Shown here: one piece after another, positions 1-64,000 of the stretch
Layout: each line of letters begins with the position of its first letter
Numbering within the stretch: position 1 is the stretch's first letter
Assembly (NCBI GenBank): GCA_963731305.1
Contig: CAVSUQ010000011.1
Location: forward strand, 11,670-75,669
Reading direction: 5' to 3'
DNA from: an uncultured Gemmatimonadales bacterium
GTDB lineage: Bacteria > Gemmatimonadota > Gemmatimonadetes > Gemmatimonadales > Gemmatimonadaceae
DNA length: 64,000 nucleotides
Made by a program: the position numbers and the translations under genes
Notes under the pieces: generated by a model
The model's input: only the letters and a program-made list of their open reading frames with translations
What the model was told of the DNA's origin: nothing
Databases searched by the model: none

Positions 1-2788
1 TACCGGAGAATCCGCGCCCGGACTTCGAGCGCGCACAGTGGCTCAACCTGAACGGAGAATGGCGTTTCCGCTTCGACAGCGCGAACGATGGCGAGCGGGC
101 CCGGTGGTACGGCGCGCCAATCGCTTCGACGGACTCCATTCTGGTTCCGTTCTCCTGGGCAGCACCGCTGTCAGGCGTGACCGGCGATGCGGACATCGGC
201 TGGTACGAGCGCACGATCGACGTACCTTCGAGCTGGCGCGGCAAGCGGATATTTCTCGTCGTCGGTGCGTCGGACTGGCGCACGTCGGCGTGGTTGGATG
301 GAGCGATGCTCGGCGAACATCAGGGCGGCTACACGCCGTTCTCGATGGAGCTGACGCCGAATGTGAAGTACGGCTCGTCAGCAGCGGCTCACCATTCGCG
401 TGGATGACACTCCTCACGCGTTCGAGCTGCAGGGCAAGCAGGGCTACGGTGATGCGCGTGGCATGTGGCAGACGGTTTACCTCGAAGCGCGCGGTGGCGA
501 TCCGTTGCAGTATGTGCACTTCACACCGGACATCCACGCGAACCGCGTAACAGTCGACGCGCGACTCATGGAGCCCGCGCCGGGGGCGATGATATTGCGC
601 ATCGCGTTCAAAGCGCGATACACATCTTCCGCAGGTGGCGCGACGCTGCCAGCTGTCCGTCGTGCAAGACATCGCGCGCGGCGCACGGGACGTGCACTTC
701 GAGATCGCAATACCGAACGCGCGACTGTGGTCGCCGGACGATCCGTATCTGTACCATGTTGCGGCGACCGTGGAAGGCTCGCGGCGTCGCAAAGGACAGC
801 GTCGATAGCTACTTCGGGATGCGCGAGATATCGGTCGTCGACCTGCCGGGGACGAACATTCCGTACGTCGCGATAAACGGCAAACCCGTCTATCTGCAGC
901 TAGCGCTCGATCAGGCGTATCATCCACAGGGCTTCTACACATTTCCGACAGACTCGATACTGCGCAACGAGATCGTGCACGCGCGTCAGCTGGGACTCAC
1001 GGGATTGCGCGAGCACATAAAGATCGAGGCACCGCGCAAGCTGTACTGGGCCGACAAGCTCGGCGTGTTGATCATGGCCGACGTGCCCAACTGGTGGGGA
1101 CCGCCGGACTCGGTTGCGTTTCCACGAGCACGATTACGCCGAGAGCGAGATGATCGAGCGGGACTACAACCATCCATCGATCTTCTCGTGGATCATGTAC
1201 AACGAAACCTGGGGTCTCACGAGCAAGGTGAACGGCAAGGACGTTTATCTTCCCGCAACGCAGCGCCGCGTGATTCAGAGCGCTCGAGCTCGCGAAGCGG
1301 CTCGATCCGACGCGGCTGGTAGAGGACAACTCGCCCTGCTGCGGATGGGGACATACGGTGACCGATCTCAACTCGTGGCACGATTACCTCGCGGGCTGGC
1401 AGTGGCAGGGTCATCTCGACACGGTGAGTGACAGTACAGCTCCCGGATCTCCGTGGAACTTCGAGCGCGGCTACGTGCAGGCGCATCAACCGATGATCAA
1501 CTCCGAGTTCGGTGACGTGTGGGGTTACACCGGATCCACGGGTGACGTCGACTGGAGCTGGGACTATCATCTCGCTGTCAACGCGTTTCGACGGCATCCG
1601 AAGCTGGCAGGGTGGTTGTATACGGAGCTGGATGACGTCATCAACGAGTGGAACGGCTATCTGCGCGCCGATCGGACTACCAAGGAGACAGGACTCGGCG
1701 ACCTCGTGCGGGGGATGACGCTTCGCGATCTCAATTCGCCCCTGTATATCGCGGTGGGCTCGCCGACCTCGATGGCGACGGAAGAGCGCGCGGGTGCGAC
1801 AGTACAGGTTCCTCTGTACGCATCGTTCATGTCTGGAAGCCGAGCGTATGGCGATTCAGCTGACGCTGCACTTTGAGCTGTATGGATGGAACTCCCTGGG
1901 CGAGCGAAAGACGTATTCGATGTCCGCGCGACGTATTGCGTATCGTCCATGGATGTCCGAGCCGCTCGCGCCTGTCACGGTCACCATGCCGAACGAGCGT
2001 GCCGTGGTCGTGCTCAGCACACGACTCGACGACGACGCAGGGAATACTCTGCAGCGGAATTTCACGACGTTCGTGGTCGAGGCAGCAGCGTCTGCTACCG
2101 CAACGCTTGCGGATGGTCGTGAGGCGCGCATCATGAGTGTGGGCGCAACGTCGTATTCAAGCGAGCACTGGTCGGAGAAGCAGTGGAACGTGATGGACAG
2201 TCTCAAGGCCGACGGCACGGGGTCGGGTTACTTCGAGTACAGAATTCCGTGGCCGCGCGATGTGAAGCCGAGCGATGTGGCGGAAGCCGAGTTCATCGTG
2301 GAGGCATCGGCCAAGCAGCTATTCGGGAAGGATCGTGATACGACCGTCGAAGGATAATGGCGACTACATGCGCGGTGGTGGATTGCAGGATCCGAGTCGC
2401 AATCGCAACGCGTACCCGATGACAGGACGAGAAGCTCTACCCGAGCGCTGTGGCCGTGCGTGTGAACGGCGAAGTTGCGGGGCGCTATGATCTCACGAAT
2501 GATCCCGCTGACCATCGCGGCATTCTATCGTGGTTCTCGCAGAAGCGCGACGGGTATCTTCGCGAGGCAGGATCGTATGGGCAGCTGCTACGGGTGCCGA
2601 TTCCGGCCGATGCGCTAGCGCGTGCTGCGAAGACTGGCGAGGTGGTCGTACGACTGGAAGTGAGTGACGCAATGCCGGGCGGGCTCGCGATTTATGGAGC
2701 GCGGTTCGGTCGGTATCCGGTAGATCCAACGGTGGTGCTGGTTTTGCATGGAGCACAACAGTCTCGTAGATCCTCGCTGCAGCAGTAA
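1..2788 (+). pseudogene. Glycoside hydrolase family 2 (beta-galactosidase/mannosidase-like), 5' end cut by window edge, broken by at least 7 frame changes
   Basis: The GH2 sugar-binding stretch DIGWYERTIDVPSSWRGKRIFLVVGASDWRTSAWLDGAMLGEHQGGYTPF is present. So are catalytic-barrel pieces NGKPVYLQLALDQAYHPQGFYTFPTD, DYNHPSIFSWIMYNETWG and NSEFGDVWGY, and the C-terminal AVRVNGEVAGRYDLTNDPADHRGILSW. They are distributed over ORFs 177-407, 400-876, 465-1322, 1114-1431, 1358-1876, 1794-2357, 2275-2490 and 2450-2788 in alternating frames. Confidence 0.8.
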
Positions 2789-2840
2789 CAGATTCCAGAG
2801 CAGCAAACCGCACAGCCACACATTCGACGACGGTCTAACC

Positions 2841-4062
2841 ATGGCAGATAACCCGACCGGCAACGATTCCGTTGTGGAACCGCACGTCGATGTAACGGCG
2901 ACGGCGTCGCCAGCTGACCGGGACGCGCAGCAGCCGAATCTCTTCAAGACGGCTTCCGCTATTGCGAGTGTGCGAGCTCGCTCGGCGAATCTCACCATTC
3001 TCACGGTGCTCGCGGTTCTGTACACGCTCTACTTCGCACGTGAGTTTCTGCTGCCGATCGTGTTCGCGATACTGCTGAACTTTCTGTTCAGTCCGGTGGT
3101 ACGCGCGCTCGGCAGACTCAAGATTCCACCACCGCTCGCCGCAGGGATCATCATTCTCGCGGTGCTCGGCGTCATCGGGTCGGGGGCGTTCGGGTTGTCG
3201 GGCTCAGTCAGCGATTGGGCGGCCAGGGCTCCGCAAACTCTGGCGACAGCGGAGGCAAGAGTCGGCAAGCTGATACGACCACTGCAGCGTGCGTCGAGAA
3301 CCGCCGAGCAGGTAGCGAATACCGCAGGAGCGGCCGCCGGAGCGGGCGACGGCGCGCGGAGACCAACCGAGGTCGTGGTACGACCGCCAAGTCTCGCCGT
3401 CCGGGCGTTCGGCACGACACAGCGCGCGGTTGCGAGCATACTCGAAGTATTGATTCTTCTCTATTTCCTGCTTGCCGCCGGTGATCTCTTCCTGCAGAAG
3501 CTCATCAAGGTGTTGCCCAATCTCGGCGAAAAAAGAAAGGCGGTTCACATCGCGCGCGAAGCGGAGTCGTCGATATCGACGTATCTCGTTAACGACAGCG
3601 CTGGTGAACATCGTGGAAGGGCTCGTTGTTACCGGTGTGATGTATCTGTGGCGAATGCCCGATCCGCCGCTGTGGGGAGTGCTGGTCGCGGTGTTCGAGT
3701 TCATCCCGTATCTGGGCGCGCTCGCGATGGTCGTCATACTCGGTATCGCTGCGCTCACCACGTTCGACACGGCGGGTTATGCGCTGCTCATTCCGGCGAG
3801 CTATCTCCTCATCAACGTAGTGCAGGCGAATCTCGTAAGTCCGATACTGCTCGGACACCGACTATCGCTCAATCCTGTGGCGCTGTTCGTGGGACTCGCG
3901 TTCTGGTTCTGGATCTGGGGAATTCCAGGCGCGTTCATCGCGGTGCCATTGCTGGCGACGCTCAAGATATTCTGCGATCACATCGAGTCACTCGCATCCG
4001 TTGGCGAGTTCCTGGGCCAGCGCGACGACAGGGAGCGACGTACAGCGGTTCGGGAGGTGTAG
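2841..4062 (+). pseudogene. AI-2E family transporter (PerM/UPF0118-like), one frame change near 3590
   Basis: The N-terminal part (ATG 2841, LTILTVLAVLYTLYFAREFLLPIVFAILLNFLFSPVV) lies in the frame of ORF 2748-4124. The C-terminal part (VFEFIPYLGALAMVVILGIAAL...WGIPGAFIAVPLLATLKIF) lies in ORF 3472-4062. Confidence 0.75.
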
Positions 4063-4249
4063 GCGACGCGGCTTCCGTCGCGAAAGCCGGCTCTAGTAAA
4101 CAGATGTTTCCAGAGACGCGATAATCCGGATTGGGCGTTCCAGGTCAGCTAGTCGCCGCGGAATGCGTACAGAGCGTAGCGATCCGTTTTCGCGCTAGAA
4201 TATCCGCTTGCAGCTGATCCAGCGTCTCCTTCCACGAAGGCCATTCCGC

Positions 4250-7200
4250 ATGTCGATTTCCCGCTTCATGTCTGCCGCAGCCGTAGCAACTACGTGTGCG
4301 GCAACGCTCGCCGGCGTCGCGTCCGTCGCGAGTGCCCAATCCGCAAACCTCTACTCCGAGATGCACTGGCGCGAGATCGGGCCTACGAGGGCCGGCCGAG
4401 CGAGGGCGGCGTCTGGATCGGCGAGCGAGCCGAATGTGTTTTATGTGGGATATGACAACGGCGGCGTCTGGCGATCGACCGATTACGGCTCGAACTGGGT
4501 GCCGCTGTTCGACAACGAGCCAACTGGCTCGATCGGCGCGATAGCGGTCGCGCCATCGAATCCGAACATCATATATGTAGGGACCGGCGCCGGAATCATC
4601 CGGCCCGATCTGTCGGTCGGTGACGGCGTCTACAAGTCGACCGACGGCGGAAAGACCTGGACGCATCTCGGACTCCGCGACACGCAGATGATCGCGAACA
4701 TCGACGTCGATCCCACAAACCCGAATCGACTGTTCGTCGCTGCGCTCGGCCATCCGTATGGTCCGAACGCAGAGCGTGGAATCTTCCGCTCGACCGACGG
4801 AGGCAGGACTTTCGAGAAGGTGCTGTACAAGGACGAGTACGTGAGCGGCAACGACGTGCGCATCGATCCAAAGAATCCGAACATCGTCTACGCCGGACTG
4901 TGGCAGCAGCAGCAGAGCTATCTCGAAGGCGCAGAGTTCGGTGGCGTCGAGGGTGGAATATTCAAGTCGACCGATGGCGGCACGACGTGGAAGCCTCTCA
5001 CCGACGGACTTCCGGCAGGCGTCATAGAAGCAAACCTCGGCATCTCGATGAGTGATCCCAGCATCGTTTACGCGATGGTCGCCGGCTCGGCGGGACCGCG
5101 CGCGCGCGGCACGACGGGAGTCGTCGAGTTCTACAAGTCGAACGATTCGGGCGAGCACTGGCATCTCGCGATCGCCGATCCGTCAGTGCCGGAAGCTTCG
5201 CGTCCAAAGACCGCCGATCCGCGTCCGCTCGTGCGCATCGGCGGCGGTGATCTGCCGACGATCGCAGTCGATCCGAAGAATCCGAATGTCGTCTACAGCT
5301 CGTCCACAGTGATGTGGCGCACCGAGAACGGCGGGCTCACGTGGAGCGCTGTACGCGGCGCGCCCGGCGGTGACGACTATCAGAAGACGTGGATCAATCC
5401 GAGCAATCCCGACATCATCCTACAGGTCGCGGATCAGGGCGCTGTAGTTTCAGCCAATCGCGGTCTGTCGTGGAGCAACTGGTACAATCAGCCGACGGCT
5501 GCGATGTATCACGTGTCGACCGATGACGCATTCCCGTATCGCGTGTGCGGCGGTCAGCAGGACTCAGGCTCGGCGTGCGTCGACAGCAGGTCGATGGATG
5601 GCGAGATAACGTTCCACGACTGGCACCCGGTGAACATTCAGGAATACGGCGTCGCAGCGAGCGATCCGAAGGATCCGGACCTCGTCTTCGCCAGCATGCG
5701 CAACAGCGTTTCGCTGTACAACCGCATCACAGGTCAGACGACCATCGTCGGTCCTGATCCGGAAGCGCGTGGCACCGAGTTCAATCGTAATGTGCGCACG
5801 ATGCCGATCCTGTGGTCGCCTGTTAACCCCAGGATCCTGTTCTACACCTCGAACGCAGTGTGGAAGTCGACGGATCAGGCGCACAGCTGGACGCGCATCA
5901 GTCCCGACCTCGCGCGTCAGACGTGGGCGATTCCAACCACTGTCGGGAAGTACGCAAGCACCGTCACGCCAGCACCGATGGGAAGCATCACGGCGCTCTC
6001 GGCGTCGCCGCGCGACGTGAAAGTAATCTGGGCCGGTACCGACGACGGCAACGTTCAGGTGACGATGGATGGCGGCGCCAAGTGGACGAATGTGACGCCA
6101 GCGCAGATCAAGCCGTGGACGCGCATCTTCAACATCGACGCCGGTCACTTCGACACACAGACCGCGTATGCGGCAGCGAACACCATGCGCATCGACGACC
6201 TCAACCCGCACCTCTGGCGCACGCACGACGGTGGCAAGACGTGGACCGAGATCGACAATGGCATAGCGCCGGGCGCGGTGACGAATTCCATCCGGGAGGA
6301 TCCACGCCAGAAGGGATTGCTCTACGCGTCGACAGACACGCAGGTGTGGGTGTCGTTCGACGATGGCGATCACTGGCAGTCGCTGCGGCTCGACATGCCT
6401 GCAGTATCCGTCCGCGATCTTCAGATAAAGGACGACAGCATCTGCATGTGCTCCGATCTCATCGCGGGCACGCACGGACGCGGATTCTACATTCTCGATG
6501 ACGTGACTCCGCTTCGTCAGGCCGCTGCGGCGCGTAACGCCTCGCCGGCGTATCTGTACAAGCCGGAAACCGCGACGCGCATTCGTCTCGCGACGAACGA
6601 TCCGACGCCGTGGCCGCCCGAGCTGCCAGCCGGCGAGAATCCGCCGAACGGTGCGATAATCGATTACTATCTGTCGTCCGATGTGACAGGTCCGCTGACC
6701 ATCGACATACTCGACGCCGGTGGCAGCGTCGTGCGCACGTATTCGAGCGAGCTCAAGCGTGATCCGGATCCAGGCGTGGATCAGGATGCGTACGACAAGG
6801 TGTGCCAGGAGACGCCGCGCGCGCCGGATTGCGGACTGCCGCTTGTACTGGCCGTCACGCATCCGGTCGATGCCAACGAGCGCTGGCATGCACCGCATAA
6901 GCTGGAACATGCGATACCAGCCGCTCGCACAGGAGCGCACACGAAGTCGATGCTACGGGCGCGGTACCACTGCGGAGCTCGCCGCCGCCGAGCTCGCCGT
7001 GGGCGCCACCGGGACAGTACACCGTGCGGCTGACGGTTGGTGGAAGGAGCTACACGCAGCCACTGACGGTACGTCTGGATCCGCGCGTCAAGACGCCGGC
7101 CGCGGCTCTCGCGCAGAACGCGAAGCTGTCGCTCGAGATGTACCAGCTGGCGCGCACGATGCGGATGACATACGGCCAGGCGCACGATCTCGGCGAGGAG

Positions 7201-7614
7201 CTTGCAGCGATGGCGAAGAATCAGAGCATCGACGTCAATCCACTCAAGGCGCAACTCGATTCGATCGCACCCGACGAAGCGCGCGGTGGTCGCGGCTTCG
7301 GCGGATTCGGTCGCGGCGGGCCACGCCCACCACCGACGCTGAACGGAGCAAGCACGACAGCGCTAGCGGCGTCGCTCGCGATGCAGGCGGCGGAGATCGC
7401 TCCGACGGAATCCCAGATTGCCGCGTGTGCGCGTGCGAGGGAAGAGGCGCGCACAGTAATGGCGCGCTGGAACGCGTACCGCACGACTGGACTCGCAGCG
7501 CTGAACGCAACGCTCAAGGCCAAGGGTCAGCCGGCGATCACGGTACCAGCGCCGAGAATGCATCCAGCGTTGCCGAGCGATGCGAACGGTAATGAGAACG
7601 AGAACGAAGGATAG
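4250..7614 (+). pseudogene. Secreted BNR/Asp-box (sortilin/VPS10-like) repeat glycosyl-hydrolase-like protein; intact for about 2.6 kb, then 2-3 frame changes between about 6840 and 7010
   Basis: Signal peptide MSISRFMSAAAVATTCAATLAGVASVASAQS. Repeated S-x-D-x-G-x-T-W motifs (KSTDGGKTW, RSTDGGRTF, KSTDGGTTW, THDGGKTW). The C-terminus continues as LYWPSRIRSMPTSAGMHRISWNMRYQPL in ORF 6720-7592, then as PPGQYTVRLTVGGRSYTQPLTVRLDPRV in ORF 7024-7614. Confidence 0.75.
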
Positions 7615-7622
7615 GTGAGATA

Positions 7623-7660
7623 CGATGCCCGCGCAGCGTCGATTGAATGCGCGGGCATCG
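7623..7660. terminator. 13-bp perfect stem hairpin between convergent genes (bidirectional terminator candidate)
   Basis: cgatgcccgcgca (7623-7635) pairs perfectly with tgcgcgggcatcg (7648-7660), with a 12-nt loop. It lies between the stop at 7614 (+) and the stop at 7692 (-). Confidence 0.55.
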
Positions 7661-7691
7661 TGGTACGCATATCCGGTATTTCGGTGGACGC

Positions 7692-8171
7692 CTACTTGTT
7701 GGCAGGCGGTTTAGCTACGCCCGTCGTATCTGCACGCCAATCGATCGTATAGCGAAAGCTGAAGTTGACCTGAGCGTCGCACGGCTCGACACGGTACAAT
7801 AATTCCTGTTTGCCGGGTGTCACACGGACGTTGATGCTGCTGGGCTCATCGCAGTCCTGCCTGATGTTCACGCATCTGAGCAGTGTAACGTCGTACACGA
7901 CTATCGGGACGGTCGAGGCGTTCTGAACGCGAATCTCCTTGTAGGGAGATCCCCCGAACTTCTGCAGGAGCAGGGTAGTCGTCGTCACGGTCTCATTGCT
8001 AGGTGCGACGTATTTGGCTGGTTTGCTCTGCGCACTGGCGGCAACGGATGGAACGATGAGCGCAACGACCGCACACGCTACTGCAATTCGCGATGCGGGT
8101 TGCGTCGGCCGACGGTACCAGAGATCTGAACCGGTCGAGCGTACTCCATCGATGTTGGTAGAGCGACGCAT
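7692..8171 (-). CDS. Hypothetical secreted protein (159 aa)
   Basis: Intact ORF with an N-terminal hydrophobic signal (RIAVACAVVALIVPSVAASAQS). No family recognised. Confidence 0.5.
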   Translation of the reverse strand: MRRSTNIDGVRSTGSDLWYRRPTQPASRIAVACAVVALIVPSVAASAQSKPAKYVAPSNETVTTTTLLLQKFGGSPYKEIRVQNASTVPIVVYDVTLLRCVNIRQDCDEPSSINVRVTPGKQELLYRVEPCDAQVNFSFRYTIDWRADTTGVAKPPANK

Positions 8172-8317
8172 GGCGACGTAGCGGTTTGAGGGTTGCGTCT
8201 TTTCCGACCGTGGCCTCGAGGCTGGAAATGACTGGAATCAATAACGTACCCCGCCCGGGCGCCGTCTGCCAGTGATCCTGCGGGGAGCACCGCTCGGCCA
8301 TAGCGGGAACGACCGGC

Positions 8318-8346
8318 TTACGACAATTTCCAGCTAACTGTATAAT
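8318..8346 (+). promoter_or_regulatory. Sigma70-like promoter candidate (TTACGA-17 nt-TATAAT) for the lipoprotein gene at 8409
   Basis: ttacga at 8318-8323, a 17-nt spacer, and tataat at 8341-8346. A 9-bp-stem hairpin (8356-8364 / 8379-8387) follows in the leader. Confidence 0.35.
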
Positions 8347-8408
8347 TGCAGCTACCGAGCCGCTCGGACTGAATAGGAAGCGGCTCGCATTATCGTGGAG
8401 AATTAGTA

Positions 8409-9218
8409 ATGCAGCCTCGTATCGCGAGACTTTCCTTTGGATTCCTGATCGCCCTTGCCGCATGTGGCGGTGATTCCACAAGCCCCACAGCGCCTGCCGC
8501 GTTGAGCAGCCAGGACGCGCTTCAGAGCCTGACGACTGGTTTGTCGACACTTGTCCAGGCGACCGCGTCGACATCGTCCTCGCTTCCGATCGCGATGCTA
8601 CCCCCGATCAGCGCGTCGCAGCAGACGTTGGTATCGCAGATTTCCGTCACTGTCGATGACTCGACGGTGCAGATGTTCGGACTTGCACAGCGCATAGTTT
8701 ATCCTCCGCACAGCTGTCTCGAGCAACTTATCGGAATGGTCAATTTTGCCGATCCGACCAGCTGCACCGCTCCGCCCGGTGCTGTGCTGCTCATCCTCTG
8801 GCAGACGAGCTCTGCGTCGCAGCCTCCGAACAGGATCCTGGTTATAAGCGCCGATACAGGCACCGCGAATTTTGCCGACCAACCATTCGTCGATGCGTCA
8901 TTCAGCGAAGGCGGTGCGTTTCCTGTCGGTGCGCTTCTCTGGGAACAGAATGGGATGGTGTGGGAATCGTCGGGCGGGAGTCTCACGAGCACCATAATGC
9001 AAGGTGATGAAACGTGCACGGTCGTCCTGCCGTTGTTCGTCAAAGCTGAGGTGTGTAACCTCGGAACGTTCACGGAGTCTGGTGATCTGAGCTTTCTCCC
9101 TATCATTCTCCAACGGCCCGCTACGGGGACGCACACGATCGCGTTATCAGCGCAGGCGATTCATGGTATCATCCAGACGGTTACAGCTACCGCTCCGCTC
9201 GTAATTCCGCCGAATTGA
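8409..9218 (+). CDS. Hypothetical lipoprotein (269 aa)
   Basis: Lipobox-like signal LSFGFLIALAACGGDSTS. Intact ORF; no family recognised. Confidence 0.55.
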   Translation: MQPRIARLSFGFLIALAACGGDSTSPTAPAALSSQDALQSLTTGLSTLVQATASTSSSLPIAMLPPISASQQTLVSQISVTVDDSTVQMFGLAQRIVYPPHSCLEQLIGMVNFADPTSCTAPPGAVLLILWQTSSASQPPNRILVISADTGTANFADQPFVDASFSEGGAFPVGALLWEQNGMVWESSGGSLTSTIMQGDETCTVVLPLFVKAEVCNLGTFTESGDLSFLPIILQRPATGTHTIALSAQAIHGIIQTVTATAPLVIPPN

Positions 9219-9299
9219 CCACGCATCGCGCGATCTGAAGCTAGAGGACTAACTCTCTGTCGAGGTTCAGATCGGGCGTGTGCAAGTCGCGCCCGGAAA

Positions 9300-9962
9300 A
9301 TGCAGCTGTGGCCCGATCAATGCTCCCCAGCCTATTACCGTCAACGGAGAAATCAATGCGTCGCTCTTACAAGTCTTGTCACAATCTTCGCCCTAACAGC
9401 CGCTGCCGCTTCTATGGCCGGTGCGCAGGCCGCGACTTCGCTCACCAAACCCATATCCATCGGAATCTCGGGCGGAGTCGCAATCCCCAGCGGCGGCCTG
9501 GCAAATGGGACCAGCGGTGGCTTCACGGGTGTCAACACCGGATACAACGTCACCGGCTCACTTGCGCTCGCGCTTCCGGTCCTGCCGTTCGAGGTCCGCG
9601 GAGACGTCGCGTACAACGGATTCGGCTCCAAGAATTTCATCTTTCCAGCGGACGAAGGACAGAGCTCCTACAACGCCGATGTTCGCGTTCTCGGCTTTAC
9701 CGCCAATATCGTGTACCCATTTCCGATTCCGACGCCACTCATCCGTCCGTATGTCATAGGCGGAATTGGTGAGTACAATGTCAGGATCTCTCCGTCCACC
9801 GGTGCAAGCACGTCCCAGAGCGACTTCGGTTACAATCTCGGCGCAGGTGTGAAACTATCGCTTGTGGGTTTCAACCTGTTCGCCGAAGCGCGCTATCACC
9901 ACGTGAACGAGAATCAGGGTAGCACTGCGTTCACACCGATAACTGTGGGCGTGATGTTCTGA
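9300..9962 (+). CDS. Small outer-membrane beta-barrel protein (OMP_b-brl/OmpW-like porin family)
   Basis: Signal peptide ending AGAQA, alternating hydrophobic beta-strand pattern, and C-terminal ...FAEARYHHVNENQGSTAFTPITVGVMF ending in F. The exact start is uncertain. Confidence 0.65.
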   Translation: MQLWPDQCSPAYYRQRRNQCVALTSLVTIFALTAAAASMAGAQAATSLTKPISIGISGGVAIPSGGLANGTSGGFTGVNTGYNVTGSLALALPVLPFEVRGDVAYNGFGSKNFIFPADEGQSSYNADVRVLGFTANIVYPFPIPTPLIRPYVIGGIGEYNVRISPSTGASTSQSDFGYNLGAGVKLSLVGFNLFAEARYHHVNENQGSTAFTPITVGVMF

Positions 9963-10154
9963 CAAAATACGCGGCCGACCACCACTGGTAAATCGCTGGT
10001 AGTCCAACACGATCGTTCCGGGCGTTGCCATTGCTCATCGGCGCACGTTGAGATAGCGGCGCGGATAAATCCGCGCCCTACGCAGGGCGCTACCCTCCGG
10101 CGTTTCCTATTGACCGATGATTGGCGGGTCGGCGATCTAATTCACGCTGACCGA

Positions 10155-10748
10155 TCAACTCTGTTCGATCGCGCACAGTTCCTCGATCGTATCAATGTCC
10201 GACGCGGCGGTGTCCATGCGCACTCTGGCTACGCGATCGCCCTGACCGCGTAGCCAGAGTGCCGCTCCGCGATCACCCGAGACGGCACGGGCCAGCTCGC
10301 TGATGTGGCGCGTCGAGATGAGCGCCGGTACCCCAGCCATTCCGTTGTACTCCGCTGCTGCGATCCCGTCGCCGCAAGCGAACGCGTCGATCAAAGCAGT
10401 GAGATCTCGCGCATCTATGAGCGGTTGATCCACCGTAAGAAGCAGCACCGCATCGATAGAATCAATCTGAACCGCCGCAAGCCCCGCGCGAATGGATGAT
10501 GCAAGGCCGGTGGCCCATTCACGATTGACAACAACGGCGACGTCATCAGACTCACCGAGTATCGACGCAACGACGTCCGCGTGCGCGCCCAGCACGACAA
10601 TCACATGCGTGGCACCAGCTTCCCGTGCACGCCGTACGGTTCTCATCAACATCGGCTCGCCGCGGAAATCGGCAAGCTGCTTGGGTGAACCAAATCGCGA
10701 TGCAGCACCGGCGGCGAGTATGACCGCCGCGATACGCGGCCTGTTCAT
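10155..10748 (-). CDS. mocA: Molybdenum cofactor cytidylyltransferase (MocA-type NTP transferase)
   Basis: Start MNRPRIAAVILAAGAASRFGSPKQLADFRGEPML (ATG at 10748). The ORF-track start at 10958 is an upstream extension overlapping the xdhC-like gene. This is the last gene of the molybdoenzyme operon. Confidence 0.75.
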   Translation of the reverse strand: MNRPRIAAVILAAGAASRFGSPKQLADFRGEPMLMRTVRRAREAGATHVIVVLGAHADVVASILGESDDVAVVVNREWATGLASSIRAGLAAVQIDSIDAVLLLTVDQPLIDARDLTALIDAFACGDGIAAAEYNGMAGVPALISTRHISELARAVSGDRGAALWLRGQGDRVARVRMDTAASDIDTIEELCAIEQS

Positions 10749-10752
10749 GGAA

Positions 10753-11889
10753 TCACGCTGATATCGGCACCGACGCGGTGTCGTGGATCGGTGCGCGCCG
10801 GTCGCGCAACAAACCGCCGTTCCTGCCGCTAGCAACAGCAGACACCTCCGCAACAATCGACAACGCGATAGCCTCGGGACCGTCTCCGCCGATGTCGAGC
10901 CCGATCGGTGCATGCAGCCTTTCGAGCGCTTCATCGTCCGGGTACTCACCGCGCGCACTCAACTCGGCGAGCATTCGCTCGGTGCGCCGCCTCGGGCCAA
11001 GCACACCGACGTATCGCGCAGGCGATCGGAGTGCAGCGTTCACGTACTCGAGATCGCGCGGGTAGTTGTGCGACATCACAATAATCGCCGTCCGCTCGTC
11101 GACTTTGGCATCTCTTGCAAGAAGCTCGGGATTCCCGCACTCAGCAACGATCGCATCTGGAAAGCGCTCGGGGTGAGCATGGGCAAGCGGTCGGTGATCC
11201 ACGACTACGACGTTCCATCCCTGCATGGATGCCAAACGCGCGAGCGGCGCTGCGTCCGGTCCGCTCCCGCAGACAACAAGCTTGAGTGGTGGCGAGATCA
11301 CCTCCAGCGTGAAGTCGCCATCGCCAGACTCGCACATCGCACCGCGGCGTCCGGCAGCGAGCGCTTCGTCTGTTGCGTCGACGATGGCGCTCGTCTGATC
11401 CACGCTTGCAGTCTCTCCCAGACGTGCGATGACGCCGCCGGTGTCATCCATCAGCAGGCGATCACCGATCGCCACATTCCCTCCGATGGCTGTAGCGAGC
11501 ACACTCGGAGTGCCGCGCTCGCTCGCAATCCGAAGCATCTTCGCAAGCTGATCTGCTCTGTCGCCCGCCAGCGGCTCCAGCAGCACCTGCACCATACCGT
11601 CGCAGCCCAACCCCAGCCCCCAGACGAGGTCATCGTCCGATCGCGAGTCGTAGGTGGCAAGTTCCGCGACGCCGGAGTCGCGTATCTTCTGCGCACGCGC
11701 AACGAGATCGGCTTCGAGACAACCTCCGCTGACGAGACCGGTCGCCGAGCCATCAGTACGCACTATCATGCGCGTGCCGACGCCCAAGTACGCCGAGCCG
11801 GCGGTGCGGACTATGCTTGCGAGCACGGCGGTTTCACCGCGCTCGACGGCGCGCTCCAGCTCACGGATCACGAGTGATTGATTGCTCAT
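10753..11889 (-). CDS. paoD: XdhC/CoxI-family molybdoenzyme maturation chaperone (PaoD-like)
   Basis: 378 aa. The N-terminal XdhC_CoxI-like part is LASIVRTAGSAYLGVGTRMIVRTDGSATGLVSGGCLE, with a C-terminal Rossmann-like part. It overlaps the upstream stop by 4 nt. Confidence 0.75.
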   Translation of the reverse strand: MSNQSLVIRELERAVERGETAVLASIVRTAGSAYLGVGTRMIVRTDGSATGLVSGGCLEADLVARAQKIRDSGVAELATYDSRSDDDLVWGLGLGCDGMVQVLLEPLAGDRADQLAKMLRIASERGTPSVLATAIGGNVAIGDRLLMDDTGGVIARLGETASVDQTSAIVDATDEALAAGRRGAMCESGDGDFTLEVISPPLKLVVCGSGPDAAPLARLASMQGWNVVVVDHRPLAHAHPERFPDAIVAECGNPELLARDAKVDERTAIIVMSHNYPRDLEYVNAALRSPARYVGVLGPRRRTERMLAELSARGEYPDDEALERLHAPIGLDIGGDGPEAIALSIVAEVSAVASGRNGGLLRDRRAPIHDTASVPISA

Positions 11890-14252
11890 CCGAGAATCTT
11901 GTCGAGGGTGATTGGAAGATCACGAACGCGCTTGCCGGTTGCGTGATAGACTGCGTTCGCGAGCGATGCCGCCACACCTGTTATTCCAATCTCGCCGCCG
12001 CCTTTCACGCCGATGGGGTTCACGTATGCGTCGTGCTCGTCCACCAACGTCGCATCGATGGTTCCTATGTCAGCATTCACAGGAACCTGATACTCGGCGA
12101 GATCCGAGTTCACATAACGGCCCATGCGCGGGTCGATCAGGGTTTCTTCGAGGAGTGCCATGCCGATTCCCCACACGACGCCGCCGATTATCTGGCTCTG
12201 CAAGGTCTTTGCGTTGAGCACGCGACCAACCGCGTGCGCAGTTACAACTCGGGGAACACGAATCTCGCCCACATCCGGATCGACGTGCACTTCGGTGAGA
12301 ACCGTGCCGAAGGAATGCATCGAGTATTCCTTCTGCTCCGGCCCGGGCGTCGAGTCGACGCGAACTTCGACAGGCGTGCCACCGTTACGCTTGACGACTG
12401 CTGAATAGTCATCGGAGCGCGACGGGGCGGATGCCAGCGACATGCGTCCGTTGTCGATGCGAACGTCGGCTGCAGTTGCGCCATGGAGCGGTGACTGCGC
12501 ATCGGCGATCGCCATGCTCACGATCTTCTCACGTGCAGCAACTGCGGCCTTGTAGACAGAGGTGCCCGCCGAGGCAGCGGTGAGCGAGCCTGCGGACAGG
12601 GGTGCCGGTGGCATGTCCGTGTCGCCGAGCTCGAAGCGAACATGGTCCGGTGCGAGTCCGAGGGCGTCGGCGGCAATCTGAGTCATGATCGTGTAGGTGC
12701 CGCAACCAATCTCCTGAGTACCGCAACGTACCCACGCGTTGCCGTCGGGAAGAACGGTTACGGACGTGGATGAAGCGACAGTGCGTGCGGGATAGGTGCC
12801 AGTCGCCATACCCCAGCCCACGAGCATGCGACCGTCGCGCATCGAGCGAGGTACAGGGTTGCGCTTGCTCCATCCAAAGCGTTCGGTGGCGATCTGGTAG
12901 CACTGCCGCAGTGACTTGCTCGACCATGGCTTACCACTCTGCGGGTCATGCTCGGCGTAGTTGCGCAGGCGCAACTCGACCGGATCCATGTTGAGCGCCA
13001 CTGCAAGCTCATCCATCGCGCTCTCGAGCGCGTAAGTGCCGGTCGATTCGCCCGGTGCGCGCATGAACGTCGGCGATCCAACATTGAGTCGCACGATTGC
13101 GTGGTCGGTCACCGCGTTGGGTGAGGTATACAGCATGCGCGTCTGGAGCGCCGACGGCTCGAGCCAATCCTCGATCATCGAAGAGTTGGAAGTGCTCACA
13201 TGACGAATCGCCGTGAGCTGTCCGTCACGCGTTGCACCGAGCGTCACGTGCTGGATCGTGCGCGGGCGACCGCCGACGGGACCAAACTGTTGTCGGCGCG
13301 TCAATACCAGCTTGACCGGGCGACCCGTCTGCTTCGCGGCCATTGCCGCGAGCATCACGTGCGACCACGGGCCACCCTTGCTACCGAACCCGCCGCCTGT
13401 GAATGGAGACAGAACACGCACATTTTCGGGCGGCATCGAGAACGTCCGCGCGACCGTGCTGCGCACGCTGAAGACGCCCTGCGTCGAATCGTACAACGTG
13501 AGCTTGTCGCCGTCCCAGACTGCCACGGTGTTGTGCGGCTCCATCGGGTTGTGGGTCTCGAACGGTGTGGTGTAGGTATGGTCCACACGCACCGTGGCGT
13601 CGCGCAGGCCTGCGTCGAAGTCGCCTCGCGTGGTGGCACGTGGCTCGTCGCCGGTTGGATGCACGGCGTCACCCGGAGCTCGTGGACCAGTGGCCATGTC
13701 GAGCTCGGCGTGAGTCGCTGCGTAGGTGGTGATGACAAGCGGTACGGCTGCCATTGCGTGCTCGAACGTGTCAGCCACAACGACTCCAATCGGCTGCCCG
13801 TTGTAGAAGACGCGGTCGTCCTGCAGCAGAGTAGGAATGCGCTGCGGCGGTGGCCGCTTGGCGCCTGACTGTCCGCCCGACTGTCCTCCACTGGACTCCC
13901 CGCCGCCCTGGCCTGATTGACTGCTCTGACCGCTCTGCTGACCCGAAGATGAGTCGGAATGTTCCGCCGAGCCGCCGGCCGGTTTCGGTGCGCCAGGCAG
14001 GCGCATCGCGTTCTCCGGTGTGATGACGGCGATCACACCCGGCGCGCGGAGTGCCGCGCTCGTATCCATATGAGTGATGCGGCCAGCGGGTATCGTGCTC
14101 GTGATCATCACTGCATGTACGGCACCGCGGACCGGCATCTCCGAGGCATACGTAGCCGCGCCGCGCACCTTGAGCGGTCCATCGACGCGCTCCATCGGAG
14201 CGCCGACACTCGGCGCAAGTGTATCCTGTGATTCGCCCGAGCTGTTACTCAT
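11886..14252 (-). CDS. paoC: Molybdopterin-binding large subunit of a xanthine dehydrogenase-family oxidoreductase (PaoC-like)
   Basis: 788-aa intact ORF with typical aldehyde oxidase/XDH a/b-hammerhead and Mo-binding regions (MGGGFG-type FTGGGFGSKG, GTQEIGCGTYT, GVKGGGEIG). It carries a Gly/Ser/Gln low-complexity insertion at aa 88-137. Confidence 0.85.
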   Translation of the reverse strand: MSNSSGESQDTLAPSVGAPMERVDGPLKVRGAATYASEMPVRGAVHAVMITSTIPAGRITHMDTSAALRAPGVIAVITPENAMRLPGAPKPAGGSAEHSDSSSGQQSGQSSQSGQGGGESSGGQSGGQSGAKRPPPQRIPTLLQDDRVFYNGQPIGVVVADTFEHAMAAVPLVITTYAATHAELDMATGPRAPGDAVHPTGDEPRATTRGDFDAGLRDATVRVDHTYTTPFETHNPMEPHNTVAVWDGDKLTLYDSTQGVFSVRSTVARTFSMPPENVRVLSPFTGGGFGSKGGPWSHVMLAAMAAKQTGRPVKLVLTRRQQFGPVGGRPRTIQHVTLGATRDGQLTAIRHVSTSNSSMIEDWLEPSALQTRMLYTSPNAVTDHAIVRLNVGSPTFMRAPGESTGTYALESAMDELAVALNMDPVELRLRNYAEHDPQSGKPWSSKSLRQCYQIATERFGWSKRNPVPRSMRDGRMLVGWGMATGTYPARTVASSTSVTVLPDGNAWVRCGTQEIGCGTYTIMTQIAADALGLAPDHVRFELGDTDMPPAPLSAGSLTAASAGTSVYKAAVAAREKIVSMAIADAQSPLHGATAADVRIDNGRMSLASAPSRSDDYSAVVKRNGGTPVEVRVDSTPGPEQKEYSMHSFGTVLTEVHVDPDVGEIRVPRVVTAHAVGRVLNAKTLQSQIIGGVVWGIGMALLEETLIDPRMGRYVNSDLAEYQVPVNADIGTIDATLVDEHDAYVNPIGVKGGGEIGITGVAASLANAVYHATGKRVRDLPITLDKILG

Positions 14253-15256
14253 GCTGTCACCTCCGTCAGCGCGCGCACAAGCGTTCGCTTCGCGAGCTCG
14301 ATCTTGTAGTTGTTCTCGCCACGCGGCACCGCGCCGCGCAGCGCAACCTCAGCGGCAGCGCGGTAGCTCGACTCGTTTGCGGGTTTTCCGACGAGTGCCT
14401 GCTCGGCTTCTCTCGATCGCCACGGCTTGGTGGCGATTCCACCGAGTGCGATGCGGCAGTCGTGGATCGTACCATCGCGCAGGTCCACGGCGACAGCGGC
14501 CGATGCAAGTGCGAACGCGTAGCTCGCACGGTCGCGTACCTTGCGGTAAAGCGACCGCTTGCCGTAAGCGAGCGCCGGAACGTCGATCGCGGTGATCAAG
14601 TCACCGGGCCGCAGCACGTTCTCTCGATCCGGATGGTCATCCGGAACAAGGTGAAATTCCGTGAACGGAATTGTGCGCTCGACTGCCTGGGTGCCCGATC
14701 CGGGTCCCTGTACGTGGACCACAGCGTCCAGTGCGGCGAGTGCGACGCAGAGGTCGGACGGATGCGTCGCAATGCAGTGATCGCTTCCGCCGAGGACAGC
14801 GTGGATGCGATTGATGCCGTGGAGCGCCGAGCATCCCGATCCTGGATCGCGCTTGTTGCAGGGAGTTGCAGTATCGCGAAAGTAGTAGCAGCGTGTGCGC
14901 TGCAGCACGTTGCCGCCGATCGACGCCATGTTCCGGATCTGACCGGACGCCGCGAGCAGGAGAGACTGGCTCAGAACGGGATAGCCGTCGCGCACGCGCG
15001 GATCCCACGCAGTGTCGCTCATTCGCGCGAGCGCGCCGATGCGGAGACCGCCGCCTGGGAGATCGATGACCTTCGCAAGATTCGGATCGCTCGCCGGTAG
15101 CGAGTTGACGTCTACCACATGCGTTGGCGTCTCGACACCGAGCTTCATCAAGTCGATCAGTGTTGTTCCGCCCGCGACGAACCGTGCATGAGAGTCGCTG
15201 CCTGCCCGTATCGCTTCGGCGACATCGCGTGCGCGTGTGTAGTCGAACGAGTTCAT
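14249..15256 (-). CDS. paoB: FAD-binding subunit of the XDH-family oxidoreductase (PaoB-like)
   Basis: Start MNSFDYTRARDVAEAIRA (ATG at 15256). FAD_binding_5-type sequence FVAGGTTLIDLMK. 4-nt overlaps with both neighbours. Confidence 0.8.
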   Translation of the reverse strand: MNSFDYTRARDVAEAIRAGSDSHARFVAGGTTLIDLMKLGVETPTHVVDVNSLPASDPNLAKVIDLPGGGLRIGALARMSDTAWDPRVRDGYPVLSQSLLLAASGQIRNMASIGGNVLQRTRCYYFRDTATPCNKRDPGSGCSALHGINRIHAVLGGSDHCIATHPSDLCVALAALDAVVHVQGPGSGTQAVERTIPFTEFHLVPDDHPDRENVLRPGDLITAIDVPALAYGKRSLYRKVRDRASYAFALASAAVAVDLRDGTIHDCRIALGGIATKPWRSREAEQALVGKPANESSYRAAAEVALRGAVPRGENNYKIELAKRTLVRALTEVTA

Positions 15257-15903
15257 GCGTCTTTCCTCGTGCCGTTGTGTTTGCGCACTTCCTGCACCGC
15301 CGCGACGATGCCCGGATATGCGCCGCACCGACAGATGTTGCCGCTCATTGCTTCCTTGACGTCGCTGTCATCCGGCCCCCACGGCTCGTTGACCATTGCC
15401 GTGGCCGACATGATCTGGCCCGGGGTGCAGTAGCCGCACTGGAAGCCGTCGTGCGCGAGGAATGCACGCTGCATCGGATGGAGCGCACGCGTGTCGGTCT
15501 CGGGACCGGTCGCAAGTCCTTCGATCGTGGTTACGGCTTTCCCTTGCGCCATCATCGCCAGGGTCAGACACGACAGCACTCGTCGATCGTCGATATGAAC
15601 CGTACAGGCGCCGCACTGACCGTGGTCGCATCCCTTCTTGCTGCCTGTGAGGCCAGCGTACTCGCGCAGCGCGTCGAGCAGCGTCACGCGCGGCTCGATT
15701 GTCAGTGGAATGTTCCTTCCGTTGACGTTTAGTGTGACAGCCATCGCCGATCCCGGCGCCTGATCATCCATGGGCATCTCCGTGCTTGCCGTCGCGGTCC
15801 GCGCGAGCGGTGGAAGCATCAACACGACGCCAGCGGCGAGAACCGTTGCGACAAACTCGCGTCTCGTCCATGTAGACGATCTTGCGCTCGCGGGTCGCTG
15901 CAT
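15253..15903 (-). CDS. paoA: (2Fe-2S)-binding small subunit with twin-arginine signal (PaoA-like, periplasmic)
   Basis: Tat motif TRREFVATVLAAGVVL. 2Fe-2S motifs CDHGQCGACTV and CGYCTPG...CRCG. Confidence 0.85.
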   Translation of the reverse strand: MQRPASARSSTWTRREFVATVLAAGVVLMLPPLARTATASTEMPMDDQAPGSAMAVTLNVNGRNIPLTIEPRVTLLDALREYAGLTGSKKGCDHGQCGACTVHIDDRRVLSCLTLAMMAQGKAVTTIEGLATGPETDTRALHPMQRAFLAHDGFQCGYCTPGQIMSATAMVNEPWGPDDSDVKEAMSGNICRCGAYPGIVAAVQEVRKHNGTRKDA

Positions 15904-16381
15904 TGAGCGAAGTCAGTGCTTCGAGTGCGGATGCGACAACGTCGGGGCGGGGAAGTGCGTGCGTGGCGGAATGACGCCAGCGAACGTTGCCGTCTCCGTC
16001 GAGCAGAACCACAGCAGGACGCGTGTCGACTCCGAACAGATTGCGCAGATCCGGCGAGTCGCTGACGATGATGGGAACCGAAACCGTGTCGTCGCCAGCG
16101 AAGGCGAGCGCGTGCCACGGCGCATCCGGCGCGATGCTGACGAGCCGTCCGCCGCCGTGCGGGATGTGCGCGACTATACGGTTGTATGCTTCCACCAGCT
16201 CGACGCGGGCGGGATCCCATTCCGGAGTGTGGAAGACGAGCACCACGGGCGAGCCGCGGAAGTCCGACAGCCGGTGTCGCGTGCCGGTGGCATCGAGAAA
16301 GATGGCAGCCGCAGACTCGTGTCCCGGCACTCCGTCGGGGAGCGTCTCAGACGCCTTGTTCTGGTTGAGCATCGACCTCAC
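15764..16381 (-). CDS. Redoxin/AhpC-TSA-like thioredoxin-fold protein lacking the catalytic Cys
   Basis: FRGSPVVLVFHTPEWDPARVELVEAY aligns to the peroxiredoxin FYPxDWxPVC region, but with Ala in place of Cys. The ORF tail overlaps paoA by about 140 nt, so the 3' end is uncertain. Confidence 0.5.
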   Translation of the reverse strand: MRSMLNQNKASETLPDGVPGHESAAAIFLDATGTRHRLSDFRGSPVVLVFHTPEWDPARVELVEAYNRIVAHIPHGGGRLVSIAPDAPWHALAFAGDDTVSVPIIVSDSPDLRNLFGVDTRPAVVLLDGDGNVRWRHSATHALPRPDVVASALEALTSLNAATRERKIVYMDETRVCRNGSRRWRRVDASTARADRDGKHGDAHG

Positions 16382-16486
16382 CTCAGGTACGGCCGGCGCG
16401 TGGTCGGTCGTTCGGTTGGGGAGATGTATGCAAATCCGGTGCGTGCTGTTCAGGGAGCCGCGAATGACCCGAACTGCGGCAGATCG

Positions 16487-17542
16487 CTACCCGGTTGCAG
16501 CGCCCCGCGGCTCACCCGCCGGCGCAGTTCCGTATTCCTGAGCGTACATCTGGCTCACGCGGATCGCGTAGGAAAGCAGCAGCGGTCCCAGGATCAGTCC
16601 GAGTAAACCGAAGAGACGGAGCCCGCAGAGCACGCCAAGCAGTGTGATGAGCGGATGCAGCTGCGCGTATCGCCTGAAGACGAGCGGGCTTACGAAGCTC
16701 GTGATGTTTCCTGCGACGCCGCCCGAGCCAACCGCCATGACGACCGCCGAGATCGGCTCGTGCCGGAAGAAGAGAAACAACGTTGCCGGCAGCCACACCG
16801 CGGTGCTTCCGATGACCGGGATGACTGATGTTATCGCAGCTGCCACTCCCCAGAAGAGCGCGTTCGGAAGCCCGACAAAATAGAAAAGCATGCCGATGAT
16901 CCCGCCCTGGAGACCTGCGACGAGCGACATCCCGATGACAGTCGCGAGCGTCACGCCCTTGAAGTGGGTGAGCAGCTCGTCACTGTGCTCGGAGCTGAAT
17001 GGAATCAGCGGCTTTACGCGGATCCAGAGGCCCTTCCGGCCAGGCAGAAGAAAGGCAAGGCACAGGCAGGCGATTGCGAATTGCAGGAGACCGCCCGCAA
17101 GGCTGCTCGCAAGATCGAAAGCCTTGCCGGAGCTCCAGGCGATAAGTGTCCCGCTCCCTTCGGCGATTCGCGTCCCGATATCTATCCCCCCGACTTTGAC
17201 GCGCGCATATGCCGCGAGCTCGGGACTGTGCTGCGCGTTGAAAAAGACCTGTTGCGCCTGTCCCGTGAGCTCCAGGCCGAGCCACGTCAGCGGAAGCACC
17301 ACGAGGCCAAGCATCAACAGGATGATGATGGTTGTCGCGAGCGCGCCGGACATGTAGCGCTTCAGTCTATCGTAGAGCGGTTGGGTGAGGATGCAGAGCA
17401 CAAAGGCCGATAGAATCCCGACCGAAAATGGAAGCAGAGCGTACACCGCCCCCGCTATCAGAATGAGAACGACAAGCGTCGCCCGGTCGCGCGGTACGTC
17501 GAGGACTCGCATTGGGCGTGGTGTGAGGGAGGGGCCAGACAT
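16487..17542 (-). CDS. AI-2E family transporter (PerM-like), intact paralogue
   Basis: 351 aa and multi-TM. Conserved ITSVIPVIGSTAVWLPATLFLFF...HPLITLLGVLCGLRLFGLLGLILGPLLL. Confidence 0.8.
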   Translation of the reverse strand: MSGPSLTPRPMRVLDVPRDRATLVVLILIAGAVYALLPFSVGILSAFVLCILTQPLYDRLKRYMSGALATTIIILLMLGLVVLPLTWLGLELTGQAQQVFFNAQHSPELAAYARVKVGGIDIGTRIAEGSGTLIAWSSGKAFDLASSLAGGLLQFAIACLCLAFLLPGRKGLWIRVKPLIPFSSEHSDELLTHFKGVTLATVIGMSLVAGLQGGIIGMLFYFVGLPNALFWGVAAAITSVIPVIGSTAVWLPATLFLFFRHEPISAVVMAVGSGGVAGNITSFVSPLVFRRYAQLHPLITLLGVLCGLRLFGLLGLILGPLLLSYAIRVSQMYAQEYGTAPAGEPRGAATG

Positions 17543-17735
17543 TCCGCCAGGATACCGTCTTGGCCCGCTGTAGAATGTGCCTCGTCGCGGTTTGCGTCAA
17601 GCTGAAGCCGCCCGTGAGCCAGCGGTGTGATGCAATTGCCTGCCGTCCCGTTGACATTTCGCGCCCACGGCACACGTTTGGTCGGCGTAAGTACGAGACA
17701 ACTATTATTGCTGCGCTGCCGCGCACTGGGGACCA

Positions 17736-20339
17736 ATGTCGATTCTCGCTCGGATCACGACCTGCGTGGCCGCACTGGCGGTCGCAGTTCCTGCTGGCGC
17801 TCAGGGCGTCGCGTCGCCGCAGGGATATCAGGAGCCACCTGAGTCCATCCGCCGCATTCTGGACGCCCCGCCCGCCGCGACGGGCAGCGTCAGCCCTGAT
17901 GGCAAGTGGATAGTGATCGCGGCGCGCGAGCCGGCGGTGACGACCATCGCGGATATGGCGGAGCCGACGCTCTATCTCGCAGGTCGCAGGTTTCATCCCA
18001 TCGCGAGCTACAGGGTGGACACCGTAGGGATTCGGTCGATGCGCTTGAGGCCGGTTTCGGGGAGCGCGGCAAAGCCGATTCCAGTGCCGACAGGAGGACG
18101 AATCGCACAGTATGCTTGGAGTCCCGACGGTCGCACGATCGTGTACACGATCGTAGATCACGCGCTGGGAACGGGCATCAAGCTGTTTCCCGTCTCCACA
18201 GCAACCGAGATACCGGTTTCGGCCTCGGGCCTGCACGGCAAGCTCGGCGCACCGCTCTGGTCGCACGACGGCAAGTACGTCGCGTTGACCGAAGCGACGC
18301 GCAACGGAACCGCGCTCTGGCTGGTGAATGTTGCGACGCATACAGCGAAGCGCATTACACCGTACGCGATCAACACGGTGACGGGCGGATGTGATTGGCT
18401 GTCGAAGGCGCCGCAGCTCATCTGCATCATGAACGTTCCAACACGCGGCGCACCGCCTGCGGAAGGCGCAGCTCCTACCGGTCCAATCATACAGGAATCA
18501 GACGGGCGTGCGGCACCTGTGCGCACCATCGAGTACCTACTCAAGAATCAGCACGACGAAGCGCTGTTCGATTACTACTTCACCAATCAGATCACTCTCG
18601 TCACGCCCGATGGCGCGAGTAGAAACGTGGGCACGCCGGGAATTCACACGCGCGTCGACCCGTCGCCGGACGGCAAGTGGCTGCTCGTGCGCACCGTACA
18701 TCGGCCCTACTCTTATCAGGTAGACCTCAACGGCTTCCCGGAGCGCACCGAAGTGTGGTCGCTGGACGGGAAGGTTGCGCGCGCCATAGTCGATCGGCCA
18801 CTCACGGATAACGTTTCAAGCGCGCGCGATGCAGTCGCGGCGGGGATCCGTGTCGCGTCATGGCGGCCGGATGTGCCTGCTACTGTATTTACAGTAGAAG
18901 CGCTCGACGGCGGCGACGCGCGCAAGCAGATGGAGAAGCACGATCGCGTGAGCCTGATCTCGGCGCCATTCACGAGTGCGCCAGAGCCGTTCATGGATCT
19001 CGAGATGCGTTACCGCGGCATCACGTGGATGTATCCGGATCTGGCGCTGGTCAGCGAGGGGACATCGCGCACGGCGAGGCTGCGTACATGGGCGGTGAAT
19101 CCGTCGTCGCCATCGTCGGCACGCGTGCTGTTCGATAGGAACTCGGAGGATCGTTACGGCGACCCGGGCCGATTCGTGATGGTCTACGACTTCGCGAGCG
19201 ACAGGATGGTGCCGCTTCGGGCCGCCGACGGTCACACGATGTATCTCACCGGCGACGGCGCATCGCCCGAGGGCGACCGGCCGTTTCTTGATGCGATCGA
19301 CATGCAGAACGGCAGCACGCATCGCATCTGGCAGAATACCGGTGACCACTACGAATACGTTGCGTCGCTCACCGATCCCGATGGCAGGAGCTTCGTCACG
19401 AGACGCGAGTCACCAACCGAGCCGCCGAATTTCTTCCGGCGCGAGGCTGGGAGCGATGCAGCTACCAGGCTCACGGAGCTGGCCGATCCGGCGCCGGCGT
19501 TCGCCGGTGTCACGGGCAAGTTGATCACCTACACTCGCGCCGATGGTGTCAAGCTTTCGGCGACGATGTATCTACCGGCTGGCTACACGCCCTCACAGGG
19601 ACGGCTTCCATTCTTCTTCTGGGCCTATCCGCGCGAGTTCCTCTCCGCGGCCGCAGCGTCGGAAGTGCGCGGATCGCCGTACGAGTTCAAGCGACCGGTA
19701 CTGCCGCGCGACCGTCAGCTGCTGTTGCTCGCAGCGGGTTACGGAGTTCTGGACGGACCGTCGATGCCGATCGTTGCGAAGAATGGCAAGGAGTCGAACG
19801 ATAGTTACGTCGAGCAGCTCGTTGCGAGTGCGAAGGCAGCGATCGACGCGATCGATTCACTGGGTGTTGGCGATCCCAACCGCGTCGCGGTGGGTGGTCA
19901 CTCGTACGGCGCCTTCATGACCGCGAATCTGCTCGCGCATTCCACGCTGTTCCGCGCTGGTGTAGCCGAGAGCGGTGCGTACAACAGAACGCTCACGCCA
20001 TTCGGATTCCAGGCGGAGCCACGTACCTTCTGGCAGGCAGAGGATATCTACAGCACGATGTCGCCGTTTTATTATGCCGACAAGATCAAGACGCCAATCC
20101 TGTTGATTCACGGTGTGAACGACGACAACGACGGAACGTTCCCGATTCAGTCGGAGAGAATGTTCGCCGCCATCAAGGGGAACGGCGGTACGGTCAGATA
20201 CGTGCAGCTTCCGCTGGAGCCGCACGGCTACACGTCGCGCGAGAGCCTGCGACACGTGATGTGGGAGACGGTGACGTGGCTCGACAGGTACGTCAAGAAT
20301 CCGACTGAAAAAGCAGCTAGCACAGCCAGCGCCAACTAG
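17736..20339 (+). CDS. S9 family serine peptidase (prolyl oligopeptidase/glutamyl endopeptidase-like) with N-terminal beta-propeller
   Basis: 867 aa with a signal peptide. Catalytic GGHSYGAFM, plus IHGVNDDN and EPHGY (Ser-Asp-His order). Confidence 0.85.
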   Translation: MSILARITTCVAALAVAVPAGAQGVASPQGYQEPPESIRRILDAPPAATGSVSPDGKWIVIAAREPAVTTIADMAEPTLYLAGRRFHPIASYRVDTVGIRSMRLRPVSGSAAKPIPVPTGGRIAQYAWSPDGRTIVYTIVDHALGTGIKLFPVSTATEIPVSASGLHGKLGAPLWSHDGKYVALTEATRNGTALWLVNVATHTAKRITPYAINTVTGGCDWLSKAPQLICIMNVPTRGAPPAEGAAPTGPIIQESDGRAAPVRTIEYLLKNQHDEALFDYYFTNQITLVTPDGASRNVGTPGIHTRVDPSPDGKWLLVRTVHRPYSYQVDLNGFPERTEVWSLDGKVARAIVDRPLTDNVSSARDAVAAGIRVASWRPDVPATVFTVEALDGGDARKQMEKHDRVSLISAPFTSAPEPFMDLEMRYRGITWMYPDLALVSEGTSRTARLRTWAVNPSSPSSARVLFDRNSEDRYGDPGRFVMVYDFASDRMVPLRAADGHTMYLTGDGASPEGDRPFLDAIDMQNGSTHRIWQNTGDHYEYVASLTDPDGRSFVTRRESPTEPPNFFRREAGSDAATRLTELADPAPAFAGVTGKLITYTRADGVKLSATMYLPAGYTPSQGRLPFFFWAYPREFLSAAAASEVRGSPYEFKRPVLPRDRQLLLLAAGYGVLDGPSMPIVAKNGKESNDSYVEQLVASAKAAIDAIDSLGVGDPNRVAVGGHSYGAFMTANLLAHSTLFRAGVAESGAYNRTLTPFGFQAEPRTFWQAEDIYSTMSPFYYADKIKTPILLIHGVNDDNDGTFPIQSERMFAAIKGNGGTVRYVQLPLEPHGYTSRESLRHVMWETVTWLDRYVKNPTEKAASTASAN

Positions 20340-20355
20340 CACCGCCTTCTGAATC

Positions 20356-20400
20356 ACGCTCGTTGCGATCCGGAGTCCGGATCGCAACGAGCGTATTCTT
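20356..20400 (+). terminator. Rho-independent terminator after the S9 peptidase gene
   Basis: 18-bp perfect stem acgctcgttgcgatccgg (20356-20373) / ccggatcgcaacgagcgt (20377-20394) with a 3-nt loop, followed by the T-rich attcttcatttcc. Confidence 0.8.
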
Positions 20401-20415
20401 CATTTCCGGCGTCCG

Positions 20416-20430
20416 TAGGGGTTTCCCCTA
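20416..20430. promoter_or_regulatory. Palindromic operator candidate TAGGGG-TTT-CCCCTA upstream of the multicopper oxidase gene
   Basis: Perfect 6+3+6 palindrome in the intergenic region about 115 nt upstream of ATG 20546. The same half-sites occur at 38757-38771 upstream of nirK. Confidence 0.45.
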
Positions 20431-20545
20431 GCGACTTTCCAGTTTCTCCCGACTGAATGGATGAGTGATCGCAGGTAGGTTGCGGAAGGTCCTCCACAAC
20501 CCGGGAAAGAATATCGTGAGTAGATCGCCCATCAATTTCGAAACC

Positions 20546-21625
20546 ATGGAAGACGCCGTGAATTCCGTGGTGTCGCGGCGCGAGTCGCGACGTTCGTTCC
20601 TTCGCAACAGCGCAGTCGCTGCGGTAGCCGGAACACTGGTGAGCGCGTGCAAGCCTGCTGCCGCATCCGAGCGATCGGTGAAAGCGGTCACGAAGGCAGC
20701 GCCGGTGGTAGCGACTCCCGTCGCGTTCGGTGCCGAAGACGTCAGTGCTGCGTCAATCGCCGCTGCCGACGCGATGGATAAAATGCACGAGGCCGGGATC
20801 AAGGCATTTCCCGCCAGCACCAGGGGCCGAGGCAATCAACTTCTCGCACCACGTATCGAGCACGGCGTCAAGGTATTCGACCTCACCGCGAAGAGGATGC
20901 AGTGGGAAACGGAGCCGGGCAAGGTTACGGAGGCGTGGGCATACAACGGGATGGTGCCCGGTCCGATGATTCGCGTCCGCGATGGCGAGCGTGTGAGGGT
21001 CAACATAAAGAACGAGCTGCCGGAATCCACGTCGATCCACTTTCACGGCGTGGAGCTCCCGAATGACCAGGATGGAGTGCCGTTCATAACGCAGCCTCCG
21101 ATCAAGCCAGGCCAGAGCTACACCTACGAGTTCGCTCCGCCGAATCACGGCTCGCACATGTATCACTCGCACCACGACTCCACCAAGCAGGTGGGCCTCG
21201 GCCTGCTCGGCGCATTCATCGTCGAGCCCAGGGACAGCTCGGAAGAGCCGCACGCAGACGTCGATCACGTCCTGATTCTGAACGACGGGCTGAACGGCTT
21301 CACCATCAACGGAAAGGGATTTCCGGCGACCGACCCGATCGTCGCGAGGCTCGGGCAGACGGTGCGGATCCGTTTCATGAATGAAGGGATGATGATCCAC
21401 CCGATGCACCTGCATGGCATGCACATGACCGTCATCGCCAAGGACGGATGGGCGCAGCCGCAGCCATGGAGGTGCGACACCCTCAACGTGGCGCCGGGCG
21501 AGCGCTGGGATGTGCTGGTGAAATGCAATAATCCCGGCACCTGGGCATTCCACTGCCATATTCTGCCGCACGCGGAGTCGGAGCAGGGCATGTTCGGCAT
21601 GGTGACCGCGCTGATAGTGAAATAG
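20546..21625 (+). CDS. Tat-exported multicopper oxidase (three-cupredoxin CopA/CueO-like, compact)
   Basis: Tat signal SRRESRRSFLRNSAVAAVAG. Copper motifs HFHGVELPN, HMYHSHHD, HPMHLHGMHM and WAFHCHILPHAESEQGM. The start at 20546 (MEDAV...) is preferred over 20465. Confidence 0.85.
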   Translation: MEDAVNSVVSRRESRRSFLRNSAVAAVAGTLVSACKPAAASERSVKAVTKAAPVVATPVAFGAEDVSAASIAAADAMDKMHEAGIKAFPASTRGRGNQLLAPRIEHGVKVFDLTAKRMQWETEPGKVTEAWAYNGMVPGPMIRVRDGERVRVNIKNELPESTSIHFHGVELPNDQDGVPFITQPPIKPGQSYTYEFAPPNHGSHMYHSHHDSTKQVGLGLLGAFIVEPRDSSEEPHADVDHVLILNDGLNGFTINGKGFPATDPIVARLGQTVRIRFMNEGMMIHPMHLHGMHMTVIAKDGWAQPQPWRCDTLNVAPGERWDVLVKCNNPGTWAFHCHILPHAESEQGMFGMVTALIVK

Positions 21626-21672
21626 GTAATAGTCCGGTAGTCGTCCTCGTTGGTGATGGTAGCTTTATAGCC

Positions 21673-23169
21673 ATGACCAACGAGAGCCACGACAGTGCAG
21701 ACGGTGATACTAGGACCACACCGCCCGAGTGGCTGTCGCGGCCGCCGTCGGCCGGCATGTACGAAAAGATTCTGGAGGCCGCGGCAGATGCGATCGTCAC
21801 GATCAACGAGGCACAGGAAATAGTGCACTTCAATCGCGGTGCAGAGCAGATCTTTGGATATCGCAAGGACGAGGTGCTGGGCCGCAACCTGGACAAGCTG
21901 CTGCCGGCGCAGTTCCGCGCGAACCATGCTGCATACGTCGTTGCATTTGGCGAGTCCGCCGACTCCGCGAGATTGATGGGTCACAGGCGTGAAGTATTCG
22001 GACTCAGGAAGAATGGAACGGAGTTTCCGGCGGAGGCTTCCATCCTCAAGCTGGACGCACCGGATGGACGCCGGCTTTATACCGCACTCGTGCGCGATGT
22101 GACCGACCGGAAGCGGATGGAGGGACATCAGCGATTTCTGGCGGAGGTCGGCATCGCACTAAGTGACTCGCTCGATTACGATGCGACGATCGCGTCCGTG
22201 GCGCGGCTGCCGGTGCCGACGCTTGCCGATGCGTGCATCATCGAGGTGATCGACGAGGTGGGCGAGATTCATCGGGCGACATATGGTAGCGCGGAACTGC
22301 TGAACGGAGCTGTATCTGCCGATGTGGCAACGCAGGAGCTGACACTCACGGCCCGCGGACAACCAGTGGGCGTGTTGACGTTGCTACGAGCCGATTCGTC
22401 GCGCGGCAATGATCAGGGTGATTCGATCATCGCAGCCAATTTTGCAACGCGTGCGGCGCTCGCGGTGGACAACGCACGATTGTATCACGAGGCCCAACGC
22501 GCAACCGCCGCGAGAGACGAGATACTGGGAGTCGTATCGCACGACCTCAGGAATCCGTTGAGCGCGATCGCGATGTGTTCACGTGTACTGGTCGATACAC
22601 CGCCGGCCGACGCGGCCGCGCGGCGCGAGCTGGCAAGGACGATCCACGAATCGACGACGTGGATGTCACGCATGATTCAGGATCTGCTCGACGTCTCGGC
22701 GATCGACGCAGGTGTACTCTCCATTGTCCGTGACAGTGCGGATATCGGCCAGATCGTGATGCGATCTGCTGGCCTTTTCACACGGACGGCGGCGGAACGC
22801 GGTGTGGCCATTGTTGTGACGGTGGACGAATCGCTGCCGCGAGCGTCTGTAGATGCAGAGCGAATAGTGCAGGCGATCGCGAATCTCATCGGCAACGCGG
22901 TGAAGTTCACTCCGGCCGGCGGAAGTGTCACGGTCAAGGCTCGCTCACACGGGGAAGTGATAGAGATTGCCGTTGAGGATACGGGACGGGGGATCCCCGA
23001 CGCGGACGTCCCATTCATTTTCGATCGATTCTGGCATACACGCGGTGCAGCCGCCGGGACAGGGTTGGGGCTGGCGATTGTGAAGGGGATCGTCGAGGCT
23101 CACGGGGGCACGGTTGCAGTCGGCAGCAGGGTTGGAGAGGGCAGCCGCTTCACTATCAGCTTGCCGTGA
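21673..23169 (+). CDS. PAS-domain sensor histidine kinase (cytoplasmic, orphan)
   Basis: PAS region (IVTINEAQEIVHFNRGAEQIFGYRKDEVLGRNL), H-box VSHDLRNPLSAI, and N/G boxes IGNAVKFTP, EDTGRGIP, GTGLGLAIVKGIVEAHGG. Confidence 0.85.
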   Translation: MTNESHDSADGDTRTTPPEWLSRPPSAGMYEKILEAAADAIVTINEAQEIVHFNRGAEQIFGYRKDEVLGRNLDKLLPAQFRANHAAYVVAFGESADSARLMGHRREVFGLRKNGTEFPAEASILKLDAPDGRRLYTALVRDVTDRKRMEGHQRFLAEVGIALSDSLDYDATIASVARLPVPTLADACIIEVIDEVGEIHRATYGSAELLNGAVSADVATQELTLTARGQPVGVLTLLRADSSRGNDQGDSIIAANFATRAALAVDNARLYHEAQRATAARDEILGVVSHDLRNPLSAIAMCSRVLVDTPPADAAARRELARTIHESTTWMSRMIQDLLDVSAIDAGVLSIVRDSADIGQIVMRSAGLFTRTAAERGVAIVVTVDESLPRASVDAERIVQAIANLIGNAVKFTPAGGSVTVKARSHGEVIEIAVEDTGRGIPDADVPFIFDRFWHTRGAAAGTGLGLAIVKGIVEAHGGTVAVGSRVGEGSRFTISLP

Positions 23170-23329
23170 CGGGCGAGCAGCCCGACGGAAAGAAGAAAGT
23201 TAAAGGGACATTCGAATGCAAACAACTGACGAGAGGAGACAGCGATGACAACGCCACCGGAGTCGGGGCACAACACTGGAGAACCGGATCGGAGCGAATC
23301 CCGTATTTCGAAAGCTCGATCGCGAGGAG

Positions 23330-23732
23330 ATGGAACAGCTTCTTGCCCGTAACAACGTCGGGCGAATCGCATTCTCGCTACACGATCGAGTGGACATAGA
23401 GCCGATCAACTACGTGTTCGATTCCGGCTGGATATATGGCCGCACGAGTCACGGCACAAAACTGTCAACGATCGCGCACCAATCCCTGGGTCGCGTTCGA
23501 GGTGGACGAGGTCAGGGGGATATTCCAGTGGTCGAGCGTCGTGGTCAAGGGCGCGTTTTATCTCATAGATGCAGACACGTCGATCCGGCAGGACCCCGCG
23601 TTCAATCGTGGCGTCGAGCTACTTCGGGCGCTCATACCTCAAACTATGGCGGCCAGTGATCCAACTCCGTTCCGCAATTCGGTGTTTCGCATTCATCTTG
23701 ACGAGGTCACCGGGCGAGCGGCGAACGGATAG
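23330..23732 (+). pseudogene. Pyridoxamine 5'-phosphate oxidase-family (flavin-binding split-barrel) protein, one frame change near 23470
   Basis: MEQLLARNNVGRIAFSLHDRVDIEPINYVFDSGWIYGRTSHGTKLSTIAH lies in ORF 23330-23659. The sequence continues as NPWVAFEVDEVRGIFQWSSVVVKGAFYLID in ORF 23436-23732. Confidence 0.65.
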
Positions 23733-23809
23733 CTATAGATAACGGGAGCGGGACTGCCAGCTGCACATTCACAACAGGGCACCTGCTGGCGTCCGGATTT
23801 GCGTCGGTC

Positions 23810-24283
23810 ACATCAGGCGTCGAAGGTGGTCGTCCGCGGCGACACAGCGTGATCCATCGCATGGTTGCTGGCGACCCTCTTCGGTCCGGAAACGACTCCT
23901 GGGCCGGCTTGTCTGGGTCCTGCTACGAAAAAAATGCATCGATACCGCATGCCAGCTCAAGACTGCTATTTCGGAATCCGGCAGTGGAGTTGCCGCGGGA
24001 CAGCATCTTGTTCGCATTCTGCCGGATACGGTAGTCGCCGCCGTCGTCGTCGGACCGGCGGTCGCGTGCGGATTCCAAATCGTCGGCGAGCACTTCGACA
24101 GTGTCTATTTCGGCGCATCGCCAGAGAATGGAATTCATGGACTGCAGGCCTTCAACGTGCCTGCAGGGCGGCGGTATGATCTTGGAGTTCGTGGCTGACA
24201 TCGCTGGTGAATACGTCTTCGTCAACCACAGTTTCGGTCACGGACAGAAGGGCGCCATGGGAACGCTGGTGGTGAATCCGTAG
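23810..24283 (+). pseudogene. Remnant of a second copper nitrite reductase (nirK-like) gene: domain II only, 5'-truncated and frameshifted
   Basis: Pieces ...EKNASIP..., GVAAGQHLVRI...GPAVACGFQIVGEHFDSVYFGASPENGIHGLQAFNVPAG and GGGMILEFVADIAGEYVFVNHSFGHGQKGAMGTLVVNP lie in three frames. They align with the intact NirK tail AKNASYVVFNG...FHIVGAMFDRVYPDGNPEHALEGVQTYPVPAGGGVVFEAV...GLYPFVTHSFADAEKGAVGMIQV. Confidence 0.6.
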
Positions 24284-24316
24284 CAACAAATCGTGATCGC
24301 CGGCGCCACCTGGGAT

Positions 24317-24808
24317 CTAGAACCGCTCGCCCTTTGCCTCACGCGCCTGGCTCCCCACCGGCCGAATTCTCATCCACATCGTGAAGAAGAAGACACCGAT
24401 CGCGATCGCCTGAAGAAAACCGGCGCCGACTATCGAGATACGGAGCCATAGTGCCGAGATGTTCATGTCGAACAGGGTCGATCGCATTATTTCACCGCCG
24501 ACCCGCGCAGCGGTCCCGATCGTTATCACCCAGTACGCGGTCGCGACGAGTCGTGGGCTATATTGTGCGTCGGACTTTTCGGGGCGGGGGAAGAGCCACA
24601 GTGCAACGCCCATGATCATCATCATCACGAAGCCGACGAACAGCGCGTGCGTATGAGCACTCACGAGATATTCGTCCGGTGCTGCCCCCCACAATTCCCG
24701 ACGCGCTATCAGGTATCCACCTATAGCCAGGCCAACGGTGATAAAGGCGAGCGCGGTCTTGAGATAACGACGGACGAGCGTGTACACGGTCGCGCTACTC
24801 AGCCGCAC
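24317..24808 (-). CDS. Small 4-TM membrane protein carrying an NnrS-like His motif
   Basis: 163 aa. SAHTHALFVGFVMMMIMGVALWLFP fits H-x4-G-[WF]-x6-G-x4-L-[LF]-P, also seen twice in the larger membrane protein at 26107-27514. Last gene of the mrp operon. Confidence 0.55.
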   Translation of the reverse strand: MRLSSATVYTLVRRYLKTALAFITVGLAIGGYLIARRELWGAAPDEYLVSAHTHALFVGFVMMMIMGVALWLFPRPEKSDAQYSPRLVATAYWVITIGTAARVGGEIMRSTLFDMNISALWLRISIVGAGFLQAIAIGVFFFTMWMRIRPVGSQAREAKGERF

Positions 24809-24844
24809 TCACGCAGCTGCACTCACGCAGCTGCACTCGTGCGG
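24805..24844. repeat. 14-nt tandem repeat (gcactcacgcagct x2 plus a degenerate third copy)
   Basis: Copies at 24805-24818 and 24819-24832, with a partial copy at 24833-24844. It spans the GTG start of the small membrane gene. Confidence 0.7.
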
Positions 24845-24913
24845 CCACCAAGCTAAAGCCAGCCACCATAAAAGCCGGTGGAGTAAGTCAGCAGGAGCAC
24901 GTCGTGCCTGTGA

Positions 24914-25171
24914 TCACTTCCGGTCAATCTGCACGCGCCATACTTCCGGCCCCTGTGCCTGGTATGTCCACTCGAATGTCCCAGGGTGTTCGGCGTCGAG
25001 CTGATATCGCAATGGGCGCGGATCGTGATCGTTGATGAGAATCATCGACTGACCCTTCTCGAGACCATCGAACGTACGAAAGATGGTGGGATGCTTGTCC
25101 CTCGGCGGAATGATGCGAACGTCCAGCTCGACCGGAACGTTGCCGGACTGTGCTGCGGTTGACTGCGACAT
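24914..25171 (-). CDS. DUF2249 domain-containing protein
   Basis: 85 aa. ELDVRIIPPRDKHPTIFRTFDGLEKGQSMILINDHDPRPLRYQL is the characteristic DUF2249 signature as I recall it. Confidence 0.75.
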   Translation of the reverse strand: MSQSTAAQSGNVPVELDVRIIPPRDKHPTIFRTFDGLEKGQSMILINDHDPRPLRYQLDAEHPGTFEWTYQAQGPEVWRVQIDRK

Positions 25172-25237
25172 CTATTGCTCCTGTGATTGAATGCACTGAT
25201 GATTCAAGGTGACGCGTGGAATGCGAGGTGCCGATGA

Positions 25238-26110
25238 CTATTCCACGCGCCAGATTCTGACCTGTACTTCGTCCGGCTGCGGTTCATCTATCGTGAAGTG
25301 AAAACCTCGCTCTCTGAGAATCGGTAGAAGGAATTGCGGAACACGCATGTTGAGCTGGACCAGCATGCTCTTCGCTGGCAGATTCTCCAACGCTTCCAGC
25401 GTGCGTACCAGCGGCTCAGGCGGCTCCATGTCTCTCACGTCCAGCCACACCTCGGTGCGCGCCGGCGGATCCCCGGTGCCCGATTCGGCTGGATTCGGAG
25501 TTGTTGCGGCAGACGTCGGAGGTACGGTCGCAGGTGCCGTCGCTGCAATTGAGGATTCAGTTGCCATCTCGGGATGAAAGAACCACACCGACCAGTCGTC
25601 ATCAGCATGTCGTTCGCACCTGTGCGCGAACCCGCGCTTCTGCATGACGGCAAAGAGCGGAACCGGCTCGAATGGTGCGCGCAGATGCAGTACCTCGCGC
25701 TCACGGAGCGTCCCGACTGCTGCCATGATCCGGGAGAAGGGCTCGCCGCCCTTGCTCAGCTCCTCCCGTACATCCAGATCTACGACGGATACGGATGATG
25801 GTACGGACCATTGCACTGCCGCTGACTTCTCAATCGCATCGGTCACGTCGGCGTTCGCCGCATCGCTGGACAAGGAGTGGATACCGATCGCGTGATTGAG
25901 CTCGCGCACGAGCGAATCAGCAGACATATTGCAGAGTCGCGCCGCCTGTGCCACGGTCGTTACGCGCGCCATTATCCGCCGCATCGGTGAATGGCGAAGC
26001 TTTGCCAGCTGCGGCGAGTGGCCTGCTACCACGTCGATCAGTCGCTCGTCGCGCTCGAACAGGCGCTGCAGCTTGTCAGACGCCTGCACGGGCGTTGCAT
26101 TCGTATTCAT
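25238..26110 (-). CDS. DUF1858 (RIC/ScdA N-terminal-like) domain fused to two DUF2249/TusA-like domains
   Basis: Start MNTNATPVQ (ATG at 26110). The N-terminal part is VAGHSPQLAKLRHSPMRRIMARVTTVAQAARLCNMSADSLVRELN. Two repeats follow, of the type LDVRE..GGEPFSRIM...LHLRAPFEPVPL and LDVRDMEPPEPLVRTLEAL. The 758-aa ORF in the track is a chimera of this gene and an out-of-frame read-through. Confidence 0.65.
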   Translation of the reverse strand: MNTNATPVQASDKLQRLFERDERLIDVVAGHSPQLAKLRHSPMRRIMARVTTVAQAARLCNMSADSLVRELNHAIGIHSLSSDAANADVTDAIEKSAAVQWSVPSSVSVVDLDVREELSKGGEPFSRIMAAVGTLREREVLHLRAPFEPVPLFAVMQKRGFAHRCERHADDDWSVWFFHPEMATESSIAATAPATVPPTSAATTPNPAESGTGDPPARTEVWLDVRDMEPPEPLVRTLEALENLPAKSMLVQLNMRVPQFLLPILRERGFHFTIDEPQPDEVQVRIWRVE

Positions 26111-27514
26111 CGGAATGTCTTCGCGGTTGTGGGTTGACCAATCCTCGTGTCGATATCCCTGAACGACGTGCCGAATGTCACTCGAGCAATCTGGCTCGCG
26201 AACAACCCGGCACCGGCGACGAACAGACATGCTGCAAGACGCACTACCAGGACAGTGCCTGTTATAACGCCTATTTCCAGCCACAGGATTGCGGCGGCGA
26301 AAAGCGCGAGGTCCATATGCGCGACGAGCGGAGAGTACAGCTGCGCCACGGTTGGAACCCGTTTCTTCCCCATGTTCCCCCGGAAGCGCGCCATCCACGT
26401 GAGGAACGGCACGATCTTGTAGAACTGTCCGATCACGTAAAGTGTCAGGCCGCCGAGCAGTCCCAGCATTACGTAAGCCGTATCGAGCCGGCGGTAAGTC
26501 GACCCCGCGTACAGAACGACTGGCGCGAGCGCGGCACTCGCTGCGAGGAAGACCAGCGCAGTCGCGGCGTGCCGCAGTCCGGCATCGAGTCTCGGACGTT
26601 TGCGCGCTCTGAAAAAGCACCACGCCTGGGTGAGAAAGCAGAATATGCCGGATTCGATCAACAGCAATCCGGCCCATGCGACGAAGTCTGGTCTGAGACT
26701 GTGACCAGCCAGGATCCCGAGCGCCAGAATTACCACGCCAGGCGCGAGCAGCGCGAGCGCGCGAAGCGTCCATCTGGTGTCGGCGCTGTGTGCCAGGAGA
26801 AACATCGGCAGGAGGCGATGTGAGATGCCGGCGATCATCACCAGAACCCAGCCGATCAGTGCGACATGCAGGTGTGTCGCAAGAATGGTGACACGCCAGT
26901 CGCCGAGGAATCCGGTGTGCAGATTCCGAGCGAGCAGAGCGCCCATCGCAAATGTCACGGTGAGAAACGAGAGTGCGATCACGAATGCTCCCCATATCAC
27001 GTTGCGATCGACCACTCTGCGCAGCGACAGCGCTACGTTTACGATGAGGCACGTGACACCAACAGCTATCAGGGCGATTCCGGAGTTGCGAAGCATGCCC
27101 GAGCTGAACGCCACTCCGGATGCAAACAGCGCAACACCGGGTGCAAAGGTCCAGAAAGCTGACGTGTCCGGCGCGCTCCGATCTGATCGACACACCGAGC
27201 GCAACGGGCAGCAGTTGATACATCGCTCCGAAGATCGTCATGCTGAGCCAGCCGAGCGTGAAGCAATGTGTAACGCCGGCGACGTGTGGCGATAGATATA
27301 GACCCGCAGCGAGCTCCGGCGCGATCCAGACGAGTCCGATTGATCCCGTACACAGAAAGAAGAGCGCCGCTGCGAAGTGCTCACCGGGAAGGCGTAATGA
27401 CGGAGTTCCTTCCATCGCCAGCCCTGCCATTCCCGGTCCACGCGCCGGCGCCGGCCGCGTGGACCATGCCGGCGCACGCACTGCAATGCTCGGCAACGCC
27501 GGTGCAGCGCTCAC
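26107..27514 (-). pseudogene. Polytopic NnrS-like haem/copper-type membrane protein, one frame change near 27160
   Basis: The N-terminus (LRLPGEHFAAALFFLCTGSIGLVWIAPE...HCFTLGWLSMTIFGAMYQLLPVALG) is in the frame of ORF 25238-27514. The remainder (AFWTFAPGVALF...ATHLHVALIGWVLVMIAGISHRLLPMF...) is in ORF 26107-27204. The H-x4-G-W-x6-G-x4-LLP motif occurs twice. The start is either GTG 27514 (GTGA overlap with the mrp stop) or ATG 27430. Confidence 0.5.
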
Positions 27515-28622
27515 GTAGTGACCGCTTCGCCGTCCGCGAGCTGCCAGCCCAGCGCGTTGACGATCCTGTGCGCAATCGCGTCGAAGCTTCTGGCGAACTC
27601 GCTGTCGCTGCGGGTGATGATGGCAGGATTACCTGCGTCTCCTTCACGCACCACCTCCGCGTCGAACGGTACTGTGCCGAGCAGCGGAACGCCAAGCGCC
27701 ATCGCGACAATGGCGCCGCCACCGCTGCCAAAGGCGCCCGACATGTTCTCCACGACACCGAGCACCGGCACATCGAGCTGCGCGAACATGTCGCCTGCTT
27801 TCTGCGCCTCGACAGCTGCGAGTCGCTGCGGCTGCGTCACCACGATGGCGCCGGATACCTCGACAGCCTGTACGAGGCTGAGCGGGATGTCTCCCGTACC
27901 TGGCGGAAGATCGACAACGAGTACATCGAGCTGCGGCCATTCCACGCCGCGTGCGAACTGCTTCACGGCCTTCGACACCATCGGACCACGCCAGATCGCT
28001 GGAGATCCCTCGCCCAGGAAGAAGCCGAAGCTGATGAGCGTGAGGCCAAGCACCTCGACCGGAACGATGTGCTTGTCCGCTGTCATGCGAACGTGCTTCG
28101 AACCGTCCTCGATGCCGAGCAGGATCGGAACGCTCGGCCCGTATATATCGGCGTCGAGAAGCCCAACGACGAAGCCAGCGCGAACGAGTGCGAGAGCAAC
28201 GCTGACCGCGACCGTGCTCTTTCCGACGCCGCCCTTTCCGGCGCCGACAGCGATGATGTCGCGGACGTTGCCCAGTCTTACGCGGTCCGCCCACGGGTCC
28301 GGCACTCCGGCCCGCGCCGGTCCGGCGTTCGGGGAGTGCGGTATTGGCTGGGCGGCGGGTCGGGCTTGACGATCTCGACCGTGACCAGTGTCGCGCCTGA
28401 AGCAGCGAGGCGATCACGCACGGCAACGCGGAGTCGCTCGGGAATGGACTCATCCGCGGTGCGGAGGGCCAGCTGCACCTTGACCTGCGTTCCGCATACC
28501 GATATGTGCTTCACCATGCCGAACGACACGAGATCGCGCGTCAGTCCGGGATAGTGAACGTCTCGCAGCGCGCTGCGTACCATATCAACGTCGAGCTCTA
28601 AATCTGGCTCAGCTGTTGCCAT
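27511..28622 (-). pseudogene. apbC: Mrp/NBP35/ApbC-family Fe-S cluster carrier ATPase with N-terminal DUF59 domain, one frame change near 28340
   Basis: The DUF59 part (LRDVHYPGLTRDLVSFGMVKHISV) is in ORF 28278-28622. The ATPase part (IIAVGAGKGGVGKSTVAVSVALALVRAGFVVGLLDADIYGPS) is in ORF 27511-28305. The linker is readable across the two frames. Confidence 0.75.
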
Positions 28623-28683
28623 GAAAGAACGCTAGCTCGACCGCACATCGCGAGGTGTGACGGATGTCTCAGGGAGAGGAGTG

Positions 28684-29919
28684 ATGCCCGATCATGTGGA
28701 TACCGCTGGAGTCCGTGCCAGGATTCTGCACGAGACACTCGCGACGCAGTTTCCGGCGACACTGTTCCGGTTCGACGAGCGTATGGCGGATGGATATCAC
28801 TCTGACCGCTATTTCGTTCTGACGGCGAAAACAATATCGCATGCCGCGCTCGATCCAGTCGTCACCGTGCAGCTGTTTGCAAAACGGCAGGGCATTCTGG
28901 CAGGCGTTTACGAAGCGCTCGGGATGTTGCAGACTGAGCTCGCGACCAATCCGCATACTGGATCGCGGTATGACTTCCACGAGCTTACGATCGATACTCT
29001 CGTGGACGGCGATGTCGTGCTTCCCTGGGAGCCGCTCATGCATATCACAGGTCCCTATCTCGCGTTCGCGCATCTCGAAACGGACTACCTTGGCGTCATC
29101 GCTCGGCGCACCATGATCGCAACCAATGTGCGACGCGTTATTGACGCCGCCAATGGGAAGCCGGTCATCTTCATGGGAGCTCGGCACGATGACTGGCGCG
29201 TTCAGACCGCGGATGGCTATGCCGCAAAGATCGGCGGAATCGCCAGCGTGTCTACGGATGCGAACGGAGCCTGGTGGGGCGGCGGCGGTGTGGGCACGAT
29301 GCCCCACTCGATGATCGCCTCGTTTGGCGGCGACGTCGTGCGCGCCACCCGGCAATTTGCGCGATACTGCCGCGACGTGGCGCTTGATGTGGATATTGTG
29401 AGCCTCACGGATTACAACAACGATGTGATCGGCGACTCGCTGGCCGTCGCGCGTGCAATGCGCGATGAATTCGGCGACGGCGCGCTATGGGGAGTGCGGA
29501 TCGACACGAGTGAGAAGCTTGTCGATAAATCACTCGAAGCGGAGGCGATGCGCTTTCCCGAGCGTCGTCTCAACGGAGTGTGCCCTGAACTTGTCCTGCT
29601 GCTGCGTCGGGCGCTCGACGCCGAAGGGTTCAGCTATGTGAGAATCGGCGTGTCCGGCGGTTTCCATGTGAGGAAGATCGAGCGCTTCGAGGCCGAGCAT
29701 ATTCCGGTGGACTTTTACGGAGTGGGAAGCTCGCTGCTGGGCCACAATAACGGCGCGATCGATGGCCTCACAAACAACTTCGACGTCACGGCCGACATCG
29801 TTCGGGTGAATGGAAGCGCCGAGAGCAAAGCGGGGAGGGAGGAGCGCGGCAACCAGCGCTTCATACGACTGGATCACCAGCTGCTCGATCGGCTCGAAGC
29901 CGGGGCCACCGCCAGATGA
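28684..29919 (+). CDS. Nicotinate phosphoribosyltransferase (archaeal/type-II PRTase family)
   Basis: Intact ORF; the family call rests on recall of overall similarity (e.g. DRYFVLTAKT..., GARHDDW, GIASVSTDANG, MPHSMIASFGG) rather than one diagnostic motif. ATG 28684 is preceded by ggagagga, and an alternative GTG lies at 28657. Confidence 0.7.
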   Translation: MPDHVDTAGVRARILHETLATQFPATLFRFDERMADGYHSDRYFVLTAKTISHAALDPVVTVQLFAKRQGILAGVYEALGMLQTELATNPHTGSRYDFHELTIDTLVDGDVVLPWEPLMHITGPYLAFAHLETDYLGVIARRTMIATNVRRVIDAANGKPVIFMGARHDDWRVQTADGYAAKIGGIASVSTDANGAWWGGGGVGTMPHSMIASFGGDVVRATRQFARYCRDVALDVDIVSLTDYNNDVIGDSLAVARAMRDEFGDGALWGVRIDTSEKLVDKSLEAEAMRFPERRLNGVCPELVLLLRRALDAEGFSYVRIGVSGGFHVRKIERFEAEHIPVDFYGVGSSLLGHNNGAIDGLTNNFDVTADIVRVNGSAESKAGREERGNQRFIRLDHQLLDRLEAGATAR

Positions 29920-29989
29920 AGCTCGATTCAGCTTGCACGCGGAGAGACAACCGCAGATTGCCCGCGATGACATCGATCCAGGTGGGATA

Positions 29990-30594
29990 GTGGCAGTCTG
30001 CCTGTGGCTCACCGCGCACGGTACGAGCTGCCTTGAAGCCGTGGCGGTGGTGTTCGGAATAGTCAGCGTCTACCTCAGCACGCGCGAGAACATCTGGAGC
30101 TGGCCGACGGCTCTCATCAACGTTTCGCTCTTCACAGCACTCTTCCTCGAATCGGGTCTTTATTCGGATACGGGGTTGCAGGTCGTTTACTTCGTGCTTT
30201 CGGTGTACGGCTGGTACGAGTGGCTCTATGGAGGGGCAGGTCACACTTCGATAACCGTCTCCTCCACCACACGAAAAACGTGGATCGTGCTCGGCTGCAT
30301 CGGCGTCATCGCGTGGCTGATCCTCGCGACTGTCAGCTCGCACCTGCCGGGAACGAAGCTCCCCTATCTCGAGCCGCAACGACGACTATAAGCCTGCTCG
30401 CCCAGTGGATGATGACCCGCAAGCTGCTCGAGAACTGGATCGTGTGGATCGCGGTGGATGTCGTTTACGTCGGGATGTTCATCTAAAAAGGTCTGTATCT
30501 CACAGCGTTCAACTACGGCATCTACCTTGCTCTCGCGGTGCTCGGGTATATCGCATGGAAAAAGTCGCTCGCAGCGGCAACCTCATTCGCGTAG
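29990..30594 (+). pseudogene. pnuC: Nicotinamide riboside transporter PnuC, two frame changes (about 30370 and 30485)
   Basis: EAVAVVFGIVSVYLSTRENIWSWPTALINVSLFTALFLESGLYSDTGLQVVYFVLSVYGWYEW (ORF 29810-30391). Then TTTISLLAQWMMTRKLLENWIVWIAVDVVYVGMFI (ORF 30220-30486). Then KGLYLTAFNYGIYLALAVLGYIAWKKS, read by hand in the third frame. The start is uncertain (GTG 29990 or ATG 29967 with an extra shift). Confidence 0.7.
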
Positions 30595-31083
30595 TTCTCA
30601 CCGGCTCCGAATCGACCGGCAAGAGCGTGCTCGCGCGGCGGCTCGCCGAGCACTTCAGGGCCGAGCTTGCTCCGGAATTCGTGCGCGACTTCGCGATGCG
30701 CAAGGGAGCGCCGATCGAGTTCGAGGATACGGACGAGATCGCGCGCGGACAGATAGAGCTCGAAGATGAACACGCAGGACGTGCGGAGCTTGCTGATCCA
30801 GGACACCGATCTACTCAGCACAGTCGTGTACAGCGGCCACTATTACGGCCGCTGCCCCGAATGGATCGAGCGTGGCCCGCGCGCGCGACGGCCGGATCTC
30901 TATCTGCTGCTCGAGATCGACGTGCCCTGGGTTCCGGACGACGTGCGTGATCGTGAGAATCGGCGTGACGAGATGCAGCAGCTGTTCAGGACGGCGGTCG
31001 CGGAATCCGGAGCGCGGTACATCGTGATACGCGGATCGTGGAATGAACGCTTTGAGCGCGCGCGCCAGGCGATCGACAGCTGA
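30555..31083 (+). pseudogene. NadR-type ribosylnicotinamide kinase-like P-loop ATPase (AAA_28), one frame change near 30770
   Basis: IRVVLTGSESTGKSVLARRLAEHFRAELAPEFVRDF lies in ORF 30405-30950. It continues as LLIQDTDLLSTVVYSGHYYGRCPEWIE...DLYLLLEIDVPWVPDDVRD in ORF 30766-31083. Confidence 0.65.
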
Positions 31084-31148
31084 TCCAGGCCTGACGCGAC
31101 CGAGCACTGAGTTGCCCGACGCTCGCTCACACAGTCATTGTTAATCCC

Positions 31149-33251
31149 TCAGATCCCCAATTTCAGCGTCACAAATACGTTCGCCGGCGGAAGCACGAAG
31201 TAGTACGACGTTCCGTCGCTGGCATAGCCGCTGCCGTACTTCTTGCTGTTGGTGAGATTGTTGCCGCGAATCAGCAGCTCGTTCTGCCGAGAATCGCCAG
31301 CCGATCGAAGCGTCCATGTCGAAGGCATCCGGAAGCACGTAGCGGCGATCGTCGTTTCCCGAGAAACGAGACGCTCTGATACCGCCCTTCCACGGCGAGA
31401 TCGATCATCTCGTGGCCGCGAACTGCGCGCGCGCGAAGCTCAGGAAGCGCGGCGTGAGTAGCGGCTCGACGTTGTGATACGTGACGGGGACGGCCCGCTC
31501 GAATCGGTATATTCGCGAATCCGTTGACGCTCTCGGTCGCGTTGCCCGTGAGCAGCCATCGACGGATGCCACGATAGGTGACGTCGGCCTCGATCCCGCG
31601 CCGGTAGCTCGACGCGACGTTCCTGTTAGCTCGTAGCCGAGCTCGTCGAGCGCGCCGATAGGGGCGATCTCGTTGCGAAAGTCCATCGAGTACACGTTCG
31701 CCTGAACGTCGAGCAGCCTGCTCCTGTAGTTGGTGCCGATCTCGACGTCGTGCACGGTCTCCGGCTTGACCCGATTCGAGATCCGACGAACGCGACGTTC
31801 GACGTGTCGAGATTGTCGTAGCCCGCGAACATGTCGTTGCGCGTTGGCTCGCGCGACGTCTTGCCGTACGACGCGTACAGGGAGAGCGGCTGGTGAGCTG
31901 ATACGTCGCGCCGACCTTCGGATTGAGGAAGGACCACGAGATCGAGCTGCCGGAAATATCGGCGTGCACGTCGGGGAATGTAGCTGAACTCGGCGTGGCG
32001 ACCCTGCAGGTCGCCGAACAGAGTTGCGCGACCGATGACATATCCGACCTTGGCGAACGCAGCCTCGTCGCGCTTGCGCGATGTATTGAAGTAGATCGGA
32101 TCGTGCAGATCCGGGTGCATGAACGCATAGTGATCGCGTGCATACGTGATCACCGTTCGCGCCCACTGTGAGATTGAAGGCCGTTGCGATGATAGGTCCA
32201 TGCGCTCGTGAGCCCGTATGAGACGAAGTCGAGGTGGAACGTTTCGAGCGAGTCGAGCAGAACGTCGTCGCCGCCGGTCGCTGAGAGACGGTAGACAGTA
32301 GTTGCGAAACGACGAGTTGTTGTTGATGAGTCTGGTGTATGACAGCGCTCCCAATCGCTCGCCGAAGTCGTCGCGCTCCTGCGGAGTCAGGGGATTGATC
32401 CGGCGGTTGGTATCGAGTCTCCGCCACCGGAACCGCCAGGTACGCCATCGTGTCGGCCATGGCGCCCGACGTCGCGGTGAATTTCAGGATGTTGCGGTCG
32501 CCGAAGTAGCCGCCGCTCACGAATATCGATTTCCCCTCGACACCGGAGTGGTAGCGATAGCCGTCGGTGTGCAGCGCCGAGACTCGGGCGTAGAACGCCA
32601 GGTATCGTCCAGAACTCCGGTGTTGTAGTCAACGTTCGCGCGGCGCGATCCAAAGGAGCCGTCCTGGTACTTCGAGCTTCCACCGCGCGGCGCCGCGGCG
32701 AGCGACATAGTCTCGAGGTTGATGGAGCCGGCGTACGCGGCAGTACCGCTGCTGGTCGTACCCACACCGCGCTGCACCTGTACCGACTGCAGACTGTTGG
32801 CGAGGTCCGGAAAATCGGCGAAGTACAGGACCTGATCTTCGGGGTCGTTGAGCGGTATTCCGTCGAGCGTGATGTTGATGCGCGACTGGTCGAGCCCTCT
32901 CAACCTTATATAGCTGTAGCCCCAGTAATTGCCGGTCTCGGCGTACGACGTGAGCGACGGTGTGCTCCCTGGAAGCACGAGCGGTATGTCCTGCCCGAAA
33001 TATGTTCCTCGGATCTGCGTGTTGCGAGAGCGTCTTCTGCGATATCGGCGCTCGACGGGATCGCGGACCGCCGAAATCATGACGCCCCTCGAGCTTGCGC
33101 GCAGTCGAATCGGTGCGCGAGGTCGTGTCGGTTGTTGTATTGTCTGGCCGTCGATCGAGCTGGTGGGGATCGCTGCGGGAGTGCCACGCAGAAGGACGCC
33201 GCAAGTGCGAGCTCGACACGCACCGCGTGCAGGTGGTGCAGCTTCGTTCAT
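31149..33251 (-). pseudogene. TonB-dependent receptor (thiamine-related by riboswitch context), at least 5 frame changes
   Basis: The plug/barrel start YSYIRLRGLDQSRINITLDGIPLNDPEDQVLYFADFPDLANSLQSVQVQRGVGTTSSGTAAYAGSINLET is in ORF 32517-33251. Barrel pieces are spread over ORFs 31271-32143, 31405-32520 and 31626-32354. The C-terminus ...YYFVLPPANVFVTLKLGI-stop was read by hand (stop at 31149-31151). Confidence 0.8.
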
Positions 33252-33254
33252 CTC

Positions 33255-33345
33255 AATGACTCCCTACGCCGGTACAAGCCGGATCAGGTTCTACGGGACT
33301 CTCTCAGCCTGCTCCCCTTGTGGGACAGGCACCCCGGTCACCGGA
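33255..33345 (-). promoter_or_regulatory. TPP (THI-box) riboswitch in the leader of the TonB-dependent receptor
   Basis: The minus strand reads GACCGGGGUGCCUGUCCCACAAGGGGAGCAGGCUGAGAGAGUCCCGUAGAACCUGAUCCGGCUUGUACCGGCGUAGGGAGUC. This matches the conserved GGGGUGC...CUGAGA...ACCUGAUCyGGnUnAUnCCnGCGUAGGGA core, compared with the E. coli thiM element from memory. Confidence 0.9.
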
Positions 33346-33385
33346 TGAATTTATTCGAGGTGTGAAGCGCCAAGTGGCGCCACGT

Positions 33386-35269
<1,884 letters not shown>

Positions 35270-35372
35270 GCGTCCGTCCCATTTGCGAAATGGGCAGAGC
35301 TCGAAGCGGCGGTCCACACGCTGTTTCGACAGTGCCTGTGAGACAGTTTAGAGTGCCGGGCGATCGGCCGAA

Positions 35373-35388
35373 GTGACTCATGTCACGT
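35373..35388. promoter_or_regulatory. CRP/FNR-type box candidate AGTGA-N6-TCACG upstream of ctaD
   Basis: agtgactcatgtcacg lies about 105-120 nt upstream of the ctaD start (35269). It is next to or overlapping the 3' end of the Crp/Fnr gene. Confidence 0.25.
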
Positions 35389-35399
35389 TTCGCAAGTGA

Positions 35400-36209
35400 T
35401 TATCTTCCCTGTGCGCGCGATCGAAGCTTTGCGACATCTGGGATCCGCATGCGCCCATGCTGAAATAGATTCCAGCAACTCGCTGCGCTTGAGCTGTCGC
35501 ATCGCGCGCGAAACTGACTCTCTGGCGCTCCCGATCTCGAGCGACAACTCCTCCTGTGTACGATCCAACCTGAGCTCGATCCCAAACGGAGTATTGATGC
35601 CGGATTGCTCGGCGTACCCGACAAGCAACATCGCGAGCCGCGCGGCGACATCGTGAAAGGCGAGCGTTTCAGTGACGTGCACAAGATGACGAAGACGCTT
35701 GCCGAGCACGCGAATTATCGCGTGCGCAACGTCGGGATGCGCACGATACACTACCTCGAAATCATCGCGCGCAAGAAAGATGAATCGCGAAGGCTCGACG
35801 GCACCGCGGACGCGGGATATACGCCACCGTCGAACAGCGGAAGCTCAGCGATCGGGCGTCCAGCACCCTCGATGTGAAGCACCTGCTCCTTGCCATCAGG
35901 ACTCGTGCGATAGATGCGAACACTTCCAGGGATTGGATCACATAGAGTCCGCGACATGTATCGCCAAGCAGAAAACAGCACGCTTCCGGTGCCGAAATCA
36001 CGTGCAACACAGCGGCATGCGAGTGGATGAATGACACCATCGTCCAGCTCGGAGAAGATCGCTATCTGTCGAAGCAATTCGCCGACCTCTGCGGAGAGTT
36101 TATCAGCGAACTCCGCGGTATCATGGAGAACCGATTCTGAGGGGTGACTAAGAGGGGACGTCACCGCGGGAAACTGTCGAGAATGCTGTCCGAACGGTGT
36201 CACGTGCAT
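35400..36209 (-). pseudogene. Crp/Fnr-family transcriptional regulator, at least 4 frame changes
   Basis: cNMP-binding pieces: IAIFSELDDGVIHPLACRCVARDFGTGSVLF, LLGDTCRGLYVIQS, GSVRIYRTSPDGKEQVLHIEGAGRPIAELPLFDGGVYPASA. HTH piece: RLDRTQEELSLEIGSARESVSRAMRQLKRSELLE. Tail: GRMRIPDVAKLRSRA. These occur in ORFs 35751-36269, 35762-36040, 35383-35751 and 35400-35684. Confidence 0.75.
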
Positions 36210-36234
36210 CGCTGGATGCGACGATGATCGATTG

Positions 36235-36898
36235 CTAATCGAACAGCCGCGAGTGCTCGATGCAACCATCGCCGACGCATGGAAGCGGCGAGACCGACAC
36301 TATTCTGCGGTTACGAATCTTCGCCATGCTGATGGGCGTACGTAAGCGGCTACCGTTGGCAAGCATCATCGTCGGAGTTCCACGAACGCGATATTGTTCG
36401 CGGCCAATCCTGGCTTCGTCGACAACAGCAGCGCGCGCAGCGGCACTTGCGAAGTCGCGCTCGAATCGGGCGAAGTCGACGTCAGTGGTACGAGCCAGCT
36501 CCAGCAACACGTCGCTGTCACCGATGTTGCGGCTCTCCCCAAAGAACGCGCGCCGTATTGCCAGATCGAGATTCATTGCGGCATTCATTCCCTGCTGCCG
36601 TGCTGCCCATACCGCTTCGAACGCCGGAAGCGTGGACATCGACCAGTTAGCGTATATGGAATGAACGACGCGGATAACTCATTAATGGAAGCGAGCCACC
36701 ATTCCTGCTCCAGGACATCACGTGGGGCGCCTCTCCATTGAAAAGCTCCAGCGGGAAGAAGCGCGTGTACGCCAGCACGCGACCGGCGTATTTAGACAGA
36801 ACGCGGTGCATGCGGGAAGCCATGACATAACACCAGGGACAGTAGTATTCAGCCCATTCCCACAATTCCGCGACCGATGGACCACTCATTGTTCGCAA
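36235..36898 (-). pseudogene. DsbA-family (FrnE/HCCA isomerase-like) thioredoxin-fold oxidoreductase, about 2 frame changes
   Basis: The N-terminus with the CxxC motif (WAEYYCPWCYVMASRMHRVL) is in ORF 36647-36898. The C-terminal part (AVWAARQQGMNAAMNLDLAIRRAFFGESRNIGDSDVLLELA...YRVRGTPTMML) is in ORF 36235-36639. Confidence 0.7.
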
Positions 36899-37017
36899 CC
36901 TCCCGTCGCTCTGCTAGCAAGGCTTTGCTCGCTCGGAACCATGCCTCCAAACTGTGACAATCGTCACGTTCGCAGATGTGGCCGAGTACGATTTTTCAAT
37001 CTAGCGATGAAAATACA

Positions 37018-37322
37018 TGACACCAATTGAGCTGACATCTGGAATGCGCTTCGTACGGTGATCGATCCGGAAATTGGCCTCGATATAGTGACGTTGGGGC
37101 TAGTATATGATGTCGTTCGTTTGACGGCGATTCACGAGCTAATGGGCAAGATTGTGCGTGTCACACACACGCTAACGACGCCAGGATGTCCTATGGAGCG
37201 CGTGATAACATCTGGTATTCGAGCAGCAGTGGGCTCGTGTTCCGGGCGTTGCAGCGGTCGGAGACGAACCTGGTGTGGGATCCTATATGGCATTCGGGGA
37301 TGATTACACCAGGAGCATGGTG
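37018..37322 (+). pseudogene. DUF59 (SufT/PaaD-like Fe-S assembly) protein, two frame changes
   Basis: ATG 37018 (MTPIEL..), then [27 protein letters not shown]...[11 protein letters not shown] in ORF 37058-37303. The tail [21 protein letters not shown]-stop was read by hand in a third frame. Confidence 0.65.
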
Positions 37323-37565
37323 AAGCTGGTTATCGAACTTAGTTTCTCGAGGCTGACAGCACTTCACGCAGTCGAGCGTCTTGCCCAGAAACATCGCGCG
37401 GCCGGTTTCCGTGATCACCCATGGACGCACCTGCCATGGTGGGTCGTGGCGAACGTGCTGCGTGTGACCGCACTCGAGGTCCGCGACCCAGTGCTGCTCT
37501 TCATCCTGATGGAAGCCGACGATCCTCCTGGGAATCGCCGACCCCGCGCTTGCATCTCGCTGCAT
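37191..37565 (-). CDS. DUF3565 domain-containing protein, immediately downstream of nirK
   Basis: [53 protein letters not shown] matches the DUF3565 signature as I recall it. The long C-terminal tail overlaps the convergent DUF59 gene, so the 3' end is uncertain. Confidence 0.6.
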
Positions 37566-37584
37566 ATCGGGCCGCTGCGTCGCG

Positions 37585-38604
37585 TTAGTGTGACATCGTT
37601 GGAAACTGCCTGGGTGTTCCGACCTGAATCATCCCCACCGCACCCTTCTCCGCATCGGCAAAGGAATGAGTGACGAATGGATAGAGGCCCTCGCCGCTCG
37701 CGTCCTTGTTGAAGACGGCCTCGAACACCACACCACCGCCTGCCGGTACCGGATAGGTCTGCACGCCTTCGAGTGCGTGCTCCGGGTTGCCGTCCGGGTA
37801 AACGCGGTCGAACATGGCGCCGACGATGTGAAAATCGCTGTCGAAATTCGGGCCTGCGTTGACGACGTAGAAGCGCACGCGATCCCCCACTGCAACCTTG
37901 AGCGGGTGCTCCTTGTACTGTCCGGCGCGCCCGTTGAAAACGACGTAGCTGGCGTTCTTGGCCTGCTCGGACGGCCAATCTGCCTGAACCATGGTGCTGT
38001 CGGAAGTCGGCTTGGTGTAGAACTCACTCTGCACGATTACAAATTCCTTGTCCGCCTTGGTGCCCCATCCGCCTCTCGGATCGACGATGATCGGAAGATA
38101 CATTCCCTGCATTATGTGCATGGTAACCGGCGGAGTGCCGCAGTGAACCATGAATGCGCCCGGCTCGCGGGCGATGAACTCGAAAGCTACGGAATCCTTT
38201 GGCATGATCATGCGATACGCCACATTCGCCGGAATCTGAGCTGCATGAAAGTCAATCGAATGCGGCATATCAGCCTCGTTCACCACGTTGATGCGAACGT
38301 GATCACCCTCTCGCACGTGTATCACTGGACCGGGAACGGTTCCGCCAAAGGTCCATCCCTGGTACTTGACTCCGTCTGCGATCTCGATCGTAGCATTCTT
38401 GATCGGGATGCGAAACTCCTTGACGCCAGCGTCTGACATCTCGGGGAGTGTTGCGTCGTAGGCCGGGCTTGTCGACGTAATGACCTTGCCGAAATCGATG
38501 CGTGATACTTTATGTGAGCGAATCGCGTTGTCGGTGAAGCCCAGTACCGCAGCCGTGAGTACACCGGTAATCGCGAGTCCCGTCAGAATTTGAGTGCGTT
38601 TCAT
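37585..38604 (-). CDS. nirK: Copper-containing nitrite reductase NirK (two-cupredoxin-domain), intact
   Basis: 339 aa with an N-terminal hydrophobic signal/anchor. Copper-ligand regions MPHSIDFHAAQ and FMVHCGTPPVTMHIMQGM, and domain II FHIVGAMFDRVY...VPAGGG...FVTHSF. Confidence 0.85.
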   Translation of the reverse strand: MKRTQILTGLAITGVLTAAVLGFTDNAIRSHKVSRIDFGKVITSTSPAYDATLPEMSDAGVKEFRIPIKNATIEIADGVKYQGWTFGGTVPGPVIHVREGDHVRINVVNEADMPHSIDFHAAQIPANVAYRMIMPKDSVAFEFIAREPGAFMVHCGTPPVTMHIMQGMYLPIIVDPRGGWGTKADKEFVIVQSEFYTKPTSDSTMVQADWPSEQAKNASYVVFNGRAGQYKEHPLKVAVGDRVRFYVVNAGPNFDSDFHIVGAMFDRVYPDGNPEHALEGVQTYPVPAGGGVVFEAVFNKDASGEGLYPFVTHSFADAEKGAVGMIQVGTPRQFPTMSH

Positions 38605-38754
38605 TGTTCTCTCCAGAATGTGCGAGCGATGAATTCGTGTGTGGTTTCATCTGTCTCGCGTGTTACATCTGGAACGTAGATCTCCCGGGGCGTCCGGTCT
38701 GTCGGGGTAACGTTGAAATTTGTATTCCTCGGAAGGGGAAATCACCGTCTCCCC

Positions 38755-38773
38755 GGTAGGGGAATCCCCTACC
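38755..38773. promoter_or_regulatory. Palindromic operator candidate GGTAGGGG-AAT-CCCCTACC between nirK and the divergent sensor kinase gene
   Basis: Perfect 19-bp palindrome whose core TAGGGG-N3-CCCCTA is identical to the site at 20416-20430. It lies about 150-170 nt upstream of the nirK start. Confidence 0.45.
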
Positions 38774-38829
38774 ACGTTCACGGGCCCTCCCCGACTCTCC
38801 GGAGCCCGCGTCACAGGTACCTTTGATCC

Positions 38830-40092
38830 ATGAGCGCGCGTAGGGACCACGAAAGTAGGAAGGGATGCCAGATCCGGGTCTGGCAGTCTGGGGCCACAGG
38901 CGCTGTTGACCAGGCTCGAGCGCGGCATGCCGGTGAAACAACGTGTATCCACCCGTCGCGACGACGCCATCCCGCCCTCGTCTATGAAGCCGGCGCGGCA
39001 GACAGGGTCGATACGCGCGTGCCGGTGTGGGTCGAGCAACTCTTGAGGACGCCGCTCCCACTGAAGCTTGTCGGAGCAAATGTTCTGCTACTGGTGGCCG
39101 CGGCAGCTACCGCGCTCATCATGCGCCAGTGGGAGCTGAGCACCGCTCCTGTTCTGGCCGTCGTGATAGTCGCCTTTGTTGCAGCGCTCCTGATCAACAC
39201 GGGACTGGTGATGCTGGCGGTGCGTCCGATCCACGTACTCGAGAACACGGTGAACACGATCTGGCGCGGCGACCTTGGTGCCCGTGTGCCCGTATCACTT
39301 CTGGCGGATCGGCACGTCGCGCGCGTCGCGCGCATGTTCAACATTCTGCTCGACGGACTCGTTGCCGATCGCGCGCGAACGCGGCGGCTTGCAACGGAGT
39401 TGATCGGAGCCGCCGACAGGGAGCGCGCGGCCATCGCTCGTGAGCTGCACGACTCTGCAGCCCAATCCCTTGCCGCGCTCGTGATGCAACTGGGCGTCGC
39501 GTCGCGAGCGGACGACGATACACCACGTGAAGCGCTACAGGAGAGAATCGAGGCCGCACGGTTGCTCGCAACGTCCACGCTGGAGGAGGTGCGATTGCTG
39601 GCGCACACAATGCATCCACGTGTGCTCGACGATCTCGGTCTGGTCGCCGCACTCCGGCGACTCGCGCGCGAAACCACCAACCATCTCGCTGGCTCAACAG
39701 TATCCAGCGACAACGAAGTGCTCGTCGAGGTTATTGCAACCGAAGGCAGCGACGAGACCATCCCAGCGGTTCCGGCGTCGGTGTTGTATCGTGTCGCACA
39801 GGAGGCGGTAAGCAACGCGCGCCGCCATGCGTCAGCGACACGTATCGAGATCCGGCTTCAGGTTACTGCCGGCATCGCGATGTTGGAGGTGGTCGACGAT
39901 GGTTCGGGCTTCGACGCCAGGACAGCACCCGACGCGCAAGCGGGTATCGGCCTCTTCACCATGCGCGAGCGAGTGGCGTTGGTCGACGGCGAGTTTCAGA
40001 TCCGTAGTGAGGCAGGTGTTGGAACGTCGGTTACGGCTTCTGTTCCGCTGCGCGCAATACCATCCAACCCTCGAGACGGACAACGCATATGA
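38830..40092 (+). CDS. Membrane sensor histidine kinase, HAMP + HisKA_3 (NarX/DegS-type)
   Basis: TM segments, a HAMP-like region, H-box ERAAIARELHDSAAQSL, and ATPase boxes EAVSNARRHA, DDGSGFD, GIGLFTMRERVALVDG. The start codon is uncertain (the ORF start at 38830 may be too far upstream). Confidence 0.8.
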   Translation: MSARRDHESRKGCQIRVWQSGATGAVDQARARHAGETTCIHPSRRRHPALVYEAGAADRVDTRVPVWVEQLLRTPLPLKLVGANVLLLVAAAATALIMRQWELSTAPVLAVVIVAFVAALLINTGLVMLAVRPIHVLENTVNTIWRGDLGARVPVSLLADRHVARVARMFNILLDGLVADRARTRRLATELIGAADRERAAIARELHDSAAQSLAALVMQLGVASRADDDTPREALQERIEAARLLATSTLEEVRLLAHTMHPRVLDDLGLVAALRRLARETTNHLAGSTVSSDNEVLVEVIATEGSDETIPAVPASVLYRVAQEAVSNARRHASATRIEIRLQVTAGIAMLEVVDDGSGFDARTAPDAQAGIGLFTMRERVALVDGEFQIRSEAGVGTSVTASVPLRAIPSNPRDGQRI

Positions 40093-40760
40093 CGGCAGAG
40101 CAGATTCGTGTGGTTCTCGCTGACGACCATGCGGTCGTGCGTGCCGGCCTCAAGGCTGTCCTCGGCGCTTCTGCCGGTATAGAAGTAGTCGGCGAAGCAT
40201 CCGACGGCGCCGCGGCGATCGAGCTTGCGGAGCGACTGGATCCCGATGTTGTGATAATGGACCTGTCGATGGCGCAGATGGACGGTACGGCCGCAACGCG
40301 CGCGATCGTGGCGAAGCATCTACGCGCGCGCGTGCTCGTGCTCACGATGCACGCGGAAGAAGATTATCTTCTCCCGGTACTGGAAGCCGGTGCTGCGGGA
40401 TATCTCATGAAGAACGCAGCCGATCGCGAGCTGGTGGACGCCGTGCGAACGGTGGCGCGTGGTGACATGTACATCCGATCGAGCGCGGCAAAAATTCTGA
40501 CTCAGAGAGTAACGAAGAAAGATCCACTCGACGCAGAGCGTGCACGTTTCGAGCGGCTGACCGATCGAGAGCAGAACGTTCTCAGACTTACCGCCCAGGG
40601 TTACTCGGCGCCGGAGATCGGCGAGCGATTGTTCATCAGCCCCAAGACGGTCGACACCTACAAGCAGCGCATCGGCGACAAGCTGGGACTGACACATCGG
40701 GCGGAGTACATAGCGTTCGCTTTGAAGCTTGGTTTACTTCAGGAAGAGAAGGGCAAGTAG
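40089..40760 (+). CDS. NarL/LuxR-family response regulator
   Basis: REC domain (VVLADDHAVVRAGLKAVL...DVVIMDLSMAQMDG) plus LuxR HTH (LTDREQNVLRLTAQGYSAPEIGERLFISPKTVDTYKQRI). 4-nt overlap with the kinase stop. Confidence 0.9.
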   Translation: MTAEQIRVVLADDHAVVRAGLKAVLGASAGIEVVGEASDGAAAIELAERLDPDVVIMDLSMAQMDGTAATRAIVAKHLRARVLVLTMHAEEDYLLPVLEAGAAGYLMKNAADRELVDAVRTVARGDMYIRSSAAKILTQRVTKKDPLDAERARFERLTDREQNVLRLTAQGYSAPEIGERLFISPKTVDTYKQRIGDKLGLTHRAEYIAFALKLGLLQEEKGK

Positions 40761-40785
40761 GCCCGCCCGGCCCCGGCCCAATCCA

Positions 40786-43700
40786 TCACCGCTTTGCGTC
40801 CAGCTGCGCCAACAACGTCGCCACCGCGGCGTCCAGTTGTGAATCCTTCCCCGAATAACTCTCACCCATGGGCCGCGTAACCTCCACGTCGACAGGCCGC
40901 GGGTGCAGCTCCATGTCCTTGCCGTCGATACCGGTGATGCGCGTCGATGGCAGACGCTCCGTTGTTCCGTCGATGAGCGTTGCCGCCGACGTGAAGATGA
41001 TCCAGCCGGCAGTCGGCTCACCGACCACCTTGCCGAGCTTGAGCGTGCGATAGCCCTGCGTGAAGTCCTCGCCGTCGCTCAGCGTGTGCTGATTCGTAAC
41101 GAGAACCGTTGGCCGCTCGAGCGAGCGTTGGCCGAGCTGCGTGCGCGCCGACACGATGGGCCGGTCGCGGCTCTGCATGTTGAGGTATGGCTCGCGCGAA
41201 AGGACGTCGATCGCGTAGACGTTGACGAAGCCGCCGTTGTTGTTGCGAACGTCGATCACCACTCCCTCTCGCGTCATGTTCTGTGCGTCGAGATCGACGT
41301 AGAGCTGGTTGAGCGCATCCTGCGACATGTCGTACATGTGCACATAGCCAAGCCGGCCATGGCTGGCGTTCTCGACGTAAGCGCGCCGTTGCTCCACCCA
41401 TGCGCGATACAGGAGTGCCTTCGCGGTCGTCGTGTTGACAGGGAGCACCGCGATGTCGCGCGCCGGCGTCGCCGGAGCTGGCGCTACACCGAGAACGGTG
41501 CGCTTGCCGATGGTGTACGCAAGCAGCTCCTCGAGGTTGCTGTGCGACGACAGCGGAGCTCCGTTCACGCTCGTGAGATACTCGTCCGACTTTGATCCCC
41601 GAGACCGCGGCAGGCGAGAGTGGGACAACCTCCGTTATACGGAACTGTCCGTTACGCTCATATGCATCGCGGTCGAAGCTCAGTCCGAGCCGGCCGGCGT
41701 ACGCAGGGTGCGGCGCGGGTGCGCCGATGCCCGAGTGCGACGAGTTGAGCTCGCCGACAAGAAGCGAGAGAATACGACGCATCTGGTCCGGCGTCTCTGC
41801 TCCAGCGATTCTGCGCGAGTACTCCGTGCGGATCGCGTTCCAGTCCACGCCGTTCATCGTCGGATTGAAGAAGTTGTCGCGCAGATAGCTCCACGCTTCA
41901 GCGAACACCTCCATCTTTTCCTGCGAGAAATCGACGTCCATCTCGGCGGATACAGCGAGTGGCTTCGCGGCGCGCGATTCCACGTTTATGCTGTTCATCC
42001 GTCCGTTCTCGAGATAGAACACCTCTTTCCCATCCGGGCGACCACTGCGCGTCCGACTTGCGGCCCGCAGAGGACGTGAGCTGTCTGGCAACCGGTGCAT
42101 CTTTCGCGAGATCATCGAGCGAGTAGACGTAAAGATTGGTCTGGCCAGCTGCTCCGGCGGTGAGCAGCGCGGATTTGCCGTCGGGACTTATCGATACGTC
42201 AAAGACATCCACTTCGACCGGAAGCAGCGAAAGCCTATCCCGAATCTTGTCGAAGTCGATGGTGATCGGTCTCGGTCGACGGACGCGCGATAACGCTGCG
42301 GTGCGCCGAGTCGCGGCGACGTCGTGTCGTTTCGGGCCGGCTGTGCAGTGTCGCGTGGTGAGCCCGGCGTCTGGCGGCGAAGCTGCTGTTGCGTCTGGGG
42401 CGATGGCGGCCGCGGTGATTCTTCGCGGAACAGATCGTGAAACTGGTCCTCACGGAAATGCGGAGTGCGCGGAATCAGATCGACACGTGCGAGCTGCCGA
42501 GTCTCGGTGCGTTGACCCGTGGAGACGAGAATGTAGGTGCCGTCGTGACTCCAGGCGATCGAGCTGCTGGAAGTGTTCGCGAGGAAGGTCACGGGCCGAC
42601 TCTCGCCGCCCGCGACGCTCACCACCTGCACATTCGCGAAGTCGCGCGGGCCCGCGGTCGAGGTGTATGCGATCCAGCGGCTATCCGGCGAGAAGCGCAT
42701 CTCGCTGCGACCAAGGAACGGCGGTCGATTGAGCGAAGCCATCGCAAGCAGCCGATCAGTATGGCTGGAGAGATCCAGCACGCGAAGCTCCTTCGCATCA
42801 CGGGTGTACGCGATGTGCGCGCCGTCCGGCGACCACGTCGGCGACACGTCGCTCGAGGTGCCGCGCGTGAGCTGAGTCTCCGTGCTCGTCGCGAAGTCGT
42901 ACGTGAAGAGATGACGAGGTCCGTCGCGATCACTGGTGTAGACGATGCGCCGGCTGTCCGGTGCCCAGTCGATCTGGTCTTCAGCGGCCGGCGTGTTCGT
43001 CACTCTCGTTGCACTTCCACCGTCCCTTGATGACGCGGCAAACACTTCGCCGTGTACCACGAACGCGACCTTTTTTCCATCCGGCGACAGCGCGAACTGC
43101 TGAATGCCGTTGGTGAAAGTGCGATGCTCGACGCCGACGGTCGCCGGCGAGCCGCGGAGTGTGATAGGTACCGCGGCCGCCTGATGCGTGCCCACATCGT
43201 AGCGCCAGATTCCGAAGTCACGCTCGAATACGATCGCACTTCCATTCGCCGCAATCGCCGGCCACAGCACTCGGCCATCCGTGAAGGTCGTGAGCTGACG
43301 CGGTGTTGCATTGGCTGACGCGGATTGAGTCCAGAGATTCGCGGAGCCACTCCGGTCGGATACATAATAGATGCTGGCGCCGTCCTGACTCCACATCGGC
43401 CAGCCGCTCTTCGCACCCATCGCGACGATCGGTGTGTAACTCGGAACACCGTGTACGTCGCGAACCAGATCGATCTCGCTCTCGTCGAGATGACTGTGAC
43501 CCTTGCGCCACCACTGACCGCGCGACACTCCGCGCGCAGTTATGGCGAGCGTCGCGCCATCGGGAGAAGGAGCACCCCAGTATTCGGCCGCATATCGATC
43601 GGCAGCGACAGGCATTGGCGTGCCACCATCCGAATGCACGCGATACTCGTCGCTCATGCCGGAGATGTCGTTGCGGCCGGACGAGAAGTATAACCACGCT

Positions 43701-44155
43701 CCATCGTGCGACCAGCTGTCCAGCTGCGCCGGCTGATCATCGTACGTGATACGCGTGAGCTGGCCGGTCGCAAGCGTGAGAACGTAGATGTCGCCGTTAC
43801 CCGTGCGCGTCGATACGAACGCGACGCGTGTGCCATCGGGCGAGTACAGAGGACGGGATTCGTCGGCGTCGTTCGACACCAGCAGTCGCGCATCGCCGCC
43901 CCGCGATGGAACCGTCCAGATATCGCCCGCCGAAACGAAGGCTATCTCGCTGCCATCGGGTGATATGCTCGGCTCCGAGTACGATGGAATGGCGACGGGA
44001 GCGGCAATGGCACGAGCGGCGGGGTGATGCAGAACCAGCGATCCACCTGGCACGACGGCAAGCGCGGCAGACGCGGCAAGAACGACACGTGATGGAAACA
44101 CCATGGCGACTGAAAGCAGAGGGTTCGGCGCCGGAGCTGCCGGCGCCGAACCCAT
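40786..44155 (-). pseudogene. Tricorn protease homologue (beta-propellers + PDZ + S41 peptidase), at least 3 frame changes between about 41600 and 42200
   Basis: The N-terminal propellers are in ORF 42188-44155 (PSISPDGSEIAFVSAGDIWTV, LYSPDGTRVAFVSTRTGNGDIYV). Middle parts are in ORFs 41898-42212 and 41018-42115. The S41 C-terminal part is in ORF 40786-41628 (VIDVRNNNGGFV, LVTNQHTLSDGEDF). Confidence 0.8.
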
Positions 44156-44205
44156 TATGCATCTACATTCGACAGTCCGCTACGGGTGTGCTGGCCAGAT
44201 CCGTC

Positions 44206-44745
44206 TCAATGAGTGAAGAACGAGAGGCCGAACAGTACGGCGAGCTCATTGGCGCTTCCATACTGCCCGGAGCTGAATTCGTGGTTGTACGCGCCCTCGA
44301 GGCGAACCGCGAGCCTGTCGGCGATCGGAATCTTCGTGCCCACGCCAACGCCTGCCTCCGCCTGGGTATACGACCCGCCGCCGGACTCGCCTGTCAGACC
44401 CACGAAGGGCCGCACGTAAGGTCCGATGCCGACTCTGTTATTGGAGACGTGGTACAGGATGCCGACATCGCCACCATACTCGGTGTAGGTCGAGCCACTG
44501 CCGCTCACTGAAACAACGTTGATCCGAGGCTCGATCGAGAGCCTGTTGCTGACGAAGAAGCCGACCCGAAACTCTCCGTTCGGGATCGATACCATCGTCA
44601 CACCATCGCTGCCGAGGGTCCGGCCGATCCCGGCGTCGATACCCAGCTCGATGGGATTTGCCGAAGCCGAAGCACTCTGTGCCGACGCGGTCGACGCGGA
44701 CATGCCTGCGAGAACCAGCAGTGACACTGATGCCAATCGCTTCAT
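44206..44745 (-). CDS. Small outer-membrane beta-barrel protein
   Basis: Start MKRLASVSLLVLAGMSASTASAQS (ATG 44745), amphipathic strand pattern, C-terminal ...LAVLFGLSFFTH. Confidence 0.6.
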   Translation of the reverse strand: MKRLASVSLLVLAGMSASTASAQSASASANPIELGIDAGIGRTLGSDGVTMVSIPNGEFRVGFFVSNRLSIEPRINVVSVSGSGSTYTEYGGDVGILYHVSNNRVGIGPYVRPFVGLTGESGGGSYTQAEAGVGVGTKIPIADRLAVRLEGAYNHEFSSGQYGSANELAVLFGLSFFTH

Positions 44746-44756
44746 CAATTCGATCT

Positions 44757-45312
44757 TCACTTGGTACCCTCCGCAATCGCGCTCTTGACCGCCTCGGTTA
44801 CGCGATCGGCGATTCCAGTTCCGCCAGTGCACGGAGTCGCATAACCCGACACCGAATTCGGCTTCGCAAATGCGTTGACCGTGTTTCCGATCGTGCTCGA
44901 CGCACTGGATCCACTAAGCGACGTGCGCACCTGTATCGTCACGTCGTAATGGTCCACATTCGGAACACCCGCGACGTCGCCACAGTTGAGCATCGAGCCG
45001 AGTGACTTGCCTCCGAAGTCCGCCCGGGAGCGCTGTCGCTCGCCCTCGATGACGTGCGTCGTGGAATCGTACTTCGTGACGGTGAGGCCCAACCTGCTGT
45101 ATGCTATCGGCAGATATTGCCAGGTCGTGAGGGCCGGACTCGTTAGCGTATATGACGTTTCCGGGCTGTTCTCCGGTATGTAGGAACCGACTGTCAGTAT
45201 CGCCGTAAAGTACGTTCCTCACGCCCGGGCTCTGGCTCTCGCTCGCAGACCCGCCTGCGCTCGCGCAGGCTGCAACCGCTATCAGCAGGCTCAATAATCC
45301 CGTCTTTCTCAT
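44757..45312 (-). pseudogene. Hypothetical lipoprotein, one frame change near 45095
   Basis: The lipobox LLIAVAACASAGG is in ORF 44914-45312. The sequence continues in ORF 44757-45092 (LTVTKYDSTTHVIEGER...). Confidence 0.45.
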
Positions 45313-45473
45313 AACTCCCTCCGGAACGAAAATGTTCGTGCAGGGGCGAACGTGACCCTCACATTCGGAAGGTACGATTTCCGGAGACCCAGCGACAGAC
45401 GTTGCTCGCCCGTAATTTTAGGGCACTCCCCGAACAACTTCGTGTACTCAGACGACCCACACCAACCCCGAAC

Positions 45474-46409
45474 ATGATAGTTCATGCCCTTCTGCAGGCG
45501 GCCGAAGATCAGATCACTGCATCCGATCTTGTTCTTGAATACGCCGGATTTCTCGCGTACTTCGGCGTATTCGGTGCTCTGGGGTTCCGCTGGCTCGTCC
45601 TGGCGCGCACGGCTACCGGTGGACCGGCCGCGTCGCGGGACGACGCCGTTGCCAGAGCTCTCCAGCCGGCTGACACTGGCGCGGCCGTAGTCGGCCTCAT
45701 CGGCACGCTCTTCATGCTCATAAATCTGCTGATGAGCATATCGGCTCGGGCAGCAGGAAAGGGAATTTCATTCGGAGCGGCAATCTCCGCGGGTGGAAGC
45801 AGAATAACGGTGCCGTTCGTGTTCATCGCACTGTTTTTCATCACGTTCGCCATAGCTCTCAAGCGCGTACGCACGGCGTGGATCGTCGCAGGTCTCGTGG
45901 GCCTCGCGTACGCGTTGCAGAACATCACGTCCGGCAAGTGGACGTCGCTGGTGAATCCGGTGCACGAGACAGCTGCATCACTCTGGCTTGGCACGTTGCT
46001 CGTGGTCGTTGCCGTCGGTCTGCCGGCGATTCTGCGAAGCACACTGCCTACCGAGCGGCGTGGGCTGGTCGTGGCGGACATGATCAACAGATTCTCGCCA
46101 GTTGCGATCTGCGCATCACTGTTGCTTGTCGTCACCGGCGTGACTACAGCGTGGCGTCATCTAAAGTTCGTGGCGGCGCTGTGGACGACTTCGTACGGTT
46201 ACGCGCTGGACCTCAAGCTCGTATTCGTCGCGATCGTCGCGGCACTCGGTGCGTGGAACTGGCGACGCATGAGACCGCGACTGGGGACGGAAGCAGCCGC
46301 GCACGAAATACATCGCAGTGCGAAGGGCGAGCTGTTTTTCGCCGCGATCGTGCTCCTGATCACTGGCGTGCTCGTGAGTCTTCCTGGGCCGCGCCTGCCA
46401 CACCCGTAG
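45474..46409 (+). CDS. CopD-family copper-resistance membrane protein
   Basis: Eight predicted TM segments. HETAASLWLGTLLVVVAVGLP and C-terminal AAIVLLITGVLVSLP are typical of the CopD domain. ATG 45474 is preferred over the TTG at 45402. Confidence 0.6.
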   Translation: MIVHALLQAAEDQITASDLVLEYAGFLAYFGVFGALGFRWLVLARTATGGPAASRDDAVARALQPADTGAAVVGLIGTLFMLINLLMSISARAAGKGISFGAAISAGGSRITVPFVFIALFFITFAIALKRVRTAWIVAGLVGLAYALQNITSGKWTSLVNPVHETAASLWLGTLLVVVAVGLPAILRSTLPTERRGLVVADMINRFSPVAICASLLLVVTGVTTAWRHLKFVAALWTTSYGYALDLKLVFVAIVAALGAWNWRRMRPRLGTEAAAHEIHRSAKGELFFAAIVLLITGVLVSLPGPRLPHP

Positions 46410-46422
46410 CTGATGCGCGAAG

Positions 46423-47745
46423 CTACGGCATGACGCGATGCGGCTCGCCGCTTGCGGCGTCCGCGCCCAGCGGAGCCGCAAGCACGCCACGCGCTATGTA
46501 GATCGGGTGCATCACCGCACGTAGCCCTGGCAGCCGCGACGCGAACCAGATTCCGGCCGCCACCGATACCGCACCGCCGAACAGGATCGTGTACTCGGAT
46601 CCGATGCGCGCGGCGACCGCTCCTGCAAGCAGACTGCCGATCGGTGCGGTACCGAGGAACGCCATGACGTAGTAGGCCATGACGCGCCCGCGGAGTCGTT
46701 CGTCGACCAGCGTCTGGATTATCGTGTTGATCGACGCCATCTGCACCATGAAGCCCGCGCCGACTATCGGAAGAATCGCGAGCGACAGCCACAGCACTCG
46801 TGAGAGCGCGAAGCCGATGAGGCCGAGTCCGAATGTAATCGTCGCTGCTGCGGTGACATCTTCAAGGCCAAGTACGGATACACGCGCGGCAAGATAGAGC
46901 GCGCCGATGAGCGCCCCCACTCCTGATGCCGTCATTAGAAAGCCGAGTGTGTGGGCGCCACCGTGAAGCGTCTGCGTCGCGATCGCCGGCATGAGCACCG
47001 TGTAGGGCATGCTCATCATGCTCACCACTGCAAGCAGTATCAGCGCGGTGCGAATCGGCAGCGACCGCCGAATGTACTGCAGCCCTGCACGCAGCTCTTC
47101 CATCACCTGCGTCGTTATCGGCGCGCGCTCGGCGCGCGTAACGTGCATCGCGAACAGTGACGCGATGACCGCGACGTAGGAGATCGCGTCGATCATGAAG
47201 CACCAGCCCTCGCCCGCGAGGGCGATGATCATTCCACCGATGGACGGACCGATGATGCGGCTCGCGTTGACCATCGTGGAGTTCAGCGCGATCGCATTGG
47301 CCAGATAGCTCCGGTCTTCCACCATCTCGACCACGAAGGCCTGCCGCGCTGGCGTATCGAACGAGTTGATCGCACCCTGGGCGAGCTGCAGGATGAGGAT
47401 CTCCGTCACGTTGATCACGCCGGTGAACGCGAGAATCGCGAGCGCGAGCGACTGAAGCATCGACAGGATCTGCGTGACGACCAGAACAGTGTGACGATTC
47501 CAGCGGTCGATCAGGACGCCCGCGAACGGGCTGATCACGAGCGTCGGGATCTGGCTGCAGAAACCGACGACGCCGAGCAGGAAGGCGGAGCCTGTGAGCC
47601 GGTAGACCAGCCAGCTGGTCGCAATTCGAGTGATCCAGGTGCCGACGAGCGAGACGCTCTGTCCGCCAAAGAAGAGACGGTAGTTGCGGCTGCTGAGCGC
47701 GCGTCCGATTCCGAGTCGGCGGCCGGGTTTGACGGTTGCGGTCAT
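46423..47745 (-). CDS. MFS transporter (EntS/MFS_3-like)
   Basis: 440 aa and 12 TM. YRLFFGGQSVSLVGTWITRIATSWLVY and DRWNRHTVLVVTQ are typical of the family. Confidence 0.8.
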   Translation of the reverse strand: MTATVKPGRRLGIGRALSSRNYRLFFGGQSVSLVGTWITRIATSWLVYRLTGSAFLLGVVGFCSQIPTLVISPFAGVLIDRWNRHTVLVVTQILSMLQSLALAILAFTGVINVTEILILQLAQGAINSFDTPARQAFVVEMVEDRSYLANAIALNSTMVNASRIIGPSIGGMIIALAGEGWCFMIDAISYVAVIASLFAMHVTRAERAPITTQVMEELRAGLQYIRRSLPIRTALILLAVVSMMSMPYTVLMPAIATQTLHGGAHTLGFLMTASGVGALIGALYLAARVSVLGLEDVTAAATITFGLGLIGFALSRVLWLSLAILPIVGAGFMVQMASINTIIQTLVDERLRGRVMAYYVMAFLGTAPIGSLLAGAVAARIGSEYTILFGGAVSVAAGIWFASRLPGLRAVMHPIYIARGVLAAPLGADAASGEPHRVMP

Positions 47746-47815
47746 AAGGTCATGCCGCGTTGCCGTGATTCAAGTAGTACGCCGCCGCTACTTCCGGCGG
47801 CTCCGAGCATCCTGC

Positions 47816-48208
47816 TCAGCGCTCGTCAGTCGCGGCGGAAGTCGTGGCGGAAGTTGTAGCGGAACTCGCGGTGGCTGCGGCGGTCGCCGGCGTAGTTGCC
47901 TCGACCCATTCACTCGCCCAGTTGCCGATCGCGATGATGGCAGCTTCGAGCGCCCGTCCCTTGGGCGTGAGCTCGTATTCGATGCGCACCGGCGTCGTTG
48001 GAAACACGTGTCTCTCGAGAACGCCTTCCGCTTCGAGCTCGCGGAGCCGTTCGGCGAGCATGCGATCGCTGATATCGGGGACGGATTCCCTTATCTCGTG
48101 GTACCGGGCCTTGCCGGCGAGCATGGCGCTGATGATCGCGCCGGTCCATCGCCGTCCGATAAGCTCGACCGCCTTATGATACTTGGGGCAAATCGATTCC
48201 TGGCTCAT
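47816..48208 (-). CDS. HxlR-family winged-helix transcriptional regulator
   Basis: CPKYHKAVELIGRRWTGAIISAMLAGKARYHEIRESVPDISDRMLAERLRELEAEGVLERHVFPTTPVRIEYELTPKG. Thr/Ala/Ser-rich C-terminal tail. Confidence 0.9.
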   Translation of the reverse strand: MSQESICPKYHKAVELIGRRWTGAIISAMLAGKARYHEIRESVPDISDRMLAERLRELEAEGVLERHVFPTTPVRIEYELTPKGRALEAAIIAIGNWASEWVEATTPATAAATASSATTSATTSAATDER

Positions 48209-48242
48209 ATCATGTAAGTAAGCATTGGATAGGGCATTGACA

Positions 48243-48270
48243 ATAGTTACTTATCTAAATATAGTTACTT
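48243..48270. promoter_or_regulatory. Direct repeat ATAGTTACTT (x2, 18-nt phase) in the AT-rich HxlR/YceI divergent intergenic region; operator candidate
   Basis: atagttactt occurs at 48243-48252 and 48261-48270. The inverted partner aagtaa occurs at about 48216. Confidence 0.3.
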
Positions 48271-48333
48271 GCAGAAAGTTATCAATATGAGTTGAAGCTT
48301 TCCTCAACCTAAAAGGCATAGCCGGAGACGAAG

Positions 48334-48906
48334 ATGGCCGTTTCAGCAGAGGGTGTTACGGGCGAGACCTCGAGTCGCGCGGGGACGTGGAACGTCGATC
48401 CAGCCCATTCCGGGGTCGAGTTCACAGTTACTCACCTGATGATTTCCAAGGTCAGGGGTCGATTCTCGGACATCTCGGGATCGGTTGTGACGGATGGGAC
48501 GCCCGAGGGCTCGCGGGTCGAGGTGGAGATCGGGACGGCGAGCATCAGCACGCACGACAACGGGCGCGACACGCACCTTCGCTCGGCCGACTTCTTCGAC
48601 GTGGAGCAGTACCCCAAGATCCGGTTCGTGAGCACTTCGGTGAAATCGAAGAGCGACGATGAGTTTCGTGTGACTGGCGACCTCACCATCAAGGGCGTCA
48701 CGAAGTCTGTGGACATGGACGTGACGAGCGAGGGCTCGGGCCGGGATCCGTGGGGGATCGATCGGGCGGGCTTCAGTGGCACGCTCAAGATCGATCGCCG
48801 TGATTTCGGGCTTACCTGGAACCAGGCCCTGGAGACCGGCGGTGTGATGGTTTCGAATGAGGTAAAGCTCACGATAGACGTCGAACTCACGCACGTAGCG
48901 CAGTAG
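48334..48906 (+). CDS. YceI-family (polyisoprenoid-binding) protein
   Basis: WNVDPAHSGVEFTVTHLMISKVRGRF...HLRSADFFDVEQYPKIRFVS...GDLTIKGVTKSV...RRDFGLTWN. Confidence 0.9.
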   Translation: MAVSAEGVTGETSSRAGTWNVDPAHSGVEFTVTHLMISKVRGRFSDISGSVVTDGTPEGSRVEVEIGTASISTHDNGRDTHLRSADFFDVEQYPKIRFVSTSVKSKSDDEFRVTGDLTIKGVTKSVDMDVTSEGSGRDPWGIDRAGFSGTLKIDRRDFGLTWNQALETGGVMVSNEVKLTIDVELTHVAQ

Positions 48907-48985
48907 AATCGGTAATTAGCACGAATTTTGCCCCCCTTCCGGGTTTGCGGGACCTAACACACGGCATACCAGCAAACTCGAAGAG

Positions 48986-49627
48986 GTGGCAATCATGGTA
49001 CGTGGGACCAGGAGCAGTGCATTCGCAGTCGCGCTTGGCGCGCTGGCGATGCTTGGGGCATGTAAGAAGAGCGACACCAACGCGACTGACACCACGACGA
49101 TGGCCAGCGCGGACACATCAATGAAGGCCGGTACCGGCTCGAGCACGTCGATGAACGCAGCGAAGCCGGAATCGACCGCGATGACGGACGCCGGGATCTT
49201 TGCGATGTTGGCGGCCGCGAACCGGGGCGAGATCGACGCGGGAAAGATGGCAGAGACCAAGGCGACCAACGCTTCGGTCAAGGCGTTCGCGCGTGACATG
49301 GTGACGGATCACACCAAGTTGCTCGATCAGGGCAACGCGCTCGCGAAGAAGTTGAACATCACTCCCGATTCGACGGCGGCTGATTCGATCAACGCGATGA
49401 ACCAGTCCACCGCGTCGACGCTCAGCGCCGCGGCCAAGGGACCGGCGTTCGACTCAGCCTACGTCAACGCACAGGTGACGGGCCATCAGTACGTGCTCGA
49501 CCTGGTGAAGCGGGCAGAGGGAGCGGCTCAGAACGCGCAGCTCAAGGCAGCGCTCACGAACGAGGTCCAGCCGAAGATCCAACAGCACCTGGACCGAATT
49601 CAGAGCATTCAGAGCAAGATGAAGTAA
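48986..49627 (+). CDS. DUF4142 domain lipoprotein
   Basis: Lipobox LGALAMLGAC. Ferritin-like four-helix signature GEIDAGKMAETKATNASVKAFARDMVTDHTK...FDSAYVNAQVTGHQYVLDL. Confidence 0.75.
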   Translation: MAIMVRGTRSSAFAVALGALAMLGACKKSDTNATDTTTMASADTSMKAGTGSSTSMNAAKPESTAMTDAGIFAMLAAANRGEIDAGKMAETKATNASVKAFARDMVTDHTKLLDQGNALAKKLNITPDSTAADSINAMNQSTASTLSAAAKGPAFDSAYVNAQVTGHQYVLDLVKRAEGAAQNAQLKAALTNEVQPKIQQHLDRIQSIQSKMK

Positions 49628-49794
49628 GCGCGACCGCCCCGAGCGGGCGGGACATCGACCGGGTGTACCTGACCGGAGTGGAGCGTCGCTCGAGACGGAT
49701 GCTCCACTACCTGGTCGATGCGATGCGGTCGACACAATCGACCGACATCAAGTACCTGATTCAGAGGCAGGCTCCGGCTTTCCTCTCAGACATG

Positions 49795-49850
49795 AACCGC
49801 GCACACGCGCTCAGGGGCGAACTCTGAGCGAGGGTGCGCGGTTTAGTTTC
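49795..49850. terminator. Extended hairpin between convergent DUF4142 and RCC1 genes
   Basis: aaccgcgcac (49795-49804) pairs with gtgcgcggtt (49834-49843). An inner stem cgctcag/ctgagcg is present. It is followed by the moderately T-rich tagtttcc. Confidence 0.5.
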
Positions 49851-51282
49851 CTGCAATGTTATTGCCGGCTGGTGTTGCTGCATCGATCGTGTCGCCGCTA
49901 CCGAGTTCTCCGTATTGATTGCCTCCCCAGCACCACAGACGGCCGGTCACAGTGATGCCGCACGTACTCCACACTCCGACATCGATGTGCTGAAACTGAA
50001 TTCCATCGAGGACCTGGTTCGGCGCAGTAACAGAATGCAGTTGGTTTAGAACCAGGCCCAGACCGTTCTGGCCGTCATCTTCGGTTCCCCAGCAGTAGGC
50101 GAATCCGCCCGCGAGCCCGCAAATGAATGCGACGCCAGGCTGAAGCGTGGTAAACGGGGGGCCGTTGCCGAGGAAGCCTACCACACCGTTCGCGGGCTGC
50201 GATATACCGAATGGAAACACGAAGGCCGCGTCCCAGCACGACGCAGTGTTGGAGCCCGTTGTCCCGCAAACTGCTGACCCATCTGGAGCGGATCTGAGAG
50301 ACGTGAACTTTGTTGCGTCCTTTCGGGTCGGCGTCAGTTGCGGCGTACCATTCAGACTTGCGTTGCCCCAGCATACTGCTGTGCTATCCGTCGCGATTCC
50401 GCATGTACCGTCGGTGTCTGCAGTCACCGAGGTGAACTTGAAGTTGCCCGCCACTTTCGTTGGGGTATTCGTGCCGGTGGAATTACCGATGCCGAGCTGA
50501 CCGCTTGTATTCGTGCCCCAGCAGTACACGTCACCGATTTGTGTCAATCCGCAAATGTGAGCGAATCCAGCAGCGGCTTGTGTAAAGTTCAATCCAGTCG
50601 CGATTGCGCGTGGCGCTTTCGTTCCACTTGTGTCGGTCGGAATAGTTCCCCAGCAATACAGGTCGCCAATCGACGTGAGACCACAAGTAAACGAGTTTCC
50701 GAGTACCAGGCTCGTGAAGGATGGAACTCCATTCACGAGTATCGGCCTGGTATATACTGCCTGTGATGAAGCAGGATCGACCCAACCGCCGGAATTGTCT
50801 CCCCAGCAATAAGTGGCGCCGCCTACTGATAATGCGCAAGCGTGCCTGTCCTTGACCGCTACGAGCGCAAACCTGGATTCGGGCGGCGGTGGTGGGGTGA
50901 TCACGATAGCAATGCTGTCAGTGAAGTTGCCAGCAGCGACGTAAATCGTTGATTGGCCCTGAGCCAGGGCCGTTACGATTCCGTTGCTGGAAACGGACGC
51001 CAGCGACTGATCCGAGGAACTCCAGGTGGCACTATAACTTGTGAGCGGTTTGCTCTGTGCATCCAGGACCGTGTCCACCAGTTGCTCGGAGACGCCGATA
51101 TCCATAACCGCAACGCGCGGAGCAACAAATAGCCTCGTCGGAATCGGCGCCTGCGGCTGCGTCGGCAGCGCCGAACCTGGAGACGCCGAGTCGCCACCGC
51201 AGGCCAGGATGGCGAGACTCAGTACAACGAGATATGGAAGAGTTGCTCGGCGTGCATACGATACAAGGTGCGACTGCGCCAT
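49843..51282 (-). CDS. Lipoprotein with Big_2 Ig-like domain and RCC1-like (beta-propeller) repeats
   Basis: Start MAQSHLVSYARRATLPYLVVLSLAILACGG (ATG 51282). Big_2-like region (ATWSSSDQSLASVSSNGIVTALAQGQSTIYV). Six or seven repeats of the type YCWG.N..GQLG (CWGDNSGG, YCWGTNTSGQLG, YCWGTEDDGQNG, WCWGGNQYGELG). Confidence 0.75.
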   Translation of the reverse strand: MAQSHLVSYARRATLPYLVVLSLAILACGGDSASPGSALPTQPQAPIPTRLFVAPRVAVMDIGVSEQLVDTVLDAQSKPLTSYSATWSSSDQSLASVSSNGIVTALAQGQSTIYVAAGNFTDSIAIVITPPPPPESRFALVAVKDRHACALSVGGATYCWGDNSGGWVDPASSQAVYTRPILVNGVPSFTSLVLGNSFTCGLTSIGDLYCWGTIPTDTSGTKAPRAIATGLNFTQAAAGFAHICGLTQIGDVYCWGTNTSGQLGIGNSTGTNTPTKVAGNFKFTSVTADTDGTCGIATDSTAVCWGNASLNGTPQLTPTRKDATKFTSLRSAPDGSAVCGTTGSNTASCWDAAFVFPFGISQPANGVVGFLGNGPPFTTLQPGVAFICGLAGGFAYCWGTEDDGQNGLGLVLNQLHSVTAPNQVLDGIQFQHIDVGVWSTCGITVTGRLWCWGGNQYGELGSGDTIDAATPAGNNIAGN

Positions 51283-51435
51283 TAATACTCCACGCCAGGC
51301 AAATGTAAGTACAAAGACGTACGTTGCTGCTAAGGTCCTGCGCGACGCGGCGGCAACAAGAGCGCCATAATATGCGATGTCCTTACGCAATACGAAAGAC
51401 GCTGGCAGAGGTGCATCCGGCAAACCGGGGTCAGT

Positions 51436-51513
51436 AAACTGGGGTCAGAGTGCACTTTTCTTGTCGGATGCACAATCTGCTGGCGTTAGGAAAGTGCACT
51501 CTGACCCCAGTTT
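51436..51513. repeat. Perfect 23-bp inverted repeat (hairpin) with 32-nt spacer
   Basis: aaactggggtcagagtgcacttt (51436-51458) is the exact reverse complement of aaagtgcactctgaccccagttt (51491-51513). It lies directly 3' of the transposase remnant. Confidence 0.9.
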
Positions 51514-51539
51514 CCCTCAAGCTGGTGAGAAGCGCGTGC

Positions 51540-51870
51540 GGTGCCAGGTCTTGCGCGGTGCGCGTTTCACGGCACGGGTGGTCCGGCTCGCGCATGAGTA
51601 ATGAATACCGAGATGTTCTGTGATTGCGCGTTACGAAGCCGCCACTCGCAAACGAATCAGTGATCGCGTGATTCTGCTCGACCAGATTGCGCCCCATCTT
51701 ATCTTGCGGCGCTTGACTTTGCACTGCAGGCAGTTGCTAGGCAGGATGCAGCGTTTTTTGTCGCCGATCTGACGCAAGGTATGACACCACTGCATCGCGT
51801 TGCGGGGAACGTAGATGCGGTTGCGGTTGCTCTGGGTGTAACGCGATCGGCTACATACCGCAGGATGCAC
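51540..51870 (-). pseudogene. Decayed IS200-like (Y1, COG1943-type) transposase remnant with DnaA-type HTH tail (copy A)
   Basis: The minus strand reads ...RYTQSNRNRIYVPRNAMQWCHTLRQIGDKKRCILPSNCL (resembles the YHV..RGN.R..IF...D...FL motif). After a stop it reads AITEHLGIHYSCASRTTRAVKRA (resembles the SL.eIae.fG....stVsr HTH). Only about 110 codons remain. Confidence 0.45.
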
Positions 51871-51995
51871 CGACTAGGTGTTGCCGTTCCAAGAAGAGGA
51901 CCACGCCTCAGGCCGAGCAATGAGAGCGACGACGCCCTCGCGATGAGCAACCGCTAGCAGGGATCCCGTCACCCGCAAAGATTGAACCTCAGGAG

Positions 51996-52049
51996 TTGTC
52001 GCGTATTGTCGCGTATTGTTTCGAAACAATACGCGACAATGCGCGACAA
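51996..52049. repeat. 54-bp near-perfect palindrome built from tandem TTGTCGCGTAT units
   Basis: ttgtcgcgtattgtcgcgtattgtttc | gaaacaatacgcgacaatgcgcgacaa: 26 of 27 arm positions pair, with no spacer. It lies about 280 nt upstream of the Rhs start and directly 5' of transposase remnant A. Confidence 0.9.
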
Positions 52050-52330
52050 TAGATGCCTTGATTTAACGCTAAGTCGTTGTAACAACGCGGCTTAGCGTTT
52101 GTTGCGTCATGGCACTCGGCGTGCCTATACCGCCCTCCATGTTGCACAACGTGTTGCCATCAATGCGCTCGTTCCAGTGACTATAGGCAGTCGCTCCGAA
52201 GTCGCGCGAGTGAGCCAGATGCGAGCACCAATCCGGGGACAGTGTCGCCGGGTTCCGTCTACTCCTGTGTCAAGGCAATACAAGACGACCAGTCAAACCA
52301 GCTCGTCAACTCAAGCCCCGGTGTTTCGCA

Positions 52331-55300
52331 ATGAGATCTTCCCTGAGATTGTCATCGGTTAGTGATCGCCATCTCGGCTTCGTACATCAACTCAGATCGA
52401 GGCTGACGAGATGCCTTTGGATCGTCGCATTCTGGGCGCTCGCGATCCCAGCCGCGGCGTATGCTCAAGCGAAAAGCGGGAAGGTGATTCCGCTGATCGG
52501 AGGCAATGCGCTGGTAACGATCTATCCTTCCTCAGACAATGTCACGGTCTCAGGTAGTACTACGCACACATATCAATTTGATCTCGGTAACTCCGGGACC
52601 GGCAACACGACAGCGACGCTCAGCACTCCCACCTGTAGCGGCGCGGTCAGCGGTTGTTCGGTCTCACCGACGAGCGTCTCGCTGCCTGCCAATGGTGCGG
52701 GTGCGGTGGCGACGGTGAGCTATACCGCGGCAGCTACGGGTACGGGCACCATCATCCTCAACGCCAACTGGCCGTCCGGGAACAACGTGCAAGGCACACT
52801 CACCGTGACGGTGCAGAGCGCGACACCTGCAGTCTCGGTGAGTCCCAATCCGAACTACTCAGCCGAAAGCTTCGCCACGAACGATCCTAACTTCTCGGTC
52901 AAGAACAACGGTAACACGGCTTCTACTTACAACCTCTCTGTAGACTGCTCGGGCAACATCTCGGCCTGCTCCGTGGGCTCACCGAGCGCAAGTGTATCAC
53001 CGGGTAGCTCGACAGCCGCCACGGTCTATTACACCACCGGACCATGGACGAGTGGAAACGGCACGGCCACACTGACGGCGACCTCTGTTCTCACCGGTCA
53101 GTCGACCAATACGGCCGTCACAGTAGTCCCGCTTTCACCGGCGGTGAGCGTAACGCCTGACGGAGGAACTCCGAGCCCCGAGCCGGGCGTCGGAGCCAAT
53201 GTCAGTGTGCCATTCACGGTGACTGACGTTGGGAACTCGAGTCCCACTACGTATTCGCTCGTGTGCGGCTACTCGGGCGTTGTGACGAGCTGCTCGGTCA
53301 CACCAAGTGTCCAGGTATACATTGGCTCGCCGCAAACGGTTACGGTGAGCTACACGACAAGCACCAATACGGCAGGTGGTACGGGGCAGGTGACGCTCAC
53401 TGCGACCGCAGGCGGCCCTCAGGTACACACATACTCGGACGCCGGTAACTACAACGTTGCCGTGGCTGATGCGAGAACGTATACGCCGGTTGTCACACCC
53501 AAGGGCAGCCCGACTGGCCAAGCCAGCCCCTATACCTTGACTACTTACAAGTTCGCCGTCAAGAACACGGGCGATACGCAGGCGAGCTACACGCTGACAA
53601 CTCCGACGTGCACGGGCACGTCTGGTGGGTGTAGCGTGACCAGCCCGATCACGGTCAATCCTGGTCAGACCGATAGCGTAGCGGTGAGCTTTACAACTGG
53701 CGCTGCCGGTCAGAACGTGGCGCTCGACCTTCACGCTGCGATGAGTGCTCATGGAGTCACATTCGCAGACGACGGCACGGCCAGTATAAATGTGTCGTAC
53801 AGGCTTCAGGTCTCGACGGCGTTCATGAACAACGACGATCAGGACATGAGCCTCTGTGCTGCATCGTGCTTTGCAATGACGGCAGCAAGGAGCACGGTGC
53901 CGTACTACACACTCGATGCGCCGCGAAACGTAACGCTCGTGTACAACGGAGATCGTGCCTTCCCGAGACCGTTCATCTACGCTGACGTCTCAGATTCAAC
54001 GGCTCCGAGCTCCATCAGCAGCTACACGCTCGAGGTGAAGCGACTGGGCGTCGATCTTCCATTTGTCAACGGCGAGACCAAGCTGACCTTCCAGGGCACG
54101 AGTAGTCCCGCGACGACGTACCGCTTAGCGGGCCAGATCGATATGTCGAGTTATGCGACCAATGTGGACTCCGTGACATTAGTCGTGACGGCTTATTACA
54201 CGAACGGCGAGAGCGACGTCACGCCGGTCAAGACGCAGCTCATGTGGGTCAATTCGACACTCAATACACAGGCTGCGCCAATCGCTAAAGGGTGGCGGAT
54301 AGCGGGGATGCAGTATTTCAGAGGAACGCCCGAAGGGATCGGATCGTCCGGCGGCGGCTACATGATTGAGAACGGCGACGGGTCGGCCACATACTTCGCA
54401 TATAATGGTGCGATAGGTGCGGATCTCAGCACGCTCGCCTACGACAACGTTTCCAAGTGGATCAGGACGTACCAGGACGGAAGCAAGGTCGCATTCGATG
54501 GCGGTGGGCGAATGCTGTACGCTACCGATCGACTTGGGCGCGAGACACAGTTCATCTATGGTGGCACCGGTAATTGGAAACTCGTAGGGATCATTGAGCC
54601 GATGCGTTCGAGTGGTCACTCGACGTCGGCGCCATACGATTCGCTCACTTATGACGGCAATGGCAACCTCTCAGCGATTATCGAGACAGGCGGCACAGGT
54701 GGCCGCACGACCAGCGTTACCGTCGACGGGAGTGGACACCTGACGCGAATTACCGATCCTGACGGCGGTTACGACAGCTACGGCTACGACGGCTCGGGTC
54801 GGCTTAGCACGATCACAGACCGGCGTGGCAACACGACGACCTACAATTATGGTCTCACGTGGAAGCTTTCCAGCGTTGTGAGTCCATCGGTACCGATCGA
54901 CGCTGGCGGCGGAACGACAACAATGGGCACACCGACTACGAACATCTCGCCTTGGCAGGCGATCGGTGTACCATTCGATACTACAGCAATCACTCCAGCG
55001 GCTCTTACGCTACCAGCCAATGTCCTGGCGATTGTTACCGATCCCAAGAACGACACCACCAGGATGTATCCGGATCGCTGGGGCGAGCTATTAAAGACCG
55101 TCGACGCGCTTGGGAACACTACGACGATTCAGCGTTCCGGATTTCTCCCAACTGTCATTACTCATCCTGACGGAAGTGTGGACTCTGCGTCCTACTACGC
55201 TAGTGGCTTGTTGCAGACGCAACACTCGGCAGGTCAGCAGACTGTGAGCTATACCTACGGCAACATGAACCAGCTGCAGAGTGAATCCGGTAGCGGTGTG

Positions 55301-57889
55301 GTGACCGTGACAAACGTGCTCGACAGTCTGGGCCGCACAATCAAGACGACCTACGGCACGGTGACTGGCGATACGACGATTTTCAAGTACGACTCGGTGA
55401 CCAAGAACGTGGCGAGCATGTTCAGGCCGGACACGGGGCTCGTGACCTATCAGTACGACTCCAAGTTTGGGAACTCGAGCACGGAGACCGATCCGGGTAG
55501 CCGGGTGACTCAGTCCTACTTCGATAACTATGGCCGGGACACTGCGGACAAGGCGCCGCAGTATCCAATGACCAAAACCGTGTACGACGTCTTGAACCGA
55601 GTGACAGCACAGTACAACGGAGTCGCCGCTAACCCAATCCGGATCGCGTACGATGCGTTACTGCCGGTATCGGTGCGGGATCCATTGAGCCATGTAGATT
55701 CTACCGAGTATGACGCCGCTGGTAACGTCGCGCGACACTTCGGCTATGCATCTGCAACTGTCCCCACGACGATGAGATACGACCTAGCAAGCCGGCCGAC
55801 GAGTGTGACCAACCGGCGTGGCCAGGAGATAGATGTTACCTACGACCCGCTTGGACGTGTCTTGACTAAGACGGCAGACAGTGCGACGGATCATTTCACG
55901 TACTCGGCCAACGGTCTAATTCAGACCGCCTACAATGCCACTGATACGGTGCGCACTGTATCGGTACCAAGTGCGCTACTGGACACGGTCCAGACGACAA
56001 TGGCAGCAACTGGCGTCACGTCGCATATTTATACGATCGTACACCGCGCGAGCAGCGACGCCGGTGGGACGGATTCGACCACGATATCGAGCAACGGAGC
56101 GCCGGCCCAGTTCGTGACGCGGCGCTACGTGAACGATGCTGCAAGCGGTATGTTGAGCGCCATCAATTTGGGATCAAGCATTGGTCAGGGGAGCTTCACG
56201 TACGATGCGGCCAGCCGGCGCGTCGCCACCGCATGGCCCACTGCTGGCAGCAGCTCCTATTATCTATCGACCGGCACGCGCCAGTATCGGACTTACGGCA
56301 CACTCGACCCGTCCTTCTATGTGGGCTACGCTGTGGACTCGGCGGGGCGGATCTTGAGAGATCACAGGCACTACGGCTCGCCCACGGCGTACAGCAATCG
56401 CGTGTTTGGTTACGACGCGCTGGGCCGCTATACAGGGAGAGACAGTCTTAGCGATGCGACATATCCGTGGTTCTGCGGCGGCTCTGGTCGCTTCGATCCC
56501 AACTACGGGGAGTTTGGCTGCGCGATCGACAGCGTGATGACGCCCAACTCGTACGCCTACGATGACGCCGAGAACAGAGTCGGCGGCGGTATTCATTACG
56601 GCGTAGGCGACGAGGTGACGTCGTCCGACGGCTTCAGCTACACGTACGACGCCGACGGCAATGTCGCAACGCGTACTCAGTCCAGCACGGGCTCGGTGTG
56701 GACCTACAACTGGAGCTCGGACAACAGACTCTTGAGCGCAAGTACGAGCTTGTACGGTATTCCGAGCAACACGGTGAGCTTCGACTACGACGCGCTGGGA
56801 GAACCTGTGGTGAAGCGAGGCAGTACAGGTCAGGTAACGCGAGTCACACTGTACGATGGAGGCCAGATACTTGCCGATCTCGATTCATCGGGGCACAGAG
56901 AGGCAGAATACGTCTACGACGCCGGAACGGACGCGCCATATGCCATGCTCACAGGTACGGACACGGTGAGCGCGGTACGATACTACGCCCAGGACGATCT
57001 AGGGAACGTGCAGGGTCAGTTTGCAGACTACACGCGCTCAACGGAGACTGTATCGTACGGGGATTGGGGTCTTCCGACGGTGAGTGGCGAGACCGCGAAC
57101 CGGCTCACGTGGAAAGGTCTCTCATATGATCCGGATGTGGGACTCACGTACGTGAGAGCCAGGTGGTACGATCCCAACATCGGACGATTCGTGAGCGAGG
57201 ACCCCGCGGGCCTACAGGGCGGGATCAATCCTTACGTGTTCGCTAACAACGATCCGATCAATGGAGCTGATCCGAGTGGTGCGGATCCAGGATACGATGA
57301 CTCCAATAATGAGGGCAGTGGAGACGATGGGGGGTCTTGTACATACACAGTCCGATACCAGTATCCGTTATTGGAGGGCAACACTGGACTGGCCGGAGCT
57401 ATCCCTGGAACGGTGGAAATTATTGGAATGGAATGCCCAAACAGTGGCGTATCACAAGGCCCAACGCCTAGTAGCGGGGCTACAAAACAGCAACCCAAGC
57501 CGACTTTGCCTCCCTGTGCGCCCCCGGCAGCAAGAGGTAACGTAACCTACAAATTCGGGATTCCAACTGCCTCGCCAGCCGTGGCAAACTTTATGACGTG
57601 TACCTCGGCCTGCATGGGTGGTGCTACCTTTCGAGCATCATCGACGTCAGAAGCCCATTCGCTAGCCGACCCGCATACAAGAGGGTTTGCTGTAGATGGG
57701 GAGATACCGGGAAGTGTCGGTCAGATATTCCAGTGTGCGGCAAATTGCGGAGCGGTATTTCAGTTGAACGAATATACGAATCCGTCGCCGCACGCCACGG
57801 CCGGTCATTACCATTTCCAGCTCGTCCCTGGTAAGAACGGCGCTACCGGGCCCTATTATGCAAGATGCACGTACGCTACAAAGCCATGA
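52331..57889 (+). CDS. Rhs/YD-repeat polymorphic toxin (1852 aa): Sec signal, four Cys-pair Ig-like repeats, YD-repeat shell, and a LAS (M15-like) zinc-peptidase-type C-terminal toxin domain
   Basis: Signal CLWIVAFWALAIPAAAYA-QA. Many YD repeats (YDGNGNLSAI, YGYDGSGRLSTITDRRGNTTTYNY, YTYDADGNVATR). Rhs core end YVRARWYDPNIGRFVSEDPAGLQGGINPYVFANNDPINGADPSG. The C-terminal tip contains HTRGFAVD (H-x6-D, 57674-57697) and GHYHF (H-x-H, 57806-57814). Confidence 0.9.
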   Translation: MRSSLRLSSVSDRHLGFVHQLRSRLTRCLWIVAFWALAIPAAAYAQAKSGKVIPLIGGNALVTIYPSSDNVTVSGSTTHTYQFDLGNSGTGNTTATLSTPTCSGAVSGCSVSPTSVSLPANGAGAVATVSYTAAATGTGTIILNANWPSGNNVQGTLTVTVQSATPAVSVSPNPNYSAESFATNDPNFSVKNNGNTASTYNLSVDCSGNISACSVGSPSASVSPGSSTAATVYYTTGPWTSGNGTATLTATSVLTGQSTNTAVTVVPLSPAVSVTPDGGTPSPEPGVGANVSVPFTVTDVGNSSPTTYSLVCGYSGVVTSCSVTPSVQVYIGSPQTVTVSYTTSTNTAGGTGQVTLTATAGGPQVHTYSDAGNYNVAVADARTYTPVVTPKGSPTGQASPYTLTTYKFAVKNTGDTQASYTLTTPTCTGTSGGCSVTSPITVNPGQTDSVAVSFTTGAAGQNVALDLHAAMSAHGVTFADDGTASINVSYRLQVSTAFMNNDDQDMSLCAASCFAMTAARSTVPYYTLDAPRNVTLVYNGDRAFPRPFIYADVSDSTAPSSISSYTLEVKRLGVDLPFVNGETKLTFQGTSSPATTYRLAGQIDMSSYATNVDSVTLVVTAYYTNGESDVTPVKTQLMWVNSTLNTQAAPIAKGWRIAGMQYFRGTPEGIGSSGGGYMIENGDGSATYFAYNGAIGADLSTLAYDNVSKWIRTYQDGSKVAFDGGGRMLYATDRLGRETQFIYGGTGNWKLVGIIEPMRSSGHSTSAPYDSLTYDGNGNLSAIIETGGTGGRTTSVTVDGSGHLTRITDPDGGYDSYGYDGSGRLSTITDRRGNTTTYNYGLTWKLSSVVSPSVPIDAGGGTTTMGTPTTNISPWQAIGVPFDTTAITPAALTLPANVLAIVTDPKNDTTRMYPDRWGELLKTVDALGNTTTIQRSGFLPTVITHPDGSVDSASYYASGLLQTQHSAGQQTVSYTYGNMNQLQSESGSGVVTVTNVLDSLGRTIKTTYGTVTGDTTIFKYDSVTKNVASMFRPDTGLVTYQYDSKFGNSSTETDPGSRVTQSYFDNYGRDTADKAPQYPMTKTVYDVLNRVTAQYNGVAANPIRIAYDALLPVSVRDPLSHVDSTEYDAAGNVARHFGYASATVPTTMRYDLASRPTSVTNRRGQEIDVTYDPLGRVLTKTADSATDHFTYSANGLIQTAYNATDTVRTVSVPSALLDTVQTTMAATGVTSHIYTIVHRASSDAGGTDSTTISSNGAPAQFVTRRYVNDAASGMLSAINLGSSIGQGSFTYDAASRRVATAWPTAGSSSYYLSTGTRQYRTYGTLDPSFYVGYAVDSAGRILRDHRHYGSPTAYSNRVFGYDALGRYTGRDSLSDATYPWFCGGSGRFDPNYGEFGCAIDSVMTPNSYAYDDAENRVGGGIHYGVGDEVTSSDGFSYTYDADGNVATRTQSSTGSVWTYNWSSDNRLLSASTSLYGIPSNTVSFDYDALGEPVVKRGSTGQVTRVTLYDGGQILADLDSSGHREAEYVYDAGTDAPYAMLTGTDTVSAVRYYAQDDLGNVQGQFADYTRSTETVSYGDWGLPTVSGETANRLTWKGLSYDPDVGLTYVRARWYDPNIGRFVSEDPAGLQGGINPYVFANNDPINGADPSGADPGYDDSNNEGSGDDGGSCTYTVRYQYPLLEGNTGLAGAIPGTVEIIGMECPNSGVSQGPTPSSGATKQQPKPTLPPCAPPAARGNVTYKFGIPTASPAVANFMTCTSACMGGATFRASSTSEAHSLADPHTRGFAVDGEIPGSVGQIFQCAANCGAVFQLNEYTNPSPHATAGHYHFQLVPGKNGATGPYYARCTYATKP

Positions 57890-58419
57890 GAATCCGTAAG
57901 GTTTGCGCGCTGTTGTGTATGCCATTATTAGGGGCCACGGCTCAAGGTCGTGATTGCACGGCGCTACCGACAGCGGCTCGAGTAGCATTAGCGCCAGAGT
58001 TGCAGCAAGGGTGGCGCATAGTTGCAACAGCGGATCTTCCGTCTGATGATCGGGCACTATGGCACCAGTACCACCCGGGGCAATGTCCGGGTGTGGCTAC
58101 GGGACACTTCAGCAACAGCGACGACGTCGCCTATTCGATCGCGCTCTTACATTCGAGCTCAGCGGGTCAATACACCGAGGAATTGCTTCTACTGGTCCCG
58201 ATCAGAGCGAGCTATTCACTCAAGACGGTCGTGAGCCGTACCAGAGTGGTAAGTCCGTTTGTAGTGTGGAAATTGCCACCGGGAAGGTACAAGGCCCTAT
58301 ACACAAAATCGGCGGTCTTTATCCCGTTGGATTCTTTTGTCTACGAGAAGATGGAAGCGACAGCAACTCAATATTTCATGCGAGATGGGCACCTTCGATC
58401 TATTCTGATTAGCGACTAA
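57886..58419 (+). CDS. Candidate cognate immunity protein (secreted/periplasmic, 177 aa)
   Basis: The ATG overlaps the Rhs TGA (ccATGAga). Signal peptide MRIRKVCALLCMPLLGATAQG. No family recognised; the call rests on its position directly after the Rhs toxin tip. Confidence 0.6.
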   Translation: MRIRKVCALLCMPLLGATAQGRDCTALPTAARVALAPELQQGWRIVATADLPSDDRALWHQYHPGQCPGVATGHFSNSDDVAYSIALLHSSSAGQYTEELLLLVPIRASYSLKTVVSRTRVVSPFVVWKLPPGRYKALYTKSAVFIPLDSFVYEKMEATATQYFMRDGHLRSILISD

Positions 58420-58482
58420 CGTGATAGAGGCTGTTGGGGCAGATAGTTGGCGGGTCACTCCGAACTGAGTCCATCTGGAGCG

Positions 58483-58640
58483 CTAGTTTTTCAGTCGCGA
58501 GCGGCTCGGGATGAAGTTTCCACCCGTTGCTGTTCTAGAGTACGCTCTTGCGTACTCGGCAGGGGTGTCGTTGGCTAAGCTACTGTGTGACCGCACGTTG
58601 TTGCAGTCCGTTGACGTTCCCCACGAAATGAGCCCGAAGT
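58483..58640 (-). pseudogene. C-terminal remnant of an rve (DDE integrase-core, IS3/IS481-like) transposase
   Basis: The end of ORF 58483-58725 reads ...ISWGTSTDCNNVRSHSSLANDTPAEYARAY. This resembles the W..YN..RPHSSLG..TP.E. tail of rve transposases. No upstream catalytic domain is present. Confidence 0.5.
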
Positions 58641-59110
58641 TAAGTTGACAGTCTGACCGGTCGCCAGAGGGTGGCCAGGAGGACTGGAAGATGCGGAAGA
58701 GTCGATCCACCGAGGCGCAGCACATTGACGTACGGTGTCAGGTCCGCCCATGCGTGTTCTGCACCGATGATCCGGCTCACGCGTGAGTAGTGATGGAGAC
58801 CGAAGTGTTCGCCGATCGCCTGCATCGTGCAGTCGCCACCGGCGACGGGATCGATGATCGCGCGATTCCGCTTGGCCCGACTGCCCGCCGGAGCTTACTC
58901 TGCTAGTGGTTGCTCGGTCGGACGCAGCAATTTCCATCTTTGGGCTGCTGCAGGGCGAACGCAGCGATGCGCCAGTGTCGTCTAGGATCGTGAGGAACAT
59001 CATCCGGTCACAGTCATCGAAATAGACCGGGTCCTAGCCGTCTCCACGTAAAATTATGTGATAGAGAGCACCGGGAATTGGAGACCCAGCGGTCTGAACA
59101 CTCACCGATC
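58640..59110 (-). pseudogene. Decayed IS200-like (Y1, COG1943-type) transposase remnant with DnaA-type HTH tail (copy B)
   Basis: Hand translation of the minus strand gives PIPGALYHIILRGDG-stop-DPVYFDDCDRMMFLTILDDTGAS, then WRIAAFAL, then AKRNRAIIDPVAGGDCTMQAIGEHFGLHHYSRVSRIIGAE in shifted frames. The HTH region is roughly three-quarters identical at nucleotide level to copy A (rough hand alignment). Confidence 0.5.
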
Positions 59111-59582
59111 ACACAACCGCTGGTGGACAGCGTGCGAATTGAGCTATGCGCGAGTGTGGCTAGGTCCTGCCTCGCTGCACAACGCGATATCTGACACCCG
59201 ATTACCCACTGTAGGATGAGACCTACTACTGTCGGATCGCTGCTACTCTGGTGCAAAGACTCGAAAGAATTTCGTCAAAAGTACTGCGCTTTTTGACCAC
59301 GCTCTGCGCTTTCCGGACGAATCGCGCAGCCTTTATCAGCGTCATGTTCGGACCATTTGGCTTTATGCATCGCAGTACGACAAAGAAGCAATGAAAATAG
59401 ACAGTCATTTGTACTCGTTCAGGCGCTGAGGTTCGAATAATAAGCCGCTTTAACTTAATATCAGCCACGTCAAAAAACGCATATCGTGTTCTGAATTCGC
59501 ACTTGCCGGTTCGACGCATACAGCTACGTTGTACTCCGCATCAAGTCAAAGCTCATCATGCGGATCCACTGCGCGGATTACT

Positions 59583-61088
59583 ATGCCGTCGTTCCGCAAC
59601 GCGAGGCCGTCTGTGTCATCGATTGCCGAAGGTGATTTGGAGTCAGTCGTTGTTGCCGGTGTGAGTCGAGAGTACCTGCTCCATCATCGAGTCTGTCCTG
59701 ACAAGCTCGATGGCGACGGTACACTCATCGTGGCTGTAGGACCCGGGGCGTTTCTCGAAGCGATTCCGGAGCTGAGCAACGTATATGGCCGGCGAGTCGC
59801 TACGCGCGAAGCATCGGATGACGATCTCGAGCGCATGATCGAGCGCATTACGGCGCACGCTGAGAGTGGCGCTGAGCCTTTACGCGGCGGTGAGGAAGAT
59901 ACCGCGGACGTTAGAGAGATCGCAAATCAGCCGCCGGTAATTCGTTATGTGAACACGTTGCTGCACGATGCATACGAGGCGGGAGCAAGCGACGTCCACA
60001 TAGAGTCCACACGCGGCGGTGCAGTGGCCCGCGCGCGCGTCGACGGTTTGCTCGCATCCACGATAGAGCCACCGCGGCGGTTGCACGATGCAGTCGTGTC
60101 GCGGCTCAAGCTGCTTGCCGATCTGGATATCTCGGAGCGCAGACGGCCGCAGGATGGGCGCATACGTGTGCGTGTGGACAACACGGAGCTCTACCTGCGC
60201 GTCTCGACCGTACCCACAGTCTACGGCGAGAGCGTCGTACTGCGCTTGCTTGATCGCGGCACGCGTCCCGTCGACCTCACTGCGCTTGGTATGCCGGATG
60301 ATATTCTGCGGGCGATGACGACGGCGATCGATCGTCCACACGGGATGGTGCTCGTCACGGGTCCAACTGGCAGCGGAAAGACGACTACGCTCTACAGCGC
60401 TCTGCGTAGACGTGATATCCGATCGGAGAAGGTGGTAACTGTGGAAGATCCGGTCGAGTACCAGCTCGAAGGGGTCACGCAGGTGCCGGTGCATCGCCAG
60501 GCCGGCGTCACGTTCGCCTCCGCGCTCCGATCGATCCTGAGGCAGGACCCGGACGTCGTGATGATTGGTGAAATGCGTGATATGGAGACCGCCGAGATCG
60601 CGATTCAGGCGTCGATGACAGGCCACCTCGTCTTTTCTACCCTTCATACCAACGATGCAATCGGTGCTCTACCGAGACTGTTCGATCTCGGCATCGCTCC
60701 ATATCTCATCGCGGCAACGCTCACCGCGATTCAGGCTCAACGCCTGGTGCGTAACGCATGCCCGGAATGCAAGTCACACTGCGAGCTTCGCGGTGAGCTC
60801 GCCGACCTGCAACGCAGCATCGCGCCCGAAATCTCTGCTGCTGATTTCGTTCGCGTGAACGGCTGTCCCGCATGTCGTGGTACAGGCTTCAAAGGGCGCA
60901 TCGGGATCTTCGAGATGGTTGCGGTCGACGACGCTCTCAGAGCTGCGATTGCCAGGAGCGCGCCGAGGGCGGAGCTCAAGTCCCTTGCGGACCAGCGCGG
61001 ATACAGGCCGATGATAGCCGACGGAATCGCGAAGGCCGCGCGTGGCATTACAACCATGGACGAGGTGCTCAGAGTCTGCAATGCCTAG
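59583..61088 (+). CDS. gspE: Type II secretion system ATPase GspE
   Basis: T2SSE_N-like N-terminus, Walker A VTGPTGSGKTTTLY, Asp/His boxes, and the tetracysteine CPECKSHC...CPACRGTG. ATG 59583, with an alternative TTG at 59529. Confidence 0.9.
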   Translation: MPSFRNARPSVSSIAEGDLESVVVAGVSREYLLHHRVCPDKLDGDGTLIVAVGPGAFLEAIPELSNVYGRRVATREASDDDLERMIERITAHAESGAEPLRGGEEDTADVREIANQPPVIRYVNTLLHDAYEAGASDVHIESTRGGAVARARVDGLLASTIEPPRRLHDAVVSRLKLLADLDISERRRPQDGRIRVRVDNTELYLRVSTVPTVYGESVVLRLLDRGTRPVDLTALGMPDDILRAMTTAIDRPHGMVLVTGPTGSGKTTTLYSALRRRDIRSEKVVTVEDPVEYQLEGVTQVPVHRQAGVTFASALRSILRQDPDVVMIGEMRDMETAEIAIQASMTGHLVFSTLHTNDAIGALPRLFDLGIAPYLIAATLTAIQAQRLVRNACPECKSHCELRGELADLQRSIAPEISAADFVRVNGCPACRGTGFKGRIGIFEMVAVDDALRAAIARSAPRAELKSLADQRGYRPMIADGIAKAARGITTMDEVLRVCNA

Positions 61089-61545
61089 AGAGCTGCATAA
61101 CTCCCCACGTGACCGGCGTGCGTTCACATTGATGGAACTGCTCGTCGTCATCGCGATCATCGCCACACTCGCAGCGATTGTGGCGCCAGCGATATTCCGA
61201 AACCTCGGCGACGCGAAAACGAGCGCCGCTCAGAGCCAGATCGAGATGTTGTCGATGGCGCTCAACTCGTATCGTCTCGACAATGGCGATTACCCGACGC
61301 AGGCTCAGGGGCTTGCAGCACTGCGCGTTGTGCCCACTGGCAGCGATGCGCCCCCAAACTGGCGCGGTCCGTACCTGACGCGTGACGTGCCGCTGGATCC
61401 ATGGCGACGTCCTTACATCTACACGTTCCCCGGTGTCGAGAATCAGGGAAGCTTCGACCTCTACACGCTCGGCAAGGACGGCAAGCCTGGCGGTGATGAC
61501 GAGGATGCGGATGTCACTTCGTGGGGCGGACCGGTGCATCAGTGA
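61081..61545 (+). CDS. gspG: Type II secretion major pseudopilin GspG
   Basis: Prepilin motif RRAFTLMELLVVIAIIATLAAIVAP. GspG signature PPNWRGPYLTRDVPLDPWRRPYIYTFPG...FDLYTLGKDGKPGGDDEDADVTSW. Confidence 0.9.
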   Translation: MPRELHNSPRDRRAFTLMELLVVIAIIATLAAIVAPAIFRNLGDAKTSAAQSQIEMLSMALNSYRLDNGDYPTQAQGLAALRVVPTGSDAPPNWRGPYLTRDVPLDPWRRPYIYTFPGVENQGSFDLYTLGKDGKPGGDDEDADVTSWGGPVHQ

Positions 61546-62753
61546 TCAGCCCCTCCGTTGGTTACAATGGCCCGAGTGCATTCAGGTATCGGGCTGCGCG
61601 TGCCGATGGCGCACTGCTACGCGGAACGATGATAGCGACGGATGAGCGATCCGCCGTGGATGCGCTCCATGCGCAAGGTCTGTATCCGATCGAGGTGGTG
61701 CGAGCGCGGTTCACATCGAGGCGAAGCGTGCCACGCTCGTCCGATGTTGCGCCGGGCTTGCGGGTGCTGGCAAACCTGTTGGCCGCCAACATTCCAATGT
61801 CTCGCACACTCGCGACGTTCGAGGAGCTCGCACCCAAGTCATGGGCAGCAGCGGCGGCGGCTATTCGCGAGCGCGTGAGGACCGGCGGACGTCTGGCAGA
61901 CGGCTTGCGAGAGGATGCAGGCCTGTCACCCGTGCTCGCGGGGATCATCGCCGCGGGCGAGTCATCCGGTGATCTCGCTCCGGCCGTTTTGCGGAGCGCA
62001 GAGCTGTCGGAAGAGAACGCGGCGCTGAGGTCAGCGGTGCGCGGGGCGCTCGTGTATCCAACGATTCTGCTGATCGCGGGAGCGTGCTCCGTCGGACTAC
62101 TTGTAGGCGTAGTCCTTCCGCGCTTCGCTTCGATTCTTGCCGATACAGGACAGGCGCCTCCGCCGCTGACGCAGCTCGTACTCAACGTCACTTCGGCTAT
62201 CCAGCAAAATGCAGTCTCGGCTGCAGTAATCGTGATACTCGGCGTTGTCGGTTGGCGCATCTGGACCAGGACGGCCAACGGCGGAGTGGTCTGGAGTGGT
62301 CTGCTTCTCCGCCTTCCCGGTGTAGGTGGGATCAGGCGTTCCGCCGCAACCTCACGCGTCTGCACTGCGATGGCGGCGCTGCTCGAATCGGGAGTCCCAG
62401 CGGCCGTCTCGCTCGGCCGCGCGGCGACAGCGGCGGGAGATGCAGCGATCGAATCACGTCTCGCCGCCGCGCGTGCGGGTGTAACACGCGGTGAGTCCAT
62501 CGGACGCGCGCTCGAAGACTCTTCGGCGCTGACGATCGCCGCGGCGCGTCTGATACGTGCAGGCGAGGAGTCGGGCCGAGTTTCGGCGATGTTCCTCCAC
62601 GCTGCGCGCATCGAAGGTGAGAGGGCAAGGGAGCTGACGCGGAGTGCGGTGCGACTCGTCGAGCCGTCACTCATCCTCGTGTTCGGCGCGATCGTGGCTC
62701 TGATTTCGGGAGCGCTGCTGCAGGCAGTGTACGCCATCCACCCAGTGCGCTGA
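61542..62753 (+). CDS. gspF: Type II secretion inner-membrane platform protein GspF
   Basis: Two T2SSF repeats (ANIPMSRTLATFEE..., ESGVPAAVSLGRAA...) and three TM segments. GTG 61542 overlaps the gspG stop (GTGA), with an alternative GTG at 61521. Confidence 0.85.
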   Translation: MISPSVGYNGPSAFRYRAARADGALLRGTMIATDERSAVDALHAQGLYPIEVVRARFTSRRSVPRSSDVAPGLRVLANLLAANIPMSRTLATFEELAPKSWAAAAAAIRERVRTGGRLADGLREDAGLSPVLAGIIAAGESSGDLAPAVLRSAELSEENAALRSAVRGALVYPTILLIAGACSVGLLVGVVLPRFASILADTGQAPPPLTQLVLNVTSAIQQNAVSAAVIVILGVVGWRIWTRTANGGVVWSGLLLRLPGVGGIRRSAATSRVCTAMAALLESGVPAAVSLGRAATAAGDAAIESRLAAARAGVTRGESIGRALEDSSALTIAAARLIRAGEESGRVSAMFLHAARIEGERARELTRSAVRLVEPSLILVFGAIVALISGALLQAVYAIHPVR

Positions 62754-63073
62754 ATGGCTCGATCCTCGCAACAGTCGGCGCGGTGTCACGCTGATAGAGC
62801 TGCTGGTGACGATCGCCATACTCAGCGTAATACTCACGATCACAACTCTCTCTGGCCGGCGAGAAGCGCCCAACTACGACTGCGTCACCGCTCTCGGTTC
62901 AGGTCCGCGCGCTCCGTTCCAGCGCAATCGCTTCTGGAGCTCCGAAGACCGCTGTGTTGAGCGATACCGTGGGCGCGGTGCTCGTGACCGCGCTGCCGGA
63001 CGGCCGCGTGGTGTCCGACATGCCGAATCTCGACAGGAATGCCGGTGTCGTGCGGAGCCCAAGTGCTCAATAG
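62754..63073 (+). pseudogene. Minor pseudopilin (GspH-like), two frame changes
   Basis: ATG 62754 (MARSSQQ..), then the prepilin motif RGVTLIELLVTIAILSVILTITTLS in frame +1. A plausible tail LAGEKRPTTTASPLSVQVRALRSSAIASGAPKTAVLSDTVGAVLVTALPDGRVVSD follows in the third frame (hand translation). Confidence 0.5.
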
Positions 63074-63437
63074 CGCACTATGTGGTGCCAGACCGGGCGC
63101 GGTCCTTCTCGAAGTCATAGTTGCGATGACCATCTTCGCGATCGCGAGCACGGCTACGCTCGTGCGTGCTGCACAGGCGCGTCACGTAGTTGTTCTATCG
63201 ATAGCGAGTGAGGATCGACTGAACGCCGCAAGCGCTTTTCTGGATCATGTAGTGCTGTGGCCGAGGGAAGATCTGGATCGGCACCTTGGCACGCACCCGC
63301 AAGGGCCGTGGTGGCTGGACGTGGAACATCCGGTAGCCGAGCTCTACACGATCGCGATCGTGGACTCTGCGTCGCATCAGAAATTGCTCGATACCATCGT
63401 GTATCGTAGCGCACCGCGAGCACAAGGTGCGTATTAA
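63039..63437 (+). CDS. Minor pseudopilin (GspI-like)
   Basis: Prepilin-type N-terminus GAVLLEVIVAMTIFAIASTATL. 132 aa; the start is uncertain (ATG 63039 or GTG 63063). Confidence 0.6.
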   Translation: MPVSCGAQVLNSALCGARPGAVLLEVIVAMTIFAIASTATLVRAAQARHVVVLSIASEDRLNAASAFLDHVVLWPREDLDRHLGTHPQGPWWLDVEHPVAELYTIAIVDSASHQKLLDTIVYRSAPRAQGAY

Positions 63438-63978
63438 GGCGCCGCGTACGGGCTTTACGCTCCTCGAAGTCCTGGTGGCCGTCATAATCGCCGCCACGCT
63501 TCTGCTGTCCGCCGACGCGGTTTTCGAGCAGTTGGCGTCGTCGCGAGACGGAACCGCCAGATCCACCGGCGTCAGAGATGAGAAGCAGAATGCGGACGCG
63601 TTGATACGCGGCTGGGTGCGACAGATCGACATATCGCCAGTCGGTGGGTCGTCGCAGCCGCACGTCTTTGTTGGCGACGCTGGCGAGACGAGATTCACGT
63701 CGTGGTGTGTTGCCGCTGGTGGATGGGAGCGCGAGTGTAGCGTGTCGCTTCGTACCACGGCTGATTCGAGTGGTGTCGGCGTCGTAGCTGTGAGCGCGAC
63801 AGGCGACTCGGCGCGGATTCAGATGCGCGACAGCACGATCGCGCTGCGTTATCTGATCGATGCCAAGGATGGCGGCCACTGGGTAGACCGCTGGCCGTCC
63901 GGACCGACAGTGCCGATAGCAATCGGCATAGTGAGCCCATCCGATACGATAGTCTACAGAGTCGGAGCGCGAGGATGA
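63427..63978 (+). CDS. Minor pseudopilin (GspJ-like)
   Basis: Prepilin-type N-terminus RTGFTLLEVLVAVIIAATLLL. 183 aa. It overlaps both the upstream stop and the next ATG (63975). Confidence 0.6.
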   Translation: MRIKAPRTGFTLLEVLVAVIIAATLLLSADAVFEQLASSRDGTARSTGVRDEKQNADALIRGWVRQIDISPVGGSSQPHVFVGDAGETRFTSWCVAAGGWERECSVSLRTTADSSGVGVVAVSATGDSARIQMRDSTIALRYLIDAKDGGHWVDRWPSGPTVPIAIGIVSPSDTIVYRVGARG

Positions 63979-64000
63979 TCCCCGGAGCCAATAGTTCAAA

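What the first reader, a model, noticed from the sequence alone, without database searches (positions are those of the whole stretch)
51436..52049. Transposase remnant A is flanked by a perfect 23-bp hairpin and a 54-bp palindrome: an IS200/IS605- or REPIN-like architecture
IS200/IS605-type Y1 transposases act on subterminal DNA hairpins. The about 110-codon remnant (51540-51870, minus strand) has structures on both sides.
- Immediately 3' lies a perfect inverted repeat, aaactggggtcagagtgcacttt / aaagtgcactctgaccccagttt, at 51436-51513.
- Immediately 5' lies a spacer-less palindrome with 26 of 27 arm positions paired, made of tandem TTGTCGCGTAT units (51996-52049).

Neither structure looks like a simple terminator, as neither has a U-tract. 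The unit could be a decayed element, a non-autonomous palindrome-associated element, or the palindrome could be an operator in front of the Rhs gene.
Basis: seen in the sequence. Interest (0 to 1): 0.6.

Follow-up and report, generated by a model that had tools for sequence, protein, structure and literature searches.

The report
REP hairpin, transposase stub, sigma-54 enhancer
The two DNA structures are real but unrelated: one is a small repeat hairpin of the REP/REPIN kind, lying beside the last third of a dead transposase gene, and the other looks like the activator-binding enhancer of a sigma-54 promoter for the Rhs toxin gene; all three are ordinary kinds of feature.

Summary
Both structures exist as described (25/26-bp arms at 51436-51513; a 54-bp palindrome at 51996-52049, 26/27 paired). 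They do not belong to one element.

1. The hairpin is a REP doublet (REPIN-like). This genome has about 24 doublets, all in three regions. In five related Gemmatimonadaceae genomes and about 20 Lysobacterales genomes, single arms with the same core (GGGGTCAGAGTGCAC) bracket a 236-aa Y1 transposase ("RAYT-A") in inverted orientation.

2. The "transposase remnant" is only the last ~55 codons (51547-51712, minus strand) of a different RAYT clade ("RAYT-B"). It keeps its own end repeat (51538-51565). The catalytic domain is gone.

3. The rest of the supposed remnant (51745-51957, plus strand) is the C-terminal helix-turn-helix of a truncated sigma-54 activator (bEBP). The palindrome follows it and lies about 88 bp upstream of a conserved TGGCAC-N5-GTGC promoter (52110-52124) in front of the Rhs gene. 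The same layout recurs at a second Rhs gene 17.8 kb away and in relatives, so the palindrome is most likely an enhancer (UAS).

All parts are new members of known kinds. The exception of note is that the REP/RAYT-A pair is shared across two phyla. The scan has noted other REP-like families in Gemmatimonadota on other DNA.

The parts
51436..51513 (.). REP-A doublet (REPIN-like hairpin): arms 51436-51461 and 51488-51513, 26-nt spacer that is homologous to the spacers of other copies
   Evidence: structure. (about 24 doublets in the genome). (spacer homology). (the same arms bracket RAYT-A genes elsewhere).
51538..51565 (-). Single REP-B arm: the right-end repeat of the RAYT-B unit. In intact genes it overlaps the stop codon; here the stop has changed from TGA to TGG.
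   Evidence: a hairpin doublet of the same sequence at G000:C3:38296-38356. (23-24-nt perfect inverted REP-B arms bracket RAYT-B genes in G003, G011, G015 and G018).
51547..51712 (-). C-terminal remnant (about 55 codons, one frame change near 51631-51638) of a RAYT-B-type Y1 transposase. Only the C-terminal HTH tail survives. There is no HUH or Tyr catalytic domain.
   Evidence: tblastn: E 9e-8 with G007 (unpublished genome), 1.5e-5 with G011, 1.9e-5 with G015, 2.6e-4 with G003. DNA match. Pfam Y1_Tnp finds nothing in this genome.
51745..51957 (+). 3' remnant (last ~59 aligned codons, 51745-51912, then a short tail to the stop at 51955-51957) of a sigma-54-dependent activator (bEBP), including its Fis-type HTH
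   Evidence: tblastn with the G003 and G017 bEBPs, E 2e-10 and 3e-6. Weak HTH_8 Pfam hit on ORF 51781-51957. Part of the 348-bp block duplicated at C11:81257-81604.
51996..52049 (.). 54-bp palindrome made of 10-bp-phased TTGTCGCG half-sites: candidate upstream activator sequence (enhancer) for the bEBP
   Evidence: only two such clusters in the genome. (equivalent arrays at the same place in G003 x2, G005, G011, G016, G017 and G020).
52065..52099 (.). Small conserved inverted repeat (GCTAAGTCG-N13-CGgCTTAGC) between enhancer and promoter. Its role is unknown; a bending-protein site or a second regulator site is possible.
   Evidence: I16. (z = -4.2). Conserved in the G011, G016 and G017 leaders.
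52110..52124 (+). Candidate sigma-54 promoter TGGCACtcggcGTGC (GG at 52111-52112, GC at 52123-52124); predicted transcription start near 52135
   Evidence: identical 15-mer in 5 leaders from 4 genomes; 16 such motifs in the whole genome, 0.0007 expected in this leader. rpoN is present.
52331..57889 (+). Rhs-repeat gene, the presumed target of the promoter
   Evidence: ORF. (RHS_repeat).
58745..59078 (-). Second RAYT-B remnant ('remnant B'), internally deleted, in the same orientation, downstream of the Rhs gene
   Evidence: tblastn E down to 2e-9. 69% DNA identity to remnant A over 161 bp.

Best explanation
The interval holds three independent features that happen to be adjacent.

(a) 51436-51513 is a REP doublet, a REPIN-like non-autonomous hairpin element. 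It consists of two inverted copies of a ~25-nt repeat (consensus GAAACCGGGGTCAGAGTGCACTTTC) around a short spacer. In relatives the same two arms, in the same relative orientation, bracket a 236-aa Y1/HUH transposase gene (RAYT-A). The doublet is therefore the gene-less form of that unit. By inference it is copied in trans by RAYT-A acting on the single-stranded hairpin.

(b) 51538-51712 on the minus strand is the dead 3' end of a sister system (RAYT-B). It keeps the last ~55 codons plus that system's own end repeat.

(c) 51745-52124 is the 3' stub of a sigma-54 enhancer-binding protein gene, followed by its binding-site array (the 54-bp palindrome), a small conserved inverted repeat, and a -24/-12 promoter. 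By inference, the activator encoded at the second locus, or a paralogue, binds the palindrome through its HTH. It then loops to sigma-54 RNA polymerase about 88 bp downstream and opens the promoter by ATP hydrolysis to transcribe the Rhs gene.

The stub arose because a duplication, or a deletion next to the RAYT-B copy, began inside the activator gene.

Shown: the sequences, copy numbers, homologies and conserved geometry. Inferred: mobilisation by RAYT-A, binding of the bEBP to the palindrome, and sigma-54 dependence of Rhs.
For: Hairpin:
- The genome has 24 paired doublets plus single arms. All lie in C3:3-122 kb, C2:352-417 kb and C11:63/88 kb.
- The core pattern gives 36 hits in this genome against 0 for the reversed control. 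It is found in 11 of 21 genomes of the genus (16 of the 41 genomes searched have at least one hit).
- A left arm lies ~100 bp upstream of RAYT-A and a right arm at or over its stop codon in G019, G016, G005, G003 and G011. The same is true in about 20 Lysobacterales loci.
- RAYT-A at 66% identity or more occurs only in genomes that have the repeat.
- Spacers of 10 doublets align with one another.
- Some compensated arm changes are seen.
- Copies sit at gene ends.

Remnant.

Enhancer:
- The bEBP (Sigma54_activat + AAA_lid + HTH_8, with a GAFTGA/GAFSGA loop) lies directly upstream of the palindrome at C11:80402-81368 and in G003, G005, G016 and G017.
- A 348-bp block at 94% identity is shared by the two Rhs leaders.
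- The promoter 15-mer is invariant in 5 leaders while its flanks vary. GG-N10-GC keeps the same ~88-bp distance in two G003 loci with otherwise different sequence.
- The motif is rare genome-wide.
- rpoN is present.
- No sigma-70-like promoter is found.
Against: - No RAYT-A, and no intact Y1 transposase at all, is found in this assembly (77% complete). Whether the doublets are still mobile here is unknown.
- The family is low-copy and regionally clustered, unlike classical dispersed REPINs. Covariation between arms is modest (28 compensated changes against 18.9 +/- 3.6 with shuffled partners).
- The REP arm is not itself a palindrome and lacks the GTAG/CGTC tag typical of described REPs.
- The -12 element reads GTGC, not TTGC.
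- The only near-full bEBP orthologue in this genome has an apparent 1-nt frameshift.
- In G011 the enhancer-promoter unit is not preceded by the bEBP gene.
- No binding or transcript data exist.
Confidence: 0.8

Rival explanations
1. One reading: one decayed IS200/IS605-like or REPIN-like unit, in which the hairpin and the 54-bp palindrome are the two subterminal structures of the transposase remnant between them.
For: A Y1-transposase remnant does lie between the two structures. Y1 transposases use subterminal hairpins (established knowledge of IS200/IS605 and of TnpA-REP).
Against: - Intact RAYT-B genes are bracketed by REP-B arms, not by either structure, and RAYT-B loci contain no REP-A arms.
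- RAYT-A is bracketed by REP-A on both sides, never by the palindrome.
- A plus-strand bEBP stub separates the remnant from the palindrome.
- The palindrome travels with the bEBP gene and the Rhs leader.
Confidence: 0.04
2. The 54-bp palindrome is a binding site for a repressor or some other transcription factor (an operator), not the enhancer of the adjacent sigma-54 activator.
For: Long perfect palindromes are typical of repressor operators. The bEBP orthologue in this genome looks frameshifted. In G011 the unit lacks the adjacent bEBP gene.
Against: - The distance to the -24/-12 motif is fixed at ~88 bp, far upstream of the promoter rather than over it.
- The array lies immediately after the bEBP gene in 5 genomes.
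- 10-bp-phased multi-site arrays suit an oligomeric AAA+ activator.
Confidence: 0.1
3. The 54-bp palindrome is itself a tiny mobile element (a MITE or REPIN of a third family) that landed in front of the Rhs genes.
For: It is a perfect spacer-less inverted repeat. Similar arrays occur in several genomes, and twice within 730 bp in G003.
Against: - Only two copies exist in this genome, inside a 348-bp duplicated block with conserved flanks.
- In relatives it always occupies the same functional position.
- Its sequence drifts between species while the TTGTCGC half-sites and the spacing are kept.
- No target-site duplication is evident.
Confidence: 0.04
4. The hairpin family consists of integron attC sites (a cassette array without integrase) or simple bidirectional terminators, rather than RAYT-associated repeats.
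For: Copies are clustered regionally and lie at gene ends, often between convergent genes. Integron integrases are common in this order: 19 of 41 genomes score above the family cut-off.
Against: - No integron integrase is found in this genome.
- Integrase-positive relatives G010, G013 and G017 have no copies. Repeat-rich G005, G011, G016 and G019 have no integrase.
- Flanking genes are large (400-1000 aa) and in both orientations.
- No R''/R' RYYYAAC/GTTRRRY boxes are present.
- No U-tract is present.
- The arms bracket RAYT genes.
- A terminator or mRNA-stabiliser side role is not excluded.
Confidence: 0.03

Closest known systems
REP/REPIN-RAYT systems (REPtrons) of Gammaproteobacteria: E. 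coli REP/BIME with TnpA-REP, Pseudomonas fluorescens REPINs (Bertels and Rainey, PMC3116915, PMC3337134; RAYT groups, PMC5581495)
   Same: Two inverted short repeats form a hairpin doublet. The copies are extragenic, at gene ends. A single Y1/HUH transposase gene (Pfam Y1_Tnp) is bracketed by the same repeats in inverted orientation. The doublet including its spacer is the repeated unit.
   Different: - The copy number is low (about 24 doublets here, 2-21 core hits elsewhere), and copies are clustered within tens of kb rather than dispersed.
- The single arm is not a palindrome and has no GTAG/CGTC tag. Both local families instead start with GGGGTCAG.
- The host is Gemmatimonadota.
- The same REP core and a 58-73% identical RAYT occur in Lysobacterales. 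The literature describes these systems as almost strictly vertically inherited (10.1101/2021.07.10.451892).
IS200/IS605 insertion sequences and their gene-less derivatives (PATEs)
   Same: A Y1 HUH transposase family, subterminal hairpins instead of terminal inverted repeats, and gene-less palindromic derivatives.
   Different: No intact TnpA is present and the remnant lacks the catalytic domain. The two structures in the window are not the left and right ends of one unit. The RAYT-type proteins here are longer (236-333 aa) and have C-terminal extensions.
Enhancer (UAS)-dependent sigma-54 promoters with regulatory-domain-less bEBPs, such as PspF at pspA and HrpR/HrpS at hrpL (from general knowledge of the family)
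   Same: A short bEBP (335-356 aa) that starts at the AAA+ domain, carries a GAFTGA loop and a C-terminal Fis-type HTH. A palindromic multi-site array lies about 90-115 bp upstream of a GG-N10-GC promoter. An intervening conserved element sits where IHF sites often lie.
   Different: The TTGTCGCG half-site and its 10-bp-phased 3+3 arrangement are specific to this genus as far as I searched. The target is a Sec-signal Rhs protein next to a type II secretion cluster. Nothing has been tested experimentally.

Membership tests
REPIN (REP doublet) | [quoted passage not shown] | tested here: met
   (I2: 26-nt arms, 96% complementary). (-30.3 kcal/mol, z = -8.5).
REPIN (REP doublet) | Repeated within the genome, mostly extragenic | tested here: met
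   24 doublets plus single arms. They lie between predicted genes, often within 20 nt of gene ends.
REPIN (REP doublet) | A cognate RAYT gene flanked by the same REPs | tested here: inconclusive
   Met in relatives: 5 Gemmatimonadaceae genomes and about 20 Lysobacterales loci. Not found in this genome itself, which is only 77% complete.
REPIN (REP doublet) | The doublet, not the single REP, is the replicating unit | tested here: inconclusive
   Spacers of 10 doublets are homologous. Arms of one doublet share changes slightly more often than arms of shuffled partners (28 against 18.9 +/- 3.6). No insertion polymorphism was examined.
REPIN (REP doublet) | High copy number, dispersed over the chromosome | tested here: not met
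   About 36 arm cores, all in three regions that make up about 7% of the assembly. The same low, local pattern is seen in Lysobacterales.
REPIN (REP doublet) | GTAG or CGTC tag at the REP end (PMC3733652) | tested here: not met
   The arm consensus GAAACCGGGGTCAGAGTGCACTTTC has neither tag at its ends.
IS200/IS605 element | Intact Y1 HUH transposase (HUH motif and catalytic Tyr) | tested here: not met
   Only residues ~235-288 of a RAYT-B-type protein remain. Pfam Y1_Tnp finds nothing in the window or the genome.
IS200/IS605 element | Left and right subterminal hairpins belonging to the same unit | tested here: not met
   The hairpin belongs to the RAYT-A system. The palindrome belongs to the bEBP/Rhs leader. 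The remnant's own end repeat is REP-B.
Sigma-54 enhancer (UAS) and promoter | A -24 GG / -12 GC promoter downstream of the site | tested here: met
   TGGCACtcggcGTGC at 52110-52124, invariant in 5 leaders. Only 16 such motifs in the genome.
Sigma-54 enhancer (UAS) and promoter | Sigma-54 (rpoN) encoded in the genome | tested here: met
   TIGR02395 match at 428.7 bits, above the cut-off, at C8:165043-166467.
Sigma-54 enhancer (UAS) and promoter | A cognate bEBP with an AAA+ sigma-54 interaction domain, a GAFTGA loop and an HTH | tested here: met
   Sigma54_activat at E 5e-55, AAA_lid_14 and HTH_8. GAFTGA is visible in the alignment. The gene lies directly upstream of the palindrome at the second locus and in 4 relatives. 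The copy in this genome has an apparent frameshift.
Sigma-54 enhancer (UAS) and promoter | The activator binds the site and transcription depends on it | not testable with these tools
   This needs footprinting or EMSA, 5' end mapping, and rpoN and bEBP mutants.
Integron attC site | Association with IntI, short co-oriented cassettes, and R''/R' core sites | tested here: not met
   See the rival explanation.

The most novel reading that the evidence does not exclude
A complete REP-RAYT system was transferred between phyla, most simply from Lysobacterales (Pseudomonadota) into one genus of Gemmatimonadaceae. The transfer included both the RAYT-A gene and its cognate repeat with the core GGGGTCAGAGTGCAC. 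After transfer the system founded a new, still small repeat population that spreads only locally, within tens of kb of the transposase. This would be a counter-example to the view that REPIN-RAYT systems are almost exclusively vertically inherited and that establishment after transfer is 'vanishingly' unlikely. It would also show an early, local phase of REPIN population growth.
Probability: 0.5. Interest if true: 0.5.

Novelty: new member of a known kind. Interest (0 to 1): 0.3.

Why it matters
For annotation, this interval should not be read as one mobile element bracketing the Rhs island. It combines a REP doublet, a dead RAYT stub and a truncated activator gene with its enhancer.

The enhancer reading gives a concrete, testable hypothesis for how these Sec/T2SS-linked Rhs toxin genes are switched on: sigma-54 plus a PspF-like activator encoded at the end of the type II secretion cluster.

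The REP result adds a second phylum to a RAYT/REP family otherwise seen in Lysobacterales. If the transfer reading holds, it bears on the current claim that REPIN-RAYT systems are vertically inherited 'endosymbiont-like' replicators.

Tried and rejected
- Pfam on the three minus-strand ORFs of the supposed remnant gave nothing. PF01797 on the whole genome gave nothing.
- tblastn of RAYT-A against the window gave only chance-level hits (best E 0.08 in a 900-nt target). I therefore rejected the idea that the remnant is the hairpin's own transposase.
- Rfam on 51200-52500 gave only sub-threshold generic microRNA-hairpin hits. No known RNA family matches.
- Integron/attC hypothesis for the clustered hairpins: rejected.
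- Regulon search for TTGTCGCG clusters in this genome found only the two Rhs leaders. The single 8-mer is barely enriched (332 against 262 for the control). There is no wider regulon here at that stringency.
- A 14-mer resembling the palindrome arm inside a RAYT-B coding region (L056) corresponds to the codons of the conserved AYCL motif. I judged it coincidental because the other RAYT-B genes lack it.
- A literature search for the REP core as a text string returned only unrelated primer sequences.
- Covariation in the hairpin is present but weak. I do not use it as strong evidence.

Full report
**Observation.** The window is G000:C11:11670-75669, in a 3.18-Mb assembly of 17 contigs that is 77% complete.
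- The repeat finder confirms both structures. Arms 51436-51461 / 51488-51513 are 26 nt, 96% complementary, with a 26-nt spacer. The spacer-less palindrome 51996-52049 has 27-nt arms, 96% complementary, and is made of the direct repeat TTGTCGCGTA x2.
- As single-stranded DNA both fold far better than shuffles (z = -8.5 and -11.2).
- The region holds no U-tract terminator and no sigma-70-like promoter.
- Rfam gives only generic, sub-threshold hairpin hits.

**The hairpin is one copy of a repeat family.**
- A search of the whole assembly with 51400-51540 gave 79 partial matches.
- Pattern scans found 49 arm matches at 5 or fewer mismatches and 24 paired doublets plus single arms. The arm consensus is GAAACCGGGGTCAGAGTGCACTTTC.
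- All copies lie in C3:3-122 kb, C2:352-417 kb, and two sites on C11. The two C11 sites are the window copy and C11:88385-88450, just downstream of a second Rhs gene.
- Copies sit between predicted genes, typically within 20 nt of gene ends and often between convergent genes. The flanking genes are large and in both orientations.
- Ten doublets of the ~65-nt class also align through their spacers, so the doublet including its spacer is the repeated unit.
- Arm-to-arm compensation is present but modest: 28 shared changes against 18.9 +/- 3.6 for shuffled partners, and 2 of 16 pairs with double changes. The window copy is one of the best preserved and carries one compensated change (C to T in one arm, G to A in the other).

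**The family is tied to a Y1 transposase.**
- Across 41 genomes (this one plus 40 related), the 15-nt core at 1 or fewer mismatches occurs in 11 of 21 genomes of the genus. Outside the genus it appears only as isolated 1-2-hit matches. Copies are again clustered, and the reversed-pattern control gives 0-1 hits.
- Pfam Y1_Tnp genes in those relatives lie next to repeat copies.
- In G019, G016, G005, G003 and, as a fragment, G011, a left arm lies about 100 bp upstream of a 236-aa Y1_Tnp protein. A right arm, inverted, lies at or over its stop codon. I call this protein RAYT-A and the repeat REP-A.
- RAYT-A at 66% identity or more was found in six genomes of the genus. All six have 8 or more core hits. 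None of the ten genomes with no core hits has it.
- A scan of one genome per species named the hosts as Gemmatimonadaceae. It showed the nearest outside relatives of RAYT-A (58-73% identity) in Lysobacterales: Rhodanobacter, Lysobacter, Luteimonas, Pseudoxanthomonas and Cognatiluteimonas, isolates included.
- In about 20 of these 28 loci the same core brackets the gene at the same positions. This is the defining anatomy of a RAYT with its REPs. The window hairpin has the two arms in the same relative orientation without the gene, so it is a REPIN-like doublet.
- This genome itself has no Y1_Tnp match, so activity here cannot be judged.

**Integron attC sites were considered and rejected.**
- The genome has no IntI.
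- IntI-positive relatives G010, G013 and G017 have no copies of the repeat.
- Repeat-rich G005, G011, G016 and G019 have no IntI.
- The gene content around the copies is not cassette-like.

**The transposase remnant is real but belongs to another clade.**
- RAYT-A gives only chance-level similarity to the window.
- A DNA search with 51514-51995 matched the 3' part of a different Y1 gene in G007, an unpublished genome.
- tblastn with that protein and with orthologues from G011, G015, G003 and G018 (unpublished) aligns residues ~235-288 to 51639-51712 and 51547-51630 on the minus strand, in two frames. E-values are 9e-8, 1.5e-5, 1.9e-5 and 2.6e-4.
- This clade (RAYT-B, 288-333 aa, 33-40% identical to RAYT-A) has a C-terminal HTH-like tail. 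Only that tail survives here; the catalytic domain is absent.
- RAYT-B has its own repeat, REP-B (GGGGTCAGGTCTTGC[G/C]CCGTGCG). REP-B brackets the gene as 22-24-nt perfect inverted repeats in G003, G011, G015 and G018 and contains the stop codon.
- The window keeps one REP-B arm at 51538-51565, with the stop changed from TGA to TGG. A REP-B doublet lies at C3:38296-38356.
- RAYT-B loci contain no REP-A arms.
- A second, internally deleted RAYT-B remnant lies at 58745-59078 on the minus strand. It is 69% identical in DNA to the first.
- The claim that the remnant is RAYT-B rests most strongly on G007 but holds with the published G011, G015 and G003.

**The rest of the supposed remnant, and the palindrome.**
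- The palindrome has only two copies in the genome. Both lie in a 348-bp block (51801-52148, matching C11:81257-81604 at 94% identity). That block is followed, after a 155-bp indel, by the 5' ends of two paralogous Rhs genes.
- In relatives, similar arrays of TTGTCGC[G/A] half-sites lie between a 335-356-aa gene and a large secreted-protein gene.
- That gene is a sigma-54 enhancer-binding protein: Sigma54_activat (E about 1e-53 to 1e-55), AAA_lid_14 and HTH_8, with no N-terminal regulatory domain.
- This genome has a near-full orthologue at C11:80402-81368, at the end of a type II secretion cluster (GspE/G/F at 59529-62753). It is directly upstream of the second palindrome and has an apparent 1-nt frameshift.
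- In the window only the last ~59 codons survive, at 51745-51957 on the plus strand (E 2e-10).
- So the interval 51540-51870 is a tail of RAYT-B on the minus strand, abutting a tail of the bEBP on the plus strand.

**The promoter.**
- About 88 bp downstream of the palindrome centre lies TGGCACtcggcGTGC (52110-52124).
- The same 15-mer is invariant in the second Rhs leader and in the G011, G016 and G017 leaders while the flanks vary.
- Two G003 loci with different sequence keep GG-N10-GC at the same distance from their arrays.
- Only 16 matches to TGGCAY-N5-KTGC exist in the whole genome, and 0.0007 are expected in this leader.
- rpoN is present.
- A small conserved inverted repeat (52065-52099) lies between the array and the promoter.
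- The most economical reading is a classical enhancer-dependent sigma-54 promoter for the Rhs gene, with the 54-bp palindrome as the activator's binding-site array.
- Binding and sigma-54 dependence are inferred, not shown.

**Comparison with what is known.**
- REP-A/RAYT-A meets the structural definition of a REP/REPIN-RAYT system (PMC3116915, PMC3337134). It departs from it in copy number and dispersal: it is low-copy and local, also in Lysobacterales. It also lacks a GTAG/CGTC tag (PMC3733652).
- It is not an IS200/IS605 element.
- The enhancer resembles PspF- or HrpRS-type systems.
- One unexpected point stands out. The literature describes REPIN-RAYT systems as vertically inherited, with establishment after transfer very unlikely (10.1101/2021.07.10.451892; PMC5581495). 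Here an identical REP core and a 58-73% identical RAYT are shared by Gemmatimonadaceae and Lysobacterales.
- The Gemmatimonadaceae proteins form one tight clade among gammaproteobacterial lineages. The backbone of the tree is unresolved and the direction of transfer was not formally tested.
- The family is confined to one genus of its order.
- Mis-binning is unlikely. The repeats lie on contigs of 415-820 kb in several independent assemblies and on the window's own 434-kb contig.

**Verdict.** Each part is a new member of a known kind, and interest is low to moderate. The cross-phylum REP-RAYT pair is the lead most worth following. Earlier notes of this scan report other REP-like families in Gemmatimonadota on other DNA; I did not test them.

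Noticed in passing
L059-L085 (Lysobacterales loci) and L030, L047, L029 (Gemmatimonadaceae): The same REP core (GGGGTCAGAGTGCAC, often with identical flanks up to 22 nt) and a 58-73% identical RAYT occur in two phyla. G019 and G016, different species of one genus, have 99% identical RAYT-A proteins.
   Followed up: partly
G003:C2:347600-358500 (L048, L050): At least four RAYT-A copies or fragments lie within 11 kb, interrupted by TAG stops, truncated, or surviving only as short fragments, and interleaved with REP-A arms. This looks like local, IS-like multiplication of the RAYT unit followed by decay.
   Followed up: no
G000:C11:86482 and 88461 (outside the window; the second is 11 nt after the REP-A doublet at 88385-88450): Two identical further matches to the sigma-54 -24/-12 pattern (TGGCACTACACGTGC): one inside the 3' part of the second Rhs gene and one just downstream of it. 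They may be a duplicated segment, such as orphan toxin-tip modules with their own promoter.
   Followed up: no
G000:C11:81100-81120 (outside the window): The only near-full orthologue of the Rhs-linked sigma-54 activator has an apparent 1-nt insertion that shifts the frame after the ...RQTIERA motif. It may be a true pseudogene or an assembly indel. Earlier notes on this window report many frame changes.
   Followed up: partly
window 52149-52303: A 155-bp segment of the Rhs leader is absent from the otherwise 89-94% identical leader of the second Rhs gene. The predicted 5' UTRs therefore differ (about 195 nt against about 50 nt).
   Followed up: no
window 52065-52099: A conserved inverted repeat (GCTAAGTCG-N13-CGACTTAGC in relatives) lies between the enhancer and the sigma-54 promoter in four genomes. 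Its role is unknown.
   Followed up: partly
41 genomes searched in this order of Gemmatimonadota: Integron integrases scoring above the TIGR02249 cut-off occur in 19 of the 41 genomes searched (this one plus 40 related), a high frequency. None was found in this genome.
   Followed up: no
G000:C3:38296-38356: A REP-B hairpin doublet, the repeat of the second RAYT clade, is present in this genome although no intact RAYT-B exists. REP-A and REP-B share the head GGGGTCAG.
   Followed up: partly
L043 (G003:C12:82100-83000): Two TTGTCGCG arrays lie 720 bp apart, each about 89 bp upstream of a GG-N10-GC motif. The first precedes a small LTXXQ/CpxP-like periplasmic protein gene and the second a large secreted-protein gene. 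In that species the activator may therefore control two adjacent promoters.
   Followed up: no

Follow-up and report, generated by a model that had tools for sequence, protein, structure and literature searches.

An Rhs protein with a Sec-type signal and a predicted LAS/M15-like zinc peptidase tip, paired with a candidate periplasmic immunity protein

Introduction

What does the variable tip of a large Rhs protein from an uncultured Gemmatimonadales bacterium act on, and does the gene that overlaps its stop codon encode the antidote? The question was raised by a 64-kb stretch of DNA (the window), for which the original prediction, made from the sequence, proposed a tip with the metal-ligand signature of LAS/M15 peptidases and a translationally coupled periplasmic immunity candidate. 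Our analysis leads us to read the locus, with a probability of roughly 75%, as a toxin/immunity module of the Rhs polymorphic type, armed with a predicted zinc-dependent cell-wall peptidase. The open reading frames, the end of the Rhs core, the 202-aa tip, the ATGA overlap and the Sec signal on the downstream product were all found where the original prediction had placed them (Table 1).

Table 1. Features of the Rhs locus in window coordinates.
Feature	Position	Strand	Residues	Details
Rhs polymorphic toxin gene	52331..57889	+	1852 aa	Coordinates with stop; ORF plus RHS_repeat, YD_repeat_2x, RHS_core and Rhs_assc_core matches
Sec-type signal peptide of Rhs	52331..52465	+	aa 1-45	Predicted cleavage between AYA and QA, after A45
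Four Ig-like repeats	52478..53770	+	~105 aa each	C-x6-8-C-[ST]-V cysteine pair in each, aa 102, 206, 312, 427 (motif scan)
RHS/YD-repeat shell	54278..57055	+	~aa 650-1575	Boundaries approximate; RHS_repeat, NF041261, TIGR01643
Rhs-associated core	57056..57280	+	aa 1576-1650	EDPAG...ADPSG pair; predicted autoproteolytic release site of tip
Linker / pre-toxin segment	57281..57517	+	aa 1651-1729	Acidic/Gly stretch, Cys-bracketed module, Pro-rich spacer
C-terminal toxin domain, predicted LAS/M15-like (Hedgehog/DD-peptidase fold) zinc peptidase	57518..57886	+	aa 1730-1852	Family, AF2 model, Foldseek (PDB, BFVD), Shh profile match
Twin CX3C cysteines	57599..57748	+	C1757, C1761; C1802, C1806	On helix 1 and at helix 2; two predicted inter-helix disulfides
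H-x6-D predicted zinc-ligand motif HTRGFAVD	57674..57697	+	H1782, D1789	Aligns with Shh zinc ligands
Predicted general base	57770..57772	+	E1814	132/132 sequences
H-x-H motif HYH (in GHYHF)	57806..57814	+	H1826, H1828	H1828, predicted third zinc ligand
Candidate periplasmic immunity gene	57886..58419	+	177 aa	ATGA overlap with Rhs stop; alternative in-frame ATG at 57865
Signal peptide of immunity candidate	57886..57942	+	aa 1-19	Predicted cleavage between ATA and QG; then invariant C24
Type II secretion genes (GspE, GspG, GspF, pseudopilins)	59529-63978	+		Same strand as Rhs

Results

Organization of the Rhs Protein

The protein has the build of an Rhs polymorphic toxin, with a YD/RHS shell, a core carrying a DPxG...DPxG pair before a variable tip, and a modular tip that is followed by a cognate candidate immunity gene. 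Profile searches matched RHS_repeat in six stretches (6.6e-16), TIGR01643 (7.7e-21) and NF041261 (RHS_core, 1.5e-21), and the Rhs-associated core TIGR03696 was matched over profile positions 1-75 of 76 (1.3e-21). In the core, EDPAG is followed after 20 aa by ADPSG and then by the tip; the core ends with DPAGLQGGINPYVFANNDPINGADPSG at 57201-57280, and the 202-aa tip covers 57281-57886. From what is known of Rhs and Tc proteins, the core would presumably cut off this tip by autoproteolysis.

The N-terminus of the protein consists of a long basic n-region, the hydrophobic stretch CLWIVAFWALAIPAAAYA (mean Kyte-Doolittle value of about 2.1 over aa 28-42) and an A-x-A site; this signal peptide, as well as that of the immunity candidate, was called by inspection and hydropathy. 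For the Ig-like repeats, the Pfam matches (HYDIN_VesB_CFA65-like_Ig, DUF1573 and Cep192_D3) were weak and below threshold. Besides one cysteine in the signal peptide, the protein holds 20 others (10 pairs if all are bonded). Two of them, C1670 and C1702, bracket a small beta-hairpin-like module in the linker segment, which is kept in the closest relative (P0002) only, while other family members have a Q/P-rich linker or the toxin directly after DPxGL. The locus of one relative (L002) also holds orphan tip cassettes.

A Toxin Domain Family Recognised on Rhs Carriers

A search with the C-terminal 123 residues of the tip gave a family of 205 cluster representatives at E <= 1e-3, with 119 at E <= 1e-10. 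The domain lies at the extreme C-terminus of its carriers (10 or fewer residues follow it in 109/131 full-length matches). Rhs repeats are the sole delivery-type domain recognised on these carriers: RHS_repeat was found in 27 of the 65 long family members, the Rhs core consensus is visible in the carrier alignment, and a domain search of the 65 long members detected no PAAR, VgrG or LXG. The last result bears on the idea that a T6SS or a different contact-dependent injector, with its genes outside the window, delivers the Rhs, in which case the signal peptide would be a membrane anchor or the product of a mis-called start. T6SS substrates make up most of the Gram-negative Rhs effectors that have been characterised (e.g., PMC8636562 and PMC8765631), and the visible portion of this genome is 64 kb only. 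However, the window Rhs itself also has no PAAR, T6SS genes, among them PAAR, VgrG and Hcp, were not found anywhere in the 64-kb window, the other full-length carriers consistently begin with Sec signals and hold 16-24 cysteines, and covarying cysteine pairs occur throughout the protein, so that such delivery appears unlikely.

The original prediction had assigned neither the tip nor the immunity candidate to a named family, and searches of Pfam and NCBIfam bore this out, with no match at threshold for either family. The window tip matched none of the Pfam M15 families even at E <= 10. When 60 members were searched, sub-threshold matches were obtained to Peptidase_M15_3 in six (best E = 0.015) and to HH_signal in one (E = 0.011), and no member reached the gathering score of Peptidase_M15, M15_2, M15_3, M15_4, VanY or HH_signal. 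Because no curated M15 family is reached at its gathering score, the toxin domain is a distinct, uncatalogued family of the LAS group (MEROPS clan MD).

Predicted Fold and Remote Homology

The AF2 model of the toxin domain has a pLDDT of 93.9 and a pTM of 0.87. When it was compared with the PDB by Foldseek, the best 40 matches all had the Hedgehog/DD-peptidase fold (E = 0.012-0.1, TM ~0.5). Among them were the Streptomyces albus Zn DD-peptidase (1lbu, E = 0.012), VldE and VanXYc, together with Shh, Ihh and Dhh (prob 0.9-0.98, TM ~0.5), the many Shh entries partly reflecting the number of Shh structures solved; the RB49 L-Ala-D-Glu peptidase followed at rank 43 and MepA at ranks 44 and 49. Against BFVD, the best matches were phage multidomain cell-wall hydrolases, several of which are annotated as Peptidase M15/M15A (E = 1.6e-5 to 1e-3, prob 1.0). 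These comparisons support, at the level of a structural model, the Hedgehog/DD-peptidase (LAS, M15-like) fold that the signature in the tip had suggested.

Sequence profiles point in the same direction. The family profile matched hedgehog N-domains among PDB sequences across the zinc motif (E = 0.0026), and an hhalign alignment with ShhN spans H-x6-D through H-x-H (probability 57% against a single Shh sequence). In domain numbering, H47, H53, D60, H97 and H99 of the toxin align with H135, H141, D148, H181 and H183 of mouse Shh, the H-x-H falls on the AHIH of Shh, and E85 (E1814) lies within one residue of the register of E177 (mouse) or E176 (human). The relation to Hedgehog is at the level of fold and active site only, and profile, fold and Pfam comparisons do not place the toxin nearer to Hedgehog than to Peptidase_M15_3.

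Catalytic Residues and Cysteine Pairs

The HTRGFAVD and GHYHF motifs named in the original prediction are present, with 37 residues from D1789 to H1826, and are nearly invariant (H53 in 132, D60 in 131, E85 in 132, H97 in 128 and H99 in 131 of 132 family sequences, domain numbering). Their occurrence in the tip is not a coincidence, because the ligand residues are kept across these family members. Weak M23/LytM matches, obtained with the family profile against PDB sequences, also fall on the H-x-H motif. By comparison with Shh, zinc would be held by H1782, D1789 and H1828, with E1814, H1826 and H1776 completing the catalytic site. E1814 is located 11 residues ahead of the H-x-H versus 3 in Shh, the extra residues being a conserved HPS-containing insert; in VanX the spacing between the acidic residue and the H-x-H is also 3.

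The twin CX3C cysteines vary in pairs. C28 and C77 (domain numbering) are jointly present in 131 of the 132 sequences and jointly lost in one, and for C32 and C73 both are present in 99, both absent in 31 and only two sequences are mixed. In the AF2 model the helices comprise domain residues 20-32 and 67-76. This paired covariation suggests that two CX3C-CX3C disulfides staple the helices together, and a domain stapled in this way is probably built for work outside the cytoplasm.

The Downstream Gene as a Candidate Immunity Gene

The Rhs stop codon (TGA, 57887-57889) overlaps the start codon of the next gene (ATG, 57886-57888). The encoded protein, predicted to be Sec-exported and of 17 kDa, begins with MRIRKVCALLCMPLLGATA, in which a hydrophobic core is flanked by a basic n-region and an A-x-A site, followed by QG. 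C67 is invariant in the family along with C24. Its AF2 model (pLDDT 88.8, falling below 50 at residues 1-3 and 15-19) shows a helical N-terminal part and then a beta-meander, without a PDB match, solved immunity proteins included. The family is unrelated to any named immunity family.

The role proposed in the original prediction, that of an immunity protein, gained support from related loci of Acidobacteriota and Proteobacteria. The family is encoded directly downstream of the toxin in 13/15 loci, and in the other two the toxin is a degraded fragment. The gaps between the two genes range from -25 to +26 nt, and a 4-nt overlapping start is available in the window and in four related loci (L001, L002, L009 with TTG, and L010). 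Signal-peptide-like N-termini were found in 14/14 loci examined for start codons. Furthermore, the divergence of the two families is correlated (Mantel r = 0.71, p = 4e-4), the immunity family diverging faster but in step with the toxin.

Many homologues of the downstream gene are stand-alone genes in housekeeping contexts. In two loci (L003 and L005), they show conserved synteny beside DsbA-like and NAD-synthase genes, and no Rhs lies closer than 8 kb. Such copies fit orphan immunity genes and could also mean another primary function. That the 177-aa protein is an accessory factor of the Rhs (a chaperone, adaptor or receptor-binding partner) or a hitch-hiking housekeeping periplasmic protein would be in keeping with the stand-alone state of most homologues and with a predicted fold that resembles no solved immunity protein. 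Yet the linkage to the toxin, lost only where the toxin is degraded, is the pattern expected of an antidote, and the protein diverges in step with the toxin; immunity genes typically also occur as orphan copies without a toxin, and the protein is sent to the compartment in which the toxin is predicted to act. We consider a role other than immunity very unlikely, and the gene linkage suggests that the downstream protein binds the toxin.

Neighbouring Type II Secretion Genes

The type II secretion genes of the window might be thought to form a dedicated exporter that carries the Rhs across the outer membrane. They adjoin the Rhs gene on the same strand, a Sec signal, as found on the Rhs, is also a feature of T2SS substrates, and polymorphic toxins with signal peptides have been placed in a 'T2SS' type (Zhang et al., 2012; PMC3482391). 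On the other hand, none of 13 related genomic loci has a GspE, GspG or GspF homologue closer than 7 kb to the toxin, a 1.1-kb low-GC stretch without a recognisable gene separates the two units, and gene clusters of this kind are commonly housekeeping. A dedicated exporter at this site is thus doubtful.

Discussion

Taken as a polymorphic toxin/immunity module, the locus would work as follows. The Rhs, made of four Ig-like repeats and a YD-repeat cage, would be exported via Sec, probably independently of a T6SS, and the released tip would work outside the cytoplasm with the help of its disulfides. In the periplasm or cell-wall compartment of the target, the peptidase would most likely hydrolyse a D-amino-acid-containing peptide bond of peptidoglycan, in the stem peptide or in a cross-link, and the cleavage would weaken the wall. 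The immunity protein would bind the peptidase and so protect the periplasm of the producer itself.

The bond that is cleaved is the step at which the reading could diverge, since bond specificity is not fixed by the fold alone. The structural neighbours mix the VanXYc carboxypeptidase/dipeptidase, the S. albus DD-carboxypeptidase and endopeptidases, and Hedgehog proteins, for which no peptidoglycan substrate is known, retain the same site (PMC6027127). With the LAS fold correct, the target might be another D-Ala-containing or periplasmic substrate instead of mature cross-links: D-Ala-D-Ala might be removed from lipid II or nascent stem peptides in the manner of VanX/VanY, starving transpeptidation, or a periplasmic or outer-membrane protein might be cleaved, for example at the Lpp-peptidoglycan link. 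The best viral matches are phage cell-wall hydrolases, however, and the sequence gives no hint of a protein substrate, which makes a target of this other kind improbable relative to the peptidoglycan cleavage outlined above.

Toxins that hydrolyse the cell wall and are countered by periplasmic immunity proteins form an already known class, and to a familiar type of bacterial weapon the locus adds a new toxin/immunity family. A broader interpretation, which we regard as speculative and rather doubtful, is that of a T6SS-independent class of Rhs weapon, in which Sec-exported, disulfide-rich cages, sometimes split over two genes as in Dyella, would bring a pre-oxidised, twin-CX3C-stapled cell-wall peptidase from outside to cells in the neighbourhood. 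Its antidote, with a fold that has no solved representative, would have been recruited from, or would double as, a housekeeping protein that inhibits the cell's own M15-type wall hydrolases, as is suggested because the same fold also occurs as a vertically inherited, stand-alone periplasmic gene. As a weaker corollary, if polymorphic toxins carry a Hedge-like zinc domain, the N-terminal half of Hedgehog would join HINT and SuFu among the components already traced to bacterial toxin systems.

Comparison with Known Systems

The toxin domain shares its predicted fold with M15/LAS peptidases (1lbu, VanX/VanY/VanXYc, MepA, and phage M15A L-Ala-D-Glu and cell-wall endopeptidases), as well as the order H-x6-D ... 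H-x-H, an acidic general base ahead of the H-x-H and, as predicted here, an extracytoplasmic site of action. The features that define LAS proteins are found in it, namely H-x(3-6)-D, a C-terminal H-x-H and, on the predicted structure, the fold. The toxin differs from them in the twin CX3C staple, the HPS-containing insert, the role as an Rhs C-terminal warhead and the dedicated candidate immunity protein. Hedgehog N-domains (HH_signal, PF01085; Shh/Ihh/Dhh) gave the best PDB sequence-profile matches, with an identity of only ~15%. The bacterial Hh-like DD-peptidases (bacHh) are > 50% identical to Shh (Roelink, 2018; PMC6027127) and, unlike the toxin family, have no reported Rhs context.

T6SS peptidoglycan-hydrolase pairs (Tae/Tai and Tge/Tgi) likewise combine a cell-wall toxin with a signal-peptide-bearing immunity gene immediately downstream. 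M15, M23 or DD-peptidase domains have been predicted in several T6SS effectors, including Tpe14AB of Acinetobacter baumannii, MepA-like or M15-like effectors with WHIX domains, and Tse2b of S. rhizophila (PMC6833914, PMC12135965, PMC13340143). These hydrolases are VgrG-, LysM- or WHIX-linked cargo and not Rhs tips, whereas the present family was recognised on Rhs carriers only. No M15, VanY or lysostaphin-type toxin domain turned up in a text search of the catalogue by Zhang et al. (2012; PMC3482391). The same study described Tox-LD-peptidase, a tip of polymorphic toxins for which an attack on peptidoglycan peptides is predicted and which occurs on RHS proteins whose leaders are of the T2SS or T6SS type; that domain is a YkuD-type thiol L,D-transpeptidase beta-barrel (H, S, C), in contrast to the zinc LAS fold here.

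With other Rhs/YD toxins (PAAR-Rhs T6SS effectors, WapA of Bacillus and the BC cocoons of Tc toxins), the protein shares the shell, the DPxG...DPxG core, the swappable tip and the downstream immunity gene. WapA is Sec-dependent. The host lineage here is diderm, and the related loci come from Acidobacteriota and Proteobacteria. In Dyella, the shell and the core plus toxin are encoded by two separate genes, which recalls TcB/TcC. Characterised Rhs tips mostly act in the cytoplasm, as nucleases, ADP-ribosyltransferases and deaminases, whereas the tip described here is predicted to be a disulfide-stapled extracytoplasmic peptidase, carried on a cysteine-rich, Ig-repeat Rhs that is probably exported by Sec.

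Rhs Gene and Its C-Terminal Domain Family

The annotation agreed with the gene models of the original prediction. Both ORFs, the end of the Rhs core (...EDPAGLQGGINPYVFANNDPINGADPSG, at 57201-57280) and the 202-aa tip remaining after it are present, the downstream start codon overlaps the Rhs stop codon, and the H-x6-D and H-x-H motifs lie in the tip with the predicted spacing (feature table). The Rhs ORF matches Pfam RHS_repeat in six stretches (6.6e-16) as well as NCBIfam YD_repeat_2x and RHS_core, and TIGR03696 (Rhs-associated core) covers aa 1576-1650 (1.3e-21). The Sec signal proposed for its N-terminus was also found, with a long basic n-region, the hydrophobic core CLWIVAFWALAIPAAAYA and a site between AYA and QA; signal peptides of this protein and of the immunity candidate were called by inspection rather than by a dedicated predictor. 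The protein has 21 cysteines, one within the signal peptide and 20 others, among them the pairs of the Ig-like repeats and of the toxin domain. Its N-terminal Ig-like repeats (Cys-pair motifs at aa 102, 206, 312 and 427) gave only sub-threshold matches to Pfam Ig-like/ASH-type families, and may serve in adhesion or display.

Features of the Rhs locus and of related loci (L numbers)
Locus	Feature	Coordinates	Strand	Remarks
Window	Rhs ORF	52331..57889	+	encodes 1852 aa
Window	Four Ig-like repeats, Rhs N-terminus	52478-53770	+	~105 aa each; C-x6-8-C-[ST]-V pair per repeat
Window	HTRGFAVD (H1782-D1789)	57674-57697	+	Rhs tip
Window	GHYHF (H1826, H1828)	57806-57814	+	Rhs tip
Window	Immunity candidate gene	57886..58419	+	177-aa ORF; ATG 57886-57888 overlaps Rhs stop 57887-57889
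Window	1.1-kb stretch	58420-59528		lowest GC of the region, 0.50-0.53; no ORF with recognisable domain
Window	GspE	59529-61088	+	immediately downstream, same strand as Rhs
Window	GspG	61042-61545	+	
Window	GspF	61521-62753	+	followed by pseudopilin-like ORFs to 63978
L015	Split Rhs, Dyella koreensis BB4	528-7881		NZ_JADIKD010000006.1:311521-325835
L015	RHS-repeat protein gene	528-6479		1983 aa
L015	Separate toxin gene	6437-7345		302 aa; signal peptide, last Rhs repeats, core, M15-like toxin; overlaps end of RHS-repeat gene
L015	Immunity gene	7357-7881		
L003	Stand-alone immunity homologue (P0010)	8001-8555		
L005	Stand-alone immunity homologue (P0025)	8001-8525		
L004	Stand-alone immunity homologue (P0029)	8001-8525		
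L017	Degraded toxin domain, Acidobacteriaceae	6878-7429		L017 and L018: frameshifted after H-x-H, or truncated
L018	Degraded toxin domain, Acidobacteriaceae	7001-7246		

Searched as single sequences, neither the tip nor the immunity candidate had a match in Pfam, in NCBIfam or among PDB sequences, and no member of the toxin family reached the Pfam threshold; the original prediction had likewise recognised neither protein as a named family. A word-indexed protein search found just three relatives of the tip by sequence and 13 by profile. Because such a search under-samples the toxin family, an exhaustive HMMER search was needed, with a profile of the last ~123 residues (the toxin domain) against 1.84 billion cluster representatives. 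This search obtained 205 proteins at E <= 1e-3, 119 of them at E <= 1e-10. At most 10 residues follow the domain in 109/131 full-length matches, and the carriers range from fragments up to 1750 aa. Among the 65 carriers of at least 280 aa, RHS_repeat was detected in 27, RHS in 8 and TEN_YD-shell in 4, with no PAAR, VgrG, LXG or CdiA-type module, and the consensus preceding the toxin domain in the alignment is that of the Rhs core (…ARYYxxxxGRFxSxDP…NLYxYVxNNPxxxxDPxGL). Rhs-type proteins are therefore the only recognised kind of carrier. Judged by these sequence comparisons, the C-terminal domain of the tip is a real and widespread family without a catalogue entry.

Predicted Fold and Active Site of the Toxin Domain

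The LAS kinship of the tip surfaced only through a 60-sequence profile and the predicted structure. For the AlphaFold2 model of the toxin domain, based on the 60-sequence alignment (mean pLDDT 93.9, pTM 0.87), all top 40 positions of the Foldseek search against PDB were occupied by the Hedgehog/DD-peptidase fold. The Streptomyces albus G zinc DD-peptidase (1lbu) matched with E = 0.012, and the N-domains of Sonic, Indian and Desert hedgehog with prob 0.9-0.98 and TM about 0.45-0.54. VldE and VanXYc were within the top 40, and the phage RB49 L-alanoyl-D-glutamate peptidase (rank 43) and MepA (ranks 44 and 49) stood just under it. In BFVD the best matches were phage multidomain cell-wall hydrolases (E 1.6e-5 to 1e-3, prob 1.0), several annotated as 'Peptidase M15' or 'Peptidase M15A, C-terminal' and others as 'Murein endopeptidase K' or 'Cell wall hydrolyse'. 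The structure search proposed in the original prediction has in this way returned LAS/M15-fold matches from both databases, and the profile comparisons point in the same direction. Against PDB sequences, the family profile retrieved hedgehog N-domains (E = 0.0026-0.02), with toxin 'lrvtsTsesvkahpandpHtrgeAaDvtv' paired with a 29-residue segment of Sonic hedgehog (Shh), and in hhalign the alignment of the family with ShhN continued through to GHYHF, paired with AHIH. The profile also had weak M23/LytM matches among PDB sequences, located on the H-x-H. Together, the Foldseek, profile and hhalign matches bear out the LAS/M15 reading of the tip.

Residues were mapped onto mouse Shh from the alignments, with a check of the numbering and a published zinc-ligand assignment (PMC6027127), and their conservation was counted in 132 aligned domains (residue table). 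The family signature is VTSTxE..H....PHxxGxAxD … CxxxCGA … [DN]E..HPS … HxHxQ.

Conserved residues of the toxin domain and their Shh equivalents (domain residue n = Rhs residue n + 1729)
Residue	Mouse Shh	Kept in toxin domains	Remarks
T43		128/132	
H47	H135	116/132	
H53	H141	132/132	
D60	D148	131/132	
E85	E177	132/132	register ±1
H97	H181	128/132	
H99	H183	131/132	

A special kinship to Hedgehog was considered and rejected, as sub-threshold Pfam matches were to Peptidase_M15_3 in 6/60 members (best E = 0.015) versus HH_signal in 1/60 (0.011), and identity to Shh is ~15%. M15 enzymes of bacteria and phages thus appear to be no more distant from the toxin family than Hedgehog is. On the predicted structure and the profile matches, the toxin domain is a distinct family within the LAS/M15 (clan MD) zinc peptidases.

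The four cysteines of the domain form two CX3C motifs, located on the model's two helices. The pair C28/C77 is complete in 131/132 domains and missing altogether in the remaining one; the pair C32/C73 is complete in 99 domains, missing altogether in 31 and mixed in 2 (n = 132). This covariation is the pattern expected of two inter-helix disulfides, which we infer for the toxin domain, and it argues for an oxidising, extracytoplasmic compartment and hence for an extracytoplasmic function.

Downstream Gene as Cognate Immunity Candidate

The immunity candidate begins with a predicted signal peptide (MRIRKVCALLCMPLLGATA, ending before QG); another in-frame ATG for this ORF lies at 57865. Its homologues number 39, of about 175 aa. 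In P0003 (locus L001) and P0002 (L002), the two toxin relatives with retrievable contigs, an immunity homologue comes next, with a 4-nt overlapping start in each. A scan of GTDB species genomes yielded 13 further toxin loci, from Acidobacteriaceae, Bryobacterales, Terriglobia, beta-proteobacteria, Gallionellaceae and Dyella koreensis BB4. Overall, a member of the immunity family lies directly 3' of the toxin in 13/15 loci (hmmsearch, immunity profile). The exceptions, L017 and L018, carry toxin remnants downstream of which hmmsearch detected no immunity gene, and are apparently decayed toxin modules. Every immunity copy in the 14 loci checked for start codons has a signal-peptide-like start, with an invariant Cys no more than a few residues beyond it. 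The toxin-immunity distance ranges from -25 to +26 nt, with a 4-nt overlapping start possible in five loci. Toxin and neighbour vary in step in their pairwise identities (Mantel r = 0.71, permutation p = 4e-4); the immunity protein diverges faster (23-46% identity, versus 36-69% for the toxin). From linkage, signal peptides and co-divergence, the downstream protein appears to behave as a cognate periplasmic immunity protein, with its binding to the toxin predicted, and the same observations strengthen the original prediction of such a partner. The AlphaFold2 model of the immunity protein (pLDDT 88.8) consists of two N-terminal helices and then a ten-strand antiparallel beta-meander, for which PDB held no meaningful structural neighbour (TM <= 0.33, beta-propeller blade fragments only). 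Its invariant residues D50, D55 and H63 would be candidates for contact with the toxin.

Most of the 39 homologues, the more distant ones, are stand-alone genes. L003 and L005 share the order Cupin_5, immunity homologue, DsbA-like Thioredoxin_4 and NAD synthase, while P0029 in L004 has a different neighbourhood; no Rhs was found within 8 kb of the immunity homologues in these three loci. Such copies fit orphan immunity genes that were fixed in a lineage. Alternatively, they may have a housekeeping role or represent an ancestor with such a role, for example an inhibitor of an endogenous M15 hydrolase.

Genomic Context and Delivery

The Rhs-immunity unit and its flanks have a GC content of 0.50-0.60, whereas the surrounding DNA has 0.62-0.65, which is compatible with horizontal acquisition. 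Putative transposase remnants at 58483-59003 (-) were dropped for want of Pfam support at E <= 5. Just upstream of Rhs, in the lower-GC segment, lies 49843-51423 (-), whose 526-aa product combines a Big_2 Ig-like domain with RCC1 repeats (beta-propeller); this gene may be part of the same acquired island. A 58-aa ORF (51781-51957, +), ~370 bp 5' of the Rhs start, has a weak Fis-type HTH_8 match (E = 0.0016) and may be what remains of the C-terminus of a sigma-54 activator, unless the match arose by chance. Elsewhere, the similarity of 33386-34273 (-) to cytochrome oxidase subunit I is confined to the C-terminal third (COX1 profile positions 280-436); this gene may be frameshifted or truncated, or its start mis-set. 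A tRNA scan found no tRNA in the window, and promoter and terminator scans were at or below chance. In L002, more Rhs-core fragments (1814-4056) lie downstream of the toxin/immunity pair, and the product of 1994-2773 has a Pfam Adenine_glyco (3-methyladenine DNA glycosylase) domain; this gene is possibly an orphan cassette for an Rhs tip, with a DNA glycosylase as its toxin.

No T6SS, PAAR or VgrG genes were found across the 64-kb window, in which the sole secretion genes are the type II secretion genes GspE, GspG and GspF downstream of Rhs (59529-62753). A functional tie of Rhs to this adjacent operon is unsupported: related loci do not share the adjacency, and since no Gsp homologue was found near the 13 related toxin loci, it is probably coincidental. 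Other full-length carriers (P0086, P0094, P0141, P0184 and P0050, the last with an incomplete start) have a Sec-type signal start and 16-24 cysteines. In short carrier forms (L001, L015) the signal peptide is followed by no more than the last Rhs repeats, the core and the toxin, and the split Rhs of Dyella resembles the TcB/TcC split. At about even odds, we favour a route for the Rhs protein that is Sec-dependent and T6SS-independent.

In the most likely mechanism, the Rhs protein would be exported by Sec, a zinc-dependent, disulfide-stapled peptidoglycan peptidase would be released from it, and the product of the overlapping gene would neutralise this peptidase in the periplasm of the producer. 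That the toxin is a zinc peptidoglycan peptidase and that the overlapping gene confers immunity are jointly given a probability of roughly three in four.

Comparison with Known Systems

With this pair, the polymorphic-toxin repertoire gains two uncatalogued entries, a toxin domain (~200 clusters at 50% identity) and a family of immunity proteins. The toxin is a compact (about 115 aa), predicted disulfide-stapled M15-like peptidase, and the immunity protein could provide a new scaffold for inhibitors of such peptidases. The Rhs cage would here go with Sec export and extensive predicted disulfides in place of the T6SS, and a Sec-exported Rhs raises the question of its path into the periplasm of a diderm target. 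Dyella koreensis BB4, a culturable carrier, puts these predictions within direct experimental reach. The current picture is unchanged, as the concept of a periplasmic peptidoglycan-hydrolase toxin with cognate immunity is already established; the interest of the pair lies in a pattern that holds across the family, a Sec/cysteine signature that recurs consistently, an immunity fold with no match and a carrier that can be cultured.

Cell-wall hydrolase toxins of the T6SS with periplasmic immunity are well established, and to our knowledge Rhs tips attacking the cell wall rather than cytoplasmic targets have rarely been described. Some T6SS effectors are predicted to carry M15, MepA-like or 'Zn DD-peptidase' domains (PMC6833914, Tpe14AB; PMC12135965; PMC13340143), but those effectors are not Rhs proteins, whereas the present toxin family is Rhs-borne. 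The polymorphic-toxin catalogue of Zhang et al. (2012; PMC3482391) places Tox-LD-peptidase on RHS proteins; that domain is a YkuD thiol enzyme, in contrast to the predicted zinc LAS/M15 domain of the present tip, and a text search turned up no toxin of the M15, VanY or lysostaphin type in the paper. Bacterial Hedgehog-like DD-peptidases occur as C-terminal domains of larger proteins (PMC6027127), with no report on Rhs, whereas the present domain sits on Rhs carriers. The toxin and the immunity protein each represent a new family, placed within two frameworks that are already known, those of Rhs polymorphic toxins and of LAS/M15 peptidases.

Follow-up and report, generated by a model that had tools for sequence, protein, structure and literature searches.

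The window, i.e., the whole stretch of 64,000 nucleotides that was analysed, from an uncultured soil bacterium of the Gemmatimonadales, contains in its last part an Rhs gene (Rhs-1), a small open reading frame (ORF), and the first genes of a type II secretion system (T2SS) operon, which continues past the window end (coordinates with the prefix L001). The complete operon is bracketed by Rhs-1 and a second Rhs gene, Rhs-2. These two are the only Rhs genes in the assembly, which is 76.7% complete, and the operon is the only GspG-type T2SS found there. The following features are distinguished:

51880..51965, + strand: remnant of the 3' end of an EBP gene, at the start of a duplicated 0.93-kb segment (51880-52815)
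51996..52049, no strand: perfect palindrome of 54 bp with TTGTCGCG half-sites, two direct and two inverted
52110..52124, + strand: sigma-54-type promoter candidate TGGCACtcggcGTGC, GG and GC at canonical -24/-12 spacing
52331-57889, + strand: Rhs-1 ORF, 1852 aa, with RHS/YD repeats (PF05593, TIGR01643) and Rhs core (TIGR03696, aa 1576-1650)
52331..52465, + strand: predicted signal peptide of Rhs-1 (aa 1-45), read from the translation, cleavage between AYA and QA
52478..53770, + strand: about four Ig-like modules with one Cys pair each (aa ~50-480), weak Pfam matches
53771..57292, + strand: plug-like conserved region and RHS/YD shell (PF05593, TIGR01643, NF041261, TIGR03696)
57056-57280, + strand: Rhs core with DPxGL autoproteolysis motif (aa 1576-1650), ending the shell region
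57293..57889, + strand: variable C-terminal toxin domain of Rhs-1 (aa 1655-1852), with likeness to LAS/M15 zinc peptidases at motif level
57865-58419, + strand: candidate immunity protein, 184 aa (177 aa from Met8), overlapping the Rhs-1 stop, with signal-like N-terminus
59529-61088, + strand: gspE, T2SS ATPase (PF00437, 1.5e-128; TIGR02533, 533 bits)
61042-61545, + strand: gspG, major pseudopilin (TIGR01710, 161.6 bits, cut-off 88.85; PF08334)
61521-62753, + strand: gspF, inner-membrane platform (PF00482, TIGR02120)
62754-63040, + strand: gspH-like first minor pseudopilin, frame-broken (translation with stops and without pilin leader)
63039-63437, + strand: gspI-like minor pseudopilin (weak TIGR01707 match; 66-76% identity in congeners)
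63427-63978, + strand: gspJ-like minor pseudopilin (PF07963, TIGR01711)
L001:645-1580, beyond the window: gspK, recognised minor pseudopilin
L001, between gspK and gspM, beyond the window: two unnamed ORFs
L001:2772-3389, beyond the window: gspM, XpsM-type (NF040576, 60.8 bits, cut-off 60; PF10741)
L001, between gspM and gspD, beyond the window: one unnamed ORF
L001:3856-5412, beyond the window: gspD secretin (Secretin, Secretin_N and GspD N0 domains)
L001:5409-6414, beyond the window: EBP gene, frame-broken, overlapping the gspD stop
L001: about 6635-12913, beyond the window: Rhs-2, second signal-peptide Rhs
L001:12910-13311, beyond the window: membrane immunity candidate of Rhs-2
L001:13369-13704, beyond the window: orphan Rhs fragment

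Rhs-1 matches the profiles PF05593 (6.6e-16), TIGR01643 (7.7e-21) and, partially, NF041261, and its core reaches 76.9 bits for TIGR03696 (cut-off 32.5). The N-terminal Sec signal that the initial annotation had ascribed to it is borne out by reading of the translation, in which several Arg residues and the hydrophobic stretch LWIVAFWALAIPAAAYA precede the AYA/QA cleavage site after residue 45, and in which neither a twin-Arg motif nor a lipobox is seen at the N-terminus. The signal peptides of Rhs-1 and Rhs-2 are 90% identical, and most Rhs ORFs at related loci exhibit a signal-like N-terminus according to a crude heuristic. The following Ig-like region, also present in homologues, gives weak Pfam matches to HYDIN/VesB-like Ig, Cep192_D3, FixG_C and DUF1573. 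Its Cys pairs may form disulfides in the periplasm, and the presence of one pair per module fits periplasmic folding. Before the toxin tip, the autoproteolysis motif PxxxxDPxGL is found in the translation as YDPNIGRFVSEDPAGL. A Pfam profile search found no PAAR domain in the protein.

Concerning the tip of Rhs-1, the motif H-x-x-G-F-A-V-D ... H-Y-H resembles LAS/M15 zinc peptidases at motif level only. Pfam and PDB sequence searches with the tip gave no match, and its single-sequence AF2 model was poor (pLDDT 48). The assignment as LAS peptidase does not extend beyond this motif: compared by BLASTP with homologues tipped by M15_4, M15_3 or VanY, the tip shared HxxGFAxD only (in pairwise comparison with a VanY-tipped homologue). 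The homologues in question are 59 proteins matching the N-terminal 760 aa of Rhs-1, which are metagenomic or from Gemmatimonadota wherever the source is named; six of them possess peptidoglycan-hydrolase domains, and M23, VanY, M15_3, M15_4 and phospholipase A2 are among the tips of this family. Among Rhs-1, Rhs-2 and 22 relatives, each tip is unrelated to the others (15% mean column identity). One of these 24 linked tips is a Tox-REase-7 nuclease and one a glycine zipper, the others being without family; the idea that the envelope is the target of all linked toxins was not upheld. A small ORF is situated directly after each of the two Rhs genes, and an orphan Rhs fragment occurs after Rhs-2. 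The 184-aa ORF after Rhs-1 had no family match in profile searches. Its position suggests that it encodes the immunity protein of Rhs-1, which, to judge from its signal-like N-terminus, is probably periplasmic.

The genes gspE, gspG and gspF and three pseudopilin genes had been placed by the initial annotation on the same strand after a gap of 1.1 kb, and all are found there, the first pseudopilin gene in frame-broken form. The gap separates the 184-aa ORF from gspE and contains an ORF on the - strand (58575-59003) that gave no transposase match. The true start of gspE is probably the ATG at 59583. GspE and GspF score under the equivalog cut-offs, yet their best matches are T2SS families, and GspG scores over its equivalog cut-off. 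At the position of gspH, relatives possess an ORF of about 100 aa. With its part past the window end, the operon reads gspE-G-F-(H)-I-J-K-(L)-M-(C/N)-D and comprises 12 T2SS genes, with the EBP gene in last place after them. Of the genes to be sought downstream of position 64000 according to the initial annotation (gspD, gspC, gspL, gspM), gspD and gspM are present, as is gspK, whereas the positions expected of GspL and GspC are occupied by three ORFs without family match. The best match of GspD is TIGR02517 (267 bits, the equivalog cut-off being 351); the protein is short (518 aa) and has a single Secretin_N match. A prepilin peptidase (PF01478) is encoded outside the cluster, at C4:31571-31915. 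The frame breaks in the EBP and gspH-like genes are due to errors in the assembly or else to decay of the locus. In what follows, T2SS loci of this subtype (gspE-G-F-H-I-J-K-L?-M-C/N?-D) are called type A, and those of a second subtype in the order type B.

The short secretin with its one Secretin_N match, the several components without family and the adhesin-like Ig array on the cargo raise the question of whether the type-A machine might instead be a contact-dependent weapon, i.e., a type IV filament device that is comparable to the Tad-like Kil system of Myxococcus (PMC10433427) and would present Rhs to a touching cell or drive it in; some linked toxins are, moreover, nucleases that need the target cytoplasm (Tox-REase-7). 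However, the genes are those of a T2SS (a GspG that exceeds its cut-off, GspK, an XpsM-type GspM, and GspD as best match), neither a retraction ATPase nor Tad genes were found in the T2SS cluster, and the Rhs/YD-family protein Bcn-A (see below) is active from cell-free supernatant, such that we consider a contact weapon improbable.

An Rhs protein might also be expected to leave the cell through a type VI secretion system (T6SS). The initial annotation had seen no Hcp, VgrG or PAAR gene in the window, and family searches gave no match to these three or to TssC in the entire assembly (76.7% complete), the window included. Of the 22 genomes of the genus none gave a match to the sheath protein TssC, and of 61 in the order four did; PAAR and VgrG searches of the five locus carriers (G000, G003, G005, G016, G017) gave no match. 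Four congeners with the same locus, 94-99% complete, are likewise without PAAR, VgrG and TssC. The tallies for genus and order (GspG-type T2SS, TssC, type-A GspE and EBP) include the unpublished genomes G007, G018 and G028, and no conclusion rests on those alone. Since its markers were found neither in the assembly nor in the locus-carrying congeners, export of Rhs by a T6SS was rejected; a T6SS elsewhere in the genome, which the initial annotation had named as an argument against the T2SS, was thus not encountered. The incompleteness of the assembly and the four T6SS-bearing genomes of the order would allow for classical T6SS cargo with the T6SS genes in the unassembled 23% of the genome, but the 22 genomes without TssC match include 98-99%-complete ones with the locus, searches for PAAR and VgrG gave nothing in any of the five carriers, and the place taken up by PAAR or a VgrG-binding domain in T6SS Rhs proteins is occupied here by a cleavable signal peptide, which makes this explanation exceedingly unlikely. 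Export by a T9SS was rejected as well, as Rhs-1 ends in a toxin tip and had no Por_Secre_tail match in a profile search.

The EBP is a PspF-like sigma-54 activator (PF00158, 5e-55, and HTH_8), which has no sensory domain and begins with the AAA+ domain. The copy in this genome has one frame break and possesses the GAFTGA sigma-54 contact motif; the intact orthologue in G017 has 338 aa. The gene rpoN is present in the genome, outside the locus. The segment 51880-52815 duplicates the region preceding Rhs-2, with around 93-95% nucleotide identity to L001:6335-7125 (window coordinates 69665-70455, outside the window), where the real end of the EBP gene is situated. This duplication, from which Rhs-1 has its 5' end, brought the palindrome and the promoter along.

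The palindrome is a candidate binding site (UAS) of the EBP. Its half-sites are invariant before seven Rhs genes of the genus, the spacer between them being variable, and TGGCA[CT]-N5-GTGC is kept in 7/7 of these upstream regions, which represent every Rhs of the genus adjoining a T2SS and the stand-alone Rhs of G011. The form found here, TGGCAC-N5-GTGC, sits about 60 nt past the palindrome end (about 114 nt from its start), and the assembly contains exactly two copies of the promoter 16-mer, one ahead of each Rhs gene. A sigma-54 consensus scan with TGGCACGNNNNTTGCW and up to 2 mismatches gave nothing relevant; the candidate has 3 mismatches to this consensus and was recognised by reading and aligning both Rhs upstream regions. 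At other loci, the spacers between EBP and Rhs contain 19 sigma-54-like sites (5.8 expected), distributed over 14 of 28 loci. The EBP probably switches the Rhs genes on. In Vibrio cholerae, the sigma-54 activator VasH, encoded inside the T6SS cluster, turns on hcp/vgrG-effector clusters. Both cases would have in common that an activator from the machine operon turns on cargo genes through sigma-54 promoters; they differ in the secretion system and in the N-terminus, which is a regulatory domain in VasH, while the EBP here begins directly with its AAA+ domain in the manner of PspF. The region ahead of gspE yielded no sigma-54 site and contains only a conserved GAAT-T-N-GCACTTGC-like block.

Conservation of the neighbourhood was assessed at 78 type-A loci in GTDB species genomes of Gemmatimonadota; the matches in this phylum include loci labelled Gemmatimonas, Gemmatirosa and Longimicrobium. 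The EBP gene follows immediately after gspD in 53 of 69 loci, and an Rhs gene follows gspD-EBP in 45 of the 64 that have at least 2 kb of downstream flank (on the same strand in 38 of those 45, with the start mostly 1.1-1.7 kb past gspD). Where both flanks are available, Rhs is found on at least one side in 21/27 type-A loci. By contrast, none of the type-B loci has an Rhs gene (0/8 in the same order and 0/2 further loci), and G027, which possesses both types, has Rhs at type A only. The layout described here recurs within the genus (G003, G005, G016, G017), in other genera (G027, G033) and in another family (G052). Even distant Rhs homologues (25-41% identity) are accompanied by EBP and a full T2SS within 10 kb in six of seven cases, and three gene orders occur among the homologue loci, namely EBP-Rhs-imm-gspE..D, gspE..D-EBP-Rhs, and a divergent one. 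The linkage persists at 40-80% protein identity across the phylum. For one of the two T2SS subtypes, the adjacency on which the initial annotation had been based is therefore conserved at three levels, namely genus, further families of the order, and phylum; a lack of conservation in relatives, its second named counter-argument, was likewise not encountered.

There are exceptions to this pattern. At around 30% of the type-A loci no Rhs adjoins, and unrelated genes are found in its place, e.g., TonB receptor/SusD. In five congeners (G006, G010, G011, G018, G021) Rhs genes are present, and type-A GspE or an orthologous EBP was not found. Among these, G011 (6 contigs) possesses a full-length Rhs after LigD genes which retains UAS and promoter; either the cargo is able to live without the machine, or this is a silent copy, or the cluster lies in unassembled sequence. 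A secreted RCC1/Big_2 protein recurs near the T2SS-Rhs loci.

The lower GC content of the Rhs-1 cassette (0.55-0.58 as against about 0.62), the origin of its 5' end from the 0.93-kb duplication and the orphan fragment after Rhs-2 might indicate that Rhs cassettes are mobile and that the adjacency is without meaning, the operon merely lying by a favoured insertion or recombination spot. Such an origin is very improbable and largely refuted by the comparative data: the linkage is maintained at 40-80% identity phylum-wide, through several gene orders and with a single T2SS subtype, and, as the genome of 3.2 Mb has just two Rhs genes, chance would place one of them within 10 kb of only about 1% of positions.

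On balance, it appears probable that the region constitutes one copy of a three-part module of Gemmatimonadota, consisting of a type-A T2SS, the EBP, and one or two Rhs toxin-immunity cassettes. As this trio recurs across the phylum, the type-A T2SS probably exports these toxins without a T6SS, and we favour, with moderate confidence, the adjacent machine as the route by which Rhs leaves the cell. Gene neighbourhood and shared regulation thus support the passage through Sec and then T2SS that the initial annotation had suggested. Gene content, the missing T6SS markers, the conserved, subtype-specific neighbourhood and the conserved promoter module are results of computation, whereas how the EBP activates Rhs, how Rhs passes the secretin and what the toxin does are inferred as follows. 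Transcription of the T2SS operon would also yield the EBP, which would bind the TTGTCGCG palindrome before each Rhs gene and fire the sigma-54 promoter; with the EBP inside the T2SS operon, the toxin would be made only along with the machine. The Rhs precursor would cross the inner membrane through Sec and fold in the periplasm, first the Ig modules with their Cys pairs and then the YD shell enclosing the toxic tip. The pseudopilus would then drive it out by way of the GspD secretin, onto the cell surface or into the medium, where the Ig-like N-terminus may bind target cells, the C-terminal toxin being released there. The immunity protein with its signal peptide would shield the producer's own envelope.

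Apart from the exceptions and the frame breaks mentioned above, two points count against the secretin step: T2SS cargo is not recognisable from sequence, and a folded Rhs shell reaches or approaches the largest size assumed to fit through the lumen of a T2SS secretin. Co-regulation by itself could account for the linkage without export through the secretin. In that case, the locus would be a co-regulated competition island, in which the T2SS exports other cargo (the RCC1/Big_2 protein, hydrolases), and Rhs is released by lysis, in vesicles or by another outer-membrane pathway, or is retained in the envelope. The regulatory link is indeed the best-supported part of the picture, the same promoter module precedes an Rhs without nearby T2SS in G011, around 30% of type-A loci are without adjoining Rhs, and the RCC1/Big_2 protein recurs near the loci; furthermore, release of large Tc toxins by lysis is reported for Yersinia entomophaga (PMC10847048). 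This explanation leaves unexplained, however, why Rhs is restricted to one T2SS subtype and why the trio persists through three gene orders; the loci examined showed neither a lysis cassette nor another outer-membrane exporter, and the xpsD result from Xanthomonas implicates the secretin itself. We therefore regard it as rather unlikely, and export through the type-A secretin is preferred.

A more far-reaching version of T2SS export, which we put forward only tentatively, is that type-A clusters represent a separate T2SS class with the neighbouring Rhs as dedicated, perhaps sole cargo, and that the shell serves as a transit container. It would carry toxins that degrade cell wall or membrane (tips of the M23, VanY/M15 or phospholipase A2 kind) safely over the producer's periplasm. 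If this were true, the toxins would act on neighbours from outside, Gram-positive targets would need no import step, and 'T2SS-Rhs' would rank beside T6SS-Rhs as an interbacterial weapon of wide distribution.

On the passage of signal-peptide Rhs toxins across the outer membrane of diderms, the genetic evidence consists of a single Xanthomonas xpsD mutant: the supernatant activity of Bcn-A of Xanthomonas perforans is lost in this mutant (Marutani-Hert et al. 2020, PMC7259588). By description, Bcn-A resembles the proteins studied here as an Rhs/YD-family antibacterial protein of a diderm; the product of its immunity gene, which lies downstream like the immunity candidates here, is predicted to be membrane-located. 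It differs in using the general Xps system rather than an adjacent dedicated operon, in belonging to another phylum, and in that no sigma-54 activator is described. In a recent preprint, the families XRhs VIII of Xanthomonas and RRhs II of Ralstonia are reported as gspG-linked and predicted T2SS cargo (Gomez Cabrera et al. 2025, 10.1101/2025.05.08.652813). These are also Rhs families defined by the N-terminus, whose genomic link is with gsp and not with T6SS genes; it concerns gspG alone, at distances of up to 5 kb on the upstream and 3 kb on the downstream side, whereas here a whole 12-gene T2SS, an activator and a shared promoter module are involved, in another phylum.

Export of Rhs by a T2SS is hence not wholly new, Bcn-A/XpsD and the gspG-linked families preceding it, and the initial annotation overstated the case in calling the route unusual for an Rhs protein, all the more as, by the count of Zhang et al. 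(2012, PMC3482391), no class of polymorphic toxins is commoner than the signal-peptide ('T2SS') forms. In this class, as in WapA of Bacillus subtilis and Rhs4/Rhs5 of Myxococcus xanthus (PMC10433427), a signal peptide replaces the PAAR, LXG or TPS domains. RHS repeats and a variable tip are shared with the proteins studied here, for which an immunity gene and independence of T6SS, both described for this class, are likewise presumed; however, 'T2SS' stands there for a Sec signal only, no outer-membrane step or dedicated machine is identified, and WapA is from a monoderm. The linkage here is much tighter, in that a private T2SS paralogue, an activator and a promoter module travel with the toxin across the phylum, and a role is thereby suggested for a T2SS subtype of abundant soil bacteria. 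The cell-wall hydrolase tips in several family members suggest why the toxin would be packed in a shell for export in two steps. A further possible case of a dedicated exporter is that of the uncultured Omnitrophota, in which a conserved gspD/E/F locus adjoins giant secreted or surface proteins (bioRxiv 10.1101/2023.11.21.568195); that cargo, however, is giant and non-Rhs, and neither a toxin-immunity pair nor sigma-54 wiring is described for it.

The Rhs cassette of the window is built around the following gene, here called Rhs-1:

52331-57889, + strand: ORF of 1852 aa (Rhs-1) with RHS/YD repeats and an Rhs-associated core

According to family profile matches, the core comprises aa 1576-1650 and contains the DPxGL motif. 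The N-terminus, as read from the translation, consists of an Arg-rich start, a hydrophobic stretch and AYA/QA after residue 45, and exhibits neither a twin-arginine motif nor a lipobox; this signal region is followed by about four Ig-like modules (weak Pfam matches) with one Cys pair each. Concerning the C-terminal 198 aa, neither a family match nor a PDB match was found. An ORF of 184 aa with a signal-like start overlaps the Rhs-1 stop codon, and 1.1 kb after it begin the gsp genes (gspE, gspG, gspF, a frame-broken gspH-like ORF, gspI, and gspJ). The initial annotation had described a signal-bearing Rhs adjoining gsp genes; since Rhs-1, gspE, gspG, gspF and pseudopilin ORFs were all found by ORF, domain and neighbour analysis of the window, this observation is correct.

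Downstream of position 64000, where the initial annotation had suggested a search for further gsp genes, the operon continues within the next 17 kb (region L001) with gspK, two unnamed ORFs, gspM (XpsM type), another unnamed ORF, and gspD, which encodes a secretin of 518 aa. The gspD stop is overlapped by the gene of a PspF-like sigma-54 activator, whose domains are, as in PspF, AAA+ and HTH only. Directly after the activator follows a second Rhs gene (Rhs-2; 2115 aa as listed, with the true start probably at Met24), the C-terminal tip of which differs from that of Rhs-1. It is succeeded by a multi-pass membrane ORF and by an orphan Rhs fragment (L001:13369-13704), in which about 55 residues are identical to a stretch of the Rhs-2 shell; recombination that replaced the tip has left this footprint. 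The assembly, of which the window is C11:11670-75669, comprises 3.18 Mb in 17 contigs and is rated 76.7% complete. Searched in full by tblastn, it yielded no Rhs gene besides these two and no second GspG-type T2SS, such that the T2SS is bracketed by the sole Rhs genes of the assembly.

Concerning the T6SS, the lack of markers noted initially for the window extends to the whole assembly (76.7% complete), in which searches for TssC, Hcp, PAAR and VgrG gave no match. Given this incompleteness, the search was extended to relatives: within the genus, none of 22 genomes yielded TssC, in the order 4 of 61 did, and neither PAAR nor VgrG was found in four congeners (G003, G005, G016, G017) that are 94-99% complete and all possess the same locus. 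The tallies at genus and order level (TssC, locus layout, T2SS types, Rhs genes without type-A GspE or activator) include the unpublished genomes G007, G018 and G028, and no claim is based on these alone.

In the four congeners, the same operon is accompanied by Rhs downstream of the activator, upstream of gspE, or in both places; in G016, the locus is split across three contigs, broken inside Rhs genes. Two kinds of T2SS cluster exist in the order. Type A, to which the present locus belongs, has the order E-G-F...D-activator and a GspE 56-80% identical to that of this genome; eight of the genomes sampled possess it, among them representatives of two other genera and of another family, and Rhs is adjacent in all eight. 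Type B (order G-F...D-E or D-E-F-G; GspE about 45% identical to that of this genome) was likewise found in eight genomes, with Rhs in 0/8 of the fetched flanks, and is probably a general-purpose T2SS. G027, a genome of another genus, holds both types, with Rhs at type A alone. The type-B loci, without Rhs neighbours, are L044-L061 (G004, G012, G022, G023, G027, G031, G036, G039).

By means of a type-A GspD alignment, 80 loci were sampled from GTDB species genomes, 78 of them type A and nearly all labelled Gemmatimonadota (Gemmatimonadaceae, Gemmatimonadales or Longimicrobium).

Gene neighbourhood of the loci sampled via the secretin
Activator directly after gspD: 53 of 69 loci with at least 1.2 kb after gspD
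Rhs downstream: 45 of 64 loci whose flank is 2 kb or longer
Downstream Rhs on the same strand: 38 of those 45, mostly 1.1-1.7 kb after gspD
Rhs upstream of gspE: 10 of 42 loci
Rhs on at least one side: 21 of 27 loci with both flanks

Most Rhs ORFs at these loci start signal-like by a crude heuristic (hydrophobicity plus AxA), and loci without Rhs carry unrelated genes downstream. Two type-A loci, L101 and L130, stem from bins labelled Gammaproteobacteria and Polyangiaceae; since the proteins they encode resemble the rest of the Gemmatimonadota set, mis-binning seems likely.

Sampling from the Rhs side, with the N-terminal 760 aa of Rhs-1 as query, yielded 59 proteins, which are metagenomic or, where the source is named, from Gemmatimonadota. 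For six of seven distant homologues (25-41% identity), the activator and a complete type-A T2SS lie no more than 10 kb away, and three arrangements occur (activator-Rhs-small ORFs-gspE..D; gspE..D-activator-Rhs; divergent). Such persistence of activator, T2SS and Rhs together while their order varies is a classical sign of, and here suggests, a functional link. The adjacency and the co-occurrence of signal-peptide Rhs proteins with T2SS loci, for which the initial annotation had proposed a comparison of relatives, are conserved in the genus, the order and Gemmatimonadota, at type A only.

Rhs-1 and Rhs-2 share a duplicated 5' region of 0.93 kb (window 51880-52815 and L001:6335-7125), which begins within the 3' end of the activator gene and extends across the first Ig module; relative to Rhs-2, the Rhs-1 leader contains an insertion of 153 nt (window 52151-52303) between the candidate sigma-54 promoter and the start codon. 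Within the duplicated segment lies a 54-bp perfect palindrome of TTGTCGCG half-sites, followed about 60 nt past its end by TGGCACtcggcGTGC, with GG and GC at canonical sigma-54 spacing. This promoter 16-mer has exactly two copies in the assembly, one before each Rhs gene. When seven Rhs upstream regions of the genus are aligned, the spacers vary, in contrast to the half-sites, a small hairpin and TGGCA[CT]-N5-GTGC, all of which are invariant. Sigma-54-like sites are also about threefold enriched in the activator-Rhs spacers of more distant loci (19 versus 5.8 expected; 14 of 28 loci). Furthermore, rpoN is present in the genome and a GAFTGA loop in the activator. The palindrome and the sigma-54-type site before the Rhs genes argue for a real regulatory module, in which the activator closing the T2SS operon would likely switch on the Rhs cargo genes.

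A second, paralogous sigma-54 activator (36-42% identical) closely precedes gspE at many loci outside this genus, 17 of 42 type-A loci in all (e.g., L064:1466-2089 and L083:720-1343), and might be what turns on the T2SS operon; it is missing upstream of gspE in this genome, where the Rhs-1 cassette occupies that place. A block like GAATT-N-GCACTTGC just upstream of gspE (window 59470-59500), conserved at the same position in G003, G005, G016 and G017, is neither a canonical sigma-54 nor a sigma-70 site.

Some observations speak against a coupling of T2SS and Rhs. In five congeners with Rhs genes, neither type-A GspE nor an orthologous activator was found. In one of them (G011, assembled in six contigs), a full-length, Rhs-2-like Rhs (region L037, G011:C6:411000-430999) is situated right after LigD primase-polymerase and ligase genes and far from any gsp gene, yet retains the palindrome and the sigma-54 promoter candidate. 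Also counted against a coupling is one frame break each in the activator and the gspH-like gene of the present assembly. The ORF at the gspH position (window 62754-63040) is without a pilin leader and there are stops in the expected frame, so that this first minor pseudopilin is probably frameshifted. The activator gene (L001:5409-6414, corresponding to window coordinates 68739-69744, outside the window) exhibits one frame change after about residue 240, due either to faulty assembly or to decay of the regulator; its orthologue in G017 is an intact ORF of 338 aa. Assembly error is a plausible source of the breaks in both genes.

Sec/T2SS-dependent Rhs export, initially raised as a possibility, is supported by comparative genomics and by the shared regulatory module, short of proof, with the adjacent T2SS as the putative route. 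A T2SS-linked Rhs toxin is an already known, thinly documented kind. Among polymorphic toxins, signal-peptide ('T2SS') forms were counted as the commonest class, inferred from the signal alone (Zhang et al. 2012, PMC3482391). The 1398-aa Rhs-like bacteriocin Bcn-A of Xanthomonas perforans is active in the supernatant, and this activity is lost in an xpsD mutant (PMC7259588); Rhs families of Xanthomonas and Ralstonia are linked to gspG, with T2SS export predicted and, by the authors' account, functionally unconfirmed (2025 preprint, 10.1101/2025.05.08.652813). Myxococcus Rhs4 and Rhs5 possess signal sequences and act independently of the T6SS (PMC10433427), and T2SS-like loci precede the giant genes of Omnitrophota (bioRxiv 10.1101/2023.11.21.568195). 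No paper on Rhs proteins of Gemmatimonadota, nor on a T2SS-Rhs module under sigma-54 control, emerged from our literature search; from the known T2SS-linked Rhs toxins, the Gemmatimonadota module differs by its dedicated T2SS subtype and built-in sigma-54 activator.

Concerning the toxin tips, that of Rhs-1 resembles LAS/M15 zinc peptidases at motif level only. Pfam-recognised tips among the 59 N-terminal matches comprise Peptidase_M23 (two), VanY (two), M15_3, M15_4 and phospholipase A2, and 24 tips from the secretin-sampled loci include one restriction-fold nuclease and one glycine zipper; together, these matches suggest that envelope-degrading tips are common, not universal. The signal peptide on the immunity candidate of Rhs-1 and the membrane nature of that of Rhs-2 would fit envelope-acting toxins.

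Directly upstream of the Rhs-1 cassette, a 526-aa RCC1-repeat/Big_2 protein is encoded (window 49843-51423, - strand), a possible second cargo or accessory protein of the module. Homologues (L053:17422-18495 and L118:11013-11858) are situated in the activator-Rhs interval in G033, a member of another genus, and after Rhs in another Gemmatimonadota locus.
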